64,000 nucleotides of DNA from Patescibacteria group bacterium (GTDB lineage: Bacteria > Patescibacteriota > Kazan-3B-28). This document shows positions 1-64,000 of this stretch, one piece after another. How positions within the stretch are numbered: the stretch's first letter is position 1; each line of letters begins with the position of its first letter. The translations under genes were made by a program, and so were the position numbers. A model generated the notes under the pieces. It made no database searches. It was not told the origin of the DNA and was given only the letters and a program-made list of their open reading frames with translations. The stretch covers positions 293,996-357,995 of the forward strand of contig JAQUNP010000001.1 of the NCBI GenBank assembly GCA_028717565.1. The letters run 5' to 3'.

Positions 1-34
1 TGAAACGACCATGCAACATTCGTTTAGTCATTAT

Positions 35-2047
35 TTAACCAACTAACAGGCCTAGAATTAACAGAGCCACCACATTGACAATCTTAATCATGGGGTTGAT
101 GGCGGGGCCAGCGGTATCTTTGTATGGGTCACCCACTGTATCACCCGTTACCGCAGCAGCATGGGCATCTGAGCCCTTGCCTCCCAAGTGGCCATCTTCA
201 ATGTACTTTTTGGCGTTATCCCACGCAGCCCCACCGGTAGTCATCGATATGGCTACAAAGATACCTGTAACAATGCTGCCGATTAATAGTCCACCTAAAG
301 CTTCGACGCCCAGCAAGAGCCCAACCACAATGGGGGCCACGACAGGCAGCAAAGCCGGGACAATCATCTCCCGAATTGCCGTACGAGTTACAATATCGAC
401 AGCTTTAGCATAGTTTGGCTTACCGGTACCCTCCATAATTCCAACTATGGTCTTAAATTGATGGCGCACCTCTTTAACTACAGCACTGGCTGCTCGGCCA
501 ACTGTTTCCATTGAAAGTGCAGCAAACAAATACGGTAGTAGGCCGCCAATAAAAAGACCGATCAGAACACGATGGTCGCTCAGCAAAAACTGTGTCGCAC
601 TACCTGTTAGTTTCTCTAAATCTTGTGAATAGGCAGCAAACAAAACGATGGCCGCTAAAGCAGCCGAACCAATCGCATAGCCCTTGGTAACTGCTTTGGT
701 AGTATTGCCCACCGCATCGAGAGCATCGGTGGTTTTACGTACATTTTCGGGAAGACCTGACATTTCTGCAATACCGCCAGCATTGTCTGTAATCGGCCCA
801 TAGGCATCAACTGCGACAATAATTCCCACCATCGATAGCATACTCATCGCCGCCATGGCCACCCCAAACAACCCGGCTAGAGCAAAGGCCCCCCAAATCG
901 CAGCCGCAATGACGATGATAGGAAGAGCCGTTGACTTCATACCGACTGCCAACCCCGCAATCACATTGGTGCCGTGTCCTGTACTGGAGGCCTCGGCGAT
1001 TGTCTTAACAGGTTGGTACTCTGTGGATGTGTAGTATTCAGTAATAATAATGATCGCAGCGGTAACTGCCAAACCAATTAAGGAGGCGTAGAAAAGATGC
1101 AGATAATCAACTCCTGCGACATCGGCTAGTAGATACCGAGTCACACCGTAGAACCCCGCTATGGCTAAAACCCCGCTGGCGATGAGACCTTTATAGATAG
1201 CTCCCATGATCTTGGTGCTGTGTTTGCCTAGTCGGACAAACCAAGTGCCGATGATGGAAGCCAAAATAGATACCGCACCAATAGCTAGGGGATAGATAAT
1301 CATCAGCGGATTGCCAGCAAAGAGTAGGGCAGCCAATACCATTGTGGCCACCGCAGTCACTGCATAAGTTTCGAATAAATCTGCCGCCATGCCAGCACAG
1401 TCACCAACATTGTCACCAACATTGTCGGCGATCACTGCAGGATTTCGGGGGTCGTCTTCGGGAATTTTGGCTTCGACTTTGCCGACTAGGTCAGCACCCA
1501 CATCGGCGCCTTTGGTAAAAATGCCACCACCGAGACGGGCAAAAATAGAGATTAGGCTGCCTCCGAAACCGAGGCCAATCAAGGCGTTGACGTCTTTGGT
1601 CAAATAATAAAATCCGGCCACGCCTAGCAGACCCAGACCAACCACAAACAATCCCGTGACTGTCCCGCCATTAAACGCTACCGCCAAGGCTGGTTGCAAA
1701 CCTTTTTCAGCCGCAACCGTAGTACGTACGTTGGCTCTGACCGATACATACATACCAATAAATCCAGCCAGACCCGACAGGAATGCTCCCGTTAAGAAAC
1801 CGAGAGCGGTGTTGAGCCCTAAAAAGTAATAAAGCACTCCGCTTAAAATCACGGCCACGATAGCAATAGTCGAATACTGCCGTTTCATATAGGCGCTGGC
1901 TCCTTCTTGGATAGCGCTAGCGATTTCAGCCATTTTGGCGGTACCGCTGGGCTTACCGAGCACCCAAGCTACCAAGATAAAAGCGTATAAAATGGCTAAT
2001 CCACCAGTAATAAGTGCTAAAGTCATGCTAAGTGTTGTCGGACTCAT
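35..2047 (-). CDS. hppA: Membrane-bound H+-translocating pyrophosphatase, K+-independent type
   Basis: 670 aa polytopic protein. Hallmark motifs [18 protein letters not shown] and [24 protein letters not shown] (Lys rather than Ala) marks the K+-independent subfamily. AAGGAG-like SD upstream. Confidence 0.95.
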
Positions 2048-2115
2048 AAGCTTTCTCCTTTATATGTTTATATCAATCGAGTGATAAGCCATTATAACAA
2101 TTTTTGTTATCTCGG

Positions 2116-3267
2116 CTATATATCTTCGCCCAGAGCTTTCCTATATGTATTTAGGGTTTCCTTCACCATTTTAGTATAGGAATATTTTTTGATCTGCTGA
2201 AACCCTTTGTCTTTTAACTCCTTTTGTAATCGGAAAGTGGTAGCCAATTTGTACATAGCTTGAGCTATATCTTCTAAGCTCTTCGGATTAAAAAACAGAG
2301 CAGCATCGCCTAAGATTTCTGGCATTACGGAAGCGTTGGAGGATATAACTGGCACACCAGCCGCCATTGCCTCTAAGGGCGGGATGCCAAATCCCTCATA
2401 CAGTGATGGAAAAATAAAAGCAAAGGCCCCCGCATAGAAATAGGGGAGGTCTTGGTCGGCCACGTAACCAGTCGTAATGACATCATCTTGCAAACCAAGC
2501 TGCTTGATTGTCTCTGGAATCTCGGGTGCAAATGGATCGAGCTTACCAACTAGTACTAACTGATAATCCAGTTGATACTGGCGCTTGAAGGTGGCAAAAG
2601 CTCGAATCAGCCGAACTAGATTTTTGTGTGGCCGCCATTCACCAACGTACAAGAAATACGGACGTGAGATATTGTGTTTCGCTTTTATTGCCTCGAGTCG
2701 TTTGGGCTCTACCTTGTCTCGATAGCGCTTAGGGGCTGACTCATAGATAACATCTATCTTGTCAGCGTTTATGCCTAAATATTTAACAATATCGGTTTTG
2801 GTCCCTTTCGAAACTGCGATAATGCGGGTAGCGTTTTCACACGACTGACGCATAACCTGACGGTAGACCACCCGTCTGAGCCAGCTTTTTTGTTTGCGGC
2901 CCGGGAAAAACCACAGTGTTAGATCGTGCACTGTCACTACGCTTTTGACTTGAGTGAAAAAGACCGGCGTATTGAAATTAGTGTAATGGATCAAATCCAA
3001 CCTGGCCTTTTTAAGCACACTCGGGTAGAGCAGCTGCTCACTATAGGTATAGTGTTTGTATGGGACCGGCCACTTTTTTAAGTTTTTGGCGTAGAACGGG
3101 AAGGTCTCGGCCACCTCTGGCAGAACAAATGCGACATACTGGTTAAAGTCGTCGAATTTTACAAGATTGGAGATGAGCTCTTCAGTGTAGGTTCCAATAC
3201 CAGTGGCCTGAGCCGTTCCGAACAGCCGCGCGTCAATGCCGATACGTTTTGGTATTTTATTCTTCAT
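2116..3267 (-). CDS. Glycosyltransferase family 4 (GT-B fold)
   Basis: 383 aa. C-terminal [20 protein letters not shown] motif typical of GT4. 11-nt overlap with the upstream gene. Confidence 0.85.
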
Positions 3268-4486
3268 AAGACCTGCCTTGTCTATTCCATACTACAATCA
3301 TTGCCAGTATCAGCCAAAGGAGGGCCGAGAGATCATTTTTCCAATAACTAACATCGATTAGACCATGGACTAACATAACCCCCAAGGCCAGTCCTAAAAC
3401 CCCAGCGGGGCCAGAAAGACGTTGGAACAAGGTACGAATATGGTAGCCCAAAACCCAAACAAAACCAGCCAATCCTGCGACGCCCGTCTCTAAAATAAAC
3501 TGCAAAAAGAGATTGTGAGAGTGCAGCATAATGGTCTCGAAAGGAGGATGAAAAAGCCGTTCGGCAAACAGCAGATATTTATTTTGGAACTGACCCAAGC
3601 CAATGCCTGTCAGCCAATTTTCTTTGATCATGAGCAGGGCTGTTTGCCACACTTGTAACCGAACACTTGCAGAGGACCGTTGTGACAGATCCAACATTCT
3701 AATAAATCTTTCACTGCCTAGCTGCGATATAAATAACACGCCCGGTGCCACCAGCACTGCCAGCCACCACTTCCAAAGCTGTTTTCTATAAAGGAAAGCC
3801 CAGCCCAGACCTGCCAAGATGAGTGCTAGCCAGCCACCGTAAGAAAAAGAAAAATAGATTGCGACCAGCCCCAAAACGCAGGCCAAACTAGCCAGTAGTT
3901 TACTGCGAAATGACGGTTGAGCCAACACAATCAAACCCAGTACCAAAACCGGGACGAGATAGAGAGACAGGTAGTTGGGTGAGCTAAACCAGGCGCTAGC
4001 CCGACCGTCTATGGTTATGAACTGCTGCGCAATAACTTGCCAAACAGCGTAGCCACTAAGTAGGAGCGACGAGGCGAGCAGAGCCGAGAGAAAGCCAGAG
4101 ATTTGTTTAAAATCAACCAGCTGAACGACTAGAAAATACAGCAGCAATGGATCAATAAACCATCCCTTGATAATACCCAGGGCGGTACGCGGGTCGCCGG
4201 AAACAACCACGCCCAAACTCAGCCCGATTGCCAATAATAATAGGCCGCCCCAAAAGGGCCTGAAGACGGTTTGGAGGCGAGATACTATCCAACGAAGGTG
4301 CCTTATACCCCAAGCCAAACCGTTGGCGTAAATCAAGATTTCGAGCAGGGTAGTAGGAATACCAAACACCTCAAACCGGATGATGTAAAAGGGAATCGCA
4401 AAGATTGTCAGCCACAAAGCTAACTTTGGCCTCCACCAGGCTAGACCCACAAATATAATCCCAATGATAATCGGTAGCATCTCCAT
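3257..4486 (-). CDS. O-antigen ligase/Wzy_C-like polytopic membrane protein
   Basis: 409 aa with many TM helices. Loop HSHNLFLQFILETGVAGL resembles the Wzy_C signature. Confidence 0.7.
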   Translation of the reverse strand: MEMLPIIIGIIFVGLAWWRPKLALWLTIFAIPFYIIRFEVFGIPTTLLEILIYANGLAWGIRHLRWIVSRLQTVFRPFWGGLLLLAIGLSLGVVVSGDPRTALGIIKGWFIDPLLLYFLVVQLVDFKQISGFLSALLASSLLLSGYAVWQVIAQQFITIDGRASAWFSSPNYLSLYLVPVLVLGLIVLAQPSFRSKLLASLACVLGLVAIYFSFSYGGWLALILAGLGWAFLYRKQLWKWWLAVLVAPGVLFISQLGSERFIRMLDLSQRSSASVRLQVWQTALLMIKENWLTGIGLGQFQNKYLLFAERLFHPPFETIMLHSHNLFLQFILETGVAGLAGFVWVLGYHIRTLFQRLSGPAGVLGLALGVMLVHGLIDVSYWKNDLSALLWLILAMIVVWNRQGRSYEE

Positions 4487-4493
4487 AGGATTA

Positions 4494-5669
4494 TTATTGA
4501 CTAGTTTCTGCTAAACTTAAACTCGCCGTCACCAACCAAAGAGTTAGCAGGGGAGGATACAACCAAGCGTTAATAAACACTGACGCCACTACCAAAACAC
4601 CCGTATTAATGACAAACCACCGGCTGAACAGGTTGTGGTGATTACGGACTTTGGGCACGGCTACGAAAAGCAAAACAATCACAAAAATTATAAAAGCTGC
4701 CAGGCCCAAAAACCCTGATGTAGCAGCAATCGTCAACAAGCTGCTGTCGAAGCCAGACATGGCATGCCCACCGAGAACTTCCTCGCTGAAAATCGTACTC
4801 TCCCGAACAATCGGCAACGTATTGTAGCCCACTCCTAGCCAGGGGTGTGTTTGAACTAAGTGCCACCCTTCTTGCCAAGACTGTAATCTAAATTGAAAAC
4901 TGTCTCCAGAAAGAGCATCTAGTAATCGAGTTTGAATTGAAGGAATCAAAAGTCCGCCCATCATCAGCAAGCCGAGCAGCGCCCAGGCCCAGCGATTACG
5001 AACCACTACAACCAACCCCACCGCAGCTGCACCTAGGGCAATTAGCCCGGTGCGTGAAACCGTCAAGACAAGCGCCCCCAAATTGATACCCAGCGCTATC
5101 AACCACGACCAGGGTTGGGATTGCTTCTGCATCAAAACCAAGAAAGTCAGTGCGGTCCCGAACACCAAGAAAACAGCCGAGAAATTGGGATCAAAAAAAG
5201 TTCCGACCAAACGAAACCGGTGCGGGTCCCACCCCAAATATTCAAATATCTCAAAATCTGGGAAGAGTCCGAATTGAATGAAACTAATGGCCACAAAGCT
5301 AGCAAAAGCAATGCCAAGAGCCGACAGAAAGAACCCTCGATTATGCCAATTGATTTGCTGCCACCACAAAAAGGCTACTAAACCATAGAGCACCAGACGC
5401 GCCCAATAGGCACCAGCTACTATGACGTCTCCGACCTCTAGTCCCCGCAGGTTCAACAGAAGCGAAAGCAACAAGGCGCCGACAAAAACTAAAAACCACC
5501 GGAATGGGACAGACCGCCAAAGAGTGGGGGTTGATCGAAAAAGCAAAAGACCACAAGCCACTACCATCGCCACATCGAGCAGGGGTACAGTGAAGTTAAG
5601 CACAGGCACCCTGAGCAACTGCCCTGCTACTAGACCGACTAAAATAATAACGAGAACCAATCTATCCAT
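4494..5669 (-). CDS. O-antigen ligase/Wzy_C-like polytopic membrane protein (paralog)
   Basis: 391 aa polytopic protein with the same architecture as its neighbour (SRTGLIALG segment, large loop near the C-terminus). Confidence 0.6.
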   Translation of the reverse strand: MDRLVLVIILVGLVAGQLLRVPVLNFTVPLLDVAMVVACGLLLFRSTPTLWRSVPFRWFLVFVGALLLSLLLNLRGLEVGDVIVAGAYWARLVLYGLVAFLWWQQINWHNRGFFLSALGIAFASFVAISFIQFGLFPDFEIFEYLGWDPHRFRLVGTFFDPNFSAVFLVFGTALTFLVLMQKQSQPWSWLIALGINLGALVLTVSRTGLIALGAAAVGLVVVVRNRWAWALLGLLMMGGLLIPSIQTRLLDALSGDSFQFRLQSWQEGWHLVQTHPWLGVGYNTLPIVRESTIFSEEVLGGHAMSGFDSSLLTIAATSGFLGLAAFIIFVIVLLFVAVPKVRNHHNLFSRWFVINTGVLVVASVFINAWLYPPLLTLWLVTASLSLAETSQ

Positions 5670-6756
5670 ACCGCTTGAGTATCTCCAAGGTTTTTTGAGC
5701 TGTACTTCGCCAAGAAAATTCTAGAGCCCGTTTGCGCCCAGCTCGGCTTAGTTGCCGCTGTAGATTGGGGGAACTCAAAATCCGTTTGATGGCATCGGTT
5801 AACTTATCCGTCTGGGTGGGTGGTACTTGGATTGCGGCCGACCCGACCACTTCGGGTAGAGAGGCCTGGTTGCTAACAATCGTTGGCACACCGCATGCCA
5901 TTGCCTCCAAGGGAGGCATACCAAATCCTTCATAAAGAGACGGGAACACAAAAAGTTGAGCTAAGTTATAAACCGCCACTTGGTCTGCGTCACGGATAAA
6001 CCCGGTCACGACAATATCATCCGTCAGCAGGGTTTGGAGTTGCTGGCTTTGCCATCCCAAACTTCCAGCTAGGACTAATCTCGTGTCTGGGAATTGTGAT
6101 TTCAGTGATTGGAAAGCTGAAATTAATATCGGAAGGTTTTTGCGTGGCTCAAGGGTGCCTAGGTACAAAACAAAGTTGTCGGGCAATTTATATCGCTTTT
6201 TTAGCTGTTTTTTAGTAGAAACCTTGAGTGCTACCGGCCGGTAATGTTCGTTTACCCCTAAGAGAGTGGTAGTGACTTTGTGGGCAGGCACCCGAAACAG
6301 AGCTTGGGCTTCTTGGCGAGTGAAATCCGAAATGGCTAATAAATGTTTGGCTGATTTTAGTGCTAGCGGCAAAAAAATCTTTTCTAACCTTACTGCATGC
6401 GACAAGTGTGTGGCCGGAAACCGCCAGACCGTGAAATCAAAGATCGTCATAACCACTGGCATCCGTCTCAAAAGCGCAGGAACAATGGCGCTAGTCGAGG
6501 CAAAATAAACATCGGCTGGCTTGGCTATCTCGCACCACAGCCAAACCCATAAATGCCACAAAATCTTACCGCCACCGATGGCTTTTTGCCGCCAGTTGCC
6601 TTTGGGTAAATGGAGTGTCTGACCAGGATAAGTCAGTAGAATTAATTCTGCGTCTTTGACCTGTTTGACCATCTCCAAAACTAGCTGCCTGGCGTATTCG
6701 CCCTTGCCAGCTCTACGCGTAGCGGCGCCTTCTCGAAAGTCGATTAAGATTTTCAT
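5662..6756 (-). CDS. Glycosyltransferase family 4
   Basis: 364 aa. EGFGMPPLEAMACGVPTIVSN motif. Overlaps both neighbours (8 nt and 4 nt). Confidence 0.85.
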   Translation of the reverse strand: MKILIDFREGAATRRAGKGEYARQLVLEMVKQVKDAELILLTYPGQTLHLPKGNWRQKAIGGGKILWHLWVWLWCEIAKPADVYFASTSAIVPALLRRMPVVMTIFDFTVWRFPATHLSHAVRLEKIFLPLALKSAKHLLAISDFTRQEAQALFRVPAHKVTTTLLGVNEHYRPVALKVSTKKQLKKRYKLPDNFVLYLGTLEPRKNLPILISAFQSLKSQFPDTRLVLAGSLGWQSQQLQTLLTDDIVVTGFIRDADQVAVYNLAQLFVFPSLYEGFGMPPLEAMACGVPTIVSNQASLPEVVGSAAIQVPPTQTDKLTDAIKRILSSPNLQRQLSRAGRKRALEFSWRSTAQKTLEILKRYG

Positions 6757-8168
6757 GTCGGTCTGATCAGCTCACGAATAGATTGTTTGTCTACGGCTTT
6801 GGTCAAAAAAATCATTGCTATATAAACCACCCCACCCAAGGCAATATTAATAAATAGGTTGTCGATATGTGCATACCACAAGACACCGAACATTACTCCC
6901 GCGCTTAAACAAGCTTTGGCGGGGATTTTGAAGGTAGGCAAAAAGCCCAGCTCTCGCCGAGTTAGAATCCAAACCGCTATCACAACCAGTAGCTCAGTGG
7001 CGACAGTAGTGGCAGCTGCCCCCGTATAAGAATATTTCGGAATAACTAACCAGTTAGCCAAGACATTAAAAAGCGTGGCCACAAAATAGGGGAGCGTTAG
7101 ATATTTTTGCCGACCTGAGGCGATCAAGACATAGTTGAAGGTGCCCCCTATAAAAGACAGCCCGACCGCGAAGATAAGAATTTTTAACACTGGGCCAGAA
7201 GGAGCGAAATCGCCGCCTGCAATCAGCACCATCAACGGAGTGCCGACCGCTAAAGTCCCCAAAACAATCGGCCAAGCTGTTAGGTGCATCACTTCGTAGG
7301 CCCGTTGGAAAATCCGTTCGGCGCGTGCACGATTGGAAGCTAGAGCGTCGGTCAAAACCGGAAATACCGAGCTCATAAAGATGGTGGCAATAGACAAGAT
7401 GACCTCAATAATTTTATAGGGTGCGCCATAAATACCCACTGCGTAATCATTTTGCATAGCCCCCAACATCAAAGAGTCGATTCTGAAGTAAATTGTAGCT
7501 AAAACCAAGGCGGCTCCTAGGGGCAAGGCCTCTCTGACAAATTCTTTCCAATACCTGAAGTCCCATCTTGGCACCAGCCACACTACTCGGTTAACCCATA
7601 CCCAGCTGATTATCCCCATGACTATGTTGGCGGCGGCGGTCATCAAAATTAGACCCAAGACCCCAGCGTCGGCTCCAATCCCCCAGAAGATGAGGCCTAA
7701 ATAAATGGCTCGACTAACTACGTTGATAACTGCCACTTTGTGCATCTCTAGTCGAGCTTGGAAAATACTGACCGGGACTTGAGCTAGCGCCATGGCAGCC
7801 TGGGAGAATGCGCCCAAAAAGATACCCGTTGTAATAATGGGGTTGTCATAAAAGACCAGAGACAGGAAATATCCGGCTGCGAACACAAGCACAGAAAGAG
7901 TTAATTTCAGACCCAGGACATTCCCAGAGATCTCGGCTTCCTTCTCAGGATGTTTCGCAATCTCTCGAACTTGTAACAAAAAGAAGCCAAAATCAACAAA
8001 GATACTCAGGATGGCCAGATAGGCAAAAACTAATGTGTACTGACCATACCCCTCGACTCCTAAGTACCGAAGCATATATGCAACCGCCACCAGCGAGAGC
8101 AGAGTGGTAACCGCACGAGCGATTACTTGCACGATTGTGTTGTAGGCAATCTTTTGCGAGTCCTTCAT
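6753..8168 (-). CDS. Polysaccharide flippase (Wzx/MOP superfamily)
   Basis: 471 aa with about 14 TM helices. N-terminal pattern typical of polysaccharide biosynthesis/Wzx proteins. Lies in the glycan cluster. Confidence 0.75.
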   Translation of the reverse strand: MKDSQKIAYNTIVQVIARAVTTLLSLVAVAYMLRYLGVEGYGQYTLVFAYLAILSIFVDFGFFLLQVREIAKHPEKEAEISGNVLGLKLTLSVLVFAAGYFLSLVFYDNPIITTGIFLGAFSQAAMALAQVPVSIFQARLEMHKVAVINVVSRAIYLGLIFWGIGADAGVLGLILMTAAANIVMGIISWVWVNRVVWLVPRWDFRYWKEFVREALPLGAALVLATIYFRIDSLMLGAMQNDYAVGIYGAPYKIIEVILSIATIFMSSVFPVLTDALASNRARAERIFQRAYEVMHLTAWPIVLGTLAVGTPLMVLIAGGDFAPSGPVLKILIFAVGLSFIGGTFNYVLIASGRQKYLTLPYFVATLFNVLANWLVIPKYSYTGAAATTVATELLVVIAVWILTRRELGFLPTFKIPAKACLSAGVMFGVLWYAHIDNLFINIALGGVVYIAMIFLTKAVDKQSIRELIRPT

Positions 8169-8755
8169 GGTTTAGTGATGACGGCCATGTATTGAATCTT
8201 GGCTCGGGGTAAATAAAAACGAGGGAAAACTTTCGGCGAGTAATATATGCTTTTAAGAAGTTTGTAGTTTTTAAAGATTCTTTCCCAGGCCTCTTTTCGC
8301 AAAAGCCGTTCGTTGCCAAGATCTTTTTGGGGGTATAAAAAATTGGGAACAGAAATCACTACCCGTTTGGCAACTCGTAACTGTTCATCCAGCATGCGTG
8401 TGATATCTGAATCTGAAAAATGTTCCATCAGGCCCTGATGGAAAGCCGTGTCGAAAGATGCGTCAGGGAAGGGGAGGCAAAAAGTGTCTGCCACTTGGTA
8501 TCGCACCTTCACGCCCATAGCGGTGGCTACCTTTCGGGCACGCTCAACAATTTTGGGGTTGATGTCGATACTAGTCATATCAAAACCGAACCATGCTCCT
8601 AGGATAGACATGGTACTAGTCCCAGTCGCCACCTCTAAAATTTTGTCTCCTTTATGTTTAAAAACCTCGGCCAGAAATTCCCGATGGCCGAACAGATTCC
8701 CAATAAAAGTTTCGATTGATAACTCTTTGGGATAGTAATCGTCCCACTGTTTCAT
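8165..8755 (-). CDS. Class I SAM-dependent methyltransferase
   Basis: 196 aa. Motif I ILEVATGTS followed by the acidic-loop pattern. 4-nt overlap with the flippase gene and 1-nt TAATG overlap with jag. Confidence 0.75.
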   Translation of the reverse strand: MKQWDDYYPKELSIETFIGNLFGHREFLAEVFKHKGDKILEVATGTSTMSILGAWFGFDMTSIDINPKIVERARKVATAMGVKVRYQVADTFCLPFPDASFDTAFHQGLMEHFSDSDITRMLDEQLRVAKRVVISVPNFLYPQKDLGNERLLRKEAWERIFKNYKLLKSIYYSPKVFPRFYLPRAKIQYMAVITKP

Positions 8756-9213
8756 TACTTGTCTGGCTTAACCACCACCCGGCGGTGTTCGCCGTCACCT
8801 TCGCTTTCGCTCCTGACACCAGATTCATCAACCAGAGCTAGATGCACGAGACGCCTTTCGAAAGAAGACATCGGTTCTAAATAAACAGCTGTGCCAGTAC
8901 TCCGACATTGTTCGGCTGCCTCTCGGGCAGTGTTGGCTAATTTAGTACGTTGTTGTTGATGAAATCCGCCGATGCTTAGCGAGAGCGACACCCGTTCCTC
9001 GGGGAAGTCGCTCCGAGTGATAAGACGCAGGAGGTGCTGGAAGCCCAACAGCGGTTCGACTGAGCGGCCAATAAAGAGCTGGTCATTGGAGGTTTTGACA
9101 TCCACCACCAAAACCCCGTCTTCCTCGGCAATAGCAATCTCGGGGGCTAGTTCAAAAAAGGCAAAGAGCTCCTGAAGACGGATTCTAATTTTTTGTTCGA
9201 CTTCTTTATTCAT
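8755..9213 (-). CDS. jag: Jag/SpoIIIJ-associated KH + R3H RNA-binding protein
   Basis: 152 aa. R3H-type motif SFERRLVHLAL. Conserved position directly after yidC. Confidence 0.8.
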   Translation of the reverse strand: MNKEVEQKIRIRLQELFAFFELAPEIAIAEEDGVLVVDVKTSNDQLFIGRSVEPLLGFQHLLRLITRSDFPEERVSLSLSIGGFHQQQRTKLANTAREAAEQCRSTGTAVYLEPMSSFERRLVHLALVDESGVRSESEGDGEHRRVVVKPDK

Positions 9214-9985
9214 GATGATGGGTTTGAGCTGCTACCTTCCGTTCTTGTCGAGCAAACGTCTGGTAAATGATTACTTGCTGAATCGCCATAACTAGCGTGG
9301 TGGTGGCCCAATAGAGGCCAAGTGCGGCTGGTAAGGTATACGCGATTCCGAAAGTAACAAGTGGAAAGATGTAGAGAAACCATGAGGTCGGATTCTTCTT
9401 ACCTGAGGTTTTAGTATACCTGGCTGTGATGATTGTTTGAAGCAGCTGCACTACGCCGGCTAATATGGCCAAGACAAGGCTTCGTTCGGTCAGATCAATC
9501 GTCAACGCGGAGGCATGAAGGAAGTTGAGAAAAATTGTGTTGAGTTCCAGGGGGGGATTAGGGAACCAGTTATAAAGATGTTGTAAACTTTCGGTACTCA
9601 AACCCGCAATAAAAACTCGGTACAGAGCAAACAGAATCGGGAGCTGAATGATCATTGGGAGACAGCTACCAAACAGATTTACCTTGTGTTCTTTGTAAAT
9701 CTTCATAACCTCCTGGGACTGTCTCTGGGGATCGTCTTTGTATTGTTCTTTAACCTTTTCGATGTAGGGTTGCACTTTTTGCATATCCCTTTGCGACTTC
9801 AAGCTGCTAGCATAGGAGGGGTGTAAGACCAATCGAATCAGGATGGTTAGTGCAATAATAGCCAGGCCCAGGTCTGGCACAGGCAGCCAGACATAGAAAA
9901 GAACTAAAATGTTGAGTAAGGGAACATACAAGAGCTTGCCCATCAGTCCATTCCACATTCCCTCTGTGATTTGAATAGTTTTCAT
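9206..9985 (-). CDS. yidC: Membrane protein insertase YidC (short form)
   Basis: 259 aa with 5 TM helices. Conserved PILFALY.. and LGLYW segments. Synteny yidD-yidC-jag. Confidence 0.9.
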   Translation of the reverse strand: MKTIQITEGMWNGLMGKLLYVPLLNILVLFYVWLPVPDLGLAIIALTILIRLVLHPSYASSLKSQRDMQKVQPYIEKVKEQYKDDPQRQSQEVMKIYKEHKVNLFGSCLPMIIQLPILFALYRVFIAGLSTESLQHLYNWFPNPPLELNTIFLNFLHASALTIDLTERSLVLAILAGVVQLLQTIITARYTKTSGKKNPTSWFLYIFPLVTFGIAYTLPAALGLYWATTTLVMAIQQVIIYQTFARQERKVAAQTHHHE

Positions 9986-9986
9986 G

Positions 9987-10235
9987 TTAGTTTCTTTCTC
10001 GATCTAAAATTGGGTCTACGCCTCTGGGTGCAAAAGGATGACACCGACAAACCCGCGCGACACTCAAAAAGCCGCCCTTGACCACGCCATGAGCTTCGAT
10101 GGATTGTTTGGCATATTCGCTGCAGGTGGGGAAATATCGACAGTGTAGCTCTGGATGAGTTTGTCCCCAAGGACTGTGATCGGGAGAGATCAGCTTTTGA
10201 TACCAGCCAATAAGTGTCAGGAGTATAGATTTCAT
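9987..10235 (-). CDS. yidD: Membrane protein insertion efficiency factor YidD
   Basis: 82 aa. CRYFPTCSEYA...RCHPF..GVDP matches the YidD signature. Confidence 0.9.
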   Translation of the reverse strand: MKSILLTLIGWYQKLISPDHSPWGQTHPELHCRYFPTCSEYAKQSIEAHGVVKGGFLSVARVCRCHPFAPRGVDPILDRERN

Positions 10236-10238
10236 AAA

Positions 10239-10526
10239 TTAATGGATTAGCCCTAAAAGTTCTTTTTTCATCTCGGCGAAAGATTTGTCTAAGATCGAGG
10301 GCTTGGCTATAACGATGACCCCGAGAGTGGGGGAGAGCGTCTTAATAATCTCTCGGATTTGCCGGCGCAGACGGTTTCTAACCGTGGCTCGTTTATCAAC
10401 TTTTTGGCTCACGACTACACGTGGCCTTATGTGCGTCCCGACATCCTTATAATAAACCGAAAAAGCGCTGGAGCTAACTCGCATACCGCGTGTGCGGATG
10501 GTATGGAAAATGTCTGCTGCGGGCAT
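10239..10526 (-). CDS. rnpA: RNase P protein component
   Basis: 95 aa basic protein. RNRLRRQIREI (RNR motif). Sits between rpmH and yidD. Confidence 0.8.
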   Translation of the reverse strand: MPAADIFHTIRTRGMRVSSSAFSVYYKDVGTHIRPRVVVSQKVDKRATVRNRLRRQIREIIKTLSPTLGVIVIAKPSILDKSFAEMKKELLGLIH

Positions 10527-10534
10527 TTTGAGAC

Positions 10535-10672
10535 CTACTCCGAAAGTTTTTTGCGACCCTTGGCGCGTCTGCGAGCCAAAACTGTCCGGCCTCCCGCGGT
10601 CGCCATTCGGGCTCTAAAACCAAATTTACGTTGGCGTTTGGTCTTGCTGGGCTGGTATGTGCTTTTAGTCAT
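10535..10672 (-). CDS. rpmH: 50S ribosomal protein L34 (not in the supplied ORF track; shorter than any ORF listed there)
   Basis: Hand translation of the minus strand gives [45 protein letters not shown] (45 aa), the canonical L34 sequence pattern. ATG at 10672-10670, TAG at 10537-10535. Confidence 0.92.
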
Positions 10673-10831
10673 AAATCCTTTTAATCCGCTTTATTACTTG
10701 CCCAGTATATATTTTTGGGCACCTGAAGGCAACCTAAAAAATCAGGATAAAAACAAAGCTTTTTGAAATGATATATTGAAGTGTAGTATAAGAACAGGGG
10801 GTAGGGATAATAATTAATACCTTGGATTTCG

Positions 10832-12226
10832 ATGACCACAGACACCGCCAGATTGTGGAAAACGGTTTTGGGCGAGATAGAGGTGGGGATGACCCCCGCC
10901 AGTTTTCAAACCTGGTTCAAAAATACCGATATTGATGAAGTTGACCTCGAGAAGGGCGTGGTAGTGGTGCGCGTCCCTAATGAGTTCACTAAGGGTTGGC
11001 TACAACAAAAGTATCAAAAAGAGATTCATAAGTGTTTGACTCGTCACTTGGACAAAGTGGTGGTGGTGCAATATGTGGTCGGAACCAAAAGGCCCACCCA
11101 ACCGGCCCTGCGTATTGATGAAAAGGTTAGTGGGACTGGGGCCCAGGCCGCACGAGGACTGGATCTCCCAGAGGATCGAGGAGTATTAGTAAAAGACGTC
11201 GAGAGCCTAAACCCGCGCTTTACCTTCGAGCAATTTGTCGAGGGTGAAAACAGTAAATTGTGCTACGCAGCAGCTCAGTCGGTGGCCAAACAACCTGGTT
11301 TGAACTACAACCCTTTGTTTATATACGGCGGAGTAGGTCTAGGGAAAACCCATTTACTACAAGCCATAGGTAATGAGGTTTTGAAAAACAACAAAAAGGC
11401 CCGGGTAGTATATGTGACTTCAGAAAAATTCACCAATGAAATGGTTGAGGCCATTCGGGAAAAGGATACCCGGAAGTTCAAAGAAAAGTACCGCAAGGTG
11501 GACTGTCTGCTCATCGACGACGTCCAATTCCTGGCAGGCAAAGAACAAACCCAGGAAGAGTTTTTCCACACCTTTAATGCTCTCTACAACGATGGACGAC
11601 AGATTGTGTTGACTTCTGACCGTCCACCAAAGGCCATTTCCGCTCTAGAAGACCGCCTCCGCTCTCGTTTTGAGTCGGGTATGATTGCCGACATCTCGAT
11701 CCCCAGCTTCGAAACTCGGTTAGCGATTTTGCACACTAAGTTGGCCGAAAAGGGTAGGGAGATGGATGAAGGCATCTTGAGTTATATCGCCAAACTTGCC
11801 AAAAATAATGTCCGCGAACTAGAAGGGGCTCTCAACCGAGTCGCGGCCTTCTCAGATTTGAATGATGCACCGGCAACTTTAGAAGACGCAAAAAACTTAC
11901 TCGGAGGCATTATGAGCGCCCCGGGAAGAAAGGTGGTTAGACCATCAGAAATCATCAAAGCAGTATCAAATCACTTCAACATCAAAAAAGAGGATTTATC
12001 TGGTCGGAAAAAGACTAGAGAAGTTGTAACAGCCCGGCAAATTTTAGTTTATTTGCTCCGAGAAGAACTGGATATGCCCTATAAACAAATCGGTAGCGAG
12101 ATCGGGGGGCGAGACCACACGACCATCATGCACGACTATAACAAGATGAAAGGGTTGCTCCTTCAAAATGACTTTTTGGGGGAAGAAATCGTAAATATCA
12201 AAAACAAATTGTACGCTGTGGATTAG
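10832..12226 (+). CDS. dnaA: Chromosomal replication initiator DnaA
   Basis: 464 aa. AAA+ Walker A GGVGLGKTHLL, box VII and the C-terminal DNA-binding helix (GGRDHTTIMH). Confidence 0.97.
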   Translation: MTTDTARLWKTVLGEIEVGMTPASFQTWFKNTDIDEVDLEKGVVVVRVPNEFTKGWLQQKYQKEIHKCLTRHLDKVVVVQYVVGTKRPTQPALRIDEKVSGTGAQAARGLDLPEDRGVLVKDVESLNPRFTFEQFVEGENSKLCYAAAQSVAKQPGLNYNPLFIYGGVGLGKTHLLQAIGNEVLKNNKKARVVYVTSEKFTNEMVEAIREKDTRKFKEKYRKVDCLLIDDVQFLAGKEQTQEEFFHTFNALYNDGRQIVLTSDRPPKAISALEDRLRSRFESGMIADISIPSFETRLAILHTKLAEKGREMDEGILSYIAKLAKNNVRELEGALNRVAAFSDLNDAPATLEDAKNLLGGIMSAPGRKVVRPSEIIKAVSNHFNIKKEDLSGRKKTREVVTARQILVYLLREELDMPYKQIGSEIGGRDHTTIMHDYNKMKGLLLQNDFLGEEIVNIKNKLYAVD

Positions 12227-12388
12227 TGTGGGGATACAGATGAAGGGGAGTGTTTTATCCACACCTTATCCACAATGTATGAACATTTTTACCACAACTG
12301 GGGTTTTAAAAAAGATAATTGGTGAGCTTACAATTTAAGTAGTGCACATTTTCAACATCCCTATAATAATTACTTAATTTAAATAATC
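12217..12388. other. Candidate oriC (DnaA-box cluster plus AT-rich unwinding element)
   Basis: Perfect TTATCCACA boxes at 12255-12263 and 12266-12274. Reverse-oriented near-boxes TGTGGATTA (12217-12225, 1 mismatch) and TGGGGATAC (12229-12237, 2 mismatches). A 28-nt tract at 12361-12388 is about 90 percent AT and lies just before dnaN. Confidence 0.6.
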
Positions 12389-13516
12389 ATGACTGAAACT
12401 ATTACTAGTCAGAAGAAAAATGTGGATATCGAAGTATCTTTAGTTTTAGATAAACTAAAAAAAGCCTTGTCTGGACTAGAGCGGGTAGTGAGCGGTAGAA
12501 GTACTCTACCCATTCTTAATAATGTTTTAATCAGGGCTCAAAAAGACGGGGTAGAGATTTCGGCAACTGACTTGGAAATGGGGGTAAAATTCTTCTTGGG
12601 TGGCAAAGTAGAAACCGAAGGAACGATTACAGTGCCTGGTAAAACGCTGTCTAATTTTGTGAACAATTTGCACGGGGATACGGTTTCTTTTACCAGTAAA
12701 GGAAATATTTTATCTCTTTCGTCTGGCGGTATGAATGCGACCATCAATGGAATGTCAGCGGATGAATTTCCGGTTATCCCTGAGGTAGAGGGTGGCAAGG
12801 TGGTGGAGATGCAGACCAACTTGTTTAAAGATCTACTGTCCCAGGTTGATTTTGCTGCTTCTTTTGAAGAGTCGCGTCCGATTTTAACTGGTGTGTATTT
12901 GGTGGCCGACGAAAAAACTATAACCCTCGTGGCGACCGATAGTTATCGGCTGTCAGAAGTAAAGGGCGAGGGGGGACTGAAGGAAAGCTTTTCGGCGGTA
13001 GTACCGGTCAGAACCTTAAACGAGATAAAAAAAGTATTAGGAGACGCACAAAAGTTTGAATTAAGAGTGTGGGAGAATCAGATTATGGTAAAAACCGAGA
13101 GTGTTACCGTGGTATCGCGGATTATAGAGGGTGAGTATCCCAATTACCAGCAAATCATTCCCACAAACTCTGCCACCAAAGTGGAGTTAGAAGTGCAGGA
13201 CCTCATCGATACACTAAAAACTGCCAGTATTTTTTCCGTTGAAGAGTCCAGCAGTGTTAAGTTGGTTGTGTCTACGGATGGGATAGAAGTGACGTCTCAA
13301 TCGTCGCAGCTGGGTAGTTTTTCTTCGCAGCTGCCGGCGCAAGTAGAGGGCGAGGGGGGAGAAATTTCGTTTAATGCCAAGTACATTCTGGATGGCTTGA
13401 ACAGTTTCACTACTCCGAAGTGCATCTTTGAGTTTTCTGGCAAGGGTAGCCCAGGCGTGTTTAAACCTAGCGGGGTAGAGGGACGACTGTATATTGTTAT
13501 GCCCTTGAAGAGCTAG
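12389..13516 (+). CDS. dnaN: DNA polymerase III beta sliding clamp
   Basis: 375 aa with the three-domain clamp pattern (ATDSYRL, C-terminal YIVMPLK). Synteny dnaA-dnaN-recF. Confidence 0.95.
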   Translation: MTETITSQKKNVDIEVSLVLDKLKKALSGLERVVSGRSTLPILNNVLIRAQKDGVEISATDLEMGVKFFLGGKVETEGTITVPGKTLSNFVNNLHGDTVSFTSKGNILSLSSGGMNATINGMSADEFPVIPEVEGGKVVEMQTNLFKDLLSQVDFAASFEESRPILTGVYLVADEKTITLVATDSYRLSEVKGEGGLKESFSAVVPVRTLNEIKKVLGDAQKFELRVWENQIMVKTESVTVVSRIIEGEYPNYQQIIPTNSATKVELEVQDLIDTLKTASIFSVEESSSVKLVVSTDGIEVTSQSSQLGSFSSQLPAQVEGEGGEISFNAKYILDGLNSFTTPKCIFEFSGKGSPGVFKPSGVEGRLYIVMPLKS

Positions 13517-13517
13517 T

Positions 13518-14627
13518 ATGCGTCTAATCTCTCTGGCACTCGAGAACTTTCGAAACATCGAGAGCTTACGTCTTGATGATTTTGGCGATGCTACGGTCTT
13601 GGCGGGGGATAATGCGCAAGGTAAAACTAATATTTTGGAGGCCATCTTTTTTGTAGCTTCGGGGAGCTCTTTTAGGATGTCGAAGGAAGAATTTGTGATA
13701 CGACAAGGTGCCGAGAGTGCCTACATTTTTGCAGATGTGCTAAGTGATGAGGGCCTCTCTCATACTTTGCGAGTGGTTTGGCAGCCGGGTGTGGGTGGTT
13801 TCGACAAGACGGTACAGATAGATGGGCGTGCAGCCAGCCGGATGGATTTGATGCAGGCCTTCCCGGCAGTCATTTTTTCTCCAGAAGATATCGATCTTTT
13901 GCGCTTAAGTCCCTCACACAGGCGTCGGTTTTTGGATTTGTTGGTTGGAAGACATGATGCGGGGTATCGGTCTGACTTGCTGGAATTCACGCGGATTCGC
14001 CGACAGCGCAATCAACTGCTTTTACTGATAAAACAACATAGGGTGGGGACCGAAGAGCTCGATGTGTGGGATGAAAAGATGGCAGCCGCGGGAGCTCGGC
14101 TGGTGGCCAAACGGGCAGAGGCAATAAGTGCGATACAGGCCAGCGTGGCAGAAAAATATTCACTTTTAGCCCAGAATCACAACGGTAATCTGCTGAAGGT
14201 TCGATATGATCCTAGTTTGGGTGTGGCGCGAGAGCGAGATTATTTGGAGCGGTTGCAAAAAAATCGCCCACTCGACATAGCACGGGCAACTACCACCTTA
14301 GGAATTCACCGAGATGATCTGACGTTTGTGTTGAACGGTCAAGACGTGCGTTACACTGCCTCTCGGGGCGAATTCCGGAGTGTGGTGTTGGCTCTTAAAC
14401 TAGCCGAAGGAAAATATTTGCGAGACAAGTTGAAAGAAGCCCCGGTCTTTTTGCTGGACGATGGCTTTTCGGAGCTGGACGAGGGGAGAAAACAGGCCTT
14501 AGCCGATGAAATGAAGGCCTACCAAACGTTGGTGACGACTAATAATGAATACCTGCCCCGACTTTTCAACAACCCCAGAGAATATAAGGTTGAGGCGGGG
14601 AAAGTGGGGATTATGTCTGGCACTTAG
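13518..14627 (+). CDS. recF: DNA replication and repair protein RecF
   Basis: 369 aa. Walker A GDNAQGKTNILEA, SMC-type signature and Walker B (FLLDDGFSELD). Confidence 0.92.
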   Translation: MRLISLALENFRNIESLRLDDFGDATVLAGDNAQGKTNILEAIFFVASGSSFRMSKEEFVIRQGAESAYIFADVLSDEGLSHTLRVVWQPGVGGFDKTVQIDGRAASRMDLMQAFPAVIFSPEDIDLLRLSPSHRRRFLDLLVGRHDAGYRSDLLEFTRIRRQRNQLLLLIKQHRVGTEELDVWDEKMAAAGARLVAKRAEAISAIQASVAEKYSLLAQNHNGNLLKVRYDPSLGVARERDYLERLQKNRPLDIARATTTLGIHRDDLTFVLNGQDVRYTASRGEFRSVVLALKLAEGKYLRDKLKEAPVFLLDDGFSELDEGRKQALADEMKAYQTLVTTNNEYLPRLFNNPREYKVEAGKVGIMSGT

Positions 14628-15471
14628 GACAGAAGTGTGTGCCTCGGCCAGCCAGACGAATTTTTGAGATAGGCCCGCCACAAACTTGGCAGGGGTGGCG
14701 GTTTTGCATGTAAACTTTTAAGTGGTTTTGCATTTTGCCCGGAGAGCCCTCTGGGGTTTTGTAGTTGATGATACTAGTGCCAGAGTGCTTGATACCAAGT
14801 GTTAGTACCTTTTTTATGGCTGCCAATAGCTTGGTGATCTCGGATTTGGTGAGAGAGGCACTTTTGCGAGTGGGACGGATGCCAGCTGCAAACAAAACCT
14901 CATCAGTGTAGATATTACCGAGGCCCGTGATTACGGACTGATCTAATAAGGTGGCTTTAATAGAACTTTTGGGTCGGCTCTTTAAACGGCTCGAAAAATG
15001 ATCAAAAGAAATAACAAAAGGTTCCGGTCCGAGTTTTTTAATAAAAGGGTCGCTTGGGATATCTAGAGTGGGGAGGGACTTGACCCAGCCAAAAACCCTT
15101 TGGTCGTTGAAATAGAGGATGCCCTTGGAGAGCGTAAAAATAACTCGTGTGTGTTTAGATGGCATCGAGCTTGCAAAATCATTGGTGGGATGCCCAAAAT
15201 TAAGACGAGTTCCAGTTTTAGGTACATAAATGAGTTGGCCTGTCATTTTTAGATGGATAAGAAGCGAGTAAGGTACTCCCTCAGTACTTCGGGAAGTCAG
15301 ATCGATTATTATACCTTTGCCACGGCGTGAGATGTTTTTTATCTTGAGCCCAATAGGTTTTTTGCCGAAAAAGGATTTTTTATGTAAAACCCGGACATCT
15401 TTGATGGTTTGGCCAATGATGTGCTTGTTTAACCCCCGGACAATAGTTTCGACTTCAGGCAGTTCTGGCAT
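14611..15471 (-). CDS. mutM: Formamidopyrimidine-DNA glycosylase
   Basis: 286 aa. N-terminal MPELPEVE catalytic Pro2/Glu3 and a C-terminal zinc finger CQVCGGPI...CPKCQ. The 3' end overlaps recF by 17 nt (convergent). Confidence 0.92.
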   Translation of the reverse strand: MPELPEVETIVRGLNKHIIGQTIKDVRVLHKKSFFGKKPIGLKIKNISRRGKGIIIDLTSRSTEGVPYSLLIHLKMTGQLIYVPKTGTRLNFGHPTNDFASSMPSKHTRVIFTLSKGILYFNDQRVFGWVKSLPTLDIPSDPFIKKLGPEPFVISFDHFSSRLKSRPKSSIKATLLDQSVITGLGNIYTDEVLFAAGIRPTRKSASLTKSEITKLLAAIKKVLTLGIKHSGTSIINYKTPEGSPGKMQNHLKVYMQNRHPCQVCGGPISKIRLAGRGTHFCPKCQT

Positions 15472-15474
15472 ATA

Positions 15475-16116
15475 TCAGAAGTTTTTTATCAGTAAGGCAA
15501 TCCATACAAATGGTAGATAAAGTATAGCTATGGTAATAACTCCCAATAAAGACGAAAAAAAGGAGGGATCCATACAGAATAGCGATACTGTTGCAGCGGT
15601 GCTCAAAAGTAGAATGCACCAAAAAGAAACGGTTTTAATATCTTGCTTAGATCTGTATCTTTTCTTGAAAAGCTCATATGTTTGTGAGTAACTGATCTGC
15701 TCTTGCCAACCTGACACCGGGAGTATGATATCTCTGAGTTTGAATTTGGCTCCTGGTATCTTGTTTAGTGTTGTGAGGTGTTCAATAAGCTCAGAATCGT
15801 CATAGTTGTACCAGGTGCTGCGTTCAAAAAGATTAGTGTGCTTTAAATGTTTAAAAAGATGTTCGTAAAAGTTGGTCCAGAGGTTGCTGCCCCAAAAATC
15901 TTTTGGCAGATTCAGGTTTTCTCCTTGACTCTGACTTACAGTAAAAGCAGCGGTTATACTAAAATTGTTTCCAAAGACAAAGAGGTTGATCAGCCGGCCC
16001 CTGTAGTCGTCGATTTCTTTTCTCAGCCATTGCAACCAGACACTCGAGAAAAGAGCTACAATAAGAGCGGCGCCTCCCGTGCTGACGGCTATAATGTTCT
16101 CTAGAGTGTTGGTCAT
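15475..16116 (-). CDS. Hypothetical membrane protein (1 N-terminal and 2 C-terminal TM helices)
   Basis: The ATG at 16116 overlaps the polA TGA stop (ATGA). The track ORF offers an alternative start at 16140. No recognisable motifs. By eye it is more AT-rich than its flanks. Confidence 0.55.
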   Translation of the reverse strand: MTNTLENIIAVSTGGAALIVALFSSVWLQWLRKEIDDYRGRLINLFVFGNNFSITAAFTVSQSQGENLNLPKDFWGSNLWTNFYEHLFKHLKHTNLFERSTWYNYDDSELIEHLTTLNKIPGAKFKLRDIILPVSGWQEQISYSQTYELFKKRYRSKQDIKTVSFWCILLLSTAATVSLFCMDPSFFSSLLGVITIAILYLPFVWIALLIKNF

Positions 16117-18278
16117 TTCCCCTCCCAGCTTTTGCCCCAATCTATATGGACTTCGACAGGGACATCTAGTTTATATACAGTGCCCATAATGGTGGTGACA
16201 AATTTGCCGACTTTCTCGATGTCTTTGTCTGGTACTTCAAAGACAAGTTCGTCGTGCACTTGCAAAAGCATTTGGCTTTTTGGGCTGATTTGGGGCAGTT
16301 TTTTATCTATCTCAATCATGGCGGTTTTGATCATATCAGCCGCTGTGCCTTGGATGGGCATATTGATAGCGGCTCGCTGAGCGGCGCTACGAACAGGGAA
16401 GATATTTGAGTTGATGTCTGATATTTCGCGTCTTCTGCCCAGCAAGGTCTCAACGTAGCCATGGGTCAAGGCAAAGGCGACGATGTCTTTCATGTATTTT
16501 TTGACTCCTGAATAAACTTCAAAATATTTGTCGATATACTCTTTGGCTTGGGGGACAGTCATGTCGGTGCGGGCGGCCAGACCATACGGCGAGACACCAT
16601 ACAATATAGAAAAGTTCACGGTCTTGGCGTCACGGCGTTCGGCTTTGGTGACATCCTCTGGTTTTTTACCAGTCATCTCGGCTGCGGTGCGAGTATGGAT
16701 GTCTTCACCGTTGATGAATGTCTCCATCATCTTTTTGTCTTTAGCCAAAGACGCCACGATGCGAAGCTCAATTTGAGAGTAGTCGGCTTTGAGCAGTTTA
16801 AATCCTTTCGGAGCGATAAACGCCTTTCTGATTTCGGCGCCCAGTTCGGTGCGGATAGGGATATTTTGGAGATTGGGGTCGCGAGAACTTAAACGGCCCG
16901 TGGAGGTCTCTTGCAGGTAGGTGGTGTGGATGCGATTGTTCTCATCGACCATGTTGGGCAGGGTATCAAGGTAGGTGTTTTTGAGCTTAGAGAGCCCACG
17001 ATAATCCAAAATGAGACGAACAATGGGATGTAAATCGATGAGCTTTTCCAGTTCTCCGGCCCCAGTGGAATAGCCCGACTTAGTTCTTTTGATATTCAAA
17101 GTGGGTAGATTTAATTTGTCGAAAAGAATCTCCGAAAGCTGAATGGGGGAGGCGATGTTAAAATCTGTATCGGCTTCTTTTAATATTTTTTTCTCCAACT
17201 TTTCAATATCTTTGCCGACTTGCTCACTCATTTTTTGCAAGAAAGAGACATCGACTAAGATGCCGGCAGCGCTCATTTTTTCTAGGATGGGCTCAAGGGC
17301 TTGATCGAGCTTTTCGGCGCTGGTTAAGCGACCTTTCTTGGCAGTCGCTTGCATCTCTGGAGCAGAGTCAAAGAAGCTGGTTTGGTTTTGAGCGGTGTCG
17401 GTGAGAGTGCCGTTAGGAATCTTGCTCAATAAGCTACGAAAACCATACTTGTGAAAAAACTCTCTTACCTTGCTGGCATCAAACTCTTCGGCGACAGCTT
17501 TTTTAAGGTCTAGTTTGATAGGAATGTTGGTAAGAATGGTGGCTAGGCGTTTGCTTTGAAATGCCATACTCTTGTTATGGTCCAAAAGCTGGCGGGTACG
17601 TTCCGGAATGCCCTGCAGGTGCTCGTAAATATTTTCGATGGTGCCGAATTCTAACAGAAGTTTTTTGGCGCCAATCTCACCAATGCCTTTGACTCCTGGG
17701 ATGTTGTCAGAGGGGTCGCCTCTAAGCCCTTTGAAATCTATCATTTGGTCGGGCTTTAGCCCTTTTTGTTCCAACACGGTTTTTTTATCGTAAATCATAA
17801 TGTCAGCAAATCCTTTTTTGGGGGCATAGACAAAAATGTTGTTGTCTACTAGCTGCAAGGCATCCATATCTCCGGTAGCGATGTAGACGTCTATATCTTT
17901 GGGCGCTTGGGTGGCTAGTGTCCCGATAATGTCATCAGCCTCAAAGCCCTCTTTGGCGAAAACCGGAATGTTGAAGATGTTGGTAAGCTCATGGATGTGA
18001 GGAATTTGGTCGATAAGCTCTTGGTCGGCGGCCTTGCGGGTGGCTTTGTATTCTCCATATTCTTCGTGGCGGAAGGTAGGTTTGCCAGTATCGAAAGCGA
18101 CTGCGATGTATTCGGGTTTAAGTTTTGCAAAGATATTCAAAAGCATTAGGGCATAGCCGTAAATGGCTCCGGTGGGGTGCCCCTGGGTATTGGTTAAGCG
18201 GGCTTGAGCAAAGGCATGATACGCCCTGTGAATGAGGGCGTTCCCATCGATTAGAACTAACTTTTTGCGTTTGGCCAT
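16113..18278 (-). CDS. polA: DNA polymerase I, minimal form (5'-nuclease plus polymerase, no 3'-5' exonuclease domain)
   Basis: 721 aa. The 5'-nuclease/H3TH region covers aa 1-285 (GVKGIGEIGAKKLL). Polymerase motifs are A (DYSQIELRI), B (RRDAKTVNFSILYG) and C (QVHDEL). Only about 40 aa link the two modules. Confidence 0.93.
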   Translation of the reverse strand: MAKRKKLVLIDGNALIHRAYHAFAQARLTNTQGHPTGAIYGYALMLLNIFAKLKPEYIAVAFDTGKPTFRHEEYGEYKATRKAADQELIDQIPHIHELTNIFNIPVFAKEGFEADDIIGTLATQAPKDIDVYIATGDMDALQLVDNNIFVYAPKKGFADIMIYDKKTVLEQKGLKPDQMIDFKGLRGDPSDNIPGVKGIGEIGAKKLLLEFGTIENIYEHLQGIPERTRQLLDHNKSMAFQSKRLATILTNIPIKLDLKKAVAEEFDASKVREFFHKYGFRSLLSKIPNGTLTDTAQNQTSFFDSAPEMQATAKKGRLTSAEKLDQALEPILEKMSAAGILVDVSFLQKMSEQVGKDIEKLEKKILKEADTDFNIASPIQLSEILFDKLNLPTLNIKRTKSGYSTGAGELEKLIDLHPIVRLILDYRGLSKLKNTYLDTLPNMVDENNRIHTTYLQETSTGRLSSRDPNLQNIPIRTELGAEIRKAFIAPKGFKLLKADYSQIELRIVASLAKDKKMMETFINGEDIHTRTAAEMTGKKPEDVTKAERRDAKTVNFSILYGVSPYGLAARTDMTVPQAKEYIDKYFEVYSGVKKYMKDIVAFALTHGYVETLLGRRREISDINSNIFPVRSAAQRAAINMPIQGTAADMIKTAMIEIDKKLPQISPKSQMLLQVHDELVFEVPDKDIEKVGKFVTTIMGTVYKLDVPVEVHIDWGKSWEGK

Positions 18279-18331
18279 AGCTTTATTATAAGCTATAGGT
18301 ATATATCGTCTGTGGGAGGAGGGGGGTAGAC

Positions 18332-19879
18332 ATGGATCCCAAAAGAATTATCTCGTTTATATTAGCAGTTGTCTCGACAGCTGGGTTTGTCTTGCCGGCA
18401 AATTTTGTAAAAGCATTTGAGCAGTTCCCCAGATCTTTGGCTTGGGAACTTGTGTCACAAAGCGGAGATACCCACTATGATTCATTGGGGTATCCGTATG
18501 CGATCCACTATGTGCAACCGGGAGAGACGGTAAATATGTGGGTAACAGTACGCAATCGGTCTCGAAATAGGCAGGCCGAGATGTGGTACGGCAAAAGTGC
18601 CTTGTTAGATGAAGGGCCAAACTATCCCAATGCTCATGCCATAGGTCTGGGCACTTGGGCGCCAATGGACCATGTGCCGAGCTTTTTGGATCCGTCAAGT
18701 TTTGTAATCAACGGCAACCGCTTTGCTTATTATGATGGGTCTCCTATCAACAAGGGACAAACCATGACTTTGCAATTCCAAGTAAAGATAAAAGAGGGGA
18801 TAGCCAATGGTGCCTACGATTTAACAACCTCTTTTGTGAGAGAGTTTGATGAGTGGGGTTGGCGGGATAATGGCAAGGGGCAGAATCACCATTATCGGAG
18901 CATGTTGTGGAAGTTTGTGGTGGGAGGGTCTCCTAGCGTTAGCGCTGTTCCTAAGGTAATTACCAGCCAGATCGAATATGTGGGCTCCAGTCCTCAAGAG
19001 CAGGCCTTCAAAGCTATAGACAAAGACGGTCAGCTGATTTCTACCGTCGGGATACCAAGCGATATGATTAAGGCCTCGGCGGGCAATGTGCAGGTTTTTG
19101 GTTCAAAAATCTACTACATGAGCGGCAGTTATGCTGTAACTAAAGTAGGGCAGATTGACCCCGTGACTCACCAGGTGGATGTTTTAGATTTCACTCAATC
19201 TACCAAATCAAGCGGAGGATCGACACTCTATGGCATTACTGACTGGGCTGTCTCTGATGACAATTCTGAGATTGCCTGGATAGATGGTCAGGGTACGATT
19301 AAAGTGGCCAATATAAATGGCTCTAATCAACGTACTTATTCGACAGACATCAACCCTAGCCCACAGACGGATTTAGAGTTTGTCGATGGTGTAGTGTATT
19401 ACAATACAGGGGATCTTGTACAACAGATATGGCGAATCGGCCAAGATGGTAGTTATTCGGTACTGGCTGATGATAAGGCGGCCAACACTAGTTTTGCTGT
19501 CTCTCCCAACAATAAATATTTGGCCTACTTTACTTGGCCGGATAGTACGGCTGAGTTAGTAGTAAAAAACTTAATTACAAGCCAAACTTATTCAAAGGAG
19601 ATCCCAGCTGATATTATTTATGATCCGATTTTTTCGCCTGACGAGTCACTAGTGGCTGTTTTCGGACACGACTTCCCGAATGGTACTGATACCTCTTGGA
19701 TTATGTATTCGAACAGCATGCAACAAGCGTACAGCTTCTCTGGCTATGTTTATGACTTTCTAAGTAACAGCCGATTATTGGCTAACTTTAATTCCAGCGG
19801 GATTTATTCGGCTAGTCTAAACGGACAGGGTGCAATCTTGTTGAGCACGGATTCTTTCGAGGGTATACTAGACGGCTAG
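18332..19879 (+). CDS. Secreted protein: Ig-like N-domain plus TolB/PD40-like beta-propeller
   Basis: 515 aa. Signal peptide ending ...NFVKA. The N-domain shares the LGT..P.D..S.F...NR pattern with the repeats of the SpoIID protein at 46 kb. C-terminal FSPDESLVAV-type propeller repeats. Strong SD GGGAGGAGG. Confidence 0.6.
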   Translation: MDPKRIISFILAVVSTAGFVLPANFVKAFEQFPRSLAWELVSQSGDTHYDSLGYPYAIHYVQPGETVNMWVTVRNRSRNRQAEMWYGKSALLDEGPNYPNAHAIGLGTWAPMDHVPSFLDPSSFVINGNRFAYYDGSPINKGQTMTLQFQVKIKEGIANGAYDLTTSFVREFDEWGWRDNGKGQNHHYRSMLWKFVVGGSPSVSAVPKVITSQIEYVGSSPQEQAFKAIDKDGQLISTVGIPSDMIKASAGNVQVFGSKIYYMSGSYAVTKVGQIDPVTHQVDVLDFTQSTKSSGGSTLYGITDWAVSDDNSEIAWIDGQGTIKVANINGSNQRTYSTDINPSPQTDLEFVDGVVYYNTGDLVQQIWRIGQDGSYSVLADDKAANTSFAVSPNNKYLAYFTWPDSTAELVVKNLITSQTYSKEIPADIIYDPIFSPDESLVAVFGHDFPNGTDTSWIMYSNSMQQAYSFSGYVYDFLSNSRLLANFNSSGIYSASLNGQGAILLSTDSFEGILDG

Positions 19880-19892
19880 AACTTAGGGGAAT

Positions 19893-19928
19893 AAAATCAA
19901 CGGCTCAAATCTTGAGCCGTTGATTTTT
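19893..19928. terminator. Bidirectional intrinsic terminator between convergent genes
   Basis: Perfect palindrome AAAATCAACGGCTCAA-atc-TTGAGCCGTTGATTTT with an A-run on one side and a T-run on the other. Confidence 0.8.
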
Positions 19929-19947
19929 GGTGTCTTGAAAGGTGTTT

Positions 19948-20874
19948 TTAACCGAGTTTGTAGCGCAGTGTGACGCTGACACGGATTTCCTGCGAGCCCG
20001 GTTCGATATTTGGCGAGATCTTTACCTCCTCGCCGCCACCATAACCATAGCCGTAGTCATAACGAGTGTCGTAGGGGTTGCCCACGTTCTCTTGGATAGA
20101 GAGAAGTTTACCGAGTTTGACGTCGGCGCTTTTGGCGATGGATTTGGCCATATCTCTGGCTTCGTCAATGGCATCTTTTCTAGCATCTTCTACCCATTCG
20201 TTAGGATCCTCAACAGTGAAGAAGATATTGCCCACTTCATTGGCGCCGGCTTTGGTGACAGTGTCGACGATGTCGTTTACATCATCAAGGTCTCGGATGG
20301 TAAGTGTGAAGGTATGGCGTCCAGTATATCCGGTGATGCGAGCTGGGGAATACCGATAGTCGCTTTCGGGATAGAGATTATAATCGACGGTCTTGATATC
20401 ATCATCGTCAATATTGAATTCGTCTAAGGCGTCTAGGATTTTGTCGATGCGGTTATCAATCTCTTCGCGGACATCATCAATATCTTTTGCACTTTCGGTG
20501 ACGCCAAAGTCCAGTTTTGCGATGTCTGGCGTGGCATAAACTACGCCCTCACCCGAGACGGTGATGCCGTCGAGATAGTTATCGGAACTGGCGGAAGTAT
20601 CTCCGGTAGCGATGGCTGTCATGGCAATGCCGATCAGTCCGACAAAGACAATGATGAGCAGCGTTAAAATGCCAGTTGACATTCCGCCCCGACTCGACGT
20701 CGGCACGGTTTGTTTGACTGGTGGCTGAGTATAGGTTGGCTGTGACGCCGACGGTGTCTGCGACCAGGTAGGTTGAGCCGGACGAGGTGTCTGCTCGCCG
20801 CCTGATGCAGGATTTGTGTTTTGCCCCCCAGAAGTTCTGTCCTCAATCGGGTTGAGGTTCTCGTCGAATTCCAT
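19948..20874 (-). CDS. SIMPL (DUF541)-domain protein with P/Q/T-rich N-terminus and TM anchor
   Basis: 308 aa. Low-complexity region, then a TM helix, then a domain starting GITVSGEGVVYATPDIAKLDFGV... and ending ...IRVSVTLRYKL, as in SIMPL family proteins. AAGGAG SD. Confidence 0.7.
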   Translation of the reverse strand: MEFDENLNPIEDRTSGGQNTNPASGGEQTPRPAQPTWSQTPSASQPTYTQPPVKQTVPTSSRGGMSTGILTLLIIVFVGLIGIAMTAIATGDTSASSDNYLDGITVSGEGVVYATPDIAKLDFGVTESAKDIDDVREEIDNRIDKILDALDEFNIDDDDIKTVDYNLYPESDYRYSPARITGYTGRHTFTLTIRDLDDVNDIVDTVTKAGANEVGNIFFTVEDPNEWVEDARKDAIDEARDMAKSIAKSADVKLGKLLSIQENVGNPYDTRYDYGYGYGGGEEVKISPNIEPGSQEIRVSVTLRYKLG

Positions 20875-20891
20875 ATCAACTCCTTAGGCTT

Positions 20892-22235
20892 TTAACTACT
20901 ATATTTTTTGTGCAACAGAGTTTTAGCATACTCTCTCTCATCATAATCTACCAGTCCGGTTGGGGTGGCCATTTTTGTTTGAGCGCCTAGAGCCAACAGA
21001 ACGACGCTGTCTTTCTTCTCGGCCAGCGAGAGGGCGTGCTGAACGGCGGCGCGCCGGTTTAAGATTATGAAGAGGTTTTTACTTTCTTGAAATTTTTCGG
21101 CAGAGATGCCGGCGCGGATGGCCTCAATGATTTGTCCGGGATCTTCGCTGCCTGGGTCTTCTTCTGTGAGGACTATGACATCGGCGTATTTGCTGGCGAT
21201 CCGACCGATTAAGGGGCGCTTCTCTTTGTCTCTGTCTCCAGCTGCGCCAAAAACAGTGATAACGCGACCTTCCGTGAATTGCCGAATAGACGACAAGGAT
21301 TTCTCGTAGCCATCGGGTGTGTGAGCATAGTCGCTGATAACATTGAACGGCTGACCGGCTTTAATGTATTCCATACGGCCAGGGATGAGGTCGACACTTT
21401 CTAGGCCTCGTTTGATGTCTGCTAGTGGGAAGCCCAAGGCATAGGCCGAAGTCGCAGCGGCTAAAGCATTTTCTATATTGAAACGGCCAGGGATTTGGAG
21501 CTGGACTTTGATAGAGCCAGTTGGAGAAACAAGTGTAAAGAGGCTACCCGTGGCGGCCAGATGGATTTCTTTGGCGTGTAGCGTATCGGGAGGAGTTTGG
21601 TGGTTCTGGGCAGAGAAAAACAATTTTTGCTCGGCCGGGTATTTAGCAAAATGTGCGTGCAGGGGGTCGTCGAAGTTTAAAACAATGGTTTTGGCAACGC
21701 CGGGTTTTTTCCATGAGCTAGCCAAGTTTTTGAAAAGTTTTTCTTTTGAGCGGCGGTATTCCTCCATGGTATGGTGGTAGTCCAAGTGGTCTTGGGTGAG
21801 ATTGGTAAAGACGGCTACGTCGTAGAATATGCCCCAGGTGCGATGCTGGGCCAGGGCATGAGATGAGGTTTCTACTACAGCATATTCGCAACCAGCTTTA
21901 ACCATGCGTCGCAAGAGTGATTGAGTGGTGAACGGATTGTCGGTAGTCATCTTTGACTCGTTGACCCACTTCTTTTTGTTTATCCAAAAGTTCACGGTAG
22001 TCATCAGCCCTACCTTTTTACCAGCGGCTTCTAGAATATGTGCCAACATGGTGCAGGTGGCCGTTTTGCCATTGGTGCCAGTGACACCGACAACTATCAT
22101 CTTGGCAGCAGGGAAGCCAGACGAAGTGGCGGCCCAAACCCCCCGTCCCTTGTGGTAGAACTCATATAGGGGTGTTCCTTGAGCGAAAGTCCCCCCCAGC
22201 AGTCGTTTGCCGAGTTGTTTGATTTTTTTTATCAT
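20892..22235 (-). CDS. Mur ligase family protein, MurE-like (short N-terminus)
   Basis: 447 aa. P-loop GVTGTNGKT, TNLTQDHLDYH and DYAHTPD motifs as in MurE. Only about 45 aa precede the P-loop. Confidence 0.8.
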   Translation of the reverse strand: MIKKIKQLGKRLLGGTFAQGTPLYEFYHKGRGVWAATSSGFPAAKMIVVGVTGTNGKTATCTMLAHILEAAGKKVGLMTTVNFWINKKKWVNESKMTTDNPFTTQSLLRRMVKAGCEYAVVETSSHALAQHRTWGIFYDVAVFTNLTQDHLDYHHTMEEYRRSKEKLFKNLASSWKKPGVAKTIVLNFDDPLHAHFAKYPAEQKLFFSAQNHQTPPDTLHAKEIHLAATGSLFTLVSPTGSIKVQLQIPGRFNIENALAAATSAYALGFPLADIKRGLESVDLIPGRMEYIKAGQPFNVISDYAHTPDGYEKSLSSIRQFTEGRVITVFGAAGDRDKEKRPLIGRIASKYADVIVLTEEDPGSEDPGQIIEAIRAGISAEKFQESKNLFIILNRRAAVQHALSLAEKKDSVVLLALGAQTKMATPTGLVDYDEREYAKTLLHKKYSS

Positions 22236-23251
22236 CTCAATCGATTAATCAAAGTGTAGAACCGATACATTAAGGGATGAAGGGGTAGTTCTAGTGTGCC
22301 GATATATTCCGTTTTTTGTCCACCAAAACCTTCTTTAAAACGGGTCAGACCGGCCCAGGGATGGTGAGGGTAGGGGCTGATACCCCAGAAGTCGTATTCT
22401 TTGAATCCATCTTCATGGTATTTTTTTATGGCGGAAAACTGGAGGAGGTGAGGAGCCATGAGATTGCGAAAGTCATTACCAGAGGCGCCATGTACGTAGG
22501 TGGCGGTTTGCCCGAATTTGTTGATCAAAATACCAGCAATAGGGTCTGGGCCGAGATAGGCCAAGAATAGATCCTGCATGCCTTGGGGAGCTAGGCAGCG
22601 GAACTGGGTTGCGTAGTAATTGTCACTGTGGGCTTTGAATCTATCACGATCAGCAGTTTGGTGTGTAAGGCGAATGAAATGTTTGATGTCGTCTAGTTCG
22701 GTAGCCAACTTTACTTTTATACCCTTTTTTTCTGCCAAACGAATGTTATAGCGGGTTTTTGGTTTCATACGTTGGAGCAGGGTGGCAGGGTTTTGGTTAA
22801 TGGAGAGCATTAGAGAATGTTTGGGTTGGACACTTTTTGACCCGATTTGGAACCCCAAACTCCTATAAATGGAGGCAACTATTTTATCTCCAACGGCAAT
22901 ATGAGGATCGATGCGAAAACAGACAACTTTTTCGTGACTGCCAAGCTGTATAATTTCTTGCAGGAGTAATTTGGCACTGGCCTGTTGGTCGGAGGCAGAC
23001 AGGGCTTTATTGACCAAGTTGCCCTTGGGAGCGTAGAGCACTGACCAACCAAAGCCAAGCGAGAGTTTTATTACTTGAATTTGATTAATAATCTGGCCAT
23101 TAGCTTCCACTGCTAGGCGCCAAACTTTATTACCAAGACGGGTTTGGAAATCCCCCCAAGCCCAGCTCTGCAAAAAATTTGCGTCGGGCTTTGCGAGTAG
23201 GGCGGTGTCCCAACTGTTGGCCGTGAGAGAGTTTTGAGGGCAGATTCTCAT
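22232..23251 (-). CDS. FemAB-family peptidoglycan branch peptidyl/aminoacyl transferase
   Basis: 339 aa. Segments FLQSWAWG and KPKTRYNIRLAEKKGI are typical of FemAB/lipid II aminoacyltransferases. 4-nt overlap with the Mur ligase gene. Confidence 0.75.
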   Translation of the reverse strand: MRICPQNSLTANSWDTALLAKPDANFLQSWAWGDFQTRLGNKVWRLAVEANGQIINQIQVIKLSLGFGWSVLYAPKGNLVNKALSASDQQASAKLLLQEIIQLGSHEKVVCFRIDPHIAVGDKIVASIYRSLGFQIGSKSVQPKHSLMLSINQNPATLLQRMKPKTRYNIRLAEKKGIKVKLATELDDIKHFIRLTHQTADRDRFKAHSDNYYATQFRCLAPQGMQDLFLAYLGPDPIAGILINKFGQTATYVHGASGNDFRNLMAPHLLQFSAIKKYHEDGFKEYDFWGISPYPHHPWAGLTRFKEGFGGQKTEYIGTLELPLHPLMYRFYTLINRLR

Positions 23252-23354
23252 GATACTTTATTTTAGCATAAAATCCGCTTCCAGAGTGATTTTGTGTTAT
23301 ATTGGATGTGATCTCTTGGGCAGAGTCGGGATAAAAATTAAATGTTTAGTGTCT

Positions 23355-24305
23355 ATGTTTATTTTAGGGATAGAGTCGTCTTGTGATGACACAGGAGTGG
23401 CTATAGTCAAGAACGGTAAGGAGGTCTTGATCAACCTAATTTCTTCTCAAGAAAAAATCCACGCTAAGTTTGGCGGGGTGGTACCGGAGGTGGCTAGCCG
23501 TAAGCATATGGAAATGATTTTTCCGCTTGTGGATGAGGCGCTTACGAGGGCTGGGCTCACTTATAAGCAAATTGATGCGATTGCAGTGACGGTCACGCCG
23601 GGGCTGTTGGGCTCTTTGTTGGTGGGAGTAAATGCGGCCAAGGTTTTGGGGTACTTGTGGGGCAAGCCGGTGATATCAGTCAATCATTTGTTGGGGCATA
23701 TTTACGCGGGAGAGTTAGGCGGACGATTAGTATTCCCGTTAGTGGCATTGGTGGCCAGTGGGGGGCACAGTGAGTTTGTGTTAATGACAAAACACGGAGA
23801 TTACAAATACCTTGGTGGGACTCGTGATGATGCGGCAGGAGAGGCCTTTGATAAGGCAGCCCGGGTATTGGGGCTGGGTTATCCCGGTGGTTCGGCTATA
23901 GCCAAGGTGGCCAAGCGAGGTGGGGCATCTTTGCCGCGGCCTTTGAGTGCAAGTGCGCAAATCGATTTTTCTTTCTCGGGCTTAAAGACCGCAGTGGCTA
24001 GAGCAAAAGGCGGAAAAGCGGAGTTGGCTTATGAATTTCAGGAAGCCGTGACAGATGTTTTGATAGATAATTTTACTAAAGCCATTAAAAAATATAAGCC
24101 GAAAATGATTTTAATGGGTGGCGGTGTGTCGGCCAACAAAGTTTTGCGAGCCAAACTTGAGAGCTTGGCGGCGGATTTTGGAGTGAAGCTGATTTTGCCA
24201 GAGATGAAGTATTGTACTGATAACGCCGCAATGATTGGGGCGGCTGCGTACTATATTCGTAGTCCCAAACAGGACAAATGGTACAATGCAGAGGTAATTG
24301 TTTAA
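23355..24305 (+). CDS. tsaD: tRNA N6-adenosine threonylcarbamoyltransferase
   Basis: Start moved to M36 of the track ORF (MFILGIESSCDDTG...), the conserved TsaD N-terminus. HLLGH metal motif. Confidence 0.93.
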   Translation: MFILGIESSCDDTGVAIVKNGKEVLINLISSQEKIHAKFGGVVPEVASRKHMEMIFPLVDEALTRAGLTYKQIDAIAVTVTPGLLGSLLVGVNAAKVLGYLWGKPVISVNHLLGHIYAGELGGRLVFPLVALVASGGHSEFVLMTKHGDYKYLGGTRDDAAGEAFDKAARVLGLGYPGGSAIAKVAKRGGASLPRPLSASAQIDFSFSGLKTAVARAKGGKAELAYEFQEAVTDVLIDNFTKAIKKYKPKMILMGGGVSANKVLRAKLESLAADFGVKLILPEMKYCTDNAAMIGAAAYYIRSPKQDKWYNAEVIV

Positions 24306-24308
24306 GCT

Positions 24309-26420
24309 ATGGACTCTAAATTTGATTTTAGGCAGTTAGAAAGTAAGCTATATCAGAAGTGGGAAAAATCGGGTGCTTTTTCGCCGAAGATAGATAAAAA
24401 GAAAAAGCCGTTTTGCATTATCATGCCCCCGCCCAATGCTTATGATAAGTTACACATCGGACATGCTCTTTTTGTGACGCTGGAAGACATTATGGTGCGA
24501 TACCATCGTTTGCTGGGTGAGCCCACGCTTTGGCTGCCGGGAGCTGACCATGCGGCGACAGCCAGCCAGATTTTTTTTGAGCAGAAGTTAAGAGGGGAAG
24601 GTAGGTCACGTCACGATTTGGGTCGGGATAAGTTTAATGCTGAATTGATGACGTGGATGCTTGAGCAAAGGGAGACCATGGAGGGTCAGCTGAAAGTTTT
24701 GGGTGCTAGTTGTGATTGGACTCGCAAAAAATTCACATTGGATGAGGACGTAAGCCGAGCCGTGGTGTACACGTTTAAACGTATGTACGAGGAGGGTCTG
24801 ATTTATCGGGGTAAGCGAGTTATTAACTGGTCACCCAAAAGCCAGACCGGTTTGTCTGATTTAGAAGTGATCTATCAAGAAGTGGAGGGAGAGCTAACCT
24901 TGATTAAGTATCCGCTGAAGGGGGGCGGGGAAATTGTGGTGGCGACGACTCGTCCAGAAACAATGTTGGGAGATACCGCAGTGGCGGTTAATCCCAAGGA
25001 CAAGCGGTACAAGGAGATGGTGGGCAAAACAGTTATTTTGCCGCTGATGAACAGAGAGATACCGGTGGTGGCGGATGATTATGTGGATATGAAGTTTGGG
25101 ACAGGAGCCGTTAAAGTGACACCAGCGCATGACCCCAACGATTTTGAAATTGGGCAGAGACATAATCTTGAACAAATCGAGGTTATTGGCAAGGATGCTA
25201 GAATCACTGAAGCCGGCGGTAAATATGCGGGAATGAAGGTAACAGAAGCCAGGGAGAGCGTGGCGGAAGATCTGGACAAACTGGGCCTGCTGGTCGAGCG
25301 CAAAAAATTTGTGCACAGTGTGCCCCACAGCGAGAGAACTAAGGAGCCAGTGGAACAACTACTTTCGGAACAATGGTTTGTGAAGGTCGGGCCGCTAGCC
25401 AAACCCGCGATTGAGGCGGTGAAGAGAGGCAAAATTAAAATGTTGCCGAAACGATTCGAGAAAATTTACTTCAACTGGATGGAAAACATTCGGGATTGGA
25501 ATATCAGTCGACAACTGTGGTGGGGGCATCGAATCCCGGTTTATTATTTGGCAGATGATAAGAGTAAATATACAGTGGCCTTTGACGCTAAGGTAGCTGA
25601 ACAAGAACTGGGCGGGAAAGTAGTGCAGGAGGAGGACACGCTCGACACTTGGTTTTCTTCTGGTCTGTGGCCATTTACTACTTTGGGTTGGCCCGAGAAG
25701 AGTCAAGATTTTGAATATTTTTATCCAACTACTGTGATGGAGACAGGGCATGAGATTATCTTCTTTTGGGTGGCGAGAATGATTATGCTGGGGCTTTACT
25801 GCACGGGTGAGATTCCTTTTGAGCTAGTTTATTTTAATGGCATTGTTAGGGATAAGGAGAACCAAAAAATCTCGAGATCAAAGGGCAACGTGATTGATCC
25901 GATTGAAATGGTGGACAAATATGGTGCCGACGCTTTGCGGATGGGTCTGATGATGGGGACGGCTGCAGGGCAAGACACACATGTCGACGAAGATAAGATT
26001 CGGGCACATCGGAATTTTGCTAACAAGATATGGAATGCGGCTCGGTTCATCAGTATGCAAGATGCCTCACCACAAGCTATCGACAAAGTGGATTTAACCA
26101 AAGAAGACAAGGCGTTTATCAAAGAGTTCAACGGTATTGTAAAACAAGTAACCAAAGAGATGAATAAATACGCTATTGCCCAAGCTGGCGATACGCTGTA
26201 TCAGTATTTTTGGCATCAGTTCTGTGATGTGGTTATAGAAAATTCGAAGCCAGCCCTGTATGGGGATGATGACAGGCAGAAGTCCTCGGCAGTGGCAACT
26301 TTAAATTACATACTCAAAAACTCTCTTGTCATGCTGCATCCGTTTGTGCCGTTTGTGACCGAGGCGGTATGGCAGGAGCTGTATGAAGGGGACTTGATTG
26401 TAGCTAGCTGGCCGAAGTAA
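24309..26420 (+). CDS. valS: Valyl-tRNA synthetase (short, lacks C-terminal coiled coil)
   Basis: 703 aa. HIGH (LHIGHAL), WNISRQLWWGHRIP and a KMSKS variant (KISRSKGN). Confidence 0.93.
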   Translation: MDSKFDFRQLESKLYQKWEKSGAFSPKIDKKKKPFCIIMPPPNAYDKLHIGHALFVTLEDIMVRYHRLLGEPTLWLPGADHAATASQIFFEQKLRGEGRSRHDLGRDKFNAELMTWMLEQRETMEGQLKVLGASCDWTRKKFTLDEDVSRAVVYTFKRMYEEGLIYRGKRVINWSPKSQTGLSDLEVIYQEVEGELTLIKYPLKGGGEIVVATTRPETMLGDTAVAVNPKDKRYKEMVGKTVILPLMNREIPVVADDYVDMKFGTGAVKVTPAHDPNDFEIGQRHNLEQIEVIGKDARITEAGGKYAGMKVTEARESVAEDLDKLGLLVERKKFVHSVPHSERTKEPVEQLLSEQWFVKVGPLAKPAIEAVKRGKIKMLPKRFEKIYFNWMENIRDWNISRQLWWGHRIPVYYLADDKSKYTVAFDAKVAEQELGGKVVQEEDTLDTWFSSGLWPFTTLGWPEKSQDFEYFYPTTVMETGHEIIFFWVARMIMLGLYCTGEIPFELVYFNGIVRDKENQKISRSKGNVIDPIEMVDKYGADALRMGLMMGTAAGQDTHVDEDKIRAHRNFANKIWNAARFISMQDASPQAIDKVDLTKEDKAFIKEFNGIVKQVTKEMNKYAIAQAGDTLYQYFWHQFCDVVIENSKPALYGDDDRQKSSAVATLNYILKNSLVMLHPFVPFVTEAVWQELYEGDLIVASWPK

Positions 26421-26428
26421 TTAAAGGC

Positions 26429-27184
26429 CTACAAGTTTTCGTAGCCAGGGAGGACTTCAGGGAGATCTCCAGCTGATTGGTAAGTGGGTTTAGCTACTTT
26501 CAGTAGGCCTCCGGATGGGAATTTCATCAAAACCCAGGTTGAGGTTTGGGCAACTATCTCGGCATTGTAGTTGGAGCGATAGTTGACGATGGCGTTGCTA
26601 TCTTCGACTGGTGGATAGGCCAGTTCTTTTTGGAGCCACGTAGTTTCGGCGCCAGTGTTTTTATTGAAACTACGGATAGTTTCATCGGCAAAAATTACGA
26701 GTACGTTGACTCCATCGTAGTACCAGGCCTTGCCACCTTCTTGGTAGGCGACATAGAGTGGAGAGCCGGCTGGCGGTAAGATGGTAGCCAAGATATCCTC
26801 GGCACTCGTCGGGGTTTGTAGGTAGTTGTCTGCTGGGCTTAAAGAGGGGGTTTGGACGGTGCTACCCAGCGAACGATAAATCAACCCCGAGGCGTATTGG
26901 GCGTCCCGCAAGATATCGCTCGGGTTGGGGATGTCGATATTCAAAAAGTCACTGGATGGCTCTTGGGGTGTGGGGAGAGGAGACCCATCGCCGCCCTTGA
27001 GAATGGAGAGGATTGTATTTTGTTCGGCACCAGTGAGTTGCCGTTGCGAGTTAGCAGGGTTGGGTTGGAACTGGTTGGTATTTACAAAGACCTCGGCCAA
27101 GATTAGGCCAATAAGTAAAGTAAACACGAATAAATTGCGGAAAAATTTGAACATGGATTGTGGAGATTTCCGCTGTGCCATCAC
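26429..27184 (-). CDS. Hypothetical membrane-anchored extracytoplasmic protein (last gene of the T4SS-like operon)
   Basis: 251 aa with a single N-terminal TM helix and no recognisable motif. 23 nt downstream of the PilB-like gene on the same strand. Confidence 0.55.
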   Translation of the reverse strand: MMAQRKSPQSMFKFFRNLFVFTLLIGLILAEVFVNTNQFQPNPANSQRQLTGAEQNTILSILKGGDGSPLPTPQEPSSDFLNIDIPNPSDILRDAQYASGLIYRSLGSTVQTPSLSPADNYLQTPTSAEDILATILPPAGSPLYVAYQEGGKAWYYDGVNVLVIFADETIRSFNKNTGAETTWLQKELAYPPVEDSNAIVNYRSNYNAEIVAQTSTWVLMKFPSGGLLKVAKPTYQSAGDLPEVLPGYENL

Positions 27185-27207
27185 CTCTGCCTATATTATA
27201 GCAAAGA

Positions 27208-28848
27208 TTACTCTTCCACGACCCGGAACAACTCTTCTAAGGTAGTCAGGCCGGCTAGGACTTTTCCCATGCCGTCTTGAGCCAATGTTTTCATGCCATT
27301 GGTGATAGCCAGATTGCGAAGGGTTTGGGCCGAGACATCTTGAGAAATGGCATCTTTTATATTAGGGGTGATCTCGAGTAGTTCAAAGATACCTAAACGC
27401 CCCTTATAGCCGCCACTGGTTTTGGCTTGGCAATCCTTACGAATCCGCATGAGTTTCGTGGGGATAGAGGCTGCTGGGAGGATGGACTTTATCTTTTCGA
27501 TATCTTCCGGTGTGGGATCATATTCTTCTGCGCAAGTTGGGTCGATCTTTCTAACCAACCGCTGAGCAATAATTAACCGTAAGGCGTCGGCAAAAAGGTT
27601 GGGTTTGGCACCCAGCTCAATAAGACGAGGAATGGCGCCCGGTGCATCATTGGTGTGGAGAGTGGAAAGTACCAAGTGACCAGTTAAGGAGGCGTTAATG
27701 GCAATGTCTGCAGTTTCTTCGTCGCGGATTTCACCAACTAGAATGATGTCGGGGTCTTGGCGGACAATGGAGCGCAGCGCGTTGGCGAAGTCATAGTGCT
27801 CCTCTTCGTTAACTTGCGTTTGAGTAACACCGGCTAGGCGATATTCTACAGGGTCTTCAACGGTGATGATTTTGGTGGTGGGTGAGTTGATGGTATTTAG
27901 TACCGAATATAGAGTGGTAGTTTTACCAGAACCAGTGGGACCGGTATTAAGGATTAACCCATTTGGTTGCGAAATGATACGATCGACTATAGCTTTGTCG
28001 GCGGCTGAGAGACCGAGCTCGTCTAGGCCAATGAATTTTGCATCTTGTGGGAGTAGGCGCATAACGACCGACTCGCCGTATTGGGTTGGCAAAATGGATA
28101 CGCGAATGTCATAGGTGATATCACCAGCTTTAATGGCCAGGCGACCATCCTGTGAGGATTCGGTAATATTTAGCTTGAGATGGCTCAGGAATTTAATGCG
28201 GTCGACAATGTTTTTGAGAGAACTGGCAGAGAGCTCGGCGACGTCTTGCAAAACACCATCAAGCCGGTAACGTAAGCGCAACGAGGTTTTGGTGGGTTCG
28301 ATGTGGATGTCGGAAGCGTTCATACCGGAGGCGCCGGCGAAGATAAGGGTGAGAGTTTCGCTGACTGATTTGCCTTTTAACTCCTTTTCAAAAGAGGCCT
28401 TGTCAGCCAATTTACTTAACTGGTTACGGAGATCCTCGGTGATTATAATCTCGTCGTTGTTGACAACGGTTGGGGCAAAAGTGTCGTAGGTGGAGAGCAA
28501 ATATCTCATTGACGAATCAGAAACCAAAATCGGTCGGAAGGTGTATTCGTCTAAAGCTGCCAATGTTTTGAGTGCAGCCTGGGTGGATGGATCTTGAGGG
28601 TTGGTTAAGGCAAGGAAAACAGTTTGGCCTTTTTTGTCAAAAGCAAAAACCTGCGCTTCCTGGGCTAACTGTTTGGGAACAAGAGGAACTGTGGAAGGGT
28701 TGGGCTGAAAGTTGCTCATGTTTCTGTACTCCAAATTCAGTTTGGTGGCCAGCTTTTGGGCGTATTCCTCTTCTTTTTGGCGCTGCAAGTTATCAACGAG
28801 GTTGTCGATAGGATTTTGTTTGTCGGGTTGATTGTCGGAAGTAGCCAT
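27208..28848 (-). CDS. GspE/PilB-family secretion ATPase with T2SSE_N-like N-domain
   Basis: 546 aa. Walker A GPTGSGKTTTLYS, Asp box, Walker B ILVGEIRD and His box GHLVLSTLHTND. Confidence 0.9.
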   Translation of the reverse strand: MATSDNQPDKQNPIDNLVDNLQRQKEEEYAQKLATKLNLEYRNMSNFQPNPSTVPLVPKQLAQEAQVFAFDKKGQTVFLALTNPQDPSTQAALKTLAALDEYTFRPILVSDSSMRYLLSTYDTFAPTVVNNDEIIITEDLRNQLSKLADKASFEKELKGKSVSETLTLIFAGASGMNASDIHIEPTKTSLRLRYRLDGVLQDVAELSASSLKNIVDRIKFLSHLKLNITESSQDGRLAIKAGDITYDIRVSILPTQYGESVVMRLLPQDAKFIGLDELGLSAADKAIVDRIISQPNGLILNTGPTGSGKTTTLYSVLNTINSPTTKIITVEDPVEYRLAGVTQTQVNEEEHYDFANALRSIVRQDPDIILVGEIRDEETADIAINASLTGHLVLSTLHTNDAPGAIPRLIELGAKPNLFADALRLIIAQRLVRKIDPTCAEEYDPTPEDIEKIKSILPAASIPTKLMRIRKDCQAKTSGGYKGRLGIFELLEITPNIKDAISQDVSAQTLRNLAITNGMKTLAQDGMGKVLAGLTTLEELFRVVEE

Positions 28849-28850
28849 GA

Positions 28851-30089
28851 TTAAGAAATAGTGATAATAGTTTTGTCGGTGGCTCCGTTGGGGGCAAATT
28901 TGGCTTCGTAGGCCTTAGCGGTATTGATTGCGGCGCCACTACCCCCTGATACTACTGTAGCAGAAAACGTATATTCGTAGGTTTTGGTGCCAGGTTCTAC
29001 TTCTATAGTAATATAGCCCTTGCTAAAGAGGTCATCGCCATTGCCACTTTGGGGAACATACTTTAGTTCGTTGGACATGGTGTCGGTGAGGATGACCTTT
29101 TTTATGCCGTTGCTGTCATTTTGCAGGTTGAGAATAATCTTAAAGTCCAGAGTGTCGCCGACCGACGCGGTAATGTTGTCTCGGAAGGTGGCGTCACTTT
29201 CTCCTCGGACTTTTTTATCGATAAGGTCAAAAGTAAGAGAGCCACTGCCAGTAGTCCCGCCCGAACCGTCAGGGTTACGGGCAAGGACTGTCGCGCTAGC
29301 GGTGTCTCCTTGGGAGGCATCGTTGTAATTAAATACCTTAACGGTATTGGTGTGTGTACCGGCTAGGGTGGGGGAGGCGGAGAAGACGACGTCGATGGAG
29401 ACGCTCTGGCCGGGACCTAGGATGTAGGTATGTTCTTGCCCAAACCAATCGGCATTCAGGCGGCTGTTGCCGACAGATCCTTCAATAAAGCGAAGGCCGC
29501 TGGGCAAGTCGTCTTTCAACACGGCCGTTAGAGTGCCAGTACCTGAGTTCTCCAACTCGGCTTCAATTTTGAAATCGACAGTTGCGTTTACATTCACTTC
29601 TGCGTAACCGCTGTAGTCCTGTCCTCCGGCTTCTTTGACTTCTTTGGTTAGTTTCTCAACGTTAAGACGTGGCTCGGTGGTGGGCTCGACAGGCCCGCTA
29701 GTCGGAGGTAGGGTAGTGCCACCGTCTCGGGGGTTAAGAGGATCGGTGCCACGCAAAATTTCCAAGGCGTCTGATACACCGTCACCATCGGTATCGGGGT
29801 TGAGTGGGTTGGTGCCTTGGGCTGCTTCTTCGCTGTTTGTTAATCCGTCATTGTCATGGTCGCCTGTACCTAAAGCGGGGGAGAGGCGGGCGGTGTTGTT
29901 GGAAGCAATATCTAGCGCGGCCGCCGGCTCAGTAAATCGAGAGTCCCGATCAGATTGGCTGATGTTGTAACGAGTCTTGATGCCAGTGGTTTCTCGTTGA
30001 TAAGTAACATTTAAACTAGCGACTATTAAAGCCAGCGCCAACAACGAGGCAGCAATACTAACGATGCCAGTGGCAACGGTAAATCTCAT
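28851..30089 (-). CDS. TM-anchored surface protein: thrombospondin type-3-like Ca-binding repeats plus two DUF11-like beta-sandwich domains
   Basis: 412 aa. N-terminal TM helix. DHDNDGLTNSEE and DTDGDGVSDALE repeats. Two copies of a domain of about 110 aa (VDFKIEAELENSG.. and LDFKIILNLQNDS..). Confidence 0.6.
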   Translation of the reverse strand: MRFTVATGIVSIAASLLALALIVASLNVTYQRETTGIKTRYNISQSDRDSRFTEPAAALDIASNNTARLSPALGTGDHDNDGLTNSEEAAQGTNPLNPDTDGDGVSDALEILRGTDPLNPRDGGTTLPPTSGPVEPTTEPRLNVEKLTKEVKEAGGQDYSGYAEVNVNATVDFKIEAELENSGTGTLTAVLKDDLPSGLRFIEGSVGNSRLNADWFGQEHTYILGPGQSVSIDVVFSASPTLAGTHTNTVKVFNYNDASQGDTASATVLARNPDGSGGTTGSGSLTFDLIDKKVRGESDATFRDNITASVGDTLDFKIILNLQNDSNGIKKVILTDTMSNELKYVPQSGNGDDLFSKGYITIEVEPGTKTYEYTFSATVVSGGSGAAINTAKAYEAKFAPNGATDKTIITIS

Positions 30090-31892
30090 TTAACCCCCCG
30101 ACAGATTATTTAGCTCGGCTAATTGAGCAGGGTCAGAGGTTACGATTCTGTCTTCAACAAATGATGCGACTACTTTGATAGCGGCATGGTTGGTTCCGGC
30201 AAAAAAGAGGCCTTCACCGACGGCGGACTCAAGTAGCAGGAATTTCTCTCCGTCGGTTAGGTTGAAAGTGTCGGCTATGATATCAATAGAAGCTGGGGAT
30301 TGCCGGAAGAGCAACTGAAGAGATGAGTTGGCCACTACGGCTTTGCCGTATTTGGAGCCCAGGAAATCTTCCACGTCTTGAGTGATAGTAGTTAGACCTA
30401 AGAAATACTTACGAGCTCGTTTGGCGATACTGTAGAGGAATTTAGCCGAGTCCTCATGTTGCATCAAAATCCAAGCCTCGTCGATGACCAGTAAGCGCTT
30501 TCTTTGCTCAAAGCGAATTTTGTTCCAAATGTAGTTCAATACCACGTACATGCCGATGGGTCTTAAGGACTCTTCTAGGTCACGGATATTGAAGACCAAC
30601 AGTCCACGATCTAATTCAAAGTTTGTGGGCTGGTTGAAAACTCCAGAGAAGGTCCCACGCGTATATTTACTTAAACGCTGTGACAAGCTCTCTGCTCCCG
30701 ACATATTATCCAGGACGTTTTGTAGATCTTCCATTGTCGGTGGTTGGTTTTTGTGAGTTTTTAGGTCATCAGTAATATCTTTGACTGCGTAGGTTTCACG
30801 AATAGCTTTGTCCATTAGGGCATCTTCTTCGGGGTTGAGTTTGCCTAACATCAAATTCATCAATCCGAGAATCGTAATGACGGCTGCGCGTAGAACCTTT
30901 TCTCCGCTGGCATCTTCGCCAAGATCGGGCAGATCAAATGGGTTGATACGTTTCTCACTGTTTAGAGAAATAGAAACGTAGCTGCCACCGACTGCATCGG
31001 TTAAGGATTTATATTCGTCTTCTGGGTCGATGACGATAACGTCAGTCCCCAGCATCATAGACCTTAAGATCTCTAATTTTACTGCGTAGGATTTACCACC
31101 TCCAGATTTAGCGAAGACGGCCATGTTGGCGTTTTCTAGTTCGAATCTGTCAAAGAGGATGAGGGAATTGTTATGGCGGTTGACGCCGTAAAGGACACCT
31201 CGCCCGGTAGTTAGATCTACCGAAGTAAATGGGAAGGTGGTGGCTAAAGATGAGGTGGTCATATTTCTGACGACATTGATTTCATCTAGGCCCAAAGGCA
31301 GAGACGAATTGAAGCCCTCGGCCATCTGGAGCAAAGCGGGTTTGGTGTAGATAAGCTGCCCACCCAAAACTTTTTCAACGTGGCCACTCATACTATCGAG
31401 CTCTTCTAAACTTTTGGCGTAAACGGTGATGTAGAGACCCAAATGGAAGAATCTTTCTAGCCCTCGCTGTAGCCGGTCACGTAACTCCTCGGCGTCTTGG
31501 TAGGCAATCTCAAGTTCAGGGTCACGAATAGCGCCCTTCTCTTGTTGGATTCTTAGGGAAGATTCCATCTCCGCGACCTTACGACGGAGTACCCGCATAA
31601 TATTTTCGTTGTCGACTGGGTACATATGCATGGATATATCCAGATTGATATCGTAGTTAATAATAGGGCTAAGCCAGTTGGTCTCGACGTACTGCGGATA
31701 GGTTAGTACAAAAAAGCTGCGTGCCAGATGGTCGTTGAGCTGGATGTGGTCATTTTGAATTTGCATCGCGGCTGGGGCGATGAGGTCGCGGACTGAAACC
31801 AGACCGGCTTCAAACTTCTCTAGGGCGGCTTTGGCCTCCCGCTCTTCCTTGCTAGCTGTTTTTCGTTTAAATGGCCACATATTATTGTTCAC
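30090..31892 (-). CDS. virB4: Type IV secretion VirB4/TrsE-like ATPase
   Basis: 600 aa. Walker A KSGGGKS (nt about 31089-31106), Walker B LLVIDEAW and GLTTITQDVEDF motifs. N-terminal VirB4-type domain. Confidence 0.85.
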   Translation of the reverse strand: MNNNMWPFKRKTASKEEREAKAALEKFEAGLVSVRDLIAPAAMQIQNDHIQLNDHLARSFFVLTYPQYVETNWLSPIINYDINLDISMHMYPVDNENIMRVLRRKVAEMESSLRIQQEKGAIRDPELEIAYQDAEELRDRLQRGLERFFHLGLYITVYAKSLEELDSMSGHVEKVLGGQLIYTKPALLQMAEGFNSSLPLGLDEINVVRNMTTSSLATTFPFTSVDLTTGRGVLYGVNRHNNSLILFDRFELENANMAVFAKSGGGKSYAVKLEILRSMMLGTDVIVIDPEDEYKSLTDAVGGSYVSISLNSEKRINPFDLPDLGEDASGEKVLRAAVITILGLMNLMLGKLNPEEDALMDKAIRETYAVKDITDDLKTHKNQPPTMEDLQNVLDNMSGAESLSQRLSKYTRGTFSGVFNQPTNFELDRGLLVFNIRDLEESLRPIGMYVVLNYIWNKIRFEQRKRLLVIDEAWILMQHEDSAKFLYSIAKRARKYFLGLTTITQDVEDFLGSKYGKAVVANSSLQLLFRQSPASIDIIADTFNLTDGEKFLLLESAVGEGLFFAGTNHAAIKVVASFVEDRIVTSDPAQLAELNNLSGG

Positions 31893-32559
31893 TATTTTTT
31901 ATACTTTCAATAGCAGCAATATCGACGTTGCTGACAGAGAACAGTTTTTGTCGGCGAGAGGTATCGATATTGTAGGAAGAATACAGAAGTTCGATCACTT
32001 CTTGAGTGTTGAGCTGAATATTACTCAAACCCAAAGATGTCAAGCCCGAAGAAGTAAGCTGGGTTTGCTCGATGATTTTGGTTTTAGCATCTTCAAACTT
32101 TTTGCCAGTCGGAATATTACCCTGGCTGCCACCGAACAGGCTAGACCAAAAACCTTTGGCGATAGGTGTGAGTGAGTAGGGGATAACTACGTAAAAGGTC
32201 TTGCTCATGATGTTGGCCACACCAATCAGCTCACGGACGAACTCGATGTAGTCCTGAGTTTGGTTGCGAAGCAGGGCATTGGATTGACTGGCAACCTTGG
32301 TGTTGAGATCGCTCAAGTATTTATCTAAATCTAGAGTGCGCGACTGTACAACTATCTGTACAGGGAAGCTTAAGCTATTAATAAAGTTTTGATAATTAGC
32401 CAGCAAGGCGTCTTGCTCATCACGTGATTTGAGGTTGAAGTTAATGGCATTGACCATCAAGACGGTGCGCATACTGCCATCTTTTAAAACAATTACACCA
32501 TCTCGAATTTCTTCGACTGGTAGGAATTTTTGTGTGGATGTGGGTTTCTTTTTAACCAT
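31882..32559 (-). CDS. T4SS-associated soluble protein resembling the VirB4 N-terminal domain (no NTPase motifs)
   Basis: 225 aa. FLPVEEIRDGVIVLKDGSMRTVLMVNAINFNLKS..EQDALLANYQNFINSL.FPVQIVVQSR follows the pattern of Gram-positive VirB4 N-termini. 11-nt overlap with virB4. Confidence 0.5.
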   Translation of the reverse strand: MVKKKPTSTQKFLPVEEIRDGVIVLKDGSMRTVLMVNAINFNLKSRDEQDALLANYQNFINSLSFPVQIVVQSRTLDLDKYLSDLNTKVASQSNALLRNQTQDYIEFVRELIGVANIMSKTFYVVIPYSLTPIAKGFWSSLFGGSQGNIPTGKKFEDAKTKIIEQTQLTSSGLTSLGLSNIQLNTQEVIELLYSSYNIDTSRRQKLFSVSNVDIAAIESIKNSEQ

Positions 32560-32562
32560 GGT

Positions 32563-33108
32563 TTATTCAACATCTTCTAATACATCTTCAACCCCCAAGC
32601 TTTGTTCGGGTTCGATGACAGGAGCGTCAATGTGAGCGACTTGCGTGGTGATTGCATCAGCATCGTTCTCATTCATTTTACCACCCGTATCTAAGATGTT
32701 GGCGAGCTTCTCTATTTGAGTTTTGAATTCGCCTGGGCTTCTGCGTTCGGCAATTTCTTCTTTGGTGGTCTTGATGTCTTCACCGCGGACACGGATGGCT
32801 TTAACATGACGACGGGGTTCTTTGCTCCAAGTACGAATACGAGGGGCCATAACGAATTTGAATAAACTAAGCAGAAATACACCAAAGGGACGGCCATTAA
32901 TTTTTAAGAAGGCCATGGCCAGCACAAAGAAACCAACTACCACAGTAATGGCCAAAAACTCGATAAAGTAGAGATATGCCCGAGTGTAGTATTGGTAGGC
33001 GATGAAGATCACGGCTCCGCCACCCAGAAGGTAGAGGAACTGCTTCAAAGTTAGTGGACCGACTAACTTGTCTTCAATCGTAACGTTTTGTGGGATTTTA
33101 GCAGACAT
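32563..33108 (-). CDS. PrgI-family (VirB3-like) small membrane protein
   Basis: 181 aa. EDKLVGPLTLKQFLYLLGG, then two TM helices, then GRPFGVFLLSLFKFVMAPRIRTW, as in PrgI-type proteins. Charged C-terminal tail. Confidence 0.6.
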   Translation of the reverse strand: MSAKIPQNVTIEDKLVGPLTLKQFLYLLGGGAVIFIAYQYYTRAYLYFIEFLAITVVVGFFVLAMAFLKINGRPFGVFLLSLFKFVMAPRIRTWSKEPRRHVKAIRVRGEDIKTTKEEIAERRSPGEFKTQIEKLANILDTGGKMNENDADAITTQVAHIDAPVIEPEQSLGVEDVLEDVE

Positions 33109-33110
33109 AC

Positions 33111-35921
33111 TTAATACTCCTCCTCTTCCTCTTCTTCACTAGCGTTTTTATTTTTGGTGGTATTTTTAGGGCTACTATCTTGATTGCGGATAGCATCTAA
33201 CATTCGATGTACTTCTGACATCAGCCGATCGGTTGAGACGTCGCCAAGCTCTGCGGCATCCGTGATAATCTTGCCTTTATTAGAAATTGGGATATCTAAC
33301 TTCTGTTGGATTTCAAAGAAGCGTTTTTGGATTTCGGCTGCGTCTTCCAATGCGCTAGCAGGTACGTCGGACGGCTTCACAGAGGGGTTGTCGGCCAAAG
33401 GTTTGTTGTAAGCGGTGGCGATGTCCTGGATGAGCTTGGTAAGCTCTGGGGCAAGTGTGGTTGTGTCAACACCTCGAGCGACTGCGTTCTTGATGGCCAA
33501 CGAATAGGCGGGAGTTCTGTGATTGGCTCGGGCAAACTTTTGTCGGAGCCGCTCCACTCTTATACGGGGGGTAATGGTGGCCCTGGATTTATCTATGAAT
33601 TCGGTAATCTTAGGGTTCTTTTGAGCAGCCCTGGCTATGGTTTTGCCATCTTTTAGTTTGTCCACGTCTAGGTCGGTTTTGACTAGAAGCTCGGAAATGT
33701 CTTTGACAGTAGCTTCATCCCCAGATCCGAAGACGCCGGTGATAGTTAGCAGATAATCGGACAGTTCCTTTTGCTTCTCGGCGGCTGGTTTATTAGAGCG
33801 CCGAATACTTTTTAGAGTACTTTTTTGTCTGTCGTTGAGTAGGGACTCTAGAGCATCTAGTGCTACAGAATCAGTACTAGCGAGTTGGTCGCGTACCGTA
33901 TCCTCGGTGACTTGTTTGTAGTGGTCTAGATCCTCAGCGGAGGCCTGTGTAGCAAGGCGGAGTGCCGCGTGAATGGTTGGGTCACTGTTGGCGAGCACGT
34001 CTAGCTCACGTTGGAGTGCGCTGGCTTCGGTAGTGGCTTCTTTGAGAGCTTGTTGGTTGATGGCTAGTTCGCTGTAATCTTTTTCGGTCACCTTGCTGGC
34101 TTGGCGCTCTTCGTATCGTTCCAAATCCTTTTCAGAGATGGCCGGTGGTTCTTTGGGCCACCATTTGTTGGTAGCGTCGCGTTTGATGGTTTCGGTAATG
34201 CTGGGGTCGGCCATCAGCTTGATCATGGCAGCTTTGAATGGCACAGATTGGGGGCCGGTTTTATCAGCTTCTTGAGCCAAACGGGTCGACATGCCAGCCA
34301 GTTTTGTGCGGGTCTCAATACTGGTATCGCCATTGTTGATTTGTTGGACCAGCTCTTCGATTTGTTGAGCAAGGGCTTCTGGGCTGTAGCCAATGTCTTG
34401 TTGCAACTTACGTGCCTCAACCAAGATGCTAGTGTGCATCTTGTCATAAGTGGCATACTTCTTAGCCAGATCGGGTCGTTCCTTCTCGAACATAGCTTCA
34501 GCTTTGAACTTCTCTTCTGGCTTGAGTCCCTCTCGCTCCATAATTTGATCAATGGCAACTTTACGTTTATCTGCGAGGTCCTGGTAGATATTCATAATTG
34601 CTTCATTGCCCTGGCTTTGTACGGCTAATTTGCGTCTTTCGGTTTCAGTGTCGCGAATTCGTTTTTGGTTTTCAAAGAAAGACTGAACTCCACGAACCAT
34701 TTTGGCGACGGGGGCACCCATTTTGGTGCCGCCCACGGTCTCAAGCCCACGAGCTGTCCAAGTGCCCGCAGCGGTCTTGGTATATTTACCAAGGGCTTTA
34801 CCTCCAGCGGTGCTGACATTACCCAACCAGTTGGCACCACCAGCGGTGATGGCAGCCAGAGAAACGCCGACCATTTTATCGGCCGATCCGGCTGCTAGAA
34901 GCAGAGCAATAACAATAATGAAAATAATGAGGTTAGACCAAAAGTCGCCAGACATTTGGGCGCTGTCATCAACCACCTTCATCAACTCGCCAGCTACATT
35001 AACATCGCTGGTGAAGTAAGTGTAGTAAAACTTCATGGCTCCCGAGATAAGGGCTAGGGCGATTGGTAGAACCAAAATCCACTTAATCATTTCGCTCCAC
35101 CACTGGGAGGCCAGTCCTTGGAGTTCTTTGGCTGGGAAGAGGGACAGGGCAAAATAAATAGGGGCAGCGATGGTTGTATAAATCAGACGGACAGCTCGTT
35201 CTACTAAAATGAAGCCAAGTTTAAATAAAACAATCGCTAAAATAACTTGGACAACGATGACCATGACTGGCTGAAGAATACTGATTCTCCAGTCCACGGC
35301 AGGGTTGAGAGCTCCGTTAAAGCTTTGCATAAAGGTGCCACCAAAGAAACCCACTACGTCGTCGAGGCTGTAACCAAAAATGCTACGGGCGGTGCTAGCT
35401 AGTGTGTCACCAAGGTCAAAGATAAGAATCTGAGCGATCGGGTAGCTGATGTTGGCAACAATTGCGGCAGTGACTAGGCCGGTGATGGCTTTTTTGAGGT
35501 TGTATCCGCTATAGCGGGCGATAATTAAGATGGAGGCAATGAGAAGAGCCAGGAAAAATAAGACGTTGGCGACGCCAAGGACGATATTCCACATGTCATA
35601 GACAATGGTGACTTCGCCTCCAGTTCTAGCAAAGAGAGTTTCAAGGGCAGGGCCGATGGCAGAATCAATAACGAATACCAGAAGTTTGTTTAACCAAGCT
35701 AGGATATAGCCGAGGACGGCTGCTAAAATATTTAAGGCGGCCAAAAAAGGTGCAATGGTGCTTTTGGCGAGAGCATTACCGATAGCCGCTCCGACTGATG
35801 TCTGGGCTAGAGTAGCGGTGGGGAGACCGATCAAAAGACCTGTAGCCAACACCAAAAAAGGCGACTTCACCTTTTGGATTAGTCGATTTTTTGACAATCT
35901 GTCTGCAATTTTTCTAAGCAT
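33111..35921 (-). CDS. VirB6/TrbL-like polytopic membrane protein with long helical C-terminal domain and poly-Glu tail
   Basis: 936 aa. Signal-like N-terminus, about 8 TM helices in aa 1-380, then about 550 aa of hydrophilic helical sequence ending NASEEEEEEEY. First gene of the operon. Confidence 0.55.
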   Translation of the reverse strand: MLRKIADRLSKNRLIQKVKSPFLVLATGLLIGLPTATLAQTSVGAAIGNALAKSTIAPFLAALNILAAVLGYILAWLNKLLVFVIDSAIGPALETLFARTGGEVTIVYDMWNIVLGVANVLFFLALLIASILIIARYSGYNLKKAITGLVTAAIVANISYPIAQILIFDLGDTLASTARSIFGYSLDDVVGFFGGTFMQSFNGALNPAVDWRISILQPVMVIVVQVILAIVLFKLGFILVERAVRLIYTTIAAPIYFALSLFPAKELQGLASQWWSEMIKWILVLPIALALISGAMKFYYTYFTSDVNVAGELMKVVDDSAQMSGDFWSNLIIFIIVIALLLAAGSADKMVGVSLAAITAGGANWLGNVSTAGGKALGKYTKTAAGTWTARGLETVGGTKMGAPVAKMVRGVQSFFENQKRIRDTETERRKLAVQSQGNEAIMNIYQDLADKRKVAIDQIMEREGLKPEEKFKAEAMFEKERPDLAKKYATYDKMHTSILVEARKLQQDIGYSPEALAQQIEELVQQINNGDTSIETRTKLAGMSTRLAQEADKTGPQSVPFKAAMIKLMADPSITETIKRDATNKWWPKEPPAISEKDLERYEERQASKVTEKDYSELAINQQALKEATTEASALQRELDVLANSDPTIHAALRLATQASAEDLDHYKQVTEDTVRDQLASTDSVALDALESLLNDRQKSTLKSIRRSNKPAAEKQKELSDYLLTITGVFGSGDEATVKDISELLVKTDLDVDKLKDGKTIARAAQKNPKITEFIDKSRATITPRIRVERLRQKFARANHRTPAYSLAIKNAVARGVDTTTLAPELTKLIQDIATAYNKPLADNPSVKPSDVPASALEDAAEIQKRFFEIQQKLDIPISNKGKIITDAAELGDVSTDRLMSEVHRMLDAIRNQDSSPKNTTKNKNASEEEEEEEY

Positions 35922-35966
35922 TTTTATTTTTGTTTTGAGATATCAGTCCGTCTCGAGCTTGTTTTA

Positions 35967-35995
35967 ATTATAGCAAAAAATTGGCTTCTAGTCAA
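35967..35995 (-). promoter_or_regulatory. Near-consensus sigma70-type promoter of the T4SS-like operon
   Basis: The minus strand reads TTGACT (35995-35990), a 17-nt spacer, then TATAAT (35972-35967), about 45 nt upstream of the ATG at 35921. Confidence 0.6.
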
Positions 35996-36080
35996 TATCT
36001 TGGGAGGATGCTGTATAATATATGTACCAGATATAAAGAAACTAATTTCGCTTTACAAAAACACTAAAAGATGTCGTGAT

Positions 36081-37556
36081 ATGGAAAGTATGGGGGAGGA
36101 TAACAATCAGCAGGAGCTAAATAGCTCGCCTCCAGAGAGCAAAAGTCCGCAAGACGAGTTGGAGGCGCTTTTGCAGCAGAGCCGGGTGAATCAGCCACGC
36201 AAGTCGGGGATAGTTTTACCACAAGGTGGGGGCAAAAAAACTAATTGGCTGGTGATTTTTATCGCAATTTTGGCAGTTGTGCTGCTAGCGGCGACGATTG
36301 GTTTTCTGGTTTGGGGAGTGGGGGCAAACAAAGGGACGGCCATATTTTACTTGAACGAGGATGGTGTTACCGTAGCGGTGGACGGACGAGATTTTGGGGC
36401 GGTGGATTCTGGTTTTGAGGCGAGTTTGAGCGTAGGGACACACTCCGTGACCGTTGCTAAAGATGGTTTTCTAGAAATGCAAGAAGGGTTTGAATTGGTT
36501 CGAGGAGAAACCAAAGAGATATATCTAGAACTTCTGCCTATACCCTTTATTGAAACGGTACTGGGTAGCACTGACATTAAGTACGCACGCTTGAGTTTGG
36601 ATGGAAGCGAAGCGTCGTTTTTTGACAGCAGTGACAATCGATTTAAGAGTGTCGATATGGATACCGGTAAAGTGGTGGAACTTTTTGAAGGCCGATCCTT
36701 TAGCCAAAAGATTGTTGGCGTAAGCTGGTCAGTAACTGGTCGGGCTGCGCTGGTTCGATTAACCGGTGTAGGGCAGTTACAAAACATGATAGATAACCGT
36801 AAAGTTTTGGGTGCTTATATTCCCCTAGGTGAACAGCCCGAGCAGGGAACTGCAAACTACAATGGCATCAATACCTGGCTGTTTGACGATACTCTGAAAA
36901 ATGTTTCTGGTTGGCGACCGGTGCTTTTGAATGAAAGTGTACGCGAGACTGCTTTTGGAGCGAATGGCGGCTCCATTGTCTATTTGTATGACCCAGTTGG
37001 AGACGAGTACTCTTTGGTAAAAGCTGATCCCGATGGCGCCGAATGGGAGCGGGTGGTTTTAGAATTGCCGCAATTTGAAACTCCGATACTATGGTGGAGT
37101 CCGGACGATAGGTATTTATTGATTGAAGATGGGGCAACGACTTATTTGGTAGATGTCTTGGCTGGAGTGGTGGAGAGTGTGTTGGCAGACCGAGTGGAAG
37201 ACAGTGGTTTGGCGTTTTCTCCAGATGGAGATAGAGTAGCATATGTAGTGGAAGATGATAATGGGGCTAGGCGGTTGAACGTGTTTGACATGGTGCAAAA
37301 TGAAGCCGCCGACAGTGATGCATTAGCCGATATTGAGATGCAAGATGCGAACTTTGTTTGGACTAGCGGAGATACAGTCTTGGTGACTCTGGCTAACAAA
37401 ACTTTTAGAGAAATAGACATTAATGATGGTAGCGAGAAGCTCATTCCATTTGTGGGACAGGACACTGATTTTGAAGTAATTGGGCTGGAATATAGTCGAC
37501 TAGGCAGGATGTTGTTACTAGAAACTGACAAAGGCCTCTTTAAGATGCAGGTTTGA
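36081..37556 (+). CDS. TM-anchored PEGA-domain plus TolB-like beta-propeller protein
   Basis: Start moved to M28 (ATG 36081) because a TATAAT at 36014-36019 lies inside the track ORF. One TM helix. PEGA-like VAVDGRDFG...GTHSVTVAKDGF. Propeller repeats (FSPDGDRVAYVVEDDNG). Confidence 0.6.
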   Translation: MESMGEDNNQQELNSSPPESKSPQDELEALLQQSRVNQPRKSGIVLPQGGGKKTNWLVIFIAILAVVLLAATIGFLVWGVGANKGTAIFYLNEDGVTVAVDGRDFGAVDSGFEASLSVGTHSVTVAKDGFLEMQEGFELVRGETKEIYLELLPIPFIETVLGSTDIKYARLSLDGSEASFFDSSDNRFKSVDMDTGKVVELFEGRSFSQKIVGVSWSVTGRAALVRLTGVGQLQNMIDNRKVLGAYIPLGEQPEQGTANYNGINTWLFDDTLKNVSGWRPVLLNESVRETAFGANGGSIVYLYDPVGDEYSLVKADPDGAEWERVVLELPQFETPILWWSPDDRYLLIEDGATTYLVDVLAGVVESVLADRVEDSGLAFSPDGDRVAYVVEDDNGARRLNVFDMVQNEAADSDALADIEMQDANFVWTSGDTVLVTLANKTFREIDINDGSEKLIPFVGQDTDFEVIGLEYSRLGRMLLLETDKGLFKMQV

Positions 37557-37557
37557 T

Positions 37558-39810
37558 ATGGCGGAGAATGAGAATCAAGAGGGATTTTTTTCGAAGGATG
37601 AAATTGCAAAGCGACGGCGGACTCTTTACCAACTAAAAGGCCGATTCAAGGACCTTAATCCGGAGTGGGTGAAGGCGCATCCTGACCAGATGGCTGAGAT
37701 GATGGCTGGGATTGAGGAGGGCTTAGAGGAAATAGAAAGGAACAAGCCGCTGGCTAAGTTTGGGGCGACTAATTTGGATTTGCTGGCAGGTAGGGTGGGG
37801 CGAGCTGAAGATGCACAGAAGTCTGCTGATGAAAAGCAGCAACCGGATTCGGAAGCTCAAGAGTCGGAACAAAAACAGGGCCAAGAGAGGCCAGATCAGC
37901 AGGATGACTGGGAGAGGGCAAAAAAGGAGCTAGAAAAAAAGAAGGGCAAGGAGGAGCCTCAAGGCAAAGACAAAGTTGAAAATGAACCTGAGGCCAAACA
38001 ATCTACCACCGAGGGCGAGGCCGGTCCCAAAACGGAGCCGAAGCCGACGTCTTCTGCTACGCCTAAGCCGACGGGGGCATCTGTGCCAAAACCGGTCCCA
38101 GCGGCTGGAGCCGGAGCTGGTGGTGGAGCCGCAGCTGCAGGTAGCGGTGCGGCGGCTGGAGGGGCTGCAGCCGGAGCTGGTGGTGGAGCCGCAGCTGCAG
38201 GTAGCGGTGCGGCGGCGGCTGGAGGCATAGCTGCCGGCTGGTGGATTGTTTTGATAATCTTGGCAGTCGCTTTAATCGCGATTCTTTTTTATATAATTTA
38301 TGCGGCAGCCCAAAATAAGGTCTTGGATGAGGCCGGCGGATCAGTTTTTGTAACATTGAGTTGCGAGAGTACGTATGACCAAGAATTGGTGAATGACGTG
38401 ATTTTTTGGACACAAAACCCCACTGATAATCCGAGGTTGGTTTTGGCACCAGAAATAGTTCACGATATTGAATGGCAGGGAGAGGGCTGCACAGATGAAA
38501 CTACCCATAAATTAGACAAGAGGGTTATGGAAACATTACGGTATTTGGTATCTGACCCGCCGCTGGGTGTGGCGTGGCCCAAGATTATGGTGGGATTGTT
38601 GGCCAGCAATGGACCGGACAAAACTGTTCGGGCCGCCAATGAGCAGGAGCGGGAGTTGGCTATCGATGAACCAATAGCCACATTCTCAGCTTATGGTACG
38701 GGGCAGGCCCTGGGGATTACAGCGATTGGGGTAACCAGTCCAGAACTGACCGCCGCTATGGGTTTGCTTAACCCAGTGCCAGTGCAGGTGGGTTGGCAGG
38801 AAGTGTTTAGTGTTAATCGACTGTATCCACTGTATGAGGCAATGCAATTTGATGCATCATTTTTATATGATGAGTTGGCGAAGATTATAAATATTAGTGA
38901 GTTGGGCGGTGCTCAATATTTGCGTGATACGCAAGATACAGAGGGGGAGCTCAAAATAGCCGATCTTTATTTGGTAGCCCAAAAGCGAGTCAGTGATTTG
39001 CGAGTGAATATAGCCAATATATCTGGACTGTTTTCTAGCCCGACGTTTTCGGAGGCGGCTATTGAATATTTCAGTCGGGCGGATGCGGACTTGGCCAGAG
39101 CCGAAGAACGGCTAGCCGCTGCCTTGGCAGAATCGCCGGAGGCATTTATTGATGCATGGGCAGAAGGCAGAGATAATCCTGAAGCTGTGGGTGTAGCGGA
39201 TGAGGACACTCTGGTTTATCAGGGCATACGTGAAGGTATCCGATTTGTGTTTAGAGCGATGCAAGTGGCTAATATGGAGGGGTGGCGTGGTAACCGAGAT
39301 CGGCTGGATCTTTGGCAGGCCTATGAAGCCAGACAACACATCCGACAAGTTGTCCTAGATTTGCTTAGAATGCCCATTGTATTGCAAGGACGAGAGGGGA
39401 TTGGGTATGGACCGGTGGTAAAGCAGATTATTGCGTTCAGCGTTGAAGACGATTTGGATAATGGGTTGCCAGACATTGATATTTATCCCAAGGGAGCTAC
39501 TTCGGTGGATGAGGGTGGAGTAGGCATGGAGCCAGCTCTAGACGGAGTAGTGGATTACTGGGACGTACACTTTTCTTCTGTGCAAGTGGACAACGGCTCT
39601 TTGTCTAAGCTGTGTACATATTTTGTATATGACACTTCGGAAATGACAAACGAGGAGCGGACGGCGGCCAATATGGTGTTGAGCACTTTGGATGCGGGTG
39701 AGTTGGACGGTCTGTGCAATATTTTATATGGTAATGAGGATTATGCTTTGGGCGACAATGAGATCGGCGGCCGAGTCAGCTATCAGAAGTTTCTCCATAT
39801 TGGCTTTTAG
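37558..39810 (+). CDS. Large bitopic protein: disordered charged N-terminal region, Ala/Gly repeat, TM helix, about 480-aa extracytoplasmic domain of unknown fold
   Basis: 750 aa. Starts 1 nt after the previous stop. E/K/Q-rich region, (A/G)n tract, TM helix WWIVLIILAVALIAILFYIIYAAA. No catalytic motif recognised. Confidence 0.6.
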   Translation: MAENENQEGFFSKDEIAKRRRTLYQLKGRFKDLNPEWVKAHPDQMAEMMAGIEEGLEEIERNKPLAKFGATNLDLLAGRVGRAEDAQKSADEKQQPDSEAQESEQKQGQERPDQQDDWERAKKELEKKKGKEEPQGKDKVENEPEAKQSTTEGEAGPKTEPKPTSSATPKPTGASVPKPVPAAGAGAGGGAAAAGSGAAAGGAAAGAGGGAAAAGSGAAAAGGIAAGWWIVLIILAVALIAILFYIIYAAAQNKVLDEAGGSVFVTLSCESTYDQELVNDVIFWTQNPTDNPRLVLAPEIVHDIEWQGEGCTDETTHKLDKRVMETLRYLVSDPPLGVAWPKIMVGLLASNGPDKTVRAANEQERELAIDEPIATFSAYGTGQALGITAIGVTSPELTAAMGLLNPVPVQVGWQEVFSVNRLYPLYEAMQFDASFLYDELAKIINISELGGAQYLRDTQDTEGELKIADLYLVAQKRVSDLRVNIANISGLFSSPTFSEAAIEYFSRADADLARAEERLAAALAESPEAFIDAWAEGRDNPEAVGVADEDTLVYQGIREGIRFVFRAMQVANMEGWRGNRDRLDLWQAYEARQHIRQVVLDLLRMPIVLQGREGIGYGPVVKQIIAFSVEDDLDNGLPDIDIYPKGATSVDEGGVGMEPALDGVVDYWDVHFSSVQVDNGSLSKLCTYFVYDTSEMTNEERTAANMVLSTLDAGELDGLCNILYGNEDYALGDNEIGGRVSYQKFLHIGF
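38109..38216 (+). repeat. Perfect 48-nt direct repeat (period 60 nt) inside the Ala/Gly linker
   Basis: 38109-38156 is identical to 38169-38216 (agccggagctggtggtggagccgcagctgcaggtagcggtgcggcggc). It extends to 54 nt with 1 mismatch. Confidence 0.95.
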
Positions 39811-39861
39811 GGTACAATCCTTATAGAAGGTTTGCTAGTTTGGTAGCTTGTTTTTTTGATT

Positions 39862-39951
39862 GGAGAGGTGTCCGAGCGGCTTAAGGAACTGGTCTTGAAA
39901 ACCAGCAAGGCGGCAACGTCTTCGTGGGTTCGAATCCCACCCTCTCCGCCA
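39862..39951 (+). tRNA. tRNA-Ser (anticodon UGA), CCA encoded
   Basis: Acceptor GGAGAGG/CCTCTCC, anticodon stem CTGGT/ACCAG with loop CTTGAAA, long variable arm, T-arm GTGGGTTCGAATCCCAC. Confidence 0.95.
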
Positions 39952-40074
39952 CGGGTCAGAATTCAACTGGTTTGAATCTGGATCCGTGGCGAGGGTATGG
40001 ATACGACGCATCCGAAGGACAAAGGTTCGTATACGATGCTGCCAAAATATAGATAAAATCCTTTCCAACATCCG

Positions 40075-40096
40075 CCCCAAAGGGGTCCCGTTGGGA
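40075..40096. repeat. 22-nt imperfect palindromic element, copy 1
   Basis: CCCCAAAGGGGTCCCGTTGGGA. It matches 54113-54134 at 19 of 22 positions. The differences fall in the loop, at the mismatched central pair and at the last base. Confidence 0.8.
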
Positions 40097-40133
40097 CGAG
40101 TGGAGGGGCCCACCGGAGGTGGGAAACCTACCT

Positions 40134-40148
40134 CACCCTCTCCGCCAC
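40134..40148 (+). repeat. Duplicated 3' end of tRNA-Ser (att-like direct repeat)
   Basis: CACCCTCTCCGCCAC is identical to 39938-39952 (T-stem 3' side, acceptor 3' strand, discriminator, CCA and one more base). The copies are 196 nt apart. Confidence 0.85.
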
Positions 40149-40176
40149 TATATAATAGAGGTATTAATAAGTTTTT

Positions 40177-40662
40177 ATGGCAGACAAACAAGATAGAGGG
40201 AAAGAACTTTTTTCATGGCAAGCTGGCGAGTTTCGGGCTGCTACACGGGGGGTGTGGTGGCATGTTACGGTTTGGGCCTTGGCAATATTGGCGGTCGTGT
40301 ATTCTGTTTATATACAAAGCTGGTTTTTTATTGGAGTGGTGGTGATGATAGTGGTGGCACTCTATGTTCTTGGGCGAGCAGAGCCGCGGGTGTTCACGCA
40401 CAGTATTACTGATAGCGGGATTTTGGTGGGCGAGAGATTTTATAGTTATGATTCGTTGAAGTCATTTTGGATAGTAAATGACAAGATAGCTGGGGTAACT
40501 TTAAATGTTATGACTGCCAAGCGATTTGATTTACTGTTAACTTTACAAATCCAAGAGAGTGATGTAGAAAAGGTGAGACAGATCCTGTCGAAGTTTCTGC
40601 CAGAGGATGCAGGCAGGGGTGAGGATACGATAGATAAAATCGGTCGGTTTCTTAAATTTTGA
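40177..40662 (+). CDS. Hypothetical membrane protein (2 TM helices plus small C-terminal domain)
   Basis: 161 aa. TATAAT at 40151-40156. No recognisable motif. Confidence 0.6.
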   Translation: MADKQDRGKELFSWQAGEFRAATRGVWWHVTVWALAILAVVYSVYIQSWFFIGVVVMIVVALYVLGRAEPRVFTHSITDSGILVGERFYSYDSLKSFWIVNDKIAGVTLNVMTAKRFDLLLTLQIQESDVEKVRQILSKFLPEDAGRGEDTIDKIGRFLKF

Positions 40663-40671
40663 AAGTCATAT

Positions 40672-40748
40672 GCGCCTGTAGCTCAGCGGATTAGAGCGTC
40701 TAGCTACGGACTAGAAGGTCAGGGGTTCGAGTCCCTTCAGGCGCGCCA
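40672..40748 (+). tRNA. tRNA-Arg (anticodon ACG), CCA encoded
   Basis: Acceptor GCGCCTG/CAGGCGC, anticodon stem TCTAG/CTAGA with loop CTACGGA, T-loop TTCGAGT. Confidence 0.93.
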
Positions 40749-40749
40749 C

Positions 40750-40841
40750 GGAGAGGTGCCAGAGTGGCCGAATGGGACGGTTTGCTAAACCGTTATACGG
40801 GGTTTCTCGTATCGAGGGTTCGAATCCCTCCCTCTCCGCCA
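40750..40841 (+). tRNA. tRNA-Ser (anticodon GCU), CCA encoded
   Basis: Acceptor GGAGAGG/CCTCTCC, anticodon stem ACGGT/ACCGT with loop TTGCTAA, long variable arm. Starts 1 nt after tRNA-Arg. Confidence 0.93.
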
Positions 40842-40848
40842 GTAGATT

Positions 40849-41007
40849 ATGAACAAAGTGCGATATAGACAAGGGTTGTGCCTAAGCCTGTTACTGGTAG
40901 TTTTCGGTATTATCATTTTTGTTGCGCTAGAGCACATCAAAGCGGTGGGATGTGTGTTGGTTGTGGTGGGTCTTGGGTTGATGGCTAAATTCATTCGGGT
41001 TTTATGA
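40849..41007 (+). CDS. Small hydrophobic protein, 52 aa, 2 predicted TM helices (not in the supplied ORF track)
   Basis: Hand translation gives MNKVRYRQGLCLSLLLVVFGIIIFVALEHIKAVGCVLVVVGLGLMAKFIRVL*. Its TGA overlaps the tadA ATG (ATGA). Confidence 0.4.
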   Translation: MNKVRYRQGLCLSLLLVVFGIIIFVALEHIKAVGCVLVVVGLGLMAKFIRVL

Positions 41008-41459
41008 AGGGAGATCAAAAGTACCGAGATGAGATTCTAAGATTGGCCCGTAAGGCCTATTCTGCAAATGAAGTTCCCGTGGGAGCGATTGTGGTAGATG
41101 GTGATGGTACGATTATTGGCCGAGGGTTCAACCAAACCCATACCAAGAAAGATGGCTTAAGACACGCAGAGCTGGTGGCCATCAGGATGGCGCAGCGGAA
41201 GGTGGGTGACTGGCGCTTGGAAAAGGCGTCAATATATATTACGTTAGAGCCGTGTCTGATGTGTTTAGGCGCTATTGGTAACGCTCGTATCAAAAACCTT
41301 TATTATATTTTGTCGGATCCCTTATTCGGTTCGGTGGCGAGTAAGTTAACTAAAGCAAAAGTCCGTCAGTTGTTTCCAGGATTAAATATTGAGAAACTGT
41401 CGGGTGGGACAGAGGTAGGGCAGTTGATGCGGGAATTTTTTAAAAAATTACGAAAGTAG
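41004..41459 (+). CDS. tadA: tRNA-specific adenosine(34) deaminase
   Basis: 151 aa. CDA zinc motifs HAELVAI and PCLMCLGAI. Confidence 0.9.
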   Translation: MKGDQKYRDEILRLARKAYSANEVPVGAIVVDGDGTIIGRGFNQTHTKKDGLRHAELVAIRMAQRKVGDWRLEKASIYITLEPCLMCLGAIGNARIKNLYYILSDPLFGSVASKLTKAKVRQLFPGLNIEKLSGGTEVGQLMREFFKKLRK

Positions 41460-41470
41460 ATAAACCAAAA

Positions 41471-41562
41471 GGAGAGGTGCCAGAGTGGTTGAACGGGGCG
41501 CTCTCGAAAAGCGTTATATCCTGTTTGGGATATCGTGGGTTCGAATCCCACCCTCTCCGCCA
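41471..41562 (+). tRNA. tRNA-Ser (anticodon CGA), CCA encoded
   Basis: Acceptor GGAGAGG/CCTCTCC, anticodon stem GCGCT/AGCGT with loop CTCGAAA, long variable arm, T-arm GTGGGTTCGAATCCCAC. Confidence 0.93.
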
Positions 41563-41582
41563 GTAATTTTATTTTTTGGAAG

Positions 41583-42476
41583 ATGAGTTGTTCTGTAATA
41601 GTGCCCACTTATAACCGCTTGGGGTATTTAAAAAAGTGTCTAGCTTCCTTGCGGAATTTAGATCACCAAGATTTTGAACTGGTGGTTGTAGATGATGCTT
41701 CCACCGATGGGACGCGCGAGTTTTTAGAAAGTTGGCAAGACGACCGGGTGCGGGTGATTCGTCAGCCAATGAATCAGGGCGTGGCACGGGCTAGAAATGT
41801 TGGAATCAAAGTGGCATCCGGGGAAGTGTTAGCTTTCATTGATGACGACTGTGTAGCAGAGCCGGCTTGGCTTGGGAGTCTGTTGCAAGGATTTACCAAT
41901 GAGGAGATTGGTTTTGTGATAGGCCAAACCTTTTACGCGCGACCTGGATACAAGGGGTATTTCCCAGAACGTTTGGTATCCAATGTAGGGGCGAGATGGC
42001 CAATGACATCTAACATCGCTTTTCGGAGGCAGGTTTTTAATAAGTGTGGCGGTTTTGATGATTTTTTCTTGCAGTACAATAATGAAGATTCTGAAATGGC
42101 AATTCGGGCCGTGACACAAGGGTTTGATTTTGTACGTGAGAAGGCGGCGGTAGTGTATCACCAGCCAGCCGACTGGACAGTGGCTTCACTTTGGCGGTCG
42201 GCAAGAAACGCCTCGGTTTGGCCAGTGCTAAAAAAGTATTACCCGGAAACGTATATGGTTTTTGGCCCACCAGTTAGTGGAGGGTGGCTGGTGAACGGAA
42301 TGGATTATTTCTATATTTTAACCGCCCCCATTTTGATACCGGCGCTGCTATTGCGGTACCTGTGGCACGGCAAACGAGATCTGAAAATATTTTTTGCTAA
42401 GTGGCCAATCTATATTTTTTTGAGACGATTCTATATTTATAAAGAGGCCATAAAAAATCGAGTTTGGATGCTTTAA
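41583..42476 (+). CDS. Glycosyltransferase family 2
   Basis: Start moved to M17 (MSCSVIVPTYNR...) because the track ORF begins inside the tRNA. DDASTDGT and FIDDD (DxD) motifs. Confidence 0.85.
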   Translation: MSCSVIVPTYNRLGYLKKCLASLRNLDHQDFELVVVDDASTDGTREFLESWQDDRVRVIRQPMNQGVARARNVGIKVASGEVLAFIDDDCVAEPAWLGSLLQGFTNEEIGFVIGQTFYARPGYKGYFPERLVSNVGARWPMTSNIAFRRQVFNKCGGFDDFFLQYNNEDSEMAIRAVTQGFDFVREKAAVVYHQPADWTVASLWRSARNASVWPVLKKYYPETYMVFGPPVSGGWLVNGMDYFYILTAPILIPALLLRYLWHGKRDLKIFFAKWPIYIFLRRFYIYKEAIKNRVWML

Positions 42477-42479
42477 CAG

Positions 42480-42509
42480 CAAGAGCCCTTCATGTTTGAA
42501 GGGCTCTTG
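42480..42509. terminator. Hairpin between convergent GT2 and pilin genes
   Basis: CAAGAGCCCTTC-atgttt-GAAGGGCTCTTG, a perfect 12-bp stem with weak T-runs. Confidence 0.6.
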
Positions 42510-42537
42510 TTAATGTCTAGCTGATTTGGCTAACTAA

Positions 42538-42888
42538 CTACGTGCGGAAAAGGTCGACCACGGATGTGGCGATGACGTAGGCCAGCAGAATGACCACCAT
42601 ACCGATAATGGCATTGATGATGATCTGTTTTGCTGTTTCAGCACCCTTGGCGCCACCTGTGATGTAAGTGATACCGCCATAGACCAAGTAGCCCACAGCA
42701 ATAGCACCAGCGATGCCAGCGATAATCTGGATGGCGTTGTCGATGATGCCAGTTAAGCTATCGATACCACCCGATTGCAGCGCGTCCCCAAGACCGATAT
42801 CGCCCGACGATTGAGCCATAGCAGGCAGGGGCAACAAAAGAATACTGCCAGCTAACCATGCGGATAAATTTACAAATAATTTCTTCAT
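42538..42888 (-). CDS. VirB2/TrbC-like T4SS pilin
   Basis: 116 aa. Signal peptide (..LPAMA), then two hydrophobic helices flanking YGGITYITGGAKGAETAKQIIINAIIGMVVILLAY, the pattern of Gram-positive/CPR T4SS pilins. Confidence 0.7.
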   Translation of the reverse strand: MKKLFVNLSAWLAGSILLLPLPAMAQSSGDIGLGDALQSGGIDSLTGIIDNAIQIIAGIAGAIAVGYLVYGGITYITGGAKGAETAKQIIINAIIGMVVILLAYVIATSVVDLFRT

Positions 42889-42924
42889 TGTTATTTCCCC
42901 ACAAAATCAATTTATATCTGTTTC

Positions 42925-42954
42925 ATTTTATCACGATTGGGTTCGACCCCTCAA
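42925..42954 (-). promoter_or_regulatory. Candidate promoter of the distal pilin gene
   Basis: The minus strand reads TTGAGG (42954-42949), an 18-nt spacer ending in TGa, then TAAAAT (42930-42925). Confidence 0.4.
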
Positions 42955-42973
42955 TACCCGATAAGTGATGTTA

Positions 42974-43312
42974 TTAACCACTCGTGATGACTTCTTTAAA
43001 GGATTGGACAATGGCGTATGCCAACAAAACAATCACAGCTCCGACAATAGCGGAGAGGATAGTTTTTTTACCTCCATCGGTGTTGCCTTGCATATATTTG
43101 ATGCCACCCCAAACAATCATGCCGACAATGATGGCTCCAGCAAAATTGGCGAGCCAAACAATCAACTGCTCGGCGGCTACTCCGGCTTGTTGGACTAACT
43201 GATCAAGATTTTCGGTCGAGCTGGTCTCAGTATTTTGAGCCAAGCAAATTGGCGTGGCAAGAAACCAAGCAGTGGGGAGGCCAAGCAAAAAAGTTTTTAT
43301 AAGTTGGTTCAT
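42974..43312 (-). CDS. VirB2/TrbC-like T4SS pilin (paralog)
   Basis: 112 aa. Signal peptide (..PICLA). WGGIKYMQGNTDGGKKTILSAIVGAVIVLLAY. Its ATG overlaps the TGA of the upstream solute-binding protein gene (ATGA). Confidence 0.7.
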   Translation of the reverse strand: MNQLIKTFLLGLPTAWFLATPICLAQNTETSSTENLDQLVQQAGVAAEQLIVWLANFAGAIIVGMIVWGGIKYMQGNTDGGKKTILSAIVGAVIVLLAYAIVQSFKEVITSG

Positions 43313-44673
43313 TCCAAGTTGTTGATATCTCTAACTGCAGTTTCGACGGCTACACGTGAACTAATCTTGTTTTTCAACACATTGGCAATCATCTCGTCAA
43401 AGATAGTTTCCACTTCGGAGGTGTTATTGCGGTACCAAGTTCTCATGTAAGGGACTTGCTCAGCAATAGCACCGTAGTATCTTTTGCCCTTGGCGTTGGC
43501 GAGAGAACTAAGGCGAGCCGAGATGCGGCCGGTGAAGCGCGCATAACTGCTTTGACGGGTGCCTTTGAGCATAAAATTGATAAAGTCCCAGGCCTCATTG
43601 GGATGGGCGCTGGTTCTAGATACGGTCTCGCCCCAATAGTTTGAGATGGTAACGGGGTCTTGCAAAGTGTTTTGGGGGATGGGGGCGGTGGCAAAGCGTA
43701 AGTTGGGGCTAAACTTTTGAATGTTGGCAATCTGATATCCGTAGCCTAACATCATAGCTGCCTTGCCTTCCATAAATGCCTGGACATCTGATGGGAAAAT
43801 ACGATTGCCAGCTGCATTAGTGGCTCCAGTATAGGTGTAGAGAGCAGAAGACGGGTTGGCAAACTGGGTATAAAATTCTAGAGCTGCTTCTCCTGCCATC
43901 ACCGGAGGATTGGTATTTGCTACGGGCAAATCAAAAGTGGCTTGGTCGCCGTCGGCTGATGTCATCTCAGCGCCATATTGCATCATGAGTGCGGCCAAAA
44001 TGCCAGAAGCGCCGGGGATGCTTTCAGAGGTTTCGCCTAGGGCGATGGCTGATCGGATGATATTGCCAGAGGCGTCTTTTTTAGTCAGTTGGGGGACTAG
44101 GGAGATTAATTCTTTCAAAGTTGTGGGAGCCTGTCTGATATGATTTTCGGAAAAGATATCAGTGTTGTAGAACAAAATGAGGTTGTCTATGTAGTATGGT
44201 ACTGCATAGATGCGATTGTCGGATACAAAGTCGTCCACCACTACTTGGGGGAAGGTTTCTTCGTAGTCATGGATGCTCATAAGCCCAGCTGGCATGGGAG
44301 AAATATGATTAATATGGTACGGCAACCAGTTGCTATTGATCATAAACATATCCGGCCCTGCACCATCGGCAATTAGTTTGGTGATTCGGGACTGATAATC
44401 ATAGACCGTTTCACCTTTCTCAATCTCTATTTTTTTGACTTCGATAGTAATATTTGGGTGAGCTTTTACATAGTCGTTGACAAACCCACGCATGACATCG
44501 CTTTCATCCCACAGACGCCAGTATTCCAAAGTAATGGGGTCCTTGGTATTAAGATCCGGTGCATCTTCCTGAGTGCTAATTCCACCGGTAGTGAGGCTGC
44601 ACCGAGCTGACATCAGCACTAACCCGATGGTGACGAAAAAGCAGAGGTATTTGACAAATTGTGTCTTGTTCAT
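43309..44673 (-). CDS. ABC-transporter-type extracellular solute-binding lipoprotein (family 1, sugar-like), orphan
   Basis: 454 aa. Lipobox LMSARC. ITLEYWRLWDE... and GAGPDMFMINSNWLP patterns. No permease or ATPase gene adjacent. Confidence 0.8.
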   Translation of the reverse strand: MNKTQFVKYLCFFVTIGLVLMSARCSLTTGGISTQEDAPDLNTKDPITLEYWRLWDESDVMRGFVNDYVKAHPNITIEVKKIEIEKGETVYDYQSRITKLIADGAGPDMFMINSNWLPYHINHISPMPAGLMSIHDYEETFPQVVVDDFVSDNRIYAVPYYIDNLILFYNTDIFSENHIRQAPTTLKELISLVPQLTKKDASGNIIRSAIALGETSESIPGASGILAALMMQYGAEMTSADGDQATFDLPVANTNPPVMAGEAALEFYTQFANPSSALYTYTGATNAAGNRIFPSDVQAFMEGKAAMMLGYGYQIANIQKFSPNLRFATAPIPQNTLQDPVTISNYWGETVSRTSAHPNEAWDFINFMLKGTRQSSYARFTGRISARLSSLANAKGKRYYGAIAEQVPYMRTWYRNNTSEVETIFDEMIANVLKNKISSRVAVETAVRDINNLE

Positions 44674-45521
44674 TTGATAACCTTTTTTAGTTTAGGATCA
44701 TCCTTGGCGTATTCAATGATAGCTTGAAGATAGCTAACGGGGTCTCCAGTAGTTAGCCATTTGCCCCCGATAACTTTTTGTACAATGACGGGATAGTCCC
44801 GAGCCAATATTTTTATTGCATCGGCTATCCAATATTCGTTACCTTTGCCCTTTTGGGTTTTTTCTAAGGCGGTAAAAATATCTGGTGTAAAAAGATACCG
44901 ACCAAAGGCAGCGAGACGGGAAGGAGCATTTTTGCGCGAAGGCTTTTCTACGATAGCATCTACAAAACGTGTTTTACCCTTCAACCCTACTATGCCATAT
45001 TTTGACACCTCTTTGCTACTGACCTCCTGCACACCCAGTACACTGCAACCGTGTTTTTTATAAGTGTCGATTAGTTGTTTCGAGAAGGATGTCCGAGATT
45101 TTACCAAGTCGTCTCCAAAGGCATAGATAAAGGGCTCGTTGCCAAGTAATTCTCGGGCAGTAATCGCTGGCAGGGCGTTGCCATATCCTTCGATTTGACG
45201 GATGTAAACAAACTTGGCTAACTTAGAAATTTTTTTGACCTCTTCGACCAGGGCTTTTTTGCCTTGAGCAAGCAACTGATGTTCTAACTCAAAGGATGGA
45301 TCAAAGTGGTCTTCGATGGACTTCTTTTGCCAGTTGGTGACTAAGATAATCTCCTCAATGCCGGCAGCACTAAGCTCCTCGACAATATACTGGACAATCG
45401 GTTTGTCCAGGATAGGTAGCATTTCTTTGGGGGTGGTTTTGGTTACGGGCAAAAACCGAGTTCCGAATCCTGCTACGGCGATGACGGCTTTTCTAACTTT
45501 CATTGCTGATATCTCGTACAT
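44670..45521 (-). CDS. galU: UTP--glucose-1-phosphate uridylyltransferase
   Basis: 283 aa. AVIAVAGFGTRFLPVTKTTPKEMLPI motif. The start may be M7 (45503). Its TGA stop overlaps the ATG of the downstream SBP gene (ATGA). Confidence 0.9.
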   Translation of the reverse strand: MYEISAMKVRKAVIAVAGFGTRFLPVTKTTPKEMLPILDKPIVQYIVEELSAAGIEEIILVTNWQKKSIEDHFDPSFELEHQLLAQGKKALVEEVKKISKLAKFVYIRQIEGYGNALPAITARELLGNEPFIYAFGDDLVKSRTSFSKQLIDTYKKHGCSVLGVQEVSSKEVSKYGIVGLKGKTRFVDAIVEKPSRKNAPSRLAAFGRYLFTPDIFTALEKTQKGKGNEYWIADAIKILARDYPVIVQKVIGGKWLTTGDPVSYLQAIIEYAKDDPKLKKVIK

Positions 45522-45945
45522 TGATTACTTTGGTGTAGGCCTTGTTAGCTAGAGGTAGGATGACAGTCAGGATACCATCGTCAAGAGTGGCTCGGATTCT
45601 TTCGGGGTCGACCTCTTTTGGTAACTCGATAACGCGACTTAAAGGGCCCCAATGGCACTCCTGAAGATAGAAATATTCCTCTTCGTCGGACTCCTCGCGG
45701 AAACTATTTTTTGTGATGGTTAAGGTATTGTTTTCTATGGTAATGCTGATATCATCGGCATTGGCTCCAACGATAGGGGTGCGGACGATTATTTTATTAC
45801 CGGTGCGGACGAGGTCGATGGGGAGTTCTGCCCCAACCTTGTCTAAAACCTCGTCTGTGGTTTCACCGAAGGTAATACGATTGGCGTCTGCCTCCAAATT
45901 TTTGGCGAAAAAGATGTTTTTTAGCATACTATTTAGATTATACAT
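45493..45945 (-). CDS. Hsp20/alpha-crystallin small heat-shock protein
   Basis: Alpha-crystallin domain (..RVIELPKEVDPERIRATLDDGILTVILP). The start is uncertain (45987, 45945 or 45927); 45945 was chosen to leave room for divergent promoters. Confidence 0.8.
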   Translation of the reverse strand: MYNLNSMLKNIFFAKNLEADANRITFGETTDEVLDKVGAELPIDLVRTGNKIIVRTPIVGANADDISITIENNTLTITKNSFREESDEEEYFYLQECHWGPLSRVIELPKEVDPERIRATLDDGILTVILPLANKAYTKVINVRDISNES

Positions 45946-46010
45946 CCCGAGGGATTTTTTCTTTGTTATAATGTGCCTACTGTTCAATTCTTTAATGTAG
46001 GGGGACTGAT

Positions 46011-48311
46011 TTGAGAAAAATAAGCTTCATTTTGGGTATGGCTCTGGTGGCGACTATGTTGCCAACGCAAGTTTTGGCAAGCGCTTTTAGTGCGCAGCTT
46101 ATTTCAGTGTCTCCTACGACATCAGTGAAAGCCGGAACGACCACCCAGGTGCAGATACAAATCAAGAACACGGGGACAACCACGTGGGTCAACAGCGGAG
46201 CCAATGCGGTCAAACTTGGTACGATTGAGCCCCGGGATCGGGTTGGAAAGTTGTATCACGGAAGCTGGCTTAGTCCTAATCGAGCAGCCACGATGCAAGA
46301 AGTGACTGTGGCTGGCGGCGAGGTGGCAACATTTACTTTTGATGTTACGGCTGTTGGTGCCGGGCAAGTTACAGAAAAACTCGGTCTGGTAGCAGAGGGG
46401 GTTACATGGTTTGATGGTTTCTCGGTATCCATTACATTGCAGGTGCAACCAGCAGTTTGGAAGGCGGCCTTGGTGCAGCAATCTGCTTCCAACGTGTCGC
46501 TTAAATCTGGTGAGGTAGGGGAGCTATCAGTACAAATTAGAAATGATGGTGATGTGGCTTGGCAAAATATTGGGGCTTTTGCAGTGAAAGTGGGGACGGC
46601 GTCTCCGGTGGATAGAAAAAGTAGTTTTGTGTCGGCCTCTTGGCTTAGTCCAAATCGAGTCAGCTCGGCCGAGATGATTGTGGCTCCAGGTGAAACGGGA
46701 ACGTTTAAGCTAAATTTGCAAGCACCCATCAAAACCGGGACTTATGTGGAAAAATTTGCTTTGGTGGCCGAGGGGATTACATGGTTTGATGTCAATTTCT
46801 CTGTGACAATCAACGTGGTGCCAGCCATTTATAGCGCGGAGTATGTAGGTCAATCGGCTAGTTCTTTATCTTTGACTTCTGGGCAGACAGCGACGGTTTG
46901 GGTAGATTTTAAAAACTCCGGAAATACTATTTGGAGATCAAGTGGCGATACCATGGCGAAGCTGGGCACGGCTAGAAATTTAGATAGACAAAGTGTGTTT
47001 TATGATAGTAGTTGGTTAAGTCCAAACCGGGCTGCAACTTTTTTGCAGGCCGAAGTGAAGCCGGGTGAAGTGGCTAGATTTACGTTTGTGGTGAGGGCGC
47101 CTGATAGAGTGGGAGAAAACTTTAAAGAGTATTTCCGCCCGGTGATTGAAGGGGTAGCGTGGCTACCGGACTTGGGCGTTTATTTTGATATTTCTATAGA
47201 CGAAGAATTAGCATTGGTAGATCCAATTCGGGTAGGGCTGACCTCCACCACCGACAGCGTAACGGTGCAGGGCAGCAGTTTTGTGATTCGTCGGGGAACT
47301 GACAAGGGCTTGGTTGGTACGTATCAGAACCAGGCGGTAGCGATTGCGCCGTTGGGTTATGGTTATAGCATTAACGGTCAAAGTGTTTCTGACTGGGTGA
47401 GAGTGATCCCTCTTAACAACTCTGTTTTAACGGTTAATACCAGCGGGATCGGTAGCTATAACACTTTTCGTGGGATGATTTTGGTGCGACGCTCGCCGGT
47501 AACTAATAATATCTGGGTGGTCAATGAATTGAGTTTGGATGACTATACAAAAGGCATCGCCGAAGTCCCGAATAGTTTCCCATTAGAGGCCCAAAAGGCA
47601 CAAATGGTTGCGGCTAGGACGTTTGCTGTAAAAAAACGGAGTGAAAGTACGTCGTCGGACATCTTCGATGTGTATGACGATACCCGCCACCAAGTTTACT
47701 ATGGGTACAATTATGAAAAAGATAGACCTAGTTTAGTGGCCGCCTCCGAGAATACTAAGGGAATGGTTATAAAGTACCAAGGGCAGCCTATTAACGCCTA
47801 CTATTTTTCGGATAGCGGTGGATATACTTCAAATGTAGAGTGGGTTTGGGGCGGTAATCCAATTCCATATTTGAAAGGAGTGCCTGATCCTTGGGCTAAG
47901 TCAGATACTTGGACATATACCCTGCAACAGGATTATCTCAAGAGCCGCTTCGATGATACATTAGGCATCTCTGCGGTGGGCGGGGACACTATCGAGGACA
48001 TTCAAGTGGCAGAACGGTATCCCTCCAACTGGGCCAAAATGATTGTTTTTTCTTTGTCCAATGGTCGGGTGGTCTCGGTTCCAGTAAAAACTTTTGATTA
48101 CTTAACTAGTAATTCGGAACTTCGGAGTATGAATTTTGAAGTAAAGAAGATTAATGATTTTGGGCAAACTGCCTTTGTATTTACTGGCAGAGGCTGGGGC
48201 CACAATATCGGTATGCCACAGTGGGGAGCAAAAAATATGGCCGATGCAGGTAAAACCTATCAAGAGATTCTGACTTACTACTATACTGGTGTGACAGTGG
48301 GACCTGTTTAG
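46011..48311 (+). CDS. SpoIID/LytB-domain protein with three N-terminal Ig-like repeats
   Basis: 766 aa. TTG start 5 nt after AGGGGGA. Signal peptide. Three repeats of about 123 aa. C-terminal SpoIID region (AQKAQMVAARTFA, YYFSDSGGYTSN). Confidence 0.85.
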   Translation: MRKISFILGMALVATMLPTQVLASAFSAQLISVSPTTSVKAGTTTQVQIQIKNTGTTTWVNSGANAVKLGTIEPRDRVGKLYHGSWLSPNRAATMQEVTVAGGEVATFTFDVTAVGAGQVTEKLGLVAEGVTWFDGFSVSITLQVQPAVWKAALVQQSASNVSLKSGEVGELSVQIRNDGDVAWQNIGAFAVKVGTASPVDRKSSFVSASWLSPNRVSSAEMIVAPGETGTFKLNLQAPIKTGTYVEKFALVAEGITWFDVNFSVTINVVPAIYSAEYVGQSASSLSLTSGQTATVWVDFKNSGNTIWRSSGDTMAKLGTARNLDRQSVFYDSSWLSPNRAATFLQAEVKPGEVARFTFVVRAPDRVGENFKEYFRPVIEGVAWLPDLGVYFDISIDEELALVDPIRVGLTSTTDSVTVQGSSFVIRRGTDKGLVGTYQNQAVAIAPLGYGYSINGQSVSDWVRVIPLNNSVLTVNTSGIGSYNTFRGMILVRRSPVTNNIWVVNELSLDDYTKGIAEVPNSFPLEAQKAQMVAARTFAVKKRSESTSSDIFDVYDDTRHQVYYGYNYEKDRPSLVAASENTKGMVIKYQGQPINAYYFSDSGGYTSNVEWVWGGNPIPYLKGVPDPWAKSDTWTYTLQQDYLKSRFDDTLGISAVGGDTIEDIQVAERYPSNWAKMIVFSLSNGRVVSVPVKTFDYLTSNSELRSMNFEVKKINDFGQTAFVFTGRGWGHNIGMPQWGAKNMADAGKTYQEILTYYYTGVTVGPV
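46080..47210 (+). repeat. Three tandem intragenic domain repeats of about 370 nt each
   Basis: Recurrent pattern Q.S....L.SG......V...N.G...W......KLGT..P.DR.S.F...SWLSPNR......V.PGE...F.F...AP......E.F..V.EG..WF. Boundaries are approximate. Confidence 0.7.
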
Positions 48312-48357
48312 GACAGTTGCGAAATTTATTAAGGAGGGGATAGCGCCATCGGCTTGT

Positions 48358-48975
48358 GTGCAGTGTGGCCGGCTTGGTGTGTGGGTGTGTTATGAGTGTG
48401 CTAAACAAATCTTGCTTGTTCACAAACAACGGTGTTTTTTATGTGGAGCTTTAAGTGAGCGAGGTCGAACTTGCCCGAACTGTCGACGCAAGACCTATCT
48501 AGATGGGTTGGTGGTGGCTGCCTATTTTGACAGGGGTCCAATACGAGAGATGATCCATGCTTTGAAATATCAAAATACCAAAGAAATTGCGGAAATCTTG
48601 GGTCATCTGTGCCGATATGGTCTGGAGCATGTATATCAATTTGATAGAAGGTCAGTGATGATAGTGCCAGTACCCCTACACCCGAGGCGTTTGGTAATGC
48701 GGGGCTATAACCAGGCCGAGCTACTAGCTTCATATCTAGGCGATGTACACAACGTATTGAAGCGAACCAGACGCACCTTGTCTCAGACAGGGCTGAGCCG
48801 AGCCAGAAGGGTGGCTAATGTAGCCAGTGCTTTTGTCTGTGTGCGGCCAGTTGCGAGCGAGATTGTGTTGGTGGATGATGTGGCGACTACTGGCGCAACC
48901 TTAAATGAATGTGCCAAGGTTTTGAAGGATGCTGGAGCTAGACGAGTGTGGGGACTAGTGGTGGCTCGGGGATGA
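48358..48975 (+). CDS. comF: ComF-family phosphoribosyltransferase-domain protein
   Basis: 205 aa from a GTG start. Four CxxC pairs near the N-terminus. PRTase motif VLVDDVATTGATL. The N-terminus may extend upstream, since no in-frame stop occurs back to about 48301. Confidence 0.8.
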   Translation: MQCGRLGVWVCYECAKQILLVHKQRCFLCGALSERGRTCPNCRRKTYLDGLVVAAYFDRGPIREMIHALKYQNTKEIAEILGHLCRYGLEHVYQFDRRSVMIVPVPLHPRRLVMRGYNQAELLASYLGDVHNVLKRTRRTLSQTGLSRARRVANVASAFVCVRPVASEIVLVDDVATTGATLNECAKVLKDAGARRVWGLVVARG

Positions 48976-48981
48976 TATAAT
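48973..48981 (+). promoter_or_regulatory. Extended -10 promoter (TGATATAAT) 7 nt upstream of the PMM start codon
   Basis: The TG is part of the comF TGA stop. TATAAT lies at 48976-48981 and the ATG at 48989, which implies a leaderless or near-leaderless mRNA. Confidence 0.5.
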
Positions 48982-48988
48982 AGACGGC

Positions 48989-50356
48989 ATGGATAAGAGT
49001 ATCTTTCGTGCCTATGATATTCGGGGGGTTTACCCGAGCGAGCTGAATGAAGCGGACGCTTACCGAATCGCACACGGGATTTTCGAATATCTGGGCGCTC
49101 CTAAAGTCGTGGCATTGGGGCACGATGCGCGTTTAGCGGCTCCGGCGATTCATGGGGCGATGGCACAGGCCTTTATTGAGTTGGGGGCTAAGGTTTTAAA
49201 CCTGGGCCTGGTTTCAAGTGATGTGCGTACCTTCGTGACTGGTCGGGGAGTGTGCGATGCGGCTGTGATTGTGACAGCTTCTCATAACCCAAAGGAGTGG
49301 ATCGGCATGAAGGTGTCTCGATCCGGAGGTAGGGAAGTGGGTGGCGGTGGCGAGATCCAGGAGATTCAAGCTATAGTTGAAACCAACTATCTAGATAAAA
49401 AATATGTGGCCAGAACTTATAATTTTGAGGGCTTAAATATTTTGCCAGATTGGATTGAACATGTTTTAAGCCAAGTGGACAAAAAAAAGATTAAACCGTT
49501 TAAGATAGTAGTAGATGCGGGAAACGGAGTGGCTGGGCCAATAGTGAGGGAATTGGCGCAGTCACTTTCTTTGCGTGTGGAAGAGATGTATTTTGAGCCG
49601 GACGGCAACTTCCCCAATCATTTGCCAAGTCCCATTGAGCCAGAAAATGTAGCGGATTTACAAAAGCGAGTGACAGAAACTGGTGCAGATTTGGGGATGG
49701 CTTTTGATGGTGATGCGGATAGGATTTTTCTGATTGATGAAAAAGGGGGCATTGTAACAGGTAGTGAAACGACAGCGATGTTGTTGGACGCGATTTTGAC
49801 ACAAGACCCAACGAGAGTGGTTTTGTATAATGCGGTTTGTGGTTGGAATGTGCAAGATGTGGTTCAAAAACATGGCGCTACTGCATATCGGACCAAGGTG
49901 GGCCATGGTTTTATAAAAAAGGATATGGAAAAATATGATGCCTATTTTGCCGGAGAGCATTCGGGTCATTATTTTTTCCGAAATAGTTTTAACGCTGACT
50001 CGGGTTTGGTCGCGGCGGTAATGATTTTGGAGTTGTTGTCTACAAAAGGACAGACATTGACCGAACTTTTGCACGAACATAGAAAATACTACTCAATTCC
50101 TGAAACAAATTTCAAAGTTCGGAGCGTGGAAGAAGTTTTGATGAAGCTGGAGGCTGAATTTAGAGATGCTGAAATCGACAAATTGGATGGACTGACCATC
50201 CGGACGCAGGACTGGTGGTGTAGTATCAGGCCGAGCTCCAATGAGCCGCTACTGCGGTTAAATTTGGAAGCTAGAACCAGATTGGATTTAGACAATATGC
50301 AAAAGCGACTGACGGATCTCATTTGTCAATTCGAACCTTGCGAGGCGGCAACCTAG
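48989..50356 (+). CDS. Phosphomannomutase/phosphoglucomutase
   Basis: 455 aa. Active-site TASHNP and metal loop FDGDADR. Confidence 0.92.
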   Translation: MDKSIFRAYDIRGVYPSELNEADAYRIAHGIFEYLGAPKVVALGHDARLAAPAIHGAMAQAFIELGAKVLNLGLVSSDVRTFVTGRGVCDAAVIVTASHNPKEWIGMKVSRSGGREVGGGGEIQEIQAIVETNYLDKKYVARTYNFEGLNILPDWIEHVLSQVDKKKIKPFKIVVDAGNGVAGPIVRELAQSLSLRVEEMYFEPDGNFPNHLPSPIEPENVADLQKRVTETGADLGMAFDGDADRIFLIDEKGGIVTGSETTAMLLDAILTQDPTRVVLYNAVCGWNVQDVVQKHGATAYRTKVGHGFIKKDMEKYDAYFAGEHSGHYFFRNSFNADSGLVAAVMILELLSTKGQTLTELLHEHRKYYSIPETNFKVRSVEEVLMKLEAEFRDAEIDKLDGLTIRTQDWWCSIRPSSNEPLLRLNLEARTRLDLDNMQKRLTDLICQFEPCEAAT

Positions 50357-50401
50357 GATCTTCTCATCAATTTATCGTATGCCTTCCTCTTCCTCAAAAC
50401 A

Positions 50402-50426
50402 GGCTCCAGTTTCTTCCGCTGGGGCC
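50402..50426. terminator. Hairpin between convergent PMM and trpS genes
   Basis: GGCTCCAG-tttcttccg-CTGGGGCC (8 bp with one G.U pair). The minus strand follows with TGTTTTG and the plus strand with TACCTTTTTG. Confidence 0.4.
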
Positions 50427-51424
50427 TACCTTTTTGTGACGAGGCCAACTTTTTTGTAGGCCTCTTTTAATTTTAGATCAGCTATTTGATTGGCCTGCCT
50501 GGCTCCTTGGGCTAGAATCTTGTCGAGCCGGGGGGTGTTTTTCATATAGGCATTGATCTGGGTCTGCATGGGTGAGAGGGTCTTGATGATTAATTCGGCT
50601 AATTCTTGTTTGAATTGACCATAGCCCTTGTTTAGGAAGTGTTTTTCGATCTGTTTCTCACCTTGACCGGAGAGCACTTGATAAATAGTCAGCAGGTTGT
50701 ACAGGCCCTTGTGTTTTTTATTGAACACAATATTGCGTCCTGAATCGGTAACAGCGCTCATGATTTTTTTGCGAATGATATCCGGTGAGTCAGTGATTAA
50801 AATATAGCCCCTGTCGCTATCATCGCTTTTACTCATTTTTTTGTCTGGGTTCTGTAGATCCATAATCCGAGCTCCGCTATCACGAATCAGCGGTTTGGGC
50901 ACAACAAAAGTTTTGCCGAATCGATGGTTGAATTTTTGTGCCAGATCACGAGCTAGTTCAACATGCTGTTTTTGGTCGTCTCCCACGGGGACAACATGGG
51001 CATCGTATAGCAAAATGTCAGCCGCCATTAACGTGGGGTAGGTAAAAAGTCCAGCGCCGATACTAGTTTTACTGGTTTTGGCTGCAGCATCTTTAAATTG
51101 AGTCATCCGAGAAAGTTCGCCCATAGTGGATTGGGTGTTGATGAGCCATGCCAATTCAGAATGGGCAGGGACATGGGACTGGACAAAGATCACGGATTTT
51201 TTGGGGTCAATCCCAGCCGCTAACATGATGGCGGTGGTGAGATAGGTGCGGTATCGTAACTCCTTGGGGTCTTGGGACACGGTAATAGCATGTAGGTCCA
51301 CTACAGAGAAGAAGCATCGATATTTTTGCTGAAGCTCGGCCCACTTTGAGATGGCCCCTACATAGTTGCCTAGTGTAGGAACCCCACTTGGTTTGATACC
51401 GGAAAAGATGATTTCTTTGGCCAT
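50426..51424 (-). CDS. trpS: Tryptophanyl-tRNA synthetase
   Basis: Start moved to M22 (MAKEIIFSGIKPSG..TLGNYVGA). KMSKS is present. Confidence 0.93.
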   Translation of the reverse strand: MAKEIIFSGIKPSGVPTLGNYVGAISKWAELQQKYRCFFSVVDLHAITVSQDPKELRYRTYLTTAIMLAAGIDPKKSVIFVQSHVPAHSELAWLINTQSTMGELSRMTQFKDAAAKTSKTSIGAGLFTYPTLMAADILLYDAHVVPVGDDQKQHVELARDLAQKFNHRFGKTFVVPKPLIRDSGARIMDLQNPDKKMSKSDDSDRGYILITDSPDIIRKKIMSAVTDSGRNIVFNKKHKGLYNLLTIYQVLSGQGEKQIEKHFLNKGYGQFKQELAELIIKTLSPMQTQINAYMKNTPRLDKILAQGARQANQIADLKLKEAYKKVGLVTKR

Positions 51425-51534
51425 AATTTTTTTATTTAGATTAGGAGTCCCTTGGCTTGTGCTCGGGGCGGCAGCAAATGCTACCATTGTTTAGTATCTA
51501 CCCTTTACGATACCATAGAGAGGATCTTAGAAAT

Positions 51535-52422
51535 ATGAAATCCATGCTCATTCCTCTGGTTTTCTTTTCGCAGTTCAAACGGCCGCTGACACTGAAACAA
51601 ATCCGGCGCTACACATGGGGGGAAGAGCGAAGCGAAGTCGATTTGAGGCGGATATTAAAAAGGACCGGTATTAAACAGTCCGGCGATTTCTATTGTCTGG
51701 ACGAGTATCATGTGTTGGAGGTAAGACCACGGCAAAAATTGGCCGAGAAATTTTGGAGACAGGTTAGAAAATACGAGTGGCTGTTTGCTAATGTGCCGTT
51801 TATTAAAATGGTGGCGGTTAGCAATACTTTGTCTTATGACAACGTGACCGAGAACTCTGATATTGATCTATTCGTGGTAGCTGCCAATGGTCGGGTTTGG
51901 ACGGTTAGAGCATGGTTGCTACTTTGGATGACAATCTTGAGGATCAGAGTGCGTTCACCGAAAAAATTCCTGAAGTTTTCTCCTGAAATGTTTGTGGATG
52001 AAAGTGCAATGGACCTGTCCAAATGCGCTCTGGCCAATGACTACCATTTGGCGTATTGGGTGGCGGATTTTGTACCGGTGTGGCGAGCAGATTTTTTTGA
52101 TAGGTTCTGGAAGAGCAATTATTGGCTAAAAAACCAATTACCAGTAGCATTTAGAAGCCCGAATTTGAGGCAAGAATTTGTCAAAAAGGATTGCTCGTCT
52201 TGGTTCGCTTGGGGTCTAGAGAAGATTTTGGGTGGAAGCTTTGGTGATAGGATAGAGATGTGGGCTAAGCGGCGTCAGACCAAGATTATTGAGAAAAGCC
52301 GTGAACGGTTGGGTATTAATCCTAGCGTGATACTCGATGACAATGTAATAAAGGTTCATTTTAATGACAAACGCGCTGAAAGCAGGGAGTTTATTGAGGA
52401 CTGGTTGGCTAGAAACGGCTGA
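51535..52422 (+). CDS. Hypothetical protein with possible Pol-beta-type nucleotidyltransferase motif
   Basis: Start moved to M27. AVSNTLSYDNVTENSDIDLFVV resembles the G/S-x(n)-DxD NTase signature. Otherwise unrecognised. Confidence 0.4.
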   Translation: MKSMLIPLVFFSQFKRPLTLKQIRRYTWGEERSEVDLRRILKRTGIKQSGDFYCLDEYHVLEVRPRQKLAEKFWRQVRKYEWLFANVPFIKMVAVSNTLSYDNVTENSDIDLFVVAANGRVWTVRAWLLLWMTILRIRVRSPKKFLKFSPEMFVDESAMDLSKCALANDYHLAYWVADFVPVWRADFFDRFWKSNYWLKNQLPVAFRSPNLRQEFVKKDCSSWFAWGLEKILGGSFGDRIEMWAKRRQTKIIEKSRERLGINPSVILDDNVIKVHFNDKRAESREFIEDWLARNG

Positions 52423-53695
52423 ATCGTTGCTTTTATGGTTGGGGCTTTTTTTGCTGCCATGGCAGTGGCGGACATCTGTGGTCACGGCTTCGTTGGGTGG
52501 CGCATTTTTTGAGTATGGCTCTATTTTTCTCTACGCCAGCGATATAGTTGTGGCTCTGTTGTTAATAGTGTGGCTGGCTGGGGGAACAAAGAAAATAAAA
52601 TTGGCGCCCCAAGGAGTGCTGGTGCCTTTGGGGTTGTTAATTGTTTGGATGGGGCTGTCGATAATTTGGGCTCAAGATAGAGAGGTTGTCCTGACTACTT
52701 TTTTACACTGGGCATTGTGGGGAGGGTGGTTGTTGTATTTAATCAATCGGGTCAAAAATCTGGAACAGATTTTATGGCCGTTGGTGTGGGGGTTAGCGTT
52801 CCAAGCTATTTGGGGTGTGGGGCAGTTTGTATTGAATGGCTCTTTTAGTTTTTTGACTAATGTTGATATTTTTACAGAGCCAAATTTAAATCCGGCGGTA
52901 TCGGGAGTGCCGGTGGTGATAGTGGATGGCTTACGGCAACTGCGGGCTCACGGGATGTTGCCACATGCGAATATCTTCGGTGGTTTAATGGCGGCCGGTG
53001 TCGGCGCGGCAGTTTATTTGGGATGTTTCAATAAAAACGCTCGATGGCTGATAGCCCCATTGGCGATAGCTGGCATCTTAAGTTTTTCTCGTTCAGGATG
53101 GCTGGCGTTGGTCTTGGTGGGGATAGCGATTTTGGGGATGGTGATTTGGACGAAGCGACGTGTCTTGGTGAGTAGTTTGGTTGTGTTGGCAGTCAGTGTT
53201 GTGGTAGTTGGCTTATGGCAGGCTCCAGCAGTGATGAGCCGCTTTGATATGACACAATCTCTAGAACAACGCTCATGGGATGAGCGAGTGGAGGGTTTGC
53301 AAGTGTGGCAGGAAGTAACTGGGGGTGTCTTGTTGACGGGAGTGGGAGCGGGCAACTATCCGGTTTATTTGGTTCGGCAAGTGTCCGATCAGCCGAGCTG
53401 GTGGTATCAGCCGGTACACAATGCGTATCTTGTAATGCTTGGTGAGCTCGGTTGGGTGGGGTTAGCTTTGTTCGTGTCGTTAATACTGGGGATGATGACT
53501 CTGCAATGGAAAATGCTTAAGCAAAAAAGCTGGTGCTGGTTGTCAGTAGTACCCCTAGCCGTTTGGTTAGTGGTGGGTTTCTTTGATCACTGGCCAGTCG
53601 TTTTACATCAAGGAGCTATGCTGCTATTTGTAGCTGTGGCATTGATAATTTTGAGTTTTAATGTATCTTTAAAGGAGATAAATAAGGAGGGATAG
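52364..53695 (+). CDS. O-antigen ligase/Wzy_C-like polytopic membrane protein (third copy in window)
   Basis: 443 aa polytopic protein. SFSRSGWLAL and VHNAYLVMLGELGWVGL motifs. 59-nt overlap with the upstream ORF. Confidence 0.7.
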   Translation: MTNALKAGSLLRTGWLETAESLLLWLGLFLLPWQWRTSVVTASLGGAFFEYGSIFLYASDIVVALLLIVWLAGGTKKIKLAPQGVLVPLGLLIVWMGLSIIWAQDREVVLTTFLHWALWGGWLLYLINRVKNLEQILWPLVWGLAFQAIWGVGQFVLNGSFSFLTNVDIFTEPNLNPAVSGVPVVIVDGLRQLRAHGMLPHANIFGGLMAAGVGAAVYLGCFNKNARWLIAPLAIAGILSFSRSGWLALVLVGIAILGMVIWTKRRVLVSSLVVLAVSVVVVGLWQAPAVMSRFDMTQSLEQRSWDERVEGLQVWQEVTGGVLLTGVGAGNYPVYLVRQVSDQPSWWYQPVHNAYLVMLGELGWVGLALFVSLILGMMTLQWKMLKQKSWCWLSVVPLAVWLVVGFFDHWPVVLHQGAMLLFVAVALIILSFNVSLKEINKEG

Positions 53696-53700
53696 AGCTC

Positions 53701-54087
53701 ATGGAAGAAGAACGCGTTCAACAAGAAGTAGTGAGTAATCGCAGACCAAGTAGTGAGGACAAGGTTTTCGCAGCACTGTCATATGTGTCGATTCTCTTTT
53801 TAGTGCCACTTATCCTGCGCAGAGATAGTCGCTTTGTTTATTTTCATGCTCGACAAGGGATGGCACTATTTGTCTTAGAGATTTTTGCTTGGATAGTGCT
53901 CTCGGTTTTGGGTTCACTTTTGACTGCTATTACACCGTATGGCGCTTGGGCTTTCATTTCGTTTTTGAATACTTTGATAGGGTGGGCTTTTGTGGTAATT
54001 TCGGTGATAGGTATTTACTATGCTTGGACGGGTAGCGAATGGGAGATGCCGGTTCTGGGTAAGTACGCCAAGAAGCTACGCGTATAA
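53701..54087 (+). CDS. DUF4870-like small membrane protein
   Basis: 128 aa. ALSYVSILFLVPLIL..DSRFVYFHARQGMALFVLE pattern. Confidence 0.65.
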   Translation: MEEERVQQEVVSNRRPSSEDKVFAALSYVSILFLVPLILRRDSRFVYFHARQGMALFVLEIFAWIVLSVLGSLLTAITPYGAWAFISFLNTLIGWAFVVISVIGIYYAWTGSEWEMPVLGKYAKKLRV

Positions 54088-54097
54088 AAATAGTCGA

Positions 54098-54144
54098 GGG
54101 CCGTTGGCTCAGCCCCAAAGGGGACCCCTTGGGTTTGGTAGAGC
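54098..54144 (+). pseudogene. 5' fragment of tRNA-Ala interrupted by the 22-nt palindromic element
   Basis: GGGCCGTTGGCTCAG (54098-54112) and TTGGTAGAGC (54135-54144) together equal the first 25 nt of the intact tRNA at 54193. They are split by CCCCAAAGGGGACCCCTTGGGT (54113-54134). Confidence 0.85.
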
Positions 54145-54192
54145 AATTGACGATAGAGCTCTGGTGTTTTAAATTATTGGGGACAAAAGTAT

Positions 54193-54268
54193 GGGCCGTT
54201 GGCTCAGTTGGTAGAGCGCCTCCATGGCATGGAGGAGGTCACCGGTTCGAATCCGGTACGGTCCACCA
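54193..54268 (+). tRNA. tRNA-Ala (anticodon GGC), CCA encoded
   Basis: Acceptor GGGCCGT/ACGGTCC with G3:U70, anticodon stem CCTCC/GGAGG with loop ATGGCAT, T-arm ACCGGTTCGAATCCGGT. Confidence 0.93.
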
Positions 54269-54331
54269 GTCTTCGTTCCGGCTTACCGGAACTTCGCCTG
54301 GCTCGGCCGACAACCCCTAGGGGAGCCGTTT

Positions 54332-54340
54332 TGATATAAT
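54332..54340 (+). promoter_or_regulatory. Extended -10 element TGATATAAT
   Basis: Identical 12-mer TGATATAATAGA to the one at 48973-48984. Only 4 nt separate it from the ATG at 54345. Confidence 0.45.
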
Positions 54341-54344
54341 AGAA

Positions 54345-54689
54345 ATGGCAAAAAGTCAGGGTTGCACCTTGAGGCGCGAATCATACCCTGCAAAGGAGGT
54401 GACGGAGGGAATGCCAAGGCGACATTTGCTCATTTTTTTCATACCTGGTCAGCTGAGCGAGGCACTGGAGGTGGACCTCGAACATGTTGACCAGATGGCC
54501 TTGATCATTGGCCGTAAGCGTATTCAAGAGCTGGGTTCTGATGGCCACGAAATCTTTCAGCTGAAAAGGAGTGAGACGGAGGCCGATTTGGTGGCAAGGA
54601 TCTTTAAGATACCTAAGCACCAAGTCAAGGAAGGGAATCCGGGCAAGATTCTTCTGCGGCTGAAGGAGGCCAGACGGCCGGTACGGTGA
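54345..54689 (+). CDS. Hypothetical protein (114 aa) or part of a long leuS leader; status uncertain
   Basis: About 32 percent of codons start with G, which looks coding. A fully overlapping antisense ORF exists (54381-54731). The start is questionable because the -10 element sits too close. No family recognised. Confidence 0.4.
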   Translation: MAKSQGCTLRRESYPAKEVTEGMPRRHLLIFFIPGQLSEALEVDLEHVDQMALIIGRKRIQELGSDGHEIFQLKRSETEADLVARIFKIPKHQVKEGNPGKILLRLKEARRPVR

Positions 54690-54761
54690 ACCATGCTGTA
54701 GGGAGTGAAATATGATTACGGATCCAATCAATTACTATGTCAGAGATGTGCATAGTCGATA

Positions 54762-54804
54762 AGAGCCCTTTTGTGAACAGAAGCAAGAGGGCTTTCCGCT
54801 TTTT
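54762..54804 (+). terminator. Terminator/attenuator-like hairpin 17 nt upstream of the leuS start
   Basis: 54762-54773 pairs with 54784-54795 (12 bp, two G.U pairs), with a 10-nt loop. CCGC then TTTTT follow (54800-54804). Confidence 0.5.
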
Positions 54805-54820
54805 GGGGTATGATAGTGCT

Positions 54821-57214
54821 ATGGCAAAGGCAAAATTCAACCACCAGAAGATTGAGAAAAAATGGCAAAAGTTTTGGGAGGCGGAAGGCATTTTCAAGGC
54901 GAATGAAAAAGCCAGGGAGCCATTTTATGTATTAGATATGTTTGCTTATCCTTCGGGTGAGGGTATGCATGTGGGGCATCCTCGTGGCTATACGGCTAGT
55001 GATATTTTAGCTAAGTATTATATGATGCAAGGCAAAAATGTGCTTCATCCTTTTGGCTGGGATGCTTTTGGATTGCCAGCGGAAAACTATGCGGTCAAAG
55101 TGGGTGTACCCCCAGCGCAAACTACCAAGAAAAATATCGCCAACTTCAAACGTCAATTGAAGTCTTTCGGAATGGGATACGATTGGGATCGGGAAATCAA
55201 CACCTCTGACCCGAATTATTACAAATGGACACAGTGGATTTTTAAGGTGCTCTTTGACAACGGCTATGCCTACCAAAAGGAGGCCTATGCCAACTGGTGT
55301 CCAAAATGTCAGACGGTATTGGCCAATGAACAAGTGGTGGCCGGTCAATGTGAGCGCTGTGATAGCGCCGTTGAGCAAAAGAAAATGAAGCAATGGTTTT
55401 TTAAGTTTACTGCTTTTGCTCAGGAGCTGATTGATGGGTTAGCTCAATTGGACTGGCCAGAGTCGACTAAGGAAATGCAAAAAAATTGGATCGGTCGGAG
55501 CGAAGGTGCCGAGCTTGAGTTTGCGATTGATGGTGGTCGGGACAAGATCAAAGTTTTCACTACCCGCCCGGATACGCTTTTCGGAGTAACGTACATGGTA
55601 CTGGCGCCCGAGCATGAATTGGTTGAAAAAATTGTAACCAGTGAGCAGAAAAAAGCAGTCGAACGATATGTGGCCAATGCTCGGAAGAAAAGCGCTCTGG
55701 ACCGCACGGCGGCGAAAGAGAAGACCGGAGTTTTTACAGGTGCTTATGTCGTCAACCCAGCTAACCACGAGAGGGTCCCGGTTTGGGTAGCCGATTATGT
55801 GTTGGCTGACTATGGTTTTGGGGCGGTGATGGCGGTGCCAGCTCATGATGAGCGGGACAATGAGTTCGCCAAGAAGTATGATTTGCGAATTGTACGGGTG
55901 ATTGAGAGCGACGAAGATTTTTATGCTGGTTATGGCAAGCTGATAAATAGCAGTGAATTTGATGGGCAGGAAAGTGAGAAAGTTATTCCGGCTATCACCA
56001 AAAAAGTTGGCGGTAAATTGACTGTGCAATATAAGCTACATGATTGGCTGATCTCGCGTCAGAGGTATTGGGGGGCACCAATTCCAATTATTTATGTTCC
56101 TAAAGGTAGCCCCTCGGTGCCTCGGGGGGGCAAAAAATCTGTTGCTCCGACGTACGGAGGAGATTCCTTTGTCCCGGTCTCAATGGATGAAAAAGATTTA
56201 CCAGTCATACTCCCCAATGATGTTGATTTTAAGCCAACCGGAGAATCACCATTAGCTAGTTCTAAAAAATTTCAGGATGGTGTGGAGGCAAGATATGGCA
56301 AAGGAGCACGGCGTGAAGTGGATACGATGGATACTTTTGTATGTTCGTCGTGGTATTTCTTACGCTATTGCGATCCGCACAACACAAAAGAGTTCGCTGG
56401 GAAGGATTCACTTAAATATTGGATGCCAGTTGATTTCTATGTAGGTGGCGCTGAGCACACTAATGGGCATTTGTTGTATGCACGGTTCATGGTAAAGGTG
56501 CTGCATAAGTTGGGCTATTTGGATTTTGATGAGCCATTCTTAAAACTGCGCCATCAGGGGATGATCCAGGGTGAGGATGGCGAAAAAATGAGTAAGAGCC
56601 GAGGCAACGTAGTAAATCCAGACGAGGTGGTGGAACACTATGGCGCCGATACGATGCGGATGTACGAGATGTTTATGGGGCCGTTCGCCATGTCGATGCC
56701 GTGGAGCACGCAGGGGATGGTAGGGGTAAGACGATTTTTGGACAAGGTGTGGGGGAAGGTACAGGGTGCCGATAAAAAACAAGAAACGCCTCACGCACTA
56801 GTGGCCAAGGTGACTGAAGACATGGAAGGCCAGAAGTTTAATACGGTTGTTAGTACTATGATGGAATTTATTAACGAGGCCCAAGGTACGAGCTGGGTAC
56901 GTGATTTCACGCTCCTGTTAGCACCTTTTGCTCCGCATTTGGCTGAAGAGATTTGGCAGAATGTCTTAGGTGAGAAGGCAAGTGTATTTGAAGACCGGTG
57001 GCCTAGGTTTGATACCAAGCGTGCTCAAGCCGCAAGTGTAGTGATAGCCGTGCAGGAAATGGGGAAACTACGAGGGACGGTTGAGATTGCAAGGGATGCG
57101 AGCGAGCGGGATGTCTTAGCTGCGGTGGAGCAAAATGATAAACTAACTAGGTTGGTACAAAACTCCAAGAAGCATGTTTTTGTACCAAATAAGATTATTA
57201 ACTTCATAAATTAG
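54821..57214 (+). CDS. leuS: Leucyl-tRNA synthetase
   Basis: Start moved to M29 (MAKAKFNHQKIEKKWQKFWE, the conserved LeuRS N-terminus). HIGH (MHVGHPRGY) and KMSKS (EKMSKSRGN). Confidence 0.95.
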   Translation: MAKAKFNHQKIEKKWQKFWEAEGIFKANEKAREPFYVLDMFAYPSGEGMHVGHPRGYTASDILAKYYMMQGKNVLHPFGWDAFGLPAENYAVKVGVPPAQTTKKNIANFKRQLKSFGMGYDWDREINTSDPNYYKWTQWIFKVLFDNGYAYQKEAYANWCPKCQTVLANEQVVAGQCERCDSAVEQKKMKQWFFKFTAFAQELIDGLAQLDWPESTKEMQKNWIGRSEGAELEFAIDGGRDKIKVFTTRPDTLFGVTYMVLAPEHELVEKIVTSEQKKAVERYVANARKKSALDRTAAKEKTGVFTGAYVVNPANHERVPVWVADYVLADYGFGAVMAVPAHDERDNEFAKKYDLRIVRVIESDEDFYAGYGKLINSSEFDGQESEKVIPAITKKVGGKLTVQYKLHDWLISRQRYWGAPIPIIYVPKGSPSVPRGGKKSVAPTYGGDSFVPVSMDEKDLPVILPNDVDFKPTGESPLASSKKFQDGVEARYGKGARREVDTMDTFVCSSWYFLRYCDPHNTKEFAGKDSLKYWMPVDFYVGGAEHTNGHLLYARFMVKVLHKLGYLDFDEPFLKLRHQGMIQGEDGEKMSKSRGNVVNPDEVVEHYGADTMRMYEMFMGPFAMSMPWSTQGMVGVRRFLDKVWGKVQGADKKQETPHALVAKVTEDMEGQKFNTVVSTMMEFINEAQGTSWVRDFTLLLAPFAPHLAEEIWQNVLGEKASVFEDRWPRFDTKRAQAASVVIAVQEMGKLRGTVEIARDASERDVLAAVEQNDKLTRLVQNSKKHVFVPNKIINFIN

Positions 57215-57832
57215 ATGGGTGAAGAGAGCACACGTGAAGTAACAGATTTTGATGTGGAGGCAGAGTGGAAGGGTGTGGAGAAATTACTTGCCCAAAAAGC
57301 TTCTGCAGCCTGGGGTATGGCCGTAGTGGAGGCACACAAAATATTCCGACAGACGTTGATGGAGGTTAGTTTTGGCGATGATGTCGAAGAGCAAATTCAC
57401 AATGCGGCAGAGCTGTTCAGCGATATGACTAAGTTGATGCAGGCACATGAGTTATATTTGCAAGTTAGGGACGAGATAAACTACATGCCGACCAAGGATG
57501 ATGCTCAAAAAGCCACTGACATTTTTTTAAAGGCGATTTTAGACATGACGGGTCGTGATTTTATAGTTCAGGGCGTGTGGCATCGTTTAAATAATAACTT
57601 GAATTTTTTCTGGGGTAATCATCCAAAATTTTTAGTTTATGTGCTCTCGGGCATTTTAGGATTTGTGGCGACAGTTTGGATTTTGGACAAAAGCCCGGTT
57701 GGCCGATGGTTTGGCGATCTAGCAATTGGCTTTTCCGAGTTTGTGGTAGGTAACGAGCCACTTTTGATAGGTCTCCTAGTAGCGTGGTTTATCGCACTGG
57801 TCTTAAGCTTGGTTTATTTTCGCAAAAAATAG
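57215..57832 (+). CDS. Hypothetical protein with helical N-domain and 2 C-terminal TM helices
   Basis: 205 aa. The ATG directly follows the leuS TAG. No recognisable motif. Confidence 0.55.
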   Translation: MGEESTREVTDFDVEAEWKGVEKLLAQKASAAWGMAVVEAHKIFRQTLMEVSFGDDVEEQIHNAAELFSDMTKLMQAHELYLQVRDEINYMPTKDDAQKATDIFLKAILDMTGRDFIVQGVWHRLNNNLNFFWGNHPKFLVYVLSGILGFVATVWILDKSPVGRWFGDLAIGFSEFVVGNEPLLIGLLVAWFIALVLSLVYFRKK

Positions 57833-57886
57833 GCCACGAGTGGGCCTGTGCTACAATTGATGTACGCTAACTTGTAAGGAGGATCG

Positions 57887-60800
57887 GTGGAGTTTGTGCA
57901 TCTACATGTGCATACCCATTACAGCTTGCTGGATGGTTTGTCGAAGGTGGGGGGCCTTGTAGAAAAAGCCAAAGCACAGGGTGCTAAGGCCTTGGCAATC
58001 ACGGATCATGGCGTGATGTATGGCGCGGTTGAATTTTACAAGACCTGTAAAAAGGAGGGGATCAAACCCATTATCGGCTGCGAGATGTATGTTGTACCGG
58101 GTTCGATGGAGACCAAAGAGCTGAAGCGGGGGGAGAGAAATTATTTTCATCTTACGCTGTTGGCCAAGAACCACACTGGCTATGTAAATTTGATGAAAAT
58201 GGTAACTGAGGCGCATCTCAAGGGCTTTTATTACAAGCCTCGGATTGACTTTGAATTGTTGCAGAAACATGCTGAAGGCCTGGTGTGCCTGTCTGGGTGC
58301 TTGAGCGGTCAGGTTGCGCAGACCTTGTTGAGGGGCGAACGGGAAGAGGCGAAGGCGTTGGCGCTAAAATACCGACAACTCTTTGGGGAGGATTATTATT
58401 TAGAGGTCCAGCATTTTCCGAATATCCCGGACAGCCAAAAGGTGAATGATGGCCTGATCGGCCTATCGCAGGAGATTGGGGTGCCACTAGTGGCCACGGC
58501 CGATTCACATTATTTAGATCCAGAGGATGCTGATGCTCAGGATGTTTTGTTGTGTGTTCAAACTGGCTCCACGATTACGGATGAAAACCGTTTTACCATG
58601 AAGGGTGAGCTGTTCGATCTTAAAAGCCCCGAGGTTATGGCGGAGGCATTTAAGCATGTGCCCGAAGCTATCGAAAATACCGTCAAAATCGCCGAGAAGT
58701 GCGATTTAGAAATTCCGATGGGGACATATATCCTGCCGCCATTTGACTTGCCAGAGGGCGAAAATATGGAATCAGTGTTCGATCATAAAGTAGAGGCAGG
58801 TTTAAAAAAACGATTTGGTGAACCGTTGTCTCAAGCAGTTCGCGAGAGAGCTGATTATGAGATGGAGATGATTAAGCGGATGGGTTATATTAGCTACTTT
58901 TTGATTGTGGCTGATTTTGTGAACTGGTCTCAAGATAATGGTATTTTGGTTGGCCCAGGCCGAGGTAGTGGTGCAAGTAGCATTGTGGCGTATGCCTTGC
59001 GGATTACCAATGTAGATCCGCTGAAACACAATTTATTGTTTGAAAGATTTTTAAATCCAGAACGGATTTCAATGCCAGATTTTGATATTGATTTTGCCGA
59101 TGACAGGCGTCATGAGGTGGTGGAGTATGTTATGCAAAAGTACGGGCGAGATAGGGTGGCCAACATTATTACATTTGGGACTATGGCCAGTCGTGCAGCG
59201 GTACGAGATGTTGGCCGGACGCTGGGTATGAGTTATGGCGAAGTGGACAGGATAGCGAAGATGATCCCACCACCGCAACAAGGGAAGTACACTCCGCTCA
59301 AGCAACATATTGAAGAGGTACAAGAGTTGAAGGCGGAGTACGAAGGTGATGAGAAAATAAGGCGGCTTTTGGATTTATCAATAAAGTTGGAGGGGACGAT
59401 TCGGCATGCTTCTACCCATGCAGCTGGGGTGGTGATTGCAGACAAGCCATTAACCAACTATGTCCCGCTACAATACGCTCCCAATGATGAGACCGTTTTA
59501 GTAACGCAGTATTCCATGTTCCCCTTGGAAGATATCGGACTTTTAAAGATGGACTTTCTGGGCTTAAAAAACCTTACGATTATCAAGAACACTACTAGGA
59601 TTATTCGCAAAACTAAAGGCGTGGAGATAAATGTCGATGATTTGCCTTTTGATGATGAAGAAACATTTAAGCTTTTGCGAGCCGCAGATACTACTGGCGT
59701 ATTTCAGTTAGAAAGTGACGGTATGAAGCGCTATATCAAAGAGTTGGCCCCCACAGTTTTTAGTGATATCGCGGCCATGGTAGCGCTATACCGGCCGGGG
59801 CCGATTCAGTTTGTGGAGGATTTCATCGCTCGTAAACATGGCCGTAAAACCAATTCGTATTTGCATCCTAAGCTCCAGCCGATTTTGGAAGAGACCTATG
59901 GCATTGCTGTGTTTCAGGAACAGGTTTTACAGATCGCTCGGGATGTCTGTGGCTTTACACTGGGTGAGGCGGATGTTTTGCGCAAGGCCATCGGCAAGAA
60001 AATCCCAAAACTTTTGGCAGAGCAGAAAACTAAGTTTTTTGAAGGCGCAGTTAAAAATGGTGTGAGCAAATCGGTAGCAGAACAGCTGTTCCATTTTGTG
60101 GAGCCATTTGCTTTGTACGGTTTTAATCGGGCGCACAGCACGAGCTACGCAGTCATTGCTTACTGGACGGCGTATCTGAAAGCGCATTACCGGAGTGCGT
60201 TTATGGCAGCTTCGATGACGTCTGACCAAAACGATCTAGACAGGATTGCAAAGTATATCGGTGAATGTGAGCAAGTTGGCTTAAAGGTTCTAGCGCCTTC
60301 GGTTAACAAAAGCTTTACAGATTTTGCCGTAGTGAAAGAGACGGATGAAATCATCTTTGGACTAAATGCGATCAAAAATGTTGGTCGCAAGGTTTCTGAT
60401 GCGATTGTGGACGAGCGTAGTCGGGGAGGTGAATATCAGGACTTATCCGATTTTATTAAGCGGGTTGGCAAAGAAGTGATCAATCGGAAAACTTTGGAGA
60501 GTCTGATTTTGGCAGGGGCTGTGGATGCTTTTGGAGACAGGAAGGTAATGTTTAATAACATTGATAATATCTTGTCTTTCGCTGGTGAATATTATCGTCG
60601 GCAGGAATCAAATCAGGCGGGGATGTTCGCAGATGCAGAAATTGGCGGAACCGAAACAGTCCAACTGCAGGTTTCGGAGACAGCAACCGATAAAGAGAAG
60701 TTGGCTTGGGAAAGGGAATATCTGGGTACGTTTGTATCTCGACACCCTTTGAAGGAACTCACTCCGCTATTGGATGGACTGGTCAAGCCGATTGGTAATC

Positions 60801-61408
60801 TAAGTAATTTAGATGATGGCAAAAAAGTGAAGGTGGCTGGTATCGCGACTCGGATCCAAAAAATCTTTACAAAAAAGGGTGACGCCATGTTGTTTGTGAA
60901 CTTGGAGGATTTAAGCGGTCAAGCCGAGGTAGTGGTGTTTGCTAGTGTATTGGAGAAAACCAAGGAGCTTTGGGAGCGGGATAATATTTTGCTGATATCC
61001 GGTAAGGTAAATGTAAAAGAGACAGCTGAAAATCGTGGCGAAGGGATTGTGTTAGTGTCAGAAGCCAAAATCGTAGCAGAAGGGGTCGAGCTGATAGATG
61101 ACAATATAGAAGAGCTTAAGGCACAGTTCAAAAAATCGGACATGATAGATGACTTGCCGCCAGTGCATAGCATTAAGGAGCCTGCGCCGCGCCATGTTGA
61201 ATATTTGCCAGATCGGGTGGTGATAAAACTGCCACGTAATTTTACAAACGAAAAGCTACATATATTAAAAGATGTCTTGGCAAAATATGAGGGGACAAGA
61301 AAAGTTGAGTTGGAGCTCTTTGCCCAGGGTAAGTGGCAACGAGTGCCAACCAGTGCCAAGACCGATAAATCGGAGGCACTAGAGAAGGAACTAGCGACGA
61401 TTTTTTAA
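57887..61408 (+). CDS. dnaE: DNA polymerase III alpha subunit
   Basis: 1173 aa. GTG start 4 nt after AAGGAGGA. PHP domain FVHLHVHTHYSLLDG. Polymerase core motif (PDFDIDF). OB fold near the C-terminus. Confidence 0.96.
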   Translation: MEFVHLHVHTHYSLLDGLSKVGGLVEKAKAQGAKALAITDHGVMYGAVEFYKTCKKEGIKPIIGCEMYVVPGSMETKELKRGERNYFHLTLLAKNHTGYVNLMKMVTEAHLKGFYYKPRIDFELLQKHAEGLVCLSGCLSGQVAQTLLRGEREEAKALALKYRQLFGEDYYLEVQHFPNIPDSQKVNDGLIGLSQEIGVPLVATADSHYLDPEDADAQDVLLCVQTGSTITDENRFTMKGELFDLKSPEVMAEAFKHVPEAIENTVKIAEKCDLEIPMGTYILPPFDLPEGENMESVFDHKVEAGLKKRFGEPLSQAVRERADYEMEMIKRMGYISYFLIVADFVNWSQDNGILVGPGRGSGASSIVAYALRITNVDPLKHNLLFERFLNPERISMPDFDIDFADDRRHEVVEYVMQKYGRDRVANIITFGTMASRAAVRDVGRTLGMSYGEVDRIAKMIPPPQQGKYTPLKQHIEEVQELKAEYEGDEKIRRLLDLSIKLEGTIRHASTHAAGVVIADKPLTNYVPLQYAPNDETVLVTQYSMFPLEDIGLLKMDFLGLKNLTIIKNTTRIIRKTKGVEINVDDLPFDDEETFKLLRAADTTGVFQLESDGMKRYIKELAPTVFSDIAAMVALYRPGPIQFVEDFIARKHGRKTNSYLHPKLQPILEETYGIAVFQEQVLQIARDVCGFTLGEADVLRKAIGKKIPKLLAEQKTKFFEGAVKNGVSKSVAEQLFHFVEPFALYGFNRAHSTSYAVIAYWTAYLKAHYRSAFMAASMTSDQNDLDRIAKYIGECEQVGLKVLAPSVNKSFTDFAVVKETDEIIFGLNAIKNVGRKVSDAIVDERSRGGEYQDLSDFIKRVGKEVINRKTLESLILAGAVDAFGDRKVMFNNIDNILSFAGEYYRRQESNQAGMFADAEIGGTETVQLQVSETATDKEKLAWEREYLGTFVSRHPLKELTPLLDGLVKPIGNLSNLDDGKKVKVAGIATRIQKIFTKKGDAMLFVNLEDLSGQAEVVVFASVLEKTKELWERDNILLISGKVNVKETAENRGEGIVLVSEAKIVAEGVELIDDNIEELKAQFKKSDMIDDLPPVHSIKEPAPRHVEYLPDRVVIKLPRNFTNEKLHILKDVLAKYEGTRKVELELFAQGKWQRVPTSAKTDKSEALEKELATIF

Positions 61409-61437
61409 CGGCTCAAAATATGAGCCGTTAAATTTTG
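61407..61437 (+). terminator. Intrinsic terminator after dnaE
   Basis: AACGGCTCA-aaata-TGAGCCGTT followed by AAATTTTGG. The stem sequence is shared with the terminator at 19.9 kb. Confidence 0.7.
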
Positions 61438-61481
61438 GATATTAACGATGCTGTTTAAAAACTTGAAGGGAGGTTTGGCCC

Positions 61482-63449
61482 ATGCCCAGATGGACCAGAG
61501 TCGGTTTTTTGATTTTGGCTTGGAGTTGGCTAGCAAGCTGGCCTCTAGGCGCTGTCTCTGGCTGCAATCAGCAGGGCAGTAAGTCATCCCAGGAGTTGGT
61601 TCCCATTACAATTGCCGAAGCACCGGACTGCGAGCTTTACCTGGTGAAAGCCGGGACAAGCCATCAAGCATTGGTATGCATTGGTGGTTGGCAGAACAAT
61701 CAGTGGCTAACACTGGAACGGGCGCAATTGGTTTTTGACGTGGCTTTGTCTAACTTCGCCAGCATTGATGCTAACCAGACGATCCCTCGATGGGGAGAGA
61801 TTAGCATCTATATGTTGGCGTATGATACGTCGAAGGGAGCTGATGTGTTGGCCGAACAGTTCGTACGTCTATTCAGGGCTGATAAAATGTTAGCCAAGAA
61901 TGGCACCAGATGTGTGTTTTTATGCCACAGCTATGGTGGGCTGGTGGGCAGTGAACTGGAGGCACGGGATCGGGAGCAGGTATTGGGGTCACTCAATGCT
62001 GGAACGCCATGGAATGGGACGGGACTTTTAGACGAAGGAGCTCTTACTCAAGCGGCTGAGAATCTCTATACCCAAATTGGCCAGAGCGTAGTGGCCCAAG
62101 GATGGACTTCGCTAGTGGATTTTCGGACTGATAGTGTGGCGTGGATGGCGCCCGATAGTCAGATGCGTGAGCAGGCACGGTTACGGACTGATTGTGCCAA
62201 TAAGTTCTTTTATGTTGGCGCAGTGGCTCCAGCTGGCGATGATATCTTGTCACGCAATTTAAACTTGGCGGGTCTGTTCGACGCCAATGTTTGGCACAAC
62301 ACCGAAATCCAAAATCGTCAGTTGTATGCGTTGGGTGCGCGACTAATTCAGGAGATCAATGGAGAAGCCAGTGATGGTATGGTGATGAAATCGTCAGCCA
62401 GTGCACAAGGTTGGTTAGGAGCTGAGCAGGTACGAGTGGTAGGCGAAAGAAACCACGTGCAAGTGATTACTGGCAGCCAAGGCGACATGTGGCTGCATCA
62501 GCAGATGTACCAAGATATAATGGCTCTCTTTTGGTCAGACCCCAAGCTGAACGCGCCACATTTCGATGTGGTAATGCCGCAGGTACCGATGATAGATCTA
62601 CCAGCGGATTGGGTAAGTCATATCAAGCGTGGTGACATAGTTTTCATTCGCGACCAGCAACTGTATGTTGCAAGCGCAGACGGGAAGAATGAGTACAAGC
62701 TGTCGGTCGAGGGACTGAAATGCAAGTGGCCACAGTGGTTGGATACGGATTCGGTTATCTTCACAGGCGTGGACAACCAAGGCCAGAGCGATATTTATCT
62801 CTTGAGCGATAATCGAGCTGTTTTGCGCCTGACTCAAACTGGTCAAAGTCAGATGGCAGTGCCACTGGGGTTTGGGATGGTTTTTGAGGAAGGCGACACG
62901 CTGGTCTATCGCTCGATGGGCGGTTTGGCCAAGATCCTAGTTACCGACGGAGTGCATCTAACGAATCCTCCGGCTGTCTTGGGTGAGCAGATTTATTTTG
63001 CGCATCAAGCAGACGATGGCATGAATCGGCTGTACTGCATTTCGTTAGATGATGCCAGTCGACGGCTCGGTGTTTTGCCAGCGGTAGCTCAAGGTACGCG
63101 AACGCCGATTCGTCTTGGCAATGCGATTCTGGCAGTAGGTGTAAATGGGGACCAAACATCCCTGACTGTAGTAGCTGGTAGTGTCGGTCAACCAATAATG
63201 GTGGCCACACAATACCTCAACCAGCACAATCTGGTTAACCTAGAGTCAATCAAGGTTAACGGTCAGTGCTCCCGTCTTTATGTAGTTATGGACGAAGTAA
63301 TTCGGACCATAACTATCAGTGAGTTTCTCTCAGTGGTAGGGGCAAAGTATGACTGGAGCCAAATGCTTCAGGACCAAACGGTCACCTTGCCGCGAATCGA
63401 GAGTTTGTTGGCTACCCAGATTCAGGGTAGTGAACTGGACACAAAGTAA
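61482..63449 (+). CDS. Putative lipoprotein: alpha/beta-hydrolase (lipase/esterase-like) N-domain plus beta-propeller C-domain
   Basis: 655 aa. Lipobox-like AVSGC. Nucleophile elbow CHSYGG (GxSxG-type). C-terminal TolB-like repeats. Confidence 0.6.
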   Translation: MPRWTRVGFLILAWSWLASWPLGAVSGCNQQGSKSSQELVPITIAEAPDCELYLVKAGTSHQALVCIGGWQNNQWLTLERAQLVFDVALSNFASIDANQTIPRWGEISIYMLAYDTSKGADVLAEQFVRLFRADKMLAKNGTRCVFLCHSYGGLVGSELEARDREQVLGSLNAGTPWNGTGLLDEGALTQAAENLYTQIGQSVVAQGWTSLVDFRTDSVAWMAPDSQMREQARLRTDCANKFFYVGAVAPAGDDILSRNLNLAGLFDANVWHNTEIQNRQLYALGARLIQEINGEASDGMVMKSSASAQGWLGAEQVRVVGERNHVQVITGSQGDMWLHQQMYQDIMALFWSDPKLNAPHFDVVMPQVPMIDLPADWVSHIKRGDIVFIRDQQLYVASADGKNEYKLSVEGLKCKWPQWLDTDSVIFTGVDNQGQSDIYLLSDNRAVLRLTQTGQSQMAVPLGFGMVFEEGDTLVYRSMGGLAKILVTDGVHLTNPPAVLGEQIYFAHQADDGMNRLYCISLDDASRRLGVLPAVAQGTRTPIRLGNAILAVGVNGDQTSLTVVAGSVGQPIMVATQYLNQHNLVNLESIKVNGQCSRLYVVMDEVIRTITISEFLSVVGAKYDWSQMLQDQTVTLPRIESLLATQIQGSELDTK

Positions 63450-63455
63450 GATTTA

Positions 63456-63531
63456 CCCTGCTTCCATGATAAGGGAGGTTATGGAAGCAGGGGCTCTACT
63501 TAGAAAACCCTTGCCCTGATAAGGGGGTTTT
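63456..63531 (+). terminator. Two tandem hairpins after the lipoprotein gene, the second with a T-run
   Basis: Hairpin 1 is CCCTGCTTCCAT-13 nt-ATGGAAGCAGGG (63456-63492). Hairpin 2 is AAAACCCTT-8 nt-AAGGGggTTTT (63504-63531). Both carry TGATAAGGG in the loop or on the 3' side. Confidence 0.55.
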
Positions 63532-63683
63532 GCTATCATGCGAAAGTTATGAATCCCGTTAGAAGTTTGTTTGATTTGTAATTTCTAATGGGTTCCGTCA
63601 ATATAGGTAATTAGTAGATTAGTTAATTAAGAGGTTTAGAAAAAATTTAGTTTAAATTTTTTCGCTAAGAACTTCTAAATGGG

Positions 63684-64000
63684 ATGAATTTAGCTCAACC
63701 TATACTTAGTAGATTTCAGAAGAAGCAAGCCCCCAAAATTGAAGTTGGGGATGTGGTTCGGGTCCATCAAAAAATTTCTGAAGGTGGCAAAGAACGTATC
63801 CAGGTTTTTGAAGGTATTGTGATTGCGTGCCATGAAAAAAGCTCTCTGGATGCGACCTTTACCGTGCGCAAAATAGCTTCTGGTGTGGGCGTGGAAAGAA
63901 CGTATTTGGTACATTCACCGAATGTGGTCAAAATTGAATTCAAGCGCAGTTCCAAAGTGCGTCGGTCTAAACTCTATTATCTACGGAGTTTGGTGGGTAA
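63684..64000 (+). CDS. rplS: 50S ribosomal protein L19 (3'-truncated by the window end; not in the supplied ORF track)
   Basis: Hand translation gives MNLAQPILSRFQKKQAPKIEVGDVVRVHQKISEGGKERIQVFEGIVIACHEKSSLDATFTVRKIASGVGVERTYLVHSPNVVKIEFKRSSKVRRSKLYYLR..., the canonical L19 pattern. Confidence 0.92.
   Translation, partial: MNLAQPILSRFQKKQAPKIEVGDVVRVHQKISEGGKERIQVFEGIVIACHEKSSLDATFTVRKIASGVGVERTYLVHSPNVVKIEFKRSSKVRRSKLYYLRSLVG

Follow-up and report, generated by a model that had tools for sequence, protein, structure and literature searches.

Patescibacteria-type T4SSs are related to the MPF-FATA class, are represented by SEML1_0006-0019 of Southlakia epibionticum ML1, and have been surveyed by Quinonero-Coronel et al. 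2025 (PMC12102498, PMC10633639). S. epibionticum has no structural VirB8 homologue, and homologues of VirB8 or VirB1 are few across Patescibacteria (PMC12102498), which leaves room for unrelated substitutes. Directly after the essential T4SS cluster of this organism lies SEML1_0005, encoding a PEGA-domain exported protein that is itself essential (PMC10633639 supplementary tables). Also encoded in the cluster is a large protein that ends in a Hedgehog/DD-peptidase fold. Neither a PEGA-propeller protein nor the 750-aa protein family described below is mentioned as T4SS-linked in PMC12102498 or PMC10633639.

Here, we analysed a 64,000-nt stretch of DNA (the window) from a Patescibacteria group bacterium of the Kazan-3B-28 lineage (GCA_028717565.1, contig JAQUNP010000001.1, positions 293,996-357,995, forward strand). 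Its T4SS locus is chromosomal and origin-proximal, near dnaA, and encodes the proteins expected of a Patescibacteria/MPF-FATA-type system, namely VirB4, PrgI/VirB3, TrsD, a VirB6-like protein and, near virB4, VirB2-like pilins (Table 1). The extended VirB6-like protein, PrgI, TrsD, VirB4 and the VirB2-like pilins form the core common to S. epibionticum and this locus. In contrast, the lysozyme/CHAP, DD-peptidase and NTF2-like proteins of the S. epibionticum cluster have no counterpart here, while a PilB-type ATPase, a TSP3/DUF11 protein and a divergently transcribed gene pair are additions of the Kazan-type lineage. The orthologue of the VirB6-like protein in a deep-branching related locus (L102) matches Pfam TrbL_3. 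The annotated genes of the window showed neither a relaxase nor a coupling protein.

Table 1. Features of the T4SS locus and the divergent gene pair, in window coordinates
Feature	Coordinates	Strand	Remarks
251-aa protein	26429..27184	-	N-terminal TM helix; conserved last gene of operon; candidate by VirB8-like size
PilB/GspE-type ATPase	27208..28848	-
Surface protein	28851..30089	-	TSP3 repeats and DUF11/isopeptide-type domains
VirB4 ATPase	30090..31892	-	CD1110/TraC type; NF045971 400.9 bits, cut-off 325, E 1e-119
TrsD / VirB4-N-terminal-like (TraC-like)	31882..32559	-	weak match here; TraC-like recorded for orthologues
PrgI (VirB3-like)	32563..33108	-	40.4 bits, cut-off 27
VirB6-like protein	33111..35921	-	936 aa, extended, polytopic; first gene of divergent T4SS operon
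Divergent control region	35922..36080	.	between VirB6-like and PEGA-propeller genes; 159 bp, 30% G+C
T4SS operon promoter	35967..35995	-	TTGACT (35995-35990), 17-nt spacer, TG, TATAAT ending 35967; 11/12 positions match
Candidate PEGA-gene -10	36014..36019	+	perfect TATAAT
Gene 1	36081..37556	+	491 aa; short polar N-tail, TM helix, PEGA sandwich, seven-bladed PD40/TolB-type beta-propeller
Gene 1, TM helix	36246..36326	+	residues 56-82
Gene 1, PEGA beta-sandwich	36330..36527	+	residues 84-149
Gene 1, seven-bladed beta-propeller	36549..37550	+	residues 157-490
Gene 2	37558..39810	+	750-aa bitopic protein; unannotated family
Gene 2, charged N-region	37558..38097	+	residues 1-180; three helices at 13-61, remainder K/E/P-rich, predicted disordered
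Gene 2, Ala/Gly tract	38098..38229	+	residues 181-224
Gene 2, single TM helix	38230..38307	+	residues ~225-250, one hydrophobic segment
Gene 2, conserved acidic ectodomain	38341..39807	+	residues 262-750 (~490 aa), net charge -43
DUF5673 membrane protein	40177..40662	+	follows pair in nearly all related loci
VirB2/TrbC-like T4SS pilins (two genes)	42538-42888, 42974-43312	-	T4SS_pilin 43.2 and 31.9 bits, cut-off 26.6
SpoIID-domain wall enzyme	46011-48311

The gene pair and its control region

The pair is transcribed divergently from the VirB6-like/PrgI/TrsD/VirB4 operon, as the initial annotation had it, with the start codons separated by the 159-bp spacer and the first gene of the operon bounded at 35921. 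Both genes are real; their junction, read directly as cag gtt TGA t ATG gcg, has the 1-nt stop-start gap that had been claimed, and NCBI calls the same products from this Patescibacteria MAG (MDD5606041.1, PEGA domain-containing protein, 491 aa; MDD5606042.1, hypothetical protein, 750 aa). The reading frame of gene 1 is open from 36000, and the methionine at ATG 36081 that begins the 491-aa form is invariant among 22 homologues. Tight spacing is conserved, being 0 to 27 nt in eight related loci (L001-L006, L102 and L104), and gene 2 is predicted to be translationally coupled to gene 1. The module may further include the DUF5673 membrane protein encoded downstream.

Two promoters with -35 regions overlapping at 35990-35996 had been proposed for the spacer, and this stood for the minus strand only. 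There, the near-consensus element upstream of the T4SS operon is also found in four related loci (L001, L003, L005 and L006) and is predicted to be a strong promoter. On the plus strand, the candidate -35 at 35991-35997, which would give the overlap at 35990-35997, matches just 2-3 of 6 positions, and the promoter scan gave no call, the -10 element listed in Table 1 being our own reading. An alternative plus-strand TTTACA at ~36053 falls within a [C/G]TTTACAAA motif present in four of five loci, and the promoter of the pair appears weakly defined.

Architecture of the two proteins

Profile and structural evidence agree that gene 1 encodes a TM-anchored PEGA plus beta-propeller protein, as first described. 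Pfam PEGA (PF08308) matches residues 93-151 (26.9 bits, above the gathering score of 20.8; E 4.4e-6), the AF2 model (pLDDT 81) resolves the TM helix, the beta-sandwich and an all-beta propeller, and Foldseek retrieves seven-bladed propellers at E ~1e-11. AF2 and Foldseek place the propeller in the PD40/TolB type, whose hallmarks are a closed ring of repeated four-stranded blades and PD40 repeat signatures; the PD40 signal in gene 1 itself is sub-threshold (13.2 versus 20.9 bits, with weak PD40/TolB sequence matches at E ~1e-3), and its homologues carry recorded Tricorn_2nd/PD40 matches. TolB proper, defined by a full-length match to the TIGR02800 equivalog that includes the N-terminal alpha/beta domain and by a Pal partner in a diderm envelope, was rejected, as gene 1 reached just 14.8 of the required 343 bits, and this over part of the propeller only. 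The weakly matching PD40/TolB-type propeller is common to both proteins; unlike TolB, however, gene 1 has a TM anchor, belongs to a monoderm-type cell and carries PEGA in place of the TolB N-terminal domain. TolB and Leptospira Lp49 share a layout of beta-sandwich or alpha/beta N-domain followed by a PD40-type propeller, and Lp49 (PDB 3bws) gave the best alignment to the whole two-domain layout of gene 1 (E 4.7e-12, 489 columns). We know of no function for Lp49 itself.

The bitopic layout reported for gene 2 was also borne out, comprising a charged N-region, an Ala/Gly tract, one TM helix and an ectodomain of ~490 aa. The N-region is mostly disordered as claimed (mostly pLDDT <50), but not throughout, since it holds a small three-helix element at residues 13-61. 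Across the family it ranges from 35 to 330 aa and is presumably cytoplasmic. A hydrophobic TM segment precedes the conserved C-domain in 45/45 family members, and in one of these only (P0026) a true J-domain lies ahead of the TM helix (E 6.4e-22), which points to an N-in/C-out topology for the family. A J-domain should match Pfam DnaJ and carry HPD in the loop that joins helices II and III; by this test, the N-region in the window is none, having HPD at 41-43 but no DnaJ match in Pfam or PDB. The ectodomain, modelled mostly at pLDDT >90 by AlphaFold, consists of an alpha/beta N-lobe (272-410), a seven-helix bundle (419-608) and an alpha/beta C-lobe (620-750). Its conserved Asp-rich loops (SPEDDLDNG, DG..D..D.HF and P.DNG.FSK) probably bind Ca2+. 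Structure prediction with Foldseek, as had been proposed, assigned the propeller fold of gene 1 and gave no significant match for the ectodomain of gene 2, which has no relative in Pfam, NCBIfam, PDB or BFVD.

Distribution of the pair and linkage to the T4SS

The gene 2 family is tiny, with ~48 clusters among 1.84 billion representatives, and was found solely in Kazan-type Patescibacteria. Wherever flanks could be checked, its homologues adjoin a propeller gene, and they are divergent from the VirB6-like gene in each of the other 18 distinct loci whose flank is long enough. The propeller gene comes first in 18 distinct related loci, while in the two deep-branching loci L102 and L104 the order is swapped and the 750-aa homologue comes first; hhalign confirms the homology of the propeller genes of both (E 1e-74 and 2e-56, respectively). 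Co-occurrence with the T4SS operon, which the initial annotation proposed to measure, was seen within the Kazan-type lineage but not beyond it. The pair is absent from T4SS loci of other classes, whose VirB4 is at most 63% identical; among these are ~33 loci from other Patescibacteria that have nearly 10 kb of flank upstream, so a T4SS in general does not need it. Identity to the window in related loci is 72-82% for VirB4, compared with 30-44% for the PEGA-propeller protein, 27-39% for the C-domain of the 750-aa protein, 27-37% for the VirB6-like protein and 26-35% for the TSP3 protein, so that the pair diverges at the pace of the exposed parts of the T4SS.

Given that the two genes always stand back to back with T4SS genes in the Kazan-type lineage, they are credible as lineage-specific accessory parts of this system, and our leading, still tentative, reading is an extracytoplasmic scaffold or contact module. 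A general cell-envelope module, serving wall or S-layer organization, envelope biogenesis or division and adjoining the T4SS through retained origin-proximal gene order, is a possible but rather unlikely alternative. Within so narrow a lineage, whose local gene order is kept in general, adjacency may be a matter of inheritance and not of function; the flanking genes for the aminoacyl-tRNA synthetase, solute-binding protein and nucleotidyltransferase show the same degree of synteny, so linkage alone is no proof of function. Rate covariation did not separate T4SS genes from the control, with residual correlations to the VirB6-like protein of 0.50 (PEGA protein) and 0.54 (750-aa protein) and of 0.68 between the PEGA protein and the solute-binding protein. 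The occurrence of the same T4SS core in other classes without the pair also favours a general envelope role, as does the frequent occurrence of PEGA domains and TolB-type propellers in cell envelopes. In S. epibionticum, a cultured relative, moreover, the essential 490-aa PEGA protein SEML1_0326, likened to gene 1 by layout only, is encoded beside a sortase, ~300 kb from the T4SS and unlinked to it.

Against a general envelope role, the junction between the VirB6-like gene and the pair is unbroken in all related loci compared, whereas on the right side of the pair tRNA genes, HNH, deaminase, a glycosyltransferase and, in L018, 5 kb have been inserted or lost. The pair has the T4SS core operon on one side and the VirB2-like pilins on the other, held its place through the internal swap of order, and its 750-aa family occurs only with the T4SS subtype having VirB4 at least 68% identical.

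Possible roles and comparison with known T4SS components

As a scaffold or contact module, the two proteins would form a heteromeric assembly on the outer face of the cytoplasmic membrane. The PEGA domain of the first would act as a stalk holding the seven-bladed propeller just outside the membrane; the second would span the membrane once, with its floppy charged tail in the cytoplasm and its very acidic two-lobe and helical-bundle ectodomain outside. Coupled translation would make both together, from a promoter region back to back with, and perhaps co-regulated with, the T4SS operon. The pair would then support or lengthen the membrane translocon and its VirB2-like pilus across the wall zone, or contact the host cell surface.

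We regard as unlikely a host-contact or sensing device that sits beside the T4SS and outside its channel, in which ectodomain and propeller bind a host ligand and the N-tail signals or anchors. The only look-alikes of the ectodomain, the Tsr ligand-binding domain and Borrelia FbpC and OspC (Foldseek probability 0.41-0.97, E 0.27-0.74), would suit such a device, but these matches are non-significant and limited to the helical insert, which is four-helix-bundle-like. Fast divergence is typical of surface-exposed host-interaction proteins, and the Asp-rich loops suggest adhesin-like Ca2+ binding. The highly variable N-tails, one of which carries the J-domain, would also suit such a device; however, a tail that is not conserved disfavours a specific signalling partner, no signalling output domain is present, and the protein is anchored close to its own membrane without a long display stalk.

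The scaffold or contact reading differs from the PrgK/VirB8-like role for which gene 2 had been put forward as the only candidate. Position and topology (one TM helix, a large outside domain and linkage to the T4SS) do fit an envelope role, but a likeness to PrgK or VirB8 is not supported, as gene 2 shows no NTF2 fold, hydrolase domain or catalytic motif. Nor is it the only candidate, since the bitopic 251-aa protein and the SpoIID protein are also encoded in the window. Profile searches and Foldseek returned no homology or fold match between the pair and known T4SS components, and the pair is probably unrelated to them. No match to VirB8, TcpC, PrgL or a hydrolase family was found in any of 45 gene 2 family members, and no NTF2-like or lysozyme/hydrolase structure was among the 50 Foldseek PDB matches listed (best E 0.27) for the ectodomain, with its lobes searched together.

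LAS and M15 (VanY-type) peptidases hold zinc through S-x-H-x-x-G-x-A-x-D plus a distal His. Gene 2 has a loose S-A-[YF]-x-x-G-Q-A motif, preceded by H-x-L-D-x-R, in which the would-be zinc ligand at position 379 is Tyr or Phe in 45/45 members and never His, the Asp is not conserved, and no M15 profile matches; the initial view that no catalytic motif is recognizable stands, as there is neither an intact LAS/M15 motif nor a peptidase or lysozyme profile match, even for the separate lobes at E up to 10. A wall-remodelling enzyme of PrgK/VirB1 type with a catalytic domain too divergent to recognize, to which the bitopic topology shared with PrgK, TraG and CwlT, the motif's resemblance to LAS/M15 and the Hedgehog/DD-peptidase-fold protein of S. 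epibionticum might point, is highly improbable in the face of the replaced ligands, the lack of peptidase or lysozyme families in any member, the lack of hydrolases among the Foldseek matches listed and the SpoIID-domain protein available nearby.

PrgK, TraG and CwlT resemble gene 2 in being encoded at a T4SS locus and anchored in the membrane at the N-terminus, with a large part outside the cytoplasm; unlike them, gene 2 lacks a catalytic motif and, in Pfam and NCBIfam searches of the window protein and 45 relatives, any SLT, lysozyme, CHAP, NlpC or LytM domain, and it was rejected as a VirB1-like hydrolase. VirB8-like proteins are ~200-330 aa with an NTF2-like outside domain. Those of monoderms (PrgL, TraM, TcpC and ConB) share with gene 2 a single-pass N-in/C-out topology, as suggested for the latter by the TM segment of all 45 members and the J-domain of P0026, a T4SS locus and a main domain outside the membrane. 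In contrast, the ectodomain of gene 2, with its two lobes and helical bundle, has no NTF2 match among those listed, and gene 2 was rejected as VirB8-like. If the scaffold or contact reading is correct, the pair would span the envelope in the way that VirB8/9/10-type parts do elsewhere, without being related to them.

Gene layout and the divergent promoters

Both open reading frames of the pair, the PEGA-propeller gene (gene 1) and the 750-aa gene (gene 2), are real and are separated by a 1-nt spacer (cag gtt TGA t ATG). The gene 1 frame opens with TTG, its first ATG being at 36081, and Met1 of the resulting 491-aa form is invariant across 22 homologues. In GenBank the identical products, from a Patescibacteria group MAG (359-kb contig), are MDD5606041.1 (491 aa, PEGA domain-containing protein) and MDD5606042.1 (750 aa, hypothetical protein PHR51_01810). 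On the opposite strand, starting 159 bp from ATG 36081, lies the VirB6-like gene that heads the seven-gene T4SS operon. Beyond the pair are two pilin genes, which directly follow a solute-binding protein gene in the same orientation, hence T4SS genes are split on both sides of the pair.

Within the T4SS operon, a PilB/GspE-type ATPase gene follows that of the TSP3/DUF11 surface protein, and this is conserved across the lineage. Such an ATPase inside a T4SS operon is an unusual combination of T4P and T4SS components, and the annotated genes of the window showed no PilC-type platform protein.

Features of the window around the gene pair
Feature	Position	Strand	Detail
Polysaccharide biosynthesis cluster	2116-8168	-	beside H+-pyrophosphatase
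dnaA/dnaN/recF	10832-14627		housekeeping neighbourhood
251-aa protein, N-terminal TM helix	26429-27184	-	last T4SS operon gene, kept there in relatives
PilB/GspE-type ATPase	27208-28848	-	T4SS operon; T2SSE, E 1e-112
Protein with TSP3 repeats and DUF11/isopeptide-type domains		-	T4SS operon
VirB4		-	T4SS operon; NF045971, 400.9 bits vs cut-off 325
TrsD/VirB4-N-like protein, 225 aa		-	T4SS operon
PrgI (VirB3-like)		-	T4SS operon; 40.4 bits vs cut-off 27
936-aa polytopic (VirB6-like) protein	33111-35921	-	first gene of the T4SS operon
Minus-strand promoter	35995-35967	-	-35 at 35995-35990
Plus-strand TATAAT	36014-36019	+
Gene 1, PEGA-propeller protein	36081-37556 (frame open from 36000)	+
Gene 2, 750-aa protein	37558-39810	+
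End of tRNA-Ser(tga)	39938-39952		last 15 nt
Exact repeat of tRNA-Ser(tga) end	40134-40148		196 bp downstream
VirB2/TrbC-like T4SS pilins, two	42538-42888 and 42974-43312	-
SpoIID-domain protein, 766 aa	46011-48311	+
Third Wzy_C protein	52364-53695	+

The initial annotation proposed that the -35 regions of the two divergent promoters overlap, a claim that our promoter scan half supports. One outstanding site was detected in the spacer, on the minus strand (TTGACT, 17 nt, TG, TATAAT), matching at 11 of 12 positions. The same 11/12 element occurs in the equivalent spacers of four compared loci (L001, L003, L005 and L006), 18-45 nt before the VirB6-like start codon, showing that the T4SS promoter is conserved. 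On the plus strand the TATAAT is perfect, but the -35 that would overlap this strong minus-strand box matches at only two to three of six positions. The motif [C/G]TTTACAAA, nearer the start codon and recurrent in four of five loci, may be the real plus-strand -35.

The two envelope proteins

Description of gene 1 as encoding a TM-anchored protein with a PEGA domain and a beta-propeller was correct, Pfam, AlphaFold2 and Foldseek being in agreement. PEGA scored above the curated Pfam cut-off, and the AlphaFold2 model, built with 22 homologues (pLDDT 81, pTM 0.70), comprises a disordered polar tail, a TM helix (56-82), a beta-sandwich (84-149) and an all-beta domain (157-490). While PDB sequences returned only weak TolB matches (E about 1e-3), Foldseek gave 1,686 matches with E no higher than 1e-3, and those listed were mostly seven-bladed propellers. 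The top match, Leptospira Lp49 (3bws; 489 columns aligned), has two domains, sandwich and propeller, like the gene 1 model.

For gene 2, the charged disordered N-region, Ala/Gly tract, single TM helix and large ectodomain originally described were all recovered. Hydropathy identified one TM segment (about 225-250), directly preceded by a 44-residue Ala/Gly tract and, before that, a K/E/P-rich region. In the AlphaFold2 model (45 family members), 327 residues reached pLDDT 90 or above; a small three-helix element (13-61) is followed by disorder up to the TM helix. In the ectodomain (net charge -43), two alpha/beta lobes (272-410 and 620-750) flank a bundle of seven helices (419-608). Conservation is highest in Asp-rich loops of the ectodomain (Q.I..SPEDDLDNG...D.FP.G, DG..D..D.HF and P.DNG.FSK), which, judged from their sequence, are likely Ca2+ sites.

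Neither the gene 2 protein nor, low-complexity noise aside, its 45 family members matched any Pfam or NCBIfam family, and the separate ectodomain lobes gave no family match even at E up to 10. PDB sequence and profile searches returned nothing beyond low-complexity N-region matches. Foldseek found nothing below E 0.27 in the PDB, the matches listed being helical bundles (Tsr, FbpC, OspC) that cover only the helical insert, and nothing below E 1.4 for the whole model among BFVD viral structures. The pair is undescribed, above all the 750-aa family with its unmatched ectodomain; the T4SS context was already known.

When 1.84 billion cluster representatives were searched exhaustively with HMMER, 50 proteins were recovered at E up to 1e-3, 48 of them at E up to 1e-10. 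The two weakest matches, P0050 and P0051, were both uninformative, one being an intron-containing eukaryotic gene at a locus whose translation does not give the query and the other a 1.9-kb contig. All 45 aligned members share a variable N-region (35-330 aa), a hydrophobic TM segment and a conserved C-domain. Among GTDB species representatives, 14 genomes carry the family, labeled candidate division Kazan, Patescibacteria group or, for some assemblies, uncultured Saccharibacteria; the family is confined to this uncultured lineage. In one member, P0026 (824 aa), the N-region is fused to a canonical DnaJ J-domain (YKVLGV...HPD; about 140-205) that precedes the TM segment (311-342), supporting a cytoplasmic N-terminus and a C-domain outside the membrane. 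This is the only relative with a true J-domain; a J-like domain in the three N-terminal helices of the window protein (HPD at 41-43) found no support in Pfam or the PDB.

Linkage to the T4SS locus

Window proteins were mapped onto all fetched loci and the gene calls read. Each of the 18 other distinct loci whose flank covered the VirB6-like side had the same layout. On one strand are the 251-aa gene, PilB, usually the TSP3 protein, VirB4, TrsD, PrgI and the VirB6-like gene; on the other, divergent from the VirB6-like gene, is the pair, usually followed by DUF5673 and one to three VirB2/TrbC-like pilin genes. The propeller and 750-aa genes were adjacent wherever flank allowed a check. In the deep-branching relatives L102 (10001-13666; VirB4 72% identical) and L104 (10001-13099; 68%) the order is reversed, with the 750-aa homologue first, and their propeller genes are unambiguous homologues of gene 1 (hhalign E 1e-74 and 2e-56), so both adjacency and position survived internal rearrangement. 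In L102 an additional 187-aa gene separates the VirB6-like gene from the pair. Coupling, together with adjacency that is invariable through the order swap, supports the view that the two proteins form a complex on the outer side of the membrane. To the right of the pair the loci vary: tRNA genes, an HNH gene, a deaminase and a glycosyltransferase occur there, and L018 has a 5-kb insertion. The 15 nt that end tRNA-Ser(tga), CACCCTCTCCGCCAC, recur exactly just before the DUF5673 gene; this repeat may stem from partial duplication of the tRNA or be what is left of the attachment site of an integrative element since lost.

Conversely, 80 metagenomic VirB4 loci were fetched. The pair was present in all three loci with VirB4 identity of at least 71% and enough flank; at loci with 63% identity or less, about 33 of which had close to 10 kb upstream, no family member was within reach. 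The pair is therefore an addition restricted to one T4SS subtype and lineage rather than a general Patescibacteria T4SS part. In L047, a T4SS locus outside the lineage, the propeller-profile match was a PD40 protein of generic type that lacks PEGA and has RadA and RecG after it; the 680-aa gene that precedes the DUF5673 gene, considered as a 750-aa homologue, is this RecG.

These data support an association of the pair with this lineage's T4SS locus, and the functional link is circumstantial. At the same loci, an aminoacyl-tRNA synthetase, the solute-binding protein and a nucleotidyltransferase keep their positions just as constantly, which limits the linkage argument. The T4SS and pair lie in a housekeeping neighborhood 15-25 kb from dnaA/dnaN/recF, GC skew turning from negative to positive near 8-10 kb of the window. 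In a rate-covariation test (20 taxa, corrected for VirB4 plus TrsD distance), the residual correlation between PEGA and 750-aa proteins was 0.63, and those with the VirB6-like protein were 0.54 (750-aa) and 0.50 (PEGA); that of PEGA with the solute-binding protein control was 0.68, as high as for the T4SS genes. That the pair is an envelope module unrelated to the T4SS, which synteny has kept close to it, is an explanation to be weighed against survival of the order swap, and we consider it unlikely. Were the pair unrelated to secretion, it would still define a new family of envelope proteins in an uncultured lineage.

Also in the window, the polysaccharide biosynthesis cluster encodes two GT4 glycosyltransferases, two Wzy_C/O-antigen-ligase-like proteins and a flippase; the third Wzy_C protein is encoded further right.

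Possible roles and comparison with known systems

Relative to the window, VirB4 is 72-82% identical, the propeller protein 30-44% and the 750-aa C-domain 27-39%, values like those of the VirB6-like (27-37%) and TSP3 (26-35%) proteins; hence the pair evolves like exposed parts. We tentatively favor, short of an even chance, a role for the pair as a T4SS scaffold or contact module specific to the lineage. A host-contact or sensing device, co-regulated and outside the channel, we regard as rather improbable. A cryptic wall hydrolase is very improbable: the N-lobe motif, considered as a LAS/VanY-type peptidase, has Tyr/Phe or unconserved residues at the ligand positions and gave no profile matches.

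The initial annotation saw in the pair candidates for the missing PrgK/VirB8-like parts of the T4SS, with no other candidate present. The gene 2 protein has no NTF2 fold, hydrolase domain or catalytic motif and is two to three times the size of VirB8-like proteins, leaving the analogy unsupported. Other candidates do exist, in the 251-aa bitopic protein and a SpoIID-domain protein. The former, which gave no family match, would by size and topology suit a VirB8-type role better than the 750-aa protein does. The latter, about 6 kb from the pair, combines an Ig-like (N_BRCA1_IG) domain with its SpoIID domain, keeps its position in L005, L006, L102 and L104, and is a possible wall-remodelling enzyme.

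As a more specific form of the scaffold or contact module, the 750-aa protein, with what would be a novel ectodomain fold, and the PEGA-propeller protein might form a wall-zone scaffold of a new kind in the Kazan-type Patescibacteria T4SS, replacing the missing VirB8/VirB9/VirB10-type parts and guiding the VirB2-like pilus or docking onto the host cell, which we hold to be possible but doubtful. If true, this would be a lineage-specific route across the envelope of an epibiotic ultra-small bacterium. The pair offers concrete, testable candidates for how Patescibacteria T4SSs cross the envelope, one of them (gene 2) with a confidently modelled domain without known relative.

A survey of Patescibacteria T4SSs described a VirB4/TrsD/PrgI/VirB6/VirB2 core in proximity to dnaA, matched by the origin-proximal placement here, and found very few VirB8 or VirB1 homologues, whose roles other proteins may fill (PMC12102498). 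PEGA, propellers and Kazan are not mentioned in that survey, and no link between PEGA domains and T4SSs was found in the literature searched. In Southlakia epibionticum, a cultured relative and the one species tested, the T4SS is essential for epibiotic growth. Its essential cluster, SEML1_0006-0019, encodes lysozyme/cysteine-protease and Hedgehog/DD-peptidase proteins and an NTF2-like protein scored non-essential (Wang et al. 2023, PMC10633639 supplementary tables). Directly after the cluster, SEML1_0005 encodes a 211-aa PEGA-domain exported protein scored essential; a separate essential 490-aa PEGA protein, SEML1_0326 (PEGA at 56-116), is encoded beside a sortase, at a distance of about 300 kb from the T4SS (PMC10633639). 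A word-indexed profile search toward Saccharimonadia PEGA proteins returned only the same lineage and PEGA-kinase noise. The ECOD domain of SEML1_0326 derives from 3bws, which is also the top Foldseek match of gene 1, and homology of SEML1_0326 or SEML1_0005 to gene 1 is a candidate lead. Consistent with SEML1_0005 in S. epibionticum, our analysis flags PEGA-domain proteins as recurring neighbors of Patescibacteria T4SSs.

What the first reader, a model, noticed from the sequence alone, without database searches (positions are those of the whole stretch)
42538..45987. Two VirB2-like pilin genes detached from the T4SS cluster, in line with an overlap-joined hsp20-galU-SBP array
Both small ORFs have a signal peptide and two hydrophobic helices around a (Y/W)GGI.Y..G......(A)K..I..AI(I/V)G..V(I/V)LLAY core, as in T4SS pilins. 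They lie about 7 kb from VirB4. The proximal pilin's ATG overlaps the TGA of an orphan lipoprotein solute-binding protein (ATGA). That SBP gene in turn overlaps galU (ATGA), and galU overlaps hsp20. The distal pilin also has its own candidate extended -10 promoter. An SBP with no permease or ATPase partner, coupled to a pilin, might be a pilus-associated receptor or adhesin rather than a transporter component.
Basis: partly seen in the sequence, partly recalled or inferred. Interest (0 to 1): 0.55.

Follow-up and report, generated by a model that had tools for sequence, protein, structure and literature searches.

The report
Sugar-binding protein gene leading secretion-pilin genes
In this ultrasmall (Patescibacteria) bacterium, and in about 70 related species, a sugar-binding protein gene with no nearby transporter genes sits directly in front of the pilin genes of the type IV secretion system, which suggests the binding protein works with that poorly understood machine rather than with an ordinary nutrient pump.

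Summary
On the minus strand, hsp20 (45987-45493), galU (45521-44670), a MalE-like solute-binding protein (SBP, 44673-43309) and two small pilin genes (43312-42974, 42888-42538) form one tight array. The galU/SBP and SBP/pilin junctions are ATGA overlaps. Both small ORFs pass Pfam's cut-off for T4SS_pilin (PF18895), and NCBI already names them TrbC/VirB2 family proteins.

VirB2-like pilin arrays, often away from virB4, are already described for Patescibacteria. I found no description of the SBP in front of them. I fetched 80 loci from different species by SBP similarity alone. In 70 of the 75 with enough downstream DNA, the next same-strand gene carries a pilin domain. The median gap is 7 nt, nine junctions are ATGA overlaps, and two to nine pilin genes usually follow. 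There were 0 pilin hits in 380 kb upstream and 266 in 342 kb downstream. The upstream gene varies. No sugar-ABC permease or ATPase lies beside any of these SBPs.

Best reading: a conserved SBP-pilin surface module that works with the T4SS. The linkage is shown. The mechanism (receptor, substrate capture or chaperone) is inferred. A distant ABC permease is not excluded.

The parts
45493..45987 (-). hsp20 (small heat-shock protein). The ORF runs from TTG at 45987; the likely true start is the ATG at 45945.
   Evidence: PF00011 HSP20, 53 bits. Orthologs are 139-148 aa. hsp20 flanks SBP-pilin arrays in 26 related loci and in Southlakia.
44670..45521 (-). galU-like UTP-glucose-1-phosphate uridylyltransferase. 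It overlaps hsp20, and its stop overlaps the SBP start (ATGA).
   Evidence: PF00483, 110 bits. TIGR01099 galU, 290.9 bits, below its 326.8 cut-off. Junction read. A GalU-like gene precedes the SBP in 20 of 77 related loci.
43309..44673 (-). MalE-like (CUT1-type, SBP_bac_1/8) extracellular solute-binding protein with an N-terminal membrane anchor and a roughly 20-residue flexible tether. It is the leader gene of the pilin pair.
   Evidence: PF13416 95.8 bits and PF01547 88.3 bits. AF2 model pLDDT 90.8, with residues 20-34 disordered. Foldseek top matches are oligosaccharide-binding proteins 4r9f, 5f7v and 5ysd, target-normalised TM 0.72-0.84. NCBI accession MDD5606048.1.
42974..43312 (-). Proximal VirB2-like pilin (pilA). 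Its ATG overlaps the SBP's TGA, so it is translationally coupled.
   Evidence: PF18895 31.9 bits against a 26.6 cut-off. Named TrbC/VirB2 family protein, MDD5606047.1. Orthologs sit in the same position in Kazan-group loci.
42925..42954 (-). Promoter-like site (TTGAGG, 18 nt, TG-n-TAAAAT) in the 85-nt pilA-pilB spacer. A GGGGA Shine-Dalgarno-like run lies 8 nt before the pilB ATG.
   Evidence: This is a consensus match only and is not above the shuffled expectation.
42538..42888 (-). Distal VirB2/TrbC-like pilin (pilB), a candidate major subunit.
   Evidence: PF18895 43.2 bits and PF04956 33.7 bits, both above cut-off. MDD5606046.1. Sub-threshold match to the mycoplasma ICE pilin-like family NF045849.
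42481..42508 (-). 12-bp GC-rich hairpin between the convergent pilB and glycosyltransferase genes. It is the likely end of the transcript.
   Evidence: -28.3 kcal/mol, z = -6.3. The terminator scan did not call it because the T-run is weak.
30090..35921 (-). T4SS core cluster to which the pilins presumably belong: 936-aa 8-TM protein (33111-35921), PrgI/VirB3-like (32563-33108), TrsD-like (31882-32559) and VirB4-like ATPase (30090-31892).
   Evidence: The gene order matches Southlakia SEML1_0011-0008.
46011..48311 (+). Divergent neighbour: a secreted protein with Ig-like repeats and a SpoIID (peptidoglycan lytic transglycosylase) domain. It is conserved next to hsp20 in 11 related loci.
   Evidence: PF08486 68.3 bits and PF16158. 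Synteny. Whether it belongs to the module is inferred only.

Best explanation
The two small ORFs are genuine VirB2/TrbC-type pilins (Pfam T4SS_pilin) of the chromosomal, monoderm-type T4SS of a Kazan-related Patescibacterium. Together with the SBP gene upstream they form an ancient, phylum-wide module. A membrane-tethered, MalE-like oligosaccharide-binding protein is made from the same transcript as the pilins and, by stop/start overlap, in step with the first pilin. The second pilin has its own ribosome-binding site and possibly its own promoter, so it is probably the more abundant subunit. I propose that the SBP works outside the cell together with the pilins and T4SS rather than as the receptor of an adjacent ABC importer. 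It would bind a conserved glycan, for example host or cell-wall derived. It would then either dock the pilus or T4SS to that ligand or hand the ligand to the machine. Shown: gene identities, the coupling, the conservation of the junction, and the absence of neighbouring permease or ATPase genes. Inferred: physical association of the SBP with the pilins, the nature of the ligand, and the direction of transport.
For: Pilin family membership is shown. The T4SS core lies in the same window. SBP orthologs were fetched by SBP similarity only, one genome per species. All 80 best loci are Patescibacteria (Kazan, Doudna-, Yanofsky-, Azam-, Portnoy-, Moranii-, Jorgensen-, Brennerbacteria and Paceibacterota). 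The next same-strand gene is a pilin-domain gene in 70 of 75 loci with at least 600 bp downstream. The gap is 30 nt or less in 56 of those 70, and nine have ATGA overlaps. Pfam independently confirms PF18895 in 68 of 76 first downstream ORFs. Pilin hits number 0 in 380 kb upstream and 266 in 342 kb downstream. The junction persists while the upstream gene changes: a SAM-methyltransferase preceded by GyrA in 42 of 77 loci, GalU in 20 of 77, and GyrA, hsp20 or SMC directly in others. No CUT1 permease pair or ABC ATPase lies within 6 kb of any of the 80 SBPs. The only ABC-like genes are an ABC-2-like pair 3.7 kb upstream in L079 and an SMC-like ORF in L061. The SBP is well conserved, with 27 invariant residues across 31-68% identity, many of them aromatic. 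It has a confident two-lobed oligosaccharide-SBP fold. The pilins diverge faster (PMC12102498). In many relatives the first pilin-domain protein after the SBP also carries Ig-like and SLT lytic-transglycosylase domains. Here a SpoIID-domain protein is the divergent neighbour, so glycan-cleaving enzymes recur at the locus. One natural in-frame SBP-pilin fusion exists, P0117. Its topology is compatible with an extracellular SBP followed by a pilin hairpin. Literature: the pilin array and T4SS are essential in Southlakia, and their role is called 'completely unknown', with uptake from the host under discussion (PMC10633639, PMC12857230, PMC11665869).
Against: There is no direct evidence of an SBP-pilin contact. 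Only 64 kb of a 359-kb contig was visible, so a distal ABC permease that uses this SBP cannot be excluded. Published surveys read this same KO (K02027) as sugar uptake (PMC7137472, PMC12361377). Saccharimonadia such as Southlakia have essential pilin arrays with no such SBP, so the SBP is not required for pilin function in general. A few SBP orthologs have no pilin beside them (L005, L076). Strong SBP conservation fits a fixed ligand, which argues against a strain-specific host adhesin.
Confidence: 0.5

Rival explanations
1. The SBP is an ordinary ABC-importer receptor for a sugar or oligosaccharide, and its permease and ATPase are encoded elsewhere. The model is enterococcal PrgZ/TraC, which are orphan SBPs encoded with a conjugative T4SS that borrow the chromosomal Opp permease. 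On this view, adjacency to the pilins reflects only shared regulation of surface and host-interface genes.
For: The sequence and fold are fully canonical for CUT1 SBPs. Published surveys treat K02027 as a retained sugar-uptake gene. Orphan SBPs that share distal permeases are well known (established knowledge; PrgZ is recalled from memory and was not tested here). The rest of the genome was not visible.
Against: None of the 80 or more species loci keeps a permease or ATPase beside the SBP, whereas CUT1 SBPs are normally operonic. Patescibacteria are reported to hold only 3 +/- 3 ABC-transporter proteins per genome (PMC7137472). Stop/start overlap with the first pilin in ten independent loci, and a median gap of 7 nt, suggest more than loose co-regulation.
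Confidence: 0.25
2. The SBP-fold protein is an extracytoplasmic chaperone or assembly factor for the pilins. It would hold or deliver the exposed pilin segments, or the large pilin-SLT fusion proteins, in a monoderm envelope that has no periplasm.
For: There is translational coupling specifically to the first pilin-domain protein. The SBP sequence is constant while the pilins vary. Some SBPs show chaperone-like activity in vitro (recalled from memory, not tested). A cytoplasmic holdase, hsp20, is also linked to the locus.
Against: The conserved aromatic-rich residues and the intact two-lobe fold look like a small-ligand site. Saccharimonadia assemble essential pilin arrays without this SBP. 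No precedent is known for VirB2-type pilins.
Confidence: 0.12
3. PF18895 proteins here do not build a pilus. They act as two-helix membrane anchors or oligomeric membrane platforms for surface enzymes (SLT, Ig-domain proteins), and the SBP collects the glycan fragments those enzymes release. That would make this a cell-wall glycan salvage station that need not involve the VirB4 machine.
For: Pilin-domain proteins of 200-1000 aa with C-terminal SLT, He_PIG and fn3 domains directly follow the SBP in many loci. No VirB4, PrgI or VirB6-like gene lies within 6 kb of any of the 80 arrays. No pilus made of these proteins has been imaged (PMC12857230 says 'potential to elaborate').
Against: The window's two pilins are minimal, 87-91 aa when mature, with no cargo domain. 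In Southlakia the array lies inside the T4SS cluster and is essential together with it. TrbC/VirB2 profile matches are significant.
Confidence: 0.1
4. The adjacency is inherited synteny with no functional meaning.
For: Whole-region synteny is conserved within the Kazan group: SpoIID, hsp20, galU, SBP, pilins, the DUF5673 protein and the two large surface proteins.
Against: The SBP-pilin junction is kept across at least five different upstream contexts and down to 31% SBP identity, with overlapping or near-abutting codons. Insertions at the junction are rare: a GIY-YIG gene in L025 and a 23S-IVP gene in L080.
Confidence: 0.03

Closest known systems
VirB2-like pilin arrays of Patescibacteria (Southlakia epibionticum SEML1_0014-0019; survey of Quinonero-Coronel et al. 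2025, PMC12102498)
   Same: Tandem, sequence-divergent PF18895/TrbC genes. A chromosomal monoderm-type T4SS with no relaxase, located near dnaA. hsp20 lies next to the array. The T4SS core gene order is the same.
   Different: Here the array has only two genes. It lies 7 kb from the cluster edge and 11 kb from virB4. It is led by, and translationally coupled to, a MalE-like SBP, a component those papers do not mention (0 occurrences of solute, substrate-binding or ABC) and which Southlakia's array lacks.
Canonical CUT1 sugar ABC importers (MalEFGK2 type; nearest solved SBPs are CpMnBP1 4r9f, Lmo0181 5f7v and sophoro-oligosaccharide-binding protein 5ysd)
   Same: The same SBP_bac_1/8 family and two-lobe fold, with an N-terminal membrane tether as in Gram-positive SBPs.
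   Different: There are no MalF/MalG-like permeases or MalK-like ATPase beside it in the window or in 80 orthologous loci. Pilin genes follow it instead.
PrgZ / TraC pheromone-binding proteins of enterococcal conjugative plasmids (recalled from memory, not tested here)
   Same: An orphan SBP encoded alongside a Gram-positive (MPF-FATA) T4SS, the class to which the Patescibacteria T4SS is related (PMC12102498).
   Different: PrgZ belongs to the oligopeptide family (SBP_bac_5), feeds a chromosomal Opp permease, acts in regulation, and is not adjacent to pilins, which those systems lack.
Archaeal bindosome (Sulfolobus Bas system) (recalled from memory)
   Same: Sugar-binding proteins are genetically and functionally tied to small pilin-like proteins and a pilus-type assembly machine at the cell surface.
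   Different: The pilin-like parts are type IV pilus (class III signal peptide) proteins rather than VirB2-type. The SBPs still feed ABC permeases.
ChvE-VirA sugar sensing in Agrobacterium (recalled from memory)
   Same: A sugar SBP is functionally linked to a T4SS.
   Different: ChvE sits in its own ABC operon and acts through a histidine kinase on vir transcription. It has no link to pilin genes.

Membership tests
VirB2/TrbC-type T4SS pilins (Pfam PF18895 T4SS_pilin, PF04956 TrbC) | Profile match above the curated cut-off | tested here: met
   pilB scores 43.2 on PF18895 (cut-off 26.6) and 33.7 on PF04956 (cut-off 27.9). pilA scores 31.9 on PF18895 and 27.1 on PF04956, just under that cut-off.
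VirB2/TrbC-type T4SS pilins (Pfam PF18895 T4SS_pilin, PF04956 TrbC) | Small pre-protein with a cleavable leader and two hydrophobic helices joined by a short basic loop | tested here: met
   112 and 116 aa. Leaders end CLA|Q and AMA|Q. Hydrophobic stretches lie at about 49-74 and 81-109 (pilA) and 48-76 and 85-115 (pilB). The loops contain GGKK and AETAK. Cleavage was not predicted with a dedicated tool.
VirB2/TrbC-type T4SS pilins (Pfam PF18895 T4SS_pilin, PF04956 TrbC) | Helical-hairpin fold matching solved conjugative pilins | tested here: inconclusive
   AF2 with a two-sequence alignment gave two long helices (42-77 and 79-115) but pLDDT of only 60.5. Foldseek against the PDB gave no match with E < 0.001. 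A sequence search of the PDB found nothing meaningful.
VirB2/TrbC-type T4SS pilins (Pfam PF18895 T4SS_pilin, PF04956 TrbC) | A cognate T4SS (VirB4, VirB3, VirB6-like) in the genome | tested here: met
   VirB4-like at 30090-31892 (400.9 bits against 325), TrsD-like, PrgI, and a 936-aa 8-TM protein.
VirB2/TrbC-type T4SS pilins (Pfam PF18895 T4SS_pilin, PF04956 TrbC) | Polymerises into an extracellular filament in a VirB4-dependent way | not testable with these tools
   This needs microscopy and genetics. It has not been shown for any Patescibacterium (PMC12857230).
Patescibacterial pilin array (sensu Wang 2023 and Quinonero-Coronel 2025) | Two or more PF18895 genes in tandem, with divergent paralogs | tested here: met
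   Two genes 85 nt apart, 40% identical over 52 residues.
Patescibacterial pilin array (sensu Wang 2023 and Quinonero-Coronel 2025) | Located within or next to the virB4 cluster | tested here: not met
   The array is 11 kb from virB4 and 7 kb from the cluster edge, with tRNA, tadA and glycosyltransferase genes between. The survey itself found this in only 1135 of 1948 assemblies, so it is not strictly defining.
CUT1 (MalE-type) ABC importer | SBP_bac_1/8 substrate-binding protein with a two-lobe fold | tested here: met
CUT1 (MalE-type) ABC importer | Two MalF/MalG-type permease genes and an ABC ATPase in the same operon or genome | tested here: not met
   None in the 64-kb window. None within 6 kb of 80 orthologs. 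The rest of the genome could not be read, so presence at genome level is untested.
CUT1 (MalE-type) ABC importer | Binds and delivers a sugar ligand | not testable with these tools
   The only evidence is the nearest structural relatives, which bind manno-, gluco- and malto-oligosaccharides, and the conserved aromatic residues.
   The window has LMSAR-C, with Arg at -1 and Ser at -3. Close orthologs have LSAAS-C or LGAAA-C. Distant orthologs have no Cys, only an N-terminal TM helix.

The most novel reading that the evidence does not exclude
The MalE-like SBP (KEGG K02027) is reported in nearly all Patescibacteria and is routinely read as 'sugar uptake'. On the most novel reading it is not an ABC-importer part at all. 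It would be the ligand-binding subunit of the VirB2-like pilus and T4SS. That would make the essential Patescibacteria T4SS an SBP-assisted device for recognising, or importing, host-derived glycans: a hybrid of binding-protein-dependent uptake and type IV secretion with no known precedent.
Probability: 0.22. Interest if true: 0.88.

Novelty: new variant of a known kind. Interest (0 to 1): 0.62.

Why it matters
Patescibacteria make up a large share of bacterial diversity and live attached to other microbes. How they take what they need from the host is an open question. Their T4SS and its pilin array are essential in the one species tested, yet the system's role is described as completely unknown (PMC11665869), and uptake from the host is being considered (PMC12857230). 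An importer-type binding protein that is co-transcribed and translationally coupled with those pilins in many lineages gives that idea a concrete handle. The SBP is soluble, its predicted fold is confident, and it can be expressed, screened for ligands and used as bait for pilin or T4SS partners. The result would also change how a near-universal 'sugar transporter' annotation in these genomes is read.

Tried and rejected
1. Natural fusion as proof of interaction. P0117 (568 aa, SBP plus PF18895) looked like a Rosetta-stone fusion. A search with it found 119 close relatives, none of them fused. Comparison with L089 shows an in-frame deletion that removed the SBP stop and half of the pilin leader, on a single 3.9-kb Logan contig. 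I keep it only as weak support.

2. Pilin fold test. The AF2 model of pilB had pLDDT 60.5, and Foldseek and PDB sequence searches were uninformative.

3. Complex prediction. No multimer tool was available, and paired SBP-pilin alignments from the loci are not accepted by structure prediction, so this was not attempted.

4. Finding the cognate permease elsewhere in the genome.

5. Known RNA elements in 42300-46300: none in Rfam at E <= 0.1.

6. Phage origin: no PHROG match for either pilin and only a marginal one for the SBP.

7. Literature. Nine full-text searches combined Patescibacteria or CPR with solute- or substrate-binding protein, pilin, VirB2, PF18895 and K02027. None found a description of an SBP-pilin linkage. 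The library lacks most subscription journals, so this is absence in what was searched, not proof of novelty.

8. Promoter claim. The site exists but is not statistically distinguishable from chance.

Full report
**What is in the window.** The window is chromosomal DNA of a Patescibacterium related to candidate division Kazan. dnaA, dnaN and recF lie at 10.8-14.6 kb. FemAB, Mur ligase, an H+-pyrophosphatase and aminoacyl-tRNA synthetases are also present. The best protein matches are Kazan and Patescibacteria MAG proteins, and the SBP is NCBI MDD5606048.1 on a 359-kb contig.

On the minus strand, five ORFs form one tight array:
- hsp20, 45987-45493
- a galU-like nucleotidyltransferase, 45521-44670
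- a 454-aa solute-binding protein (SBP), 44673-43309
- a 112-aa ORF (pilA), 43312-42974
- a 116-aa ORF (pilB), 42888-42538

The sequence shows ATGA stop/start overlaps at galU/SBP and at SBP/pilA. galU overlaps hsp20 by 11 to 29 nt, depending on which ATG is used. An 85-nt spacer precedes pilB. It holds a TTGAGG-18-TG-n-TAAAAT promoter-like site and a GGGGA ribosome-binding motif. Promoter-like sites in the region are no more frequent than in shuffled sequence. A 12-bp hairpin follows pilB (z = -6.3). No Rfam family matches the region.

**Identity of the small ORFs.** Both pass Pfam's gathering threshold for T4SS_pilin (PF18895). pilB also passes for TrbC/VirB2, and pilA falls 0.8 bits short of that cut-off. 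Each has a leader ending in an Ala-X-Ala-like site followed by Gln, then two hydrophobic helices separated by a short Lys-containing loop. NCBI already names both 'TrbC/VirB2 family protein'.

A fold-level test was inconclusive. The alignment had only two sequences, the model scored pLDDT 60.5, and Foldseek returned nothing significant.

The cognate machine lies in the window. It comprises a VirB4-like ATPase (30090-31892; NCBIfam CD1110 family, 400.9 bits against a cut-off of 325), a TrsD-like protein, a PrgI/VirB3-like protein and a 936-aa protein with eight hydrophobic segments. The gene order matches SEML1_0008-0011 of Southlakia epibionticum.

VirB4 itself is about 11 kb away. An HMM I built from 16 PF18895 proteins finds no other pilin ORF in the 64 kb.

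**The SBP.** It belongs to SBP_bac_1/8. A profile search of the PDB and a Foldseek search with a confident AF2 model (pLDDT 90.8) both put it among CUT1 oligosaccharide-binding proteins. These include manno-oligosaccharide, cycloalternan, sophoro-oligosaccharide and maltodextrin binders, with target-normalised TM scores of 0.72-0.84. Residues 20-34 are disordered, which fits a tether behind an N-terminal anchor.

The lipobox is atypical: LMSAR-C. Close orthologs have better boxes, and distant ones have only a TM helix. No ABC permease or ATPase is encoded in the window.

**The adjacency is conserved across the phylum.** Seven orthologs were looked up by exact protein. Six have PF18895 genes directly downstream. 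They include ones at 31-41% identity whose upstream genes are quite different: SMC, GyrA or hsp20.

I then scanned one genome per species (GTDB representatives) with an alignment of 21 SBPs. More than 523 relatives were confirmed. The best 80 loci are all Patescibacteria from many candidate phyla. Selection used the SBP alone.

- In 70 of the 75 loci with at least 600 bp downstream, the next same-strand ORF hits my pilin HMM.
- The median gap is about 7 nt. It is 30 nt or less in 56 loci, and nine have the same ATGA overlap.
- Usually two to nine pilin-domain genes follow.
- Pilin hits number 0 in 380 kb upstream and 266 in 342 kb downstream.
- Pfam independently finds PF18895 in 68 of the 76 first downstream ORFs.

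The upstream gene varies: a small SAM-methyltransferase preceded by GyrA in 42 of 77 loci, a GalU-like gene in 20 of 77, and others. The SBP-pilin junction has therefore survived rearrangements on its other side.

Of the five exceptions, two have a small inserted gene (GIY-YIG in L025, 23S-IVP/bAvd-like in L080) before the pilins. Two have under 1 kb of downstream sequence. One (L076) has no pilin within 6 kb.

No CUT1 permease pair or ABC ATPase lies within 6 kb of any of the 80 SBPs. None of the arrays lies within 6 kb of a VirB4, PrgI or VirB6-like gene.

**Other recurring neighbours.** hsp20 flanks the module in 26 loci, in different arrangements. In the Kazan group it is upstream and co-directional. 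In the GyrA-methyltransferase-SBP type it is convergent, directly after the last pilin. Southlakia has the same convergent arrangement, and its hsp20 (SEML1_0020) and pilins are essential.

In many loci the first pilin-domain protein after the SBP is large. It carries Ig-like domains and an SLT lytic transglycosylase (11 of 76). In the window and its Kazan relatives, a SpoIID-domain protein is the divergent neighbour of hsp20. Glycan-cleaving enzymes, a glycan-type binding protein and pilins thus recur together. That this reflects a shared function is my inference.

**What the literature says.** VirB2-like pilins and arrays of 2-11 genes in Patescibacteria are described, including that the pilin gene lies near virB4 in only 1135 of 1948 assemblies (PMC12102498). 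The array and the T4SS are essential in Southlakia (PMC10633639). Reviews call the function unknown and raise uptake from the host as a possibility (PMC12857230, PMC11665869). T4SS pilins are among the most highly expressed genes of unknown function in a cultured Patescibacteria-methanogen system (PMC10936435).

None of these texts mentions a solute- or substrate-binding protein at the arrays. Nine full-text searches found no such report. Two genome surveys note that K02027, the KO for this kind of SBP, is among the few 'transporters' retained across Patescibacteria, and read it as sugar uptake. They cite no permease KOs (PMC7137472, PMC12361377).

**Interpretation.** The gene identities, the coupling and its conservation are shown, and so is the lack of neighbouring transporter genes. 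From these I infer that the SBP acts at the cell surface together with the pilins and T4SS.

The most economical model is as follows. The SBP is tethered to the membrane and produced stoichiometrically with the first pilin, which would be an adaptor or minor subunit. pilB is the major subunit. The SBP binds a conserved glycan and either anchors the T4SS or pilus to it or passes it on.

The main rival is a conventional SBP served by a distal ABC permease, in the manner of PrgZ. A chaperone role and a 'membrane-anchor platform' reading of the pilin domain are lesser rivals. Pure synteny is unlikely.

The single natural SBP-pilin fusion is topologically sensible. It is also a one-off deletion product on one short contig, so it counts for little.

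**Verdict.** As single genes these are already annotated. What appears to be new is the phylum-wide SBP-first architecture of the pilin arrays. I rate it a new variant of a known kind. Interest is 0.62. Confidence is high (about 0.85) that the linkage is functional and moderate (about 0.5) for the proposed mode of action.

Noticed in passing
L027:7203-8279, L030:7287-9074, L064:7234-9513 and 8 other first-after-SBP genes: A PF18895 pilin domain is fused to Ig-like (He_PIG/fn3) domains and an SLT lytic transglycosylase. This may be the VirB1-type cell-wall hydrolase that the published survey found missing from most Patescibacteria T4SS loci.
   Followed up: partly
window 45493-45987; 26 related loci (e.g. 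L019, L027, L040, L063, L079); Southlakia SEML1_0020: hsp20 flanks VirB2-like pilin arrays in at least three arrangements across distant classes, and it is essential in Southlakia. A link between a small heat-shock protein and pilin arrays is not explained. A PrsW-family intramembrane protease (PF13367) sits beside this hsp20 in L027/L063-type loci.
   Followed up: partly
L003:1951-3657 (protein P0117) compared with L089:8001-9718: A single in-frame SBP-pilin fusion was created by loss of the SBP stop codon and the first half of the pilin signal peptide. None of 119 close relatives is fused. It may be a real variant or an assembly error.
   Followed up: yes
window 31882-32559 and 30090-31892: The VirB4 function is split. 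A 225-aa TrsD-like protein matches the N-terminal part of mycoplasma ICE VirB4, and it overlaps the start of the 600-aa ATPase gene by 11 nt. Southlakia has a 293-aa gene in the same position.
   Followed up: partly
window 27208-30089: A type IV pilus PilB-type ATPase (T2SSE, 376.6 bits) and a TSP3/DUF11 repeat surface protein lie immediately downstream of virB4 on the same strand. T4P and T4SS genes are therefore contiguous and about 20 kb from dnaA.
   Followed up: no
Kazan-group loci L010-L016, first gene after the SBP; window 42974-43312: The proximal pilin of most Kazan relatives (77-92 aa) has no signal peptide, whereas the window's pilA has one. The two pilin positions appear to be distinct, conserved subtypes.
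   Followed up: partly
77 SBP loci, gene -1 (e.g. L021:4837-5376, L027:5205-5750): A roughly 180-aa class I SAM-methyltransferase precedes the SBP in 42 of 77 loci, usually after gyrA. A GalU-like gene precedes it in 20 of 77. Whether either is part of the module is unknown.
   Followed up: no
Southlakia SEML1_0634/0635; PMX_810_sub_00080-00082 (supplements of PMC10633639 and PMC10936435): A second orphan SBP, of the oligopeptide family (SBP_bac_5, K02035), sits beside secG in two distant Patescibacteria. It is essential in Southlakia, and in PMX_810 it is next to galU. This may be another non-transport use of an SBP.
   Followed up: no
window 39862-41562: Three tRNA-Ser genes and one tRNA-Arg gene are interleaved with a DUF5673 membrane protein and tadA, between the T4SS cluster and the pilin module. 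The ORF listing GTG start of the downstream GT2 glycosyltransferase (41535) overlaps tRNA-Ser (41471-41562), so the real start is probably further downstream.
   Followed up: no
L025:7190-7444 and L080:7252-7626: Small selfish-element-type genes (GIY-YIG nuclease in L025, 23S rRNA intervening-sequence/bAvd-like protein in L080) are inserted exactly at the SBP-pilin junction in two species.
   Followed up: no

Follow-up and report, generated by a model that had tools for sequence, protein, structure and literature searches.

The window analysed here is a 64,000-nucleotide stretch of a Patescibacteria genome of the Kazan-3B-28 lineage (GCA_028717565.1, contig JAQUNP010000001.1, positions 293,996 to 357,995), and it contains two tRNA genes that are each accompanied by a displaced partial copy and by a 22-nt hairpin-forming sequence. 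An intact tRNA-Ala(GGC), regarded as the functional copy, was located at 54193-54268 on the plus strand using ARAGORN and Rfam (tRNA model, 66.5 bits). Upstream of it, on the same strand, positions 54098-54112 are identical to tRNA nucleotides 1-15 (15/15 relative to 54193-54207), comprising the acceptor 5' strand and the 5' half of the D-arm. Positions 54113-54134 are occupied by the 22-mer CCCCAAAGGGGACCCCTTGGGT, and positions 54135-54144 are identical to tRNA nucleotides 16-25 (10/10 relative to 54208-54217), that is, the rest of the D-loop and the 3' strand of the D-stem. This tRNA relic therefore holds a complete D-arm, which can form a three-way junction around the 22-mer, and ends exactly at the end of the D-arm. 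A 48-nt spacer (54145-54192) separates it from the intact gene. The spacer has no homologue in any of the loci retrieved in this study and carries a weak promoter-like site, TTGACG-17-TAAATT (54147-54175), whose 9/12 match is not above the expectation from shuffled sequences.

The second copy of the 22-mer, CCCCAAAGGGGTCCCGTTGGGA, is located at 40075-40096 and is identical at 19 of 22 positions. It lies 124 nt downstream of an intact tRNA-Ser(TGA) (39862-39951, plus strand; ARAGORN and Rfam) and 36 nt before a 14-nt direct repeat of the 3' end of that tRNA (CACCCTCTCCGCCA, 40133-40146). The intervening 123 nt (39952-40074) are non-coding DNA of unknown origin, with no homologue in the retrieved loci and no remnant of the nuclease gene described below. 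The flanks of this copy, TCCG and CGAGTGG, resemble a tRNA-Ser D-loop. Positions 40097-40132 appear to be a degenerate tRNA-Ser-like remnant that, together with the 14-nt repeat, folds as an acceptor-like stem plus a hairpin (-26 kcal/mol, z = -2.5), although its resemblance to the T-arm is weak and was judged by eye.

Chance similarity between the two copies is excluded. The degenerate motif has an expectation of 0.01 per window, and a structure-only scan for two adjacent GC-rich mini-hairpins retrieved just these two sites, compared to a mean of 0.06 in shuffled sequences. The arrangement had been recognized in an initial annotation based on the sequence alone, and its observation proved correct in coordinates and sequence. 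That annotation, however, placed the three differences between the copies in the loop, at the central mismatch and at the last base of a single palindrome. Instead, positions 12 and 22 form a compensatory base pair (A:T versus T:A) of a second mini-hairpin, and position 16 lies in its loop.

A double-hairpin element widespread in Patescibacteria

We searched species-representative genomes with the pattern CCCCAAAGGGGNCCCNTTGGG and retrieved at least 118 loci, whereas we estimate that about 4 would be expected by chance for a 19-base pattern in about 600 Gb. The hits were mostly found in Patescibacteria (Peribacteria, Kazan, Saccharibacteria, Gracilibacteria and Berkelbacteria), with some in Ignavibacteria, Bacteroidota, Gammaproteobacteria and other groups. 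The same motif gave 0 hits in viral contigs, so there is no sign of phage carriage. Rfam searches around both window loci, at gathering thresholds and at E values up to 10, matched only the tRNAs.

Positions 12 and 22, which the search pattern left free, are Watson-Crick complementary in 89% of 130 genomic copies, with all four pair types represented; positions 1 and 11 also covary. Across 40 distinct variants, a fold of two 4-bp hairpins with 3-nt loops left 97.2% of cells paired, with changes on both sides at 5 of 8 pairs and a covariation score of 0.216, compared to 0.051 in shuffled alignments (0 of 500 as high). In most rows the first hairpin was fixed by the search patterns, and several variant rows were chosen with a structural filter, but the 12:22 result is free of that bias. 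The single long hairpin, which is the minimum free energy (MFE) fold of individual copies, has no covariation support and was rejected. We, thus, refer to the 22-mer as a double-hairpin element (DH). In the window, it reads CCCC-AAA-GGGG + ACCC-CTT-GGGT at tRNA-Ala and CCCC-AAA-GGGG + TCCC-GTT-GGGA at tRNA-Ser.

DH is mostly intergenic, with 13% of copies inside ORFs compared to 74% of random positions. Its flank consensus is G at -1 and C/T at +1, and it also nests inside other hairpin repeats and attC-like sites. Whether DH generally occupies the loop of a larger hairpin was assessed in two ways. An MFE-based test showed no enrichment (33% versus 29%), and perfect flanking stems of 6 bp or more were enriched only from 2% to 8.5%, indicating a minority tendency.

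DH in tRNA relics

In the genome set, which was not selected for tRNA context, 15 of 130 DH copies have tRNA-derived sequence within 45 nt, compared to 9 of 650 random 90-mers, an enrichment of about 8-fold. In about eight of those copies the junction lies inside the tRNA match. Individual loci (denoted here by L numbers) reproduce the layout seen in the window. L117, L046 and L116 have 5' relics upstream of an intact tRNA. L096 has three successive copies of a tRNA-Thr 5' region, the middle one carrying DHs in both the D-loop and the anticodon loop, while L036 has two tandem 3' relics of tRNA-Gly with DH in the T-loop. Comparison with the intact paralogue showed that each insertion is exactly 22 nt, has no target-site duplication, can be in either orientation and always lies in a D-, anticodon- or T-loop of the relic.

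A metagenome scan with GCTCAG followed by CCCCAAAGGGG gave 126 matches, most of which belong to unrelated repeats. The 24 with a complete double hairpin are all flanked on both sides by D-arm sequence, and none becomes a complete tRNA when the DH is removed. At least 12 of them have an intact cognate tRNA 27-70 nt downstream on the same strand. In those cases, identity to the tRNA runs through nucleotides 1-15 and resumes after the DH up to nucleotides 19-37, followed by a spacer of 15-67 nt. The relics vary in length and decay. About half of the metagenomic cases lack an ORF, as do the two window copies. Control tRNAs in the same loci with no DH nearby rarely have relics: 1 of 62 has a 5' relic upstream and 4 of 62 have a 3' relic downstream. 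Other small palindromes take the place of DH in some relics (L103, L096, L004 and L183), and DH may therefore be one of several such modules.

Association with a small GIY-YIG gene

In several of these loci, a gene occupies the position of the spacer. A jackhmmer search seeded with two such ORFs found 15 small ORFs in the retrieved loci and none in the window. They match the GIY-YIG catalytic domain (Pfam PF01541, 47-66 bits against a cutoff of 22.6), encode predicted nucleases of 81-98 aa, and have invariant Y5, Y16-I17-G18, R27, H31, N32 and E63. NCBIfam has no model for them. Their closest solved relatives are UPF0213 proteins of unknown function (1ywl, 1zg2; E = 2e-10) and the nuclease domain of SLX1, a structure-specific endonuclease. 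Only the catalytic domain is matched, and no separate DNA-binding domain is present.

Three arrangements were observed. In L201, L170, L108, L034, L224 and L210, the order is relic (nucleotides 1-15), DH, 12-37 nt, ORF and intact tRNA, although the L210 contig ends before the expected tRNA. The end of the ORF often overlaps the first nucleotides of the tRNA. In L229 and in the tandem array of L143, the order is tRNA, ORF and relic with DH, whereas in L137 and L033 it is ORF, relic with DH, spacer and tRNA.

Since these loci had been selected through DH, we performed an independent test. A profile of eight ORFs retrieved at least 2,322 protein clusters. Those carrying a source name are called 'GIY-YIG nuclease family protein' or 'putative endonuclease' and come mostly from Patescibacteria, and many are located on very short contigs. 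Seven were examined, chosen only for the size or number of their contigs. All seven loci contain a tRNA, a relic of it and a DH or close DH variant, and six have the order relic-DH-ORF-tRNA. One of them, L246, is located at tRNA-Ala(GGC), the same tRNA as in the window. It reads GGGCCGATAGCTCAG[CCCCGAAGGGGCCCCTTTGGGG]CGGTAGA..ATG..ORF..GGGCCCATAGCTCAG.., and the stop codon of the ORF is the TAG at tRNA nucleotides 8-10. The junction in the window, after nucleotide 15, is the same as in L246, L248, L250 and the 24 metagenomic cases. Across the protein-selected set, DH variants change both sides of the outer pairs (TCCT/AGGA, GCCC/GGGC, ACCC/GGGT), and DH sits after tRNA nucleotide 10, 12, 14 or 15 and, in one relic, also at the start of the anticodon loop.

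No GIY-YIG gene or recognizable remnant was found in the 64-kb window: a profile of 14 cassette ORFs gave no significant hit among all window peptides of 12 aa or more (best E = 1.8).

Empty sites in syntenic relatives

The nearest relatives with conserved synteny are distant. L122 (68% LeuRS identity) keeps the gene order Wzy_C, small membrane protein, tRNA-Ala(GGC), LeuRS, and its tRNA starts 12 nt after the upstream stop codon, with no relic. In the window, the relic starts 10 nt after the orthologous stop codon, that of a 128-aa gene, so it marks the ancestral start of the tRNA gene. The distance from that stop to the end of the tRNA is 93 nt longer in the window. L125 and L123 (60% and 46% identity, respectively, of the DUF5673 protein) keep the order tRNA-Ser(TGA), DUF5673 gene, and their tRNA ends 29 and 20 nt before the ATG. 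In the window, the 14-nt repeat ends 30 nt before the ATG, at the ancestral position of the 3' end of the gene, while the intact tRNA-Ser keeps the 51-nt distance to the upstream gene and the flank sequence conserved in L125. The window thus carries 93-95 extra nt at tRNA-Ala and 195 nt at tRNA-Ser, and the fragments are the displaced ends of the ancestral genes, a point absent from the initial annotation. Due to the direct repeats, insertion of DH, nucleotides 16-25, spacer and nucleotides 1-15 after nucleotide 15 (about 95 nt), or insertion of relic, DH and spacer just before nucleotide 1, would give the same sequence.

Origin of the window loci

The initial annotation had proposed a small element that inserts into or recombines at tRNA genes, a recombinase or nuclease recognition site, or a REP-like hairpin family. 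This interpretation was partly supported. The first two options hold in outline, since the element recurs at tRNA genes and fragments and is consistently linked to a GIY-YIG gene. However, the unit is a double mini-hairpin, its insertions are exactly 22 nt without target-site duplication, and the REP-like reading fails. Moreover, DH is not restricted to tRNAs: about 88% of the 130 genomic copies have no tRNA-derived sequence within 45 nt, which fulfils part of a condition set beforehand for rejecting the tRNA link, despite the enrichment.

The most likely explanation, which we hold with moderate confidence, is that both window loci are ORF-less derivatives of a family of very small mobile cassettes that invade tRNA genes in Patescibacteria, with some copies in other phyla, and of which DH is the characteristic junction module. 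In this view, a full cassette consists of a tRNA 5' relic (usually nucleotides 1-15), DH, the next few tRNA nucleotides, an 81-98-aa GIY-YIG gene of the UPF0213/SLX1-like branch and an intact copy of the same tRNA, whose first nucleotides often supply the last codons and stop codon of the nuclease gene. The invaded gene would be split in its D-loop but remain functional, since a replacement end is duplicated alongside. The tRNA-Ser locus would be a more decayed version, with the intact copy upstream and the displaced 3' end downstream, and it fits the scheme only loosely. Given that neither the 48-nt spacer nor the 123-nt insert has a homologue in the retrieved loci, descent from an ORF-bearing cassette is inferred from architecture alone.

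The data show the recurrent architecture, the exact 22-nt loop insertions, the link to a GIY-YIG gene, the empty sites in relatives and the absence of DH from functional tRNAs, whereas the activity of the nuclease and the mobility mechanism are inferred from sequence. The small protein may recognize DNA shape, namely hairpins formed by tRNA arms or by DH on single-stranded or extruded DNA, and nick or break it. Breaks in the D-arm region would then be repaired by copying from a cassette-bearing allele, in a homing-like manner, or by misaligned or synthesis-dependent joining, either of which would duplicate the tRNA end and keep an intact gene. DH would be inserted by the same enzyme into exposed loops of non-essential hairpins, insertions into the functional tRNA copy being removed by selection. 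ORF-less forms could arise by loss of the ORF or by the same process acting in trans. The restored tRNA still contains the presumed target sequence, so simple homing does not explain immunity to re-cleavage. In some ORF-less cases (L137 and L200), the spacer repeats the native upstream flank, suggesting a local tandem duplication rather than import of a cassette. This was rejected for the window, as the spacer does not resemble the upstream flank of the relic.

The main alternative, which we consider unlikely but cannot exclude, is that DH is a free-living, tiny dispersed repeat, like REP, cyanobacterial small dispersed repeats or organellar GC clusters, that inserts into any tolerated hairpin loop and merely landed in pre-existing relics, such as scars of integrase-mediated elements or local duplications, the GIY-YIG link being irrelevant to this window. 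Most DH copies are indeed away from tRNAs, only about 2-4% are next to a GIY-YIG ORF, and DH may therefore spread independently of the cassette. Its nesting in other repeats, the relics without DH (5 of 62 control tRNAs), the other palindromes found in relics, the lack of a nuclease gene in the window and the classic 14-nt repeat at tRNA-Ser are also compatible with this view. On the other hand, all seven protein-selected loci carry DH in an adjacent tRNA relic, and 5' relics without DH are rare. Furthermore, the relic-DH-spacer-tRNA layout, broken after nucleotide 15 and with spacers of only 15-70 nt, recurs across many tRNA species and assemblies, which integrase scars do not predict, and no integrase or kb-sized element lies between the repeats.

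It is very unlikely that the relic plus DH is a selected signal, such as a terminator or insulator for the upstream gene, a leader structure controlling pre-tRNA processing or stability, or a decoy for a tRNA-binding factor. The retained D-arm, the location between a protein gene and a promoter-like site, and the covariation could be taken in its favour. Yet there is no T-run after the hairpins, no terminator was called on the plus strand, fold energies of the relic region are no better than those of shuffled sequences, no Rfam family matches, L122 does without it, the relics decay and vary in length, and DH occurs in either orientation in many unrelated contexts. Chance, an assembly artefact, or a tRNA intron or split tRNA is a remote possibility. 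All sequences come from metagenome assemblies and palindromes can cause misassembly, but the same architecture was found in independent ENA, JGI, NCBI and Logan assemblies, with the locus of protein P0240, for example, present in 8 of them. A tRNA intron interrupts an otherwise complete gene, typically in the anticodon loop, whereas the window relic stops at nucleotide 25 and removing DH restored a complete tRNA in none of the 24 metagenomic cases.

A more far-reaching possibility, which remains doubtful, is that DH is a 22-nt non-autonomous mobile DNA, among the smallest known, mobilized in trans by a catalytic-domain-only GIY-YIG nuclease of about 85 aa that recognizes DNA shape rather than sequence. 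Together they would form a previously undescribed type of mobile element that uses the universally conserved hairpins of tRNA genes as landing sites, rebuilds the gene it splits and, for that reason, can cross phylum boundaries.

Should the cassette interpretation be correct, it would provide a first functional lead for the large family of GIY-YIG genes in Patescibacteria, many of them on contigs that break at repeats, and would explain the puzzling tRNA fragments and GC-rich hairpins that litter these streamlined genomes. It would also describe a compact strategy for a selfish element, namely invading an essential, universally conserved gene while duplicating the part it displaces. In practical terms, such relics can be mis-called as tRNA genes, DH and relic repeats fragment assemblies, and a very small structure-specific nuclease with a defined DNA partner could be of biochemical interest. 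The window locus itself is an inert scar, whose main value is as a pointer to the family.

Comparison with known systems

No description of the motif or the cassette was found in the limited literature searched. Nuclease genes that target tRNA genes are already known, and what appears to be undescribed is a variant marked by a 22-nt double hairpin. The closest experimentally studied analogue is phage T4 SegB, a free-standing GIY-YIG homing endonuclease encoded in the T4 tRNA gene cluster, whose 27-bp site has a conserved tRNA motif, the T-psi-C stem-loop, as its core and which drives inheritance of itself and the neighbouring tRNA genes (PMC2330249). In principle, it works in a similar way. 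SegB is a full-length homing endonuclease of a phage, whereas the cassette proteins are chromosomal, bacterial, essentially a catalytic domain alone, and of the UPF0213/SLX1-like branch. They share the conserved GIY-YIG residues but lack the separate sequence-specific DNA-binding domain of SegB/I-TevI-type enzymes. A break mostly in the D-arm, splitting and partial duplication of the target gene, and a hairpin at the junction are not reported for SegB.

Integrase-mediated elements such as phages, ICEs and genomic islands also leave an intact tRNA plus a displaced partial copy as a direct repeat, with examples of about 9-23 kb (PMC9897764). The direct repeats are present in the window, 14 nt at tRNA-Ser and 25 nt, interrupted by DH, at tRNA-Ala. 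Such elements usually encode an integrase and replace the 3' part of the gene. Here, only 181 nt and 48 nt, respectively, lie between the repeats, without an ORF, the inserts are 95-195 nt (about 350-450 nt with the ORF), the 5' end is usually the part replaced and the junction is in the D-loop.

Other short hairpin DNAs include REP/REPIN elements mobilized by RAYT (Y1/HUH) transposases and IS200/IS605 (PMC3116915, PMC6006769). These are short, intergenic, hairpin-forming repeats thought to move as single-stranded DNA without target duplication through a small nuclease supplied in trans. REP sequences are imperfect palindromes with a conserved 5' GTAG, present at high copy number and often in inverted pairs, whereas DH has no GTAG head, consists of two 4-bp hairpins, is present in only two copies in 64 kb without inverted pairs and is associated with a GIY-YIG rather than an HUH enzyme. 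Cyanobacterial small dispersed repeats of 21-27 nt (Elhai et al. 2008) are reportedly of similar size, form hairpins, show evidence of recent insertion and nest in other repeats; they belong to a different phylum, have different sequences, and have no known enzyme partner or described tRNA-relic architecture. Membership of the window loci in the REP/REPIN, integrase-type island, free-standing GIY-YIG homing endonuclease and tRNA intron families was not fulfilled on the features assessed. Organellar GC-rich mini-elements include the double-hairpin elements of Allomyces and chytrid mitochondria, yeast mitochondrial GC clusters and sponge repetitive hairpin elements (PMC2800124). They are tiny elements of one or two hairpins, dispersed, nested in each other and inserted in intergenic DNA and structural RNA genes, and are not known to have a linked nuclease cassette or to split and rebuild tRNAs. 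Finally, Patescibacteria have been noted to appear to donate GIY-YIG genes to other bacteria, which fits the cross-phylum spread of DH.

Hairpin repeats in tRNA relics and elsewhere

A second GC-rich hairpin repeat sits directly 3' of tRNA-Ala in the window (54262-54310), with the structure CCACCA GTCTTCGTTC-stem-loop-GAACTTCGCCTGGCTC.GCCG. In L119, one of the loci retrieved for comparison, the same element (2393-2450) follows a bare 'CACCACCA' with no tRNA, and its stem changes in a compensatory way (CGG..CCG versus TGC..GCA). Related 'CCTTCGCT.AAGCTACGG..GRCAGGC' elements occupy D-loops of tRNA relics in two further loci, L103 and L096. Other hairpin modules occupy the same places as the 22-nt double-hairpin element in tRNA relics next to GIY-YIG genes, in loci L183 (reverse strand, about 810-900) and L004 (2330-2345 and 2760-2775). 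One of them is a 36-nt double hairpin (CCCAGCATGCGCTGGG + CGCCCGGCGTATGCCGGGCG) in a T-loop, while another is the 16-nt palindrome CCCCGAT(A/G)GATCGGGG, which replaces an anticodon arm.

The 22-nt double-hairpin element (DH) was itself observed inside other repeats. It is nested in the loop of the widespread 'GTCATCCTGAGCGAAGCG...AAGGATC' hairpin repeat in several Patescibacteria and other genomes (loci L033, L044, L045, L058, L009, L067, L069, L080, L082 and L118). Additionally, nine DH copies lie on the same strand, at spacings of about 0.6-1.4 kb, in L027 (85-5449) and L040 (1573-3136) (Ignavibacteria contig CAIOTF010000037.1), each embedded in a conserved frame ...AAGTCGCCACGCAGC[DH]TTAGCTCCAGTCCGTTAGG. 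The GTTAGGC of this frame fits the integron attC R' core (GTTRRRY), so the arrangement looks like an integron cassette array with DH at the tips of the attC hairpins. DH units can also occur in direct tandem, as seen in loci L201 (reverse strand, 1428-1471), L022 and L104, with two full 22-mers back to back in L201 and repeated TCCCCTTGGGG half-units in L104. This suggests that the 11-nt mini-hairpin is the basic repeat unit.

Other features of the window

A leader conserved with a distant relative was detected at 54325-54420, upstream of a 114-aa ORF (54345-54689), its counterpart being located at 3225-3312 of L119. It consists of TTGATATAAT (-10-like), followed by CAAAAAGTC.GGG.T.GCACCTTGA...AATC.TACCCTGC..AG.AGGTGA before the start codon of an uncharacterised small protein with no Pfam match. 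The possibility that this leader is a cis-regulatory RNA can be raised. It has no Rfam match.

A tRNA cluster, Arg(ACG)-Ser(GCT)...Ser(CGA), at 40672-41562 brackets a small ORF and a tadA-like tRNA adenosine deaminase gene (41004-41459; MafB19-deam and dCMP_cyt_deam_1). The enzyme is, thus, encoded next to its expected substrate, tRNA-Arg(ACG), and the order is conserved in L123, a syntenic relative. Finally, within the ORF at 37558-39810, an 18-24-nt periodic GC-rich repeat (38100-38234) encodes a Gly/Ala-rich stretch in a 750-aa protein with no Pfam match.
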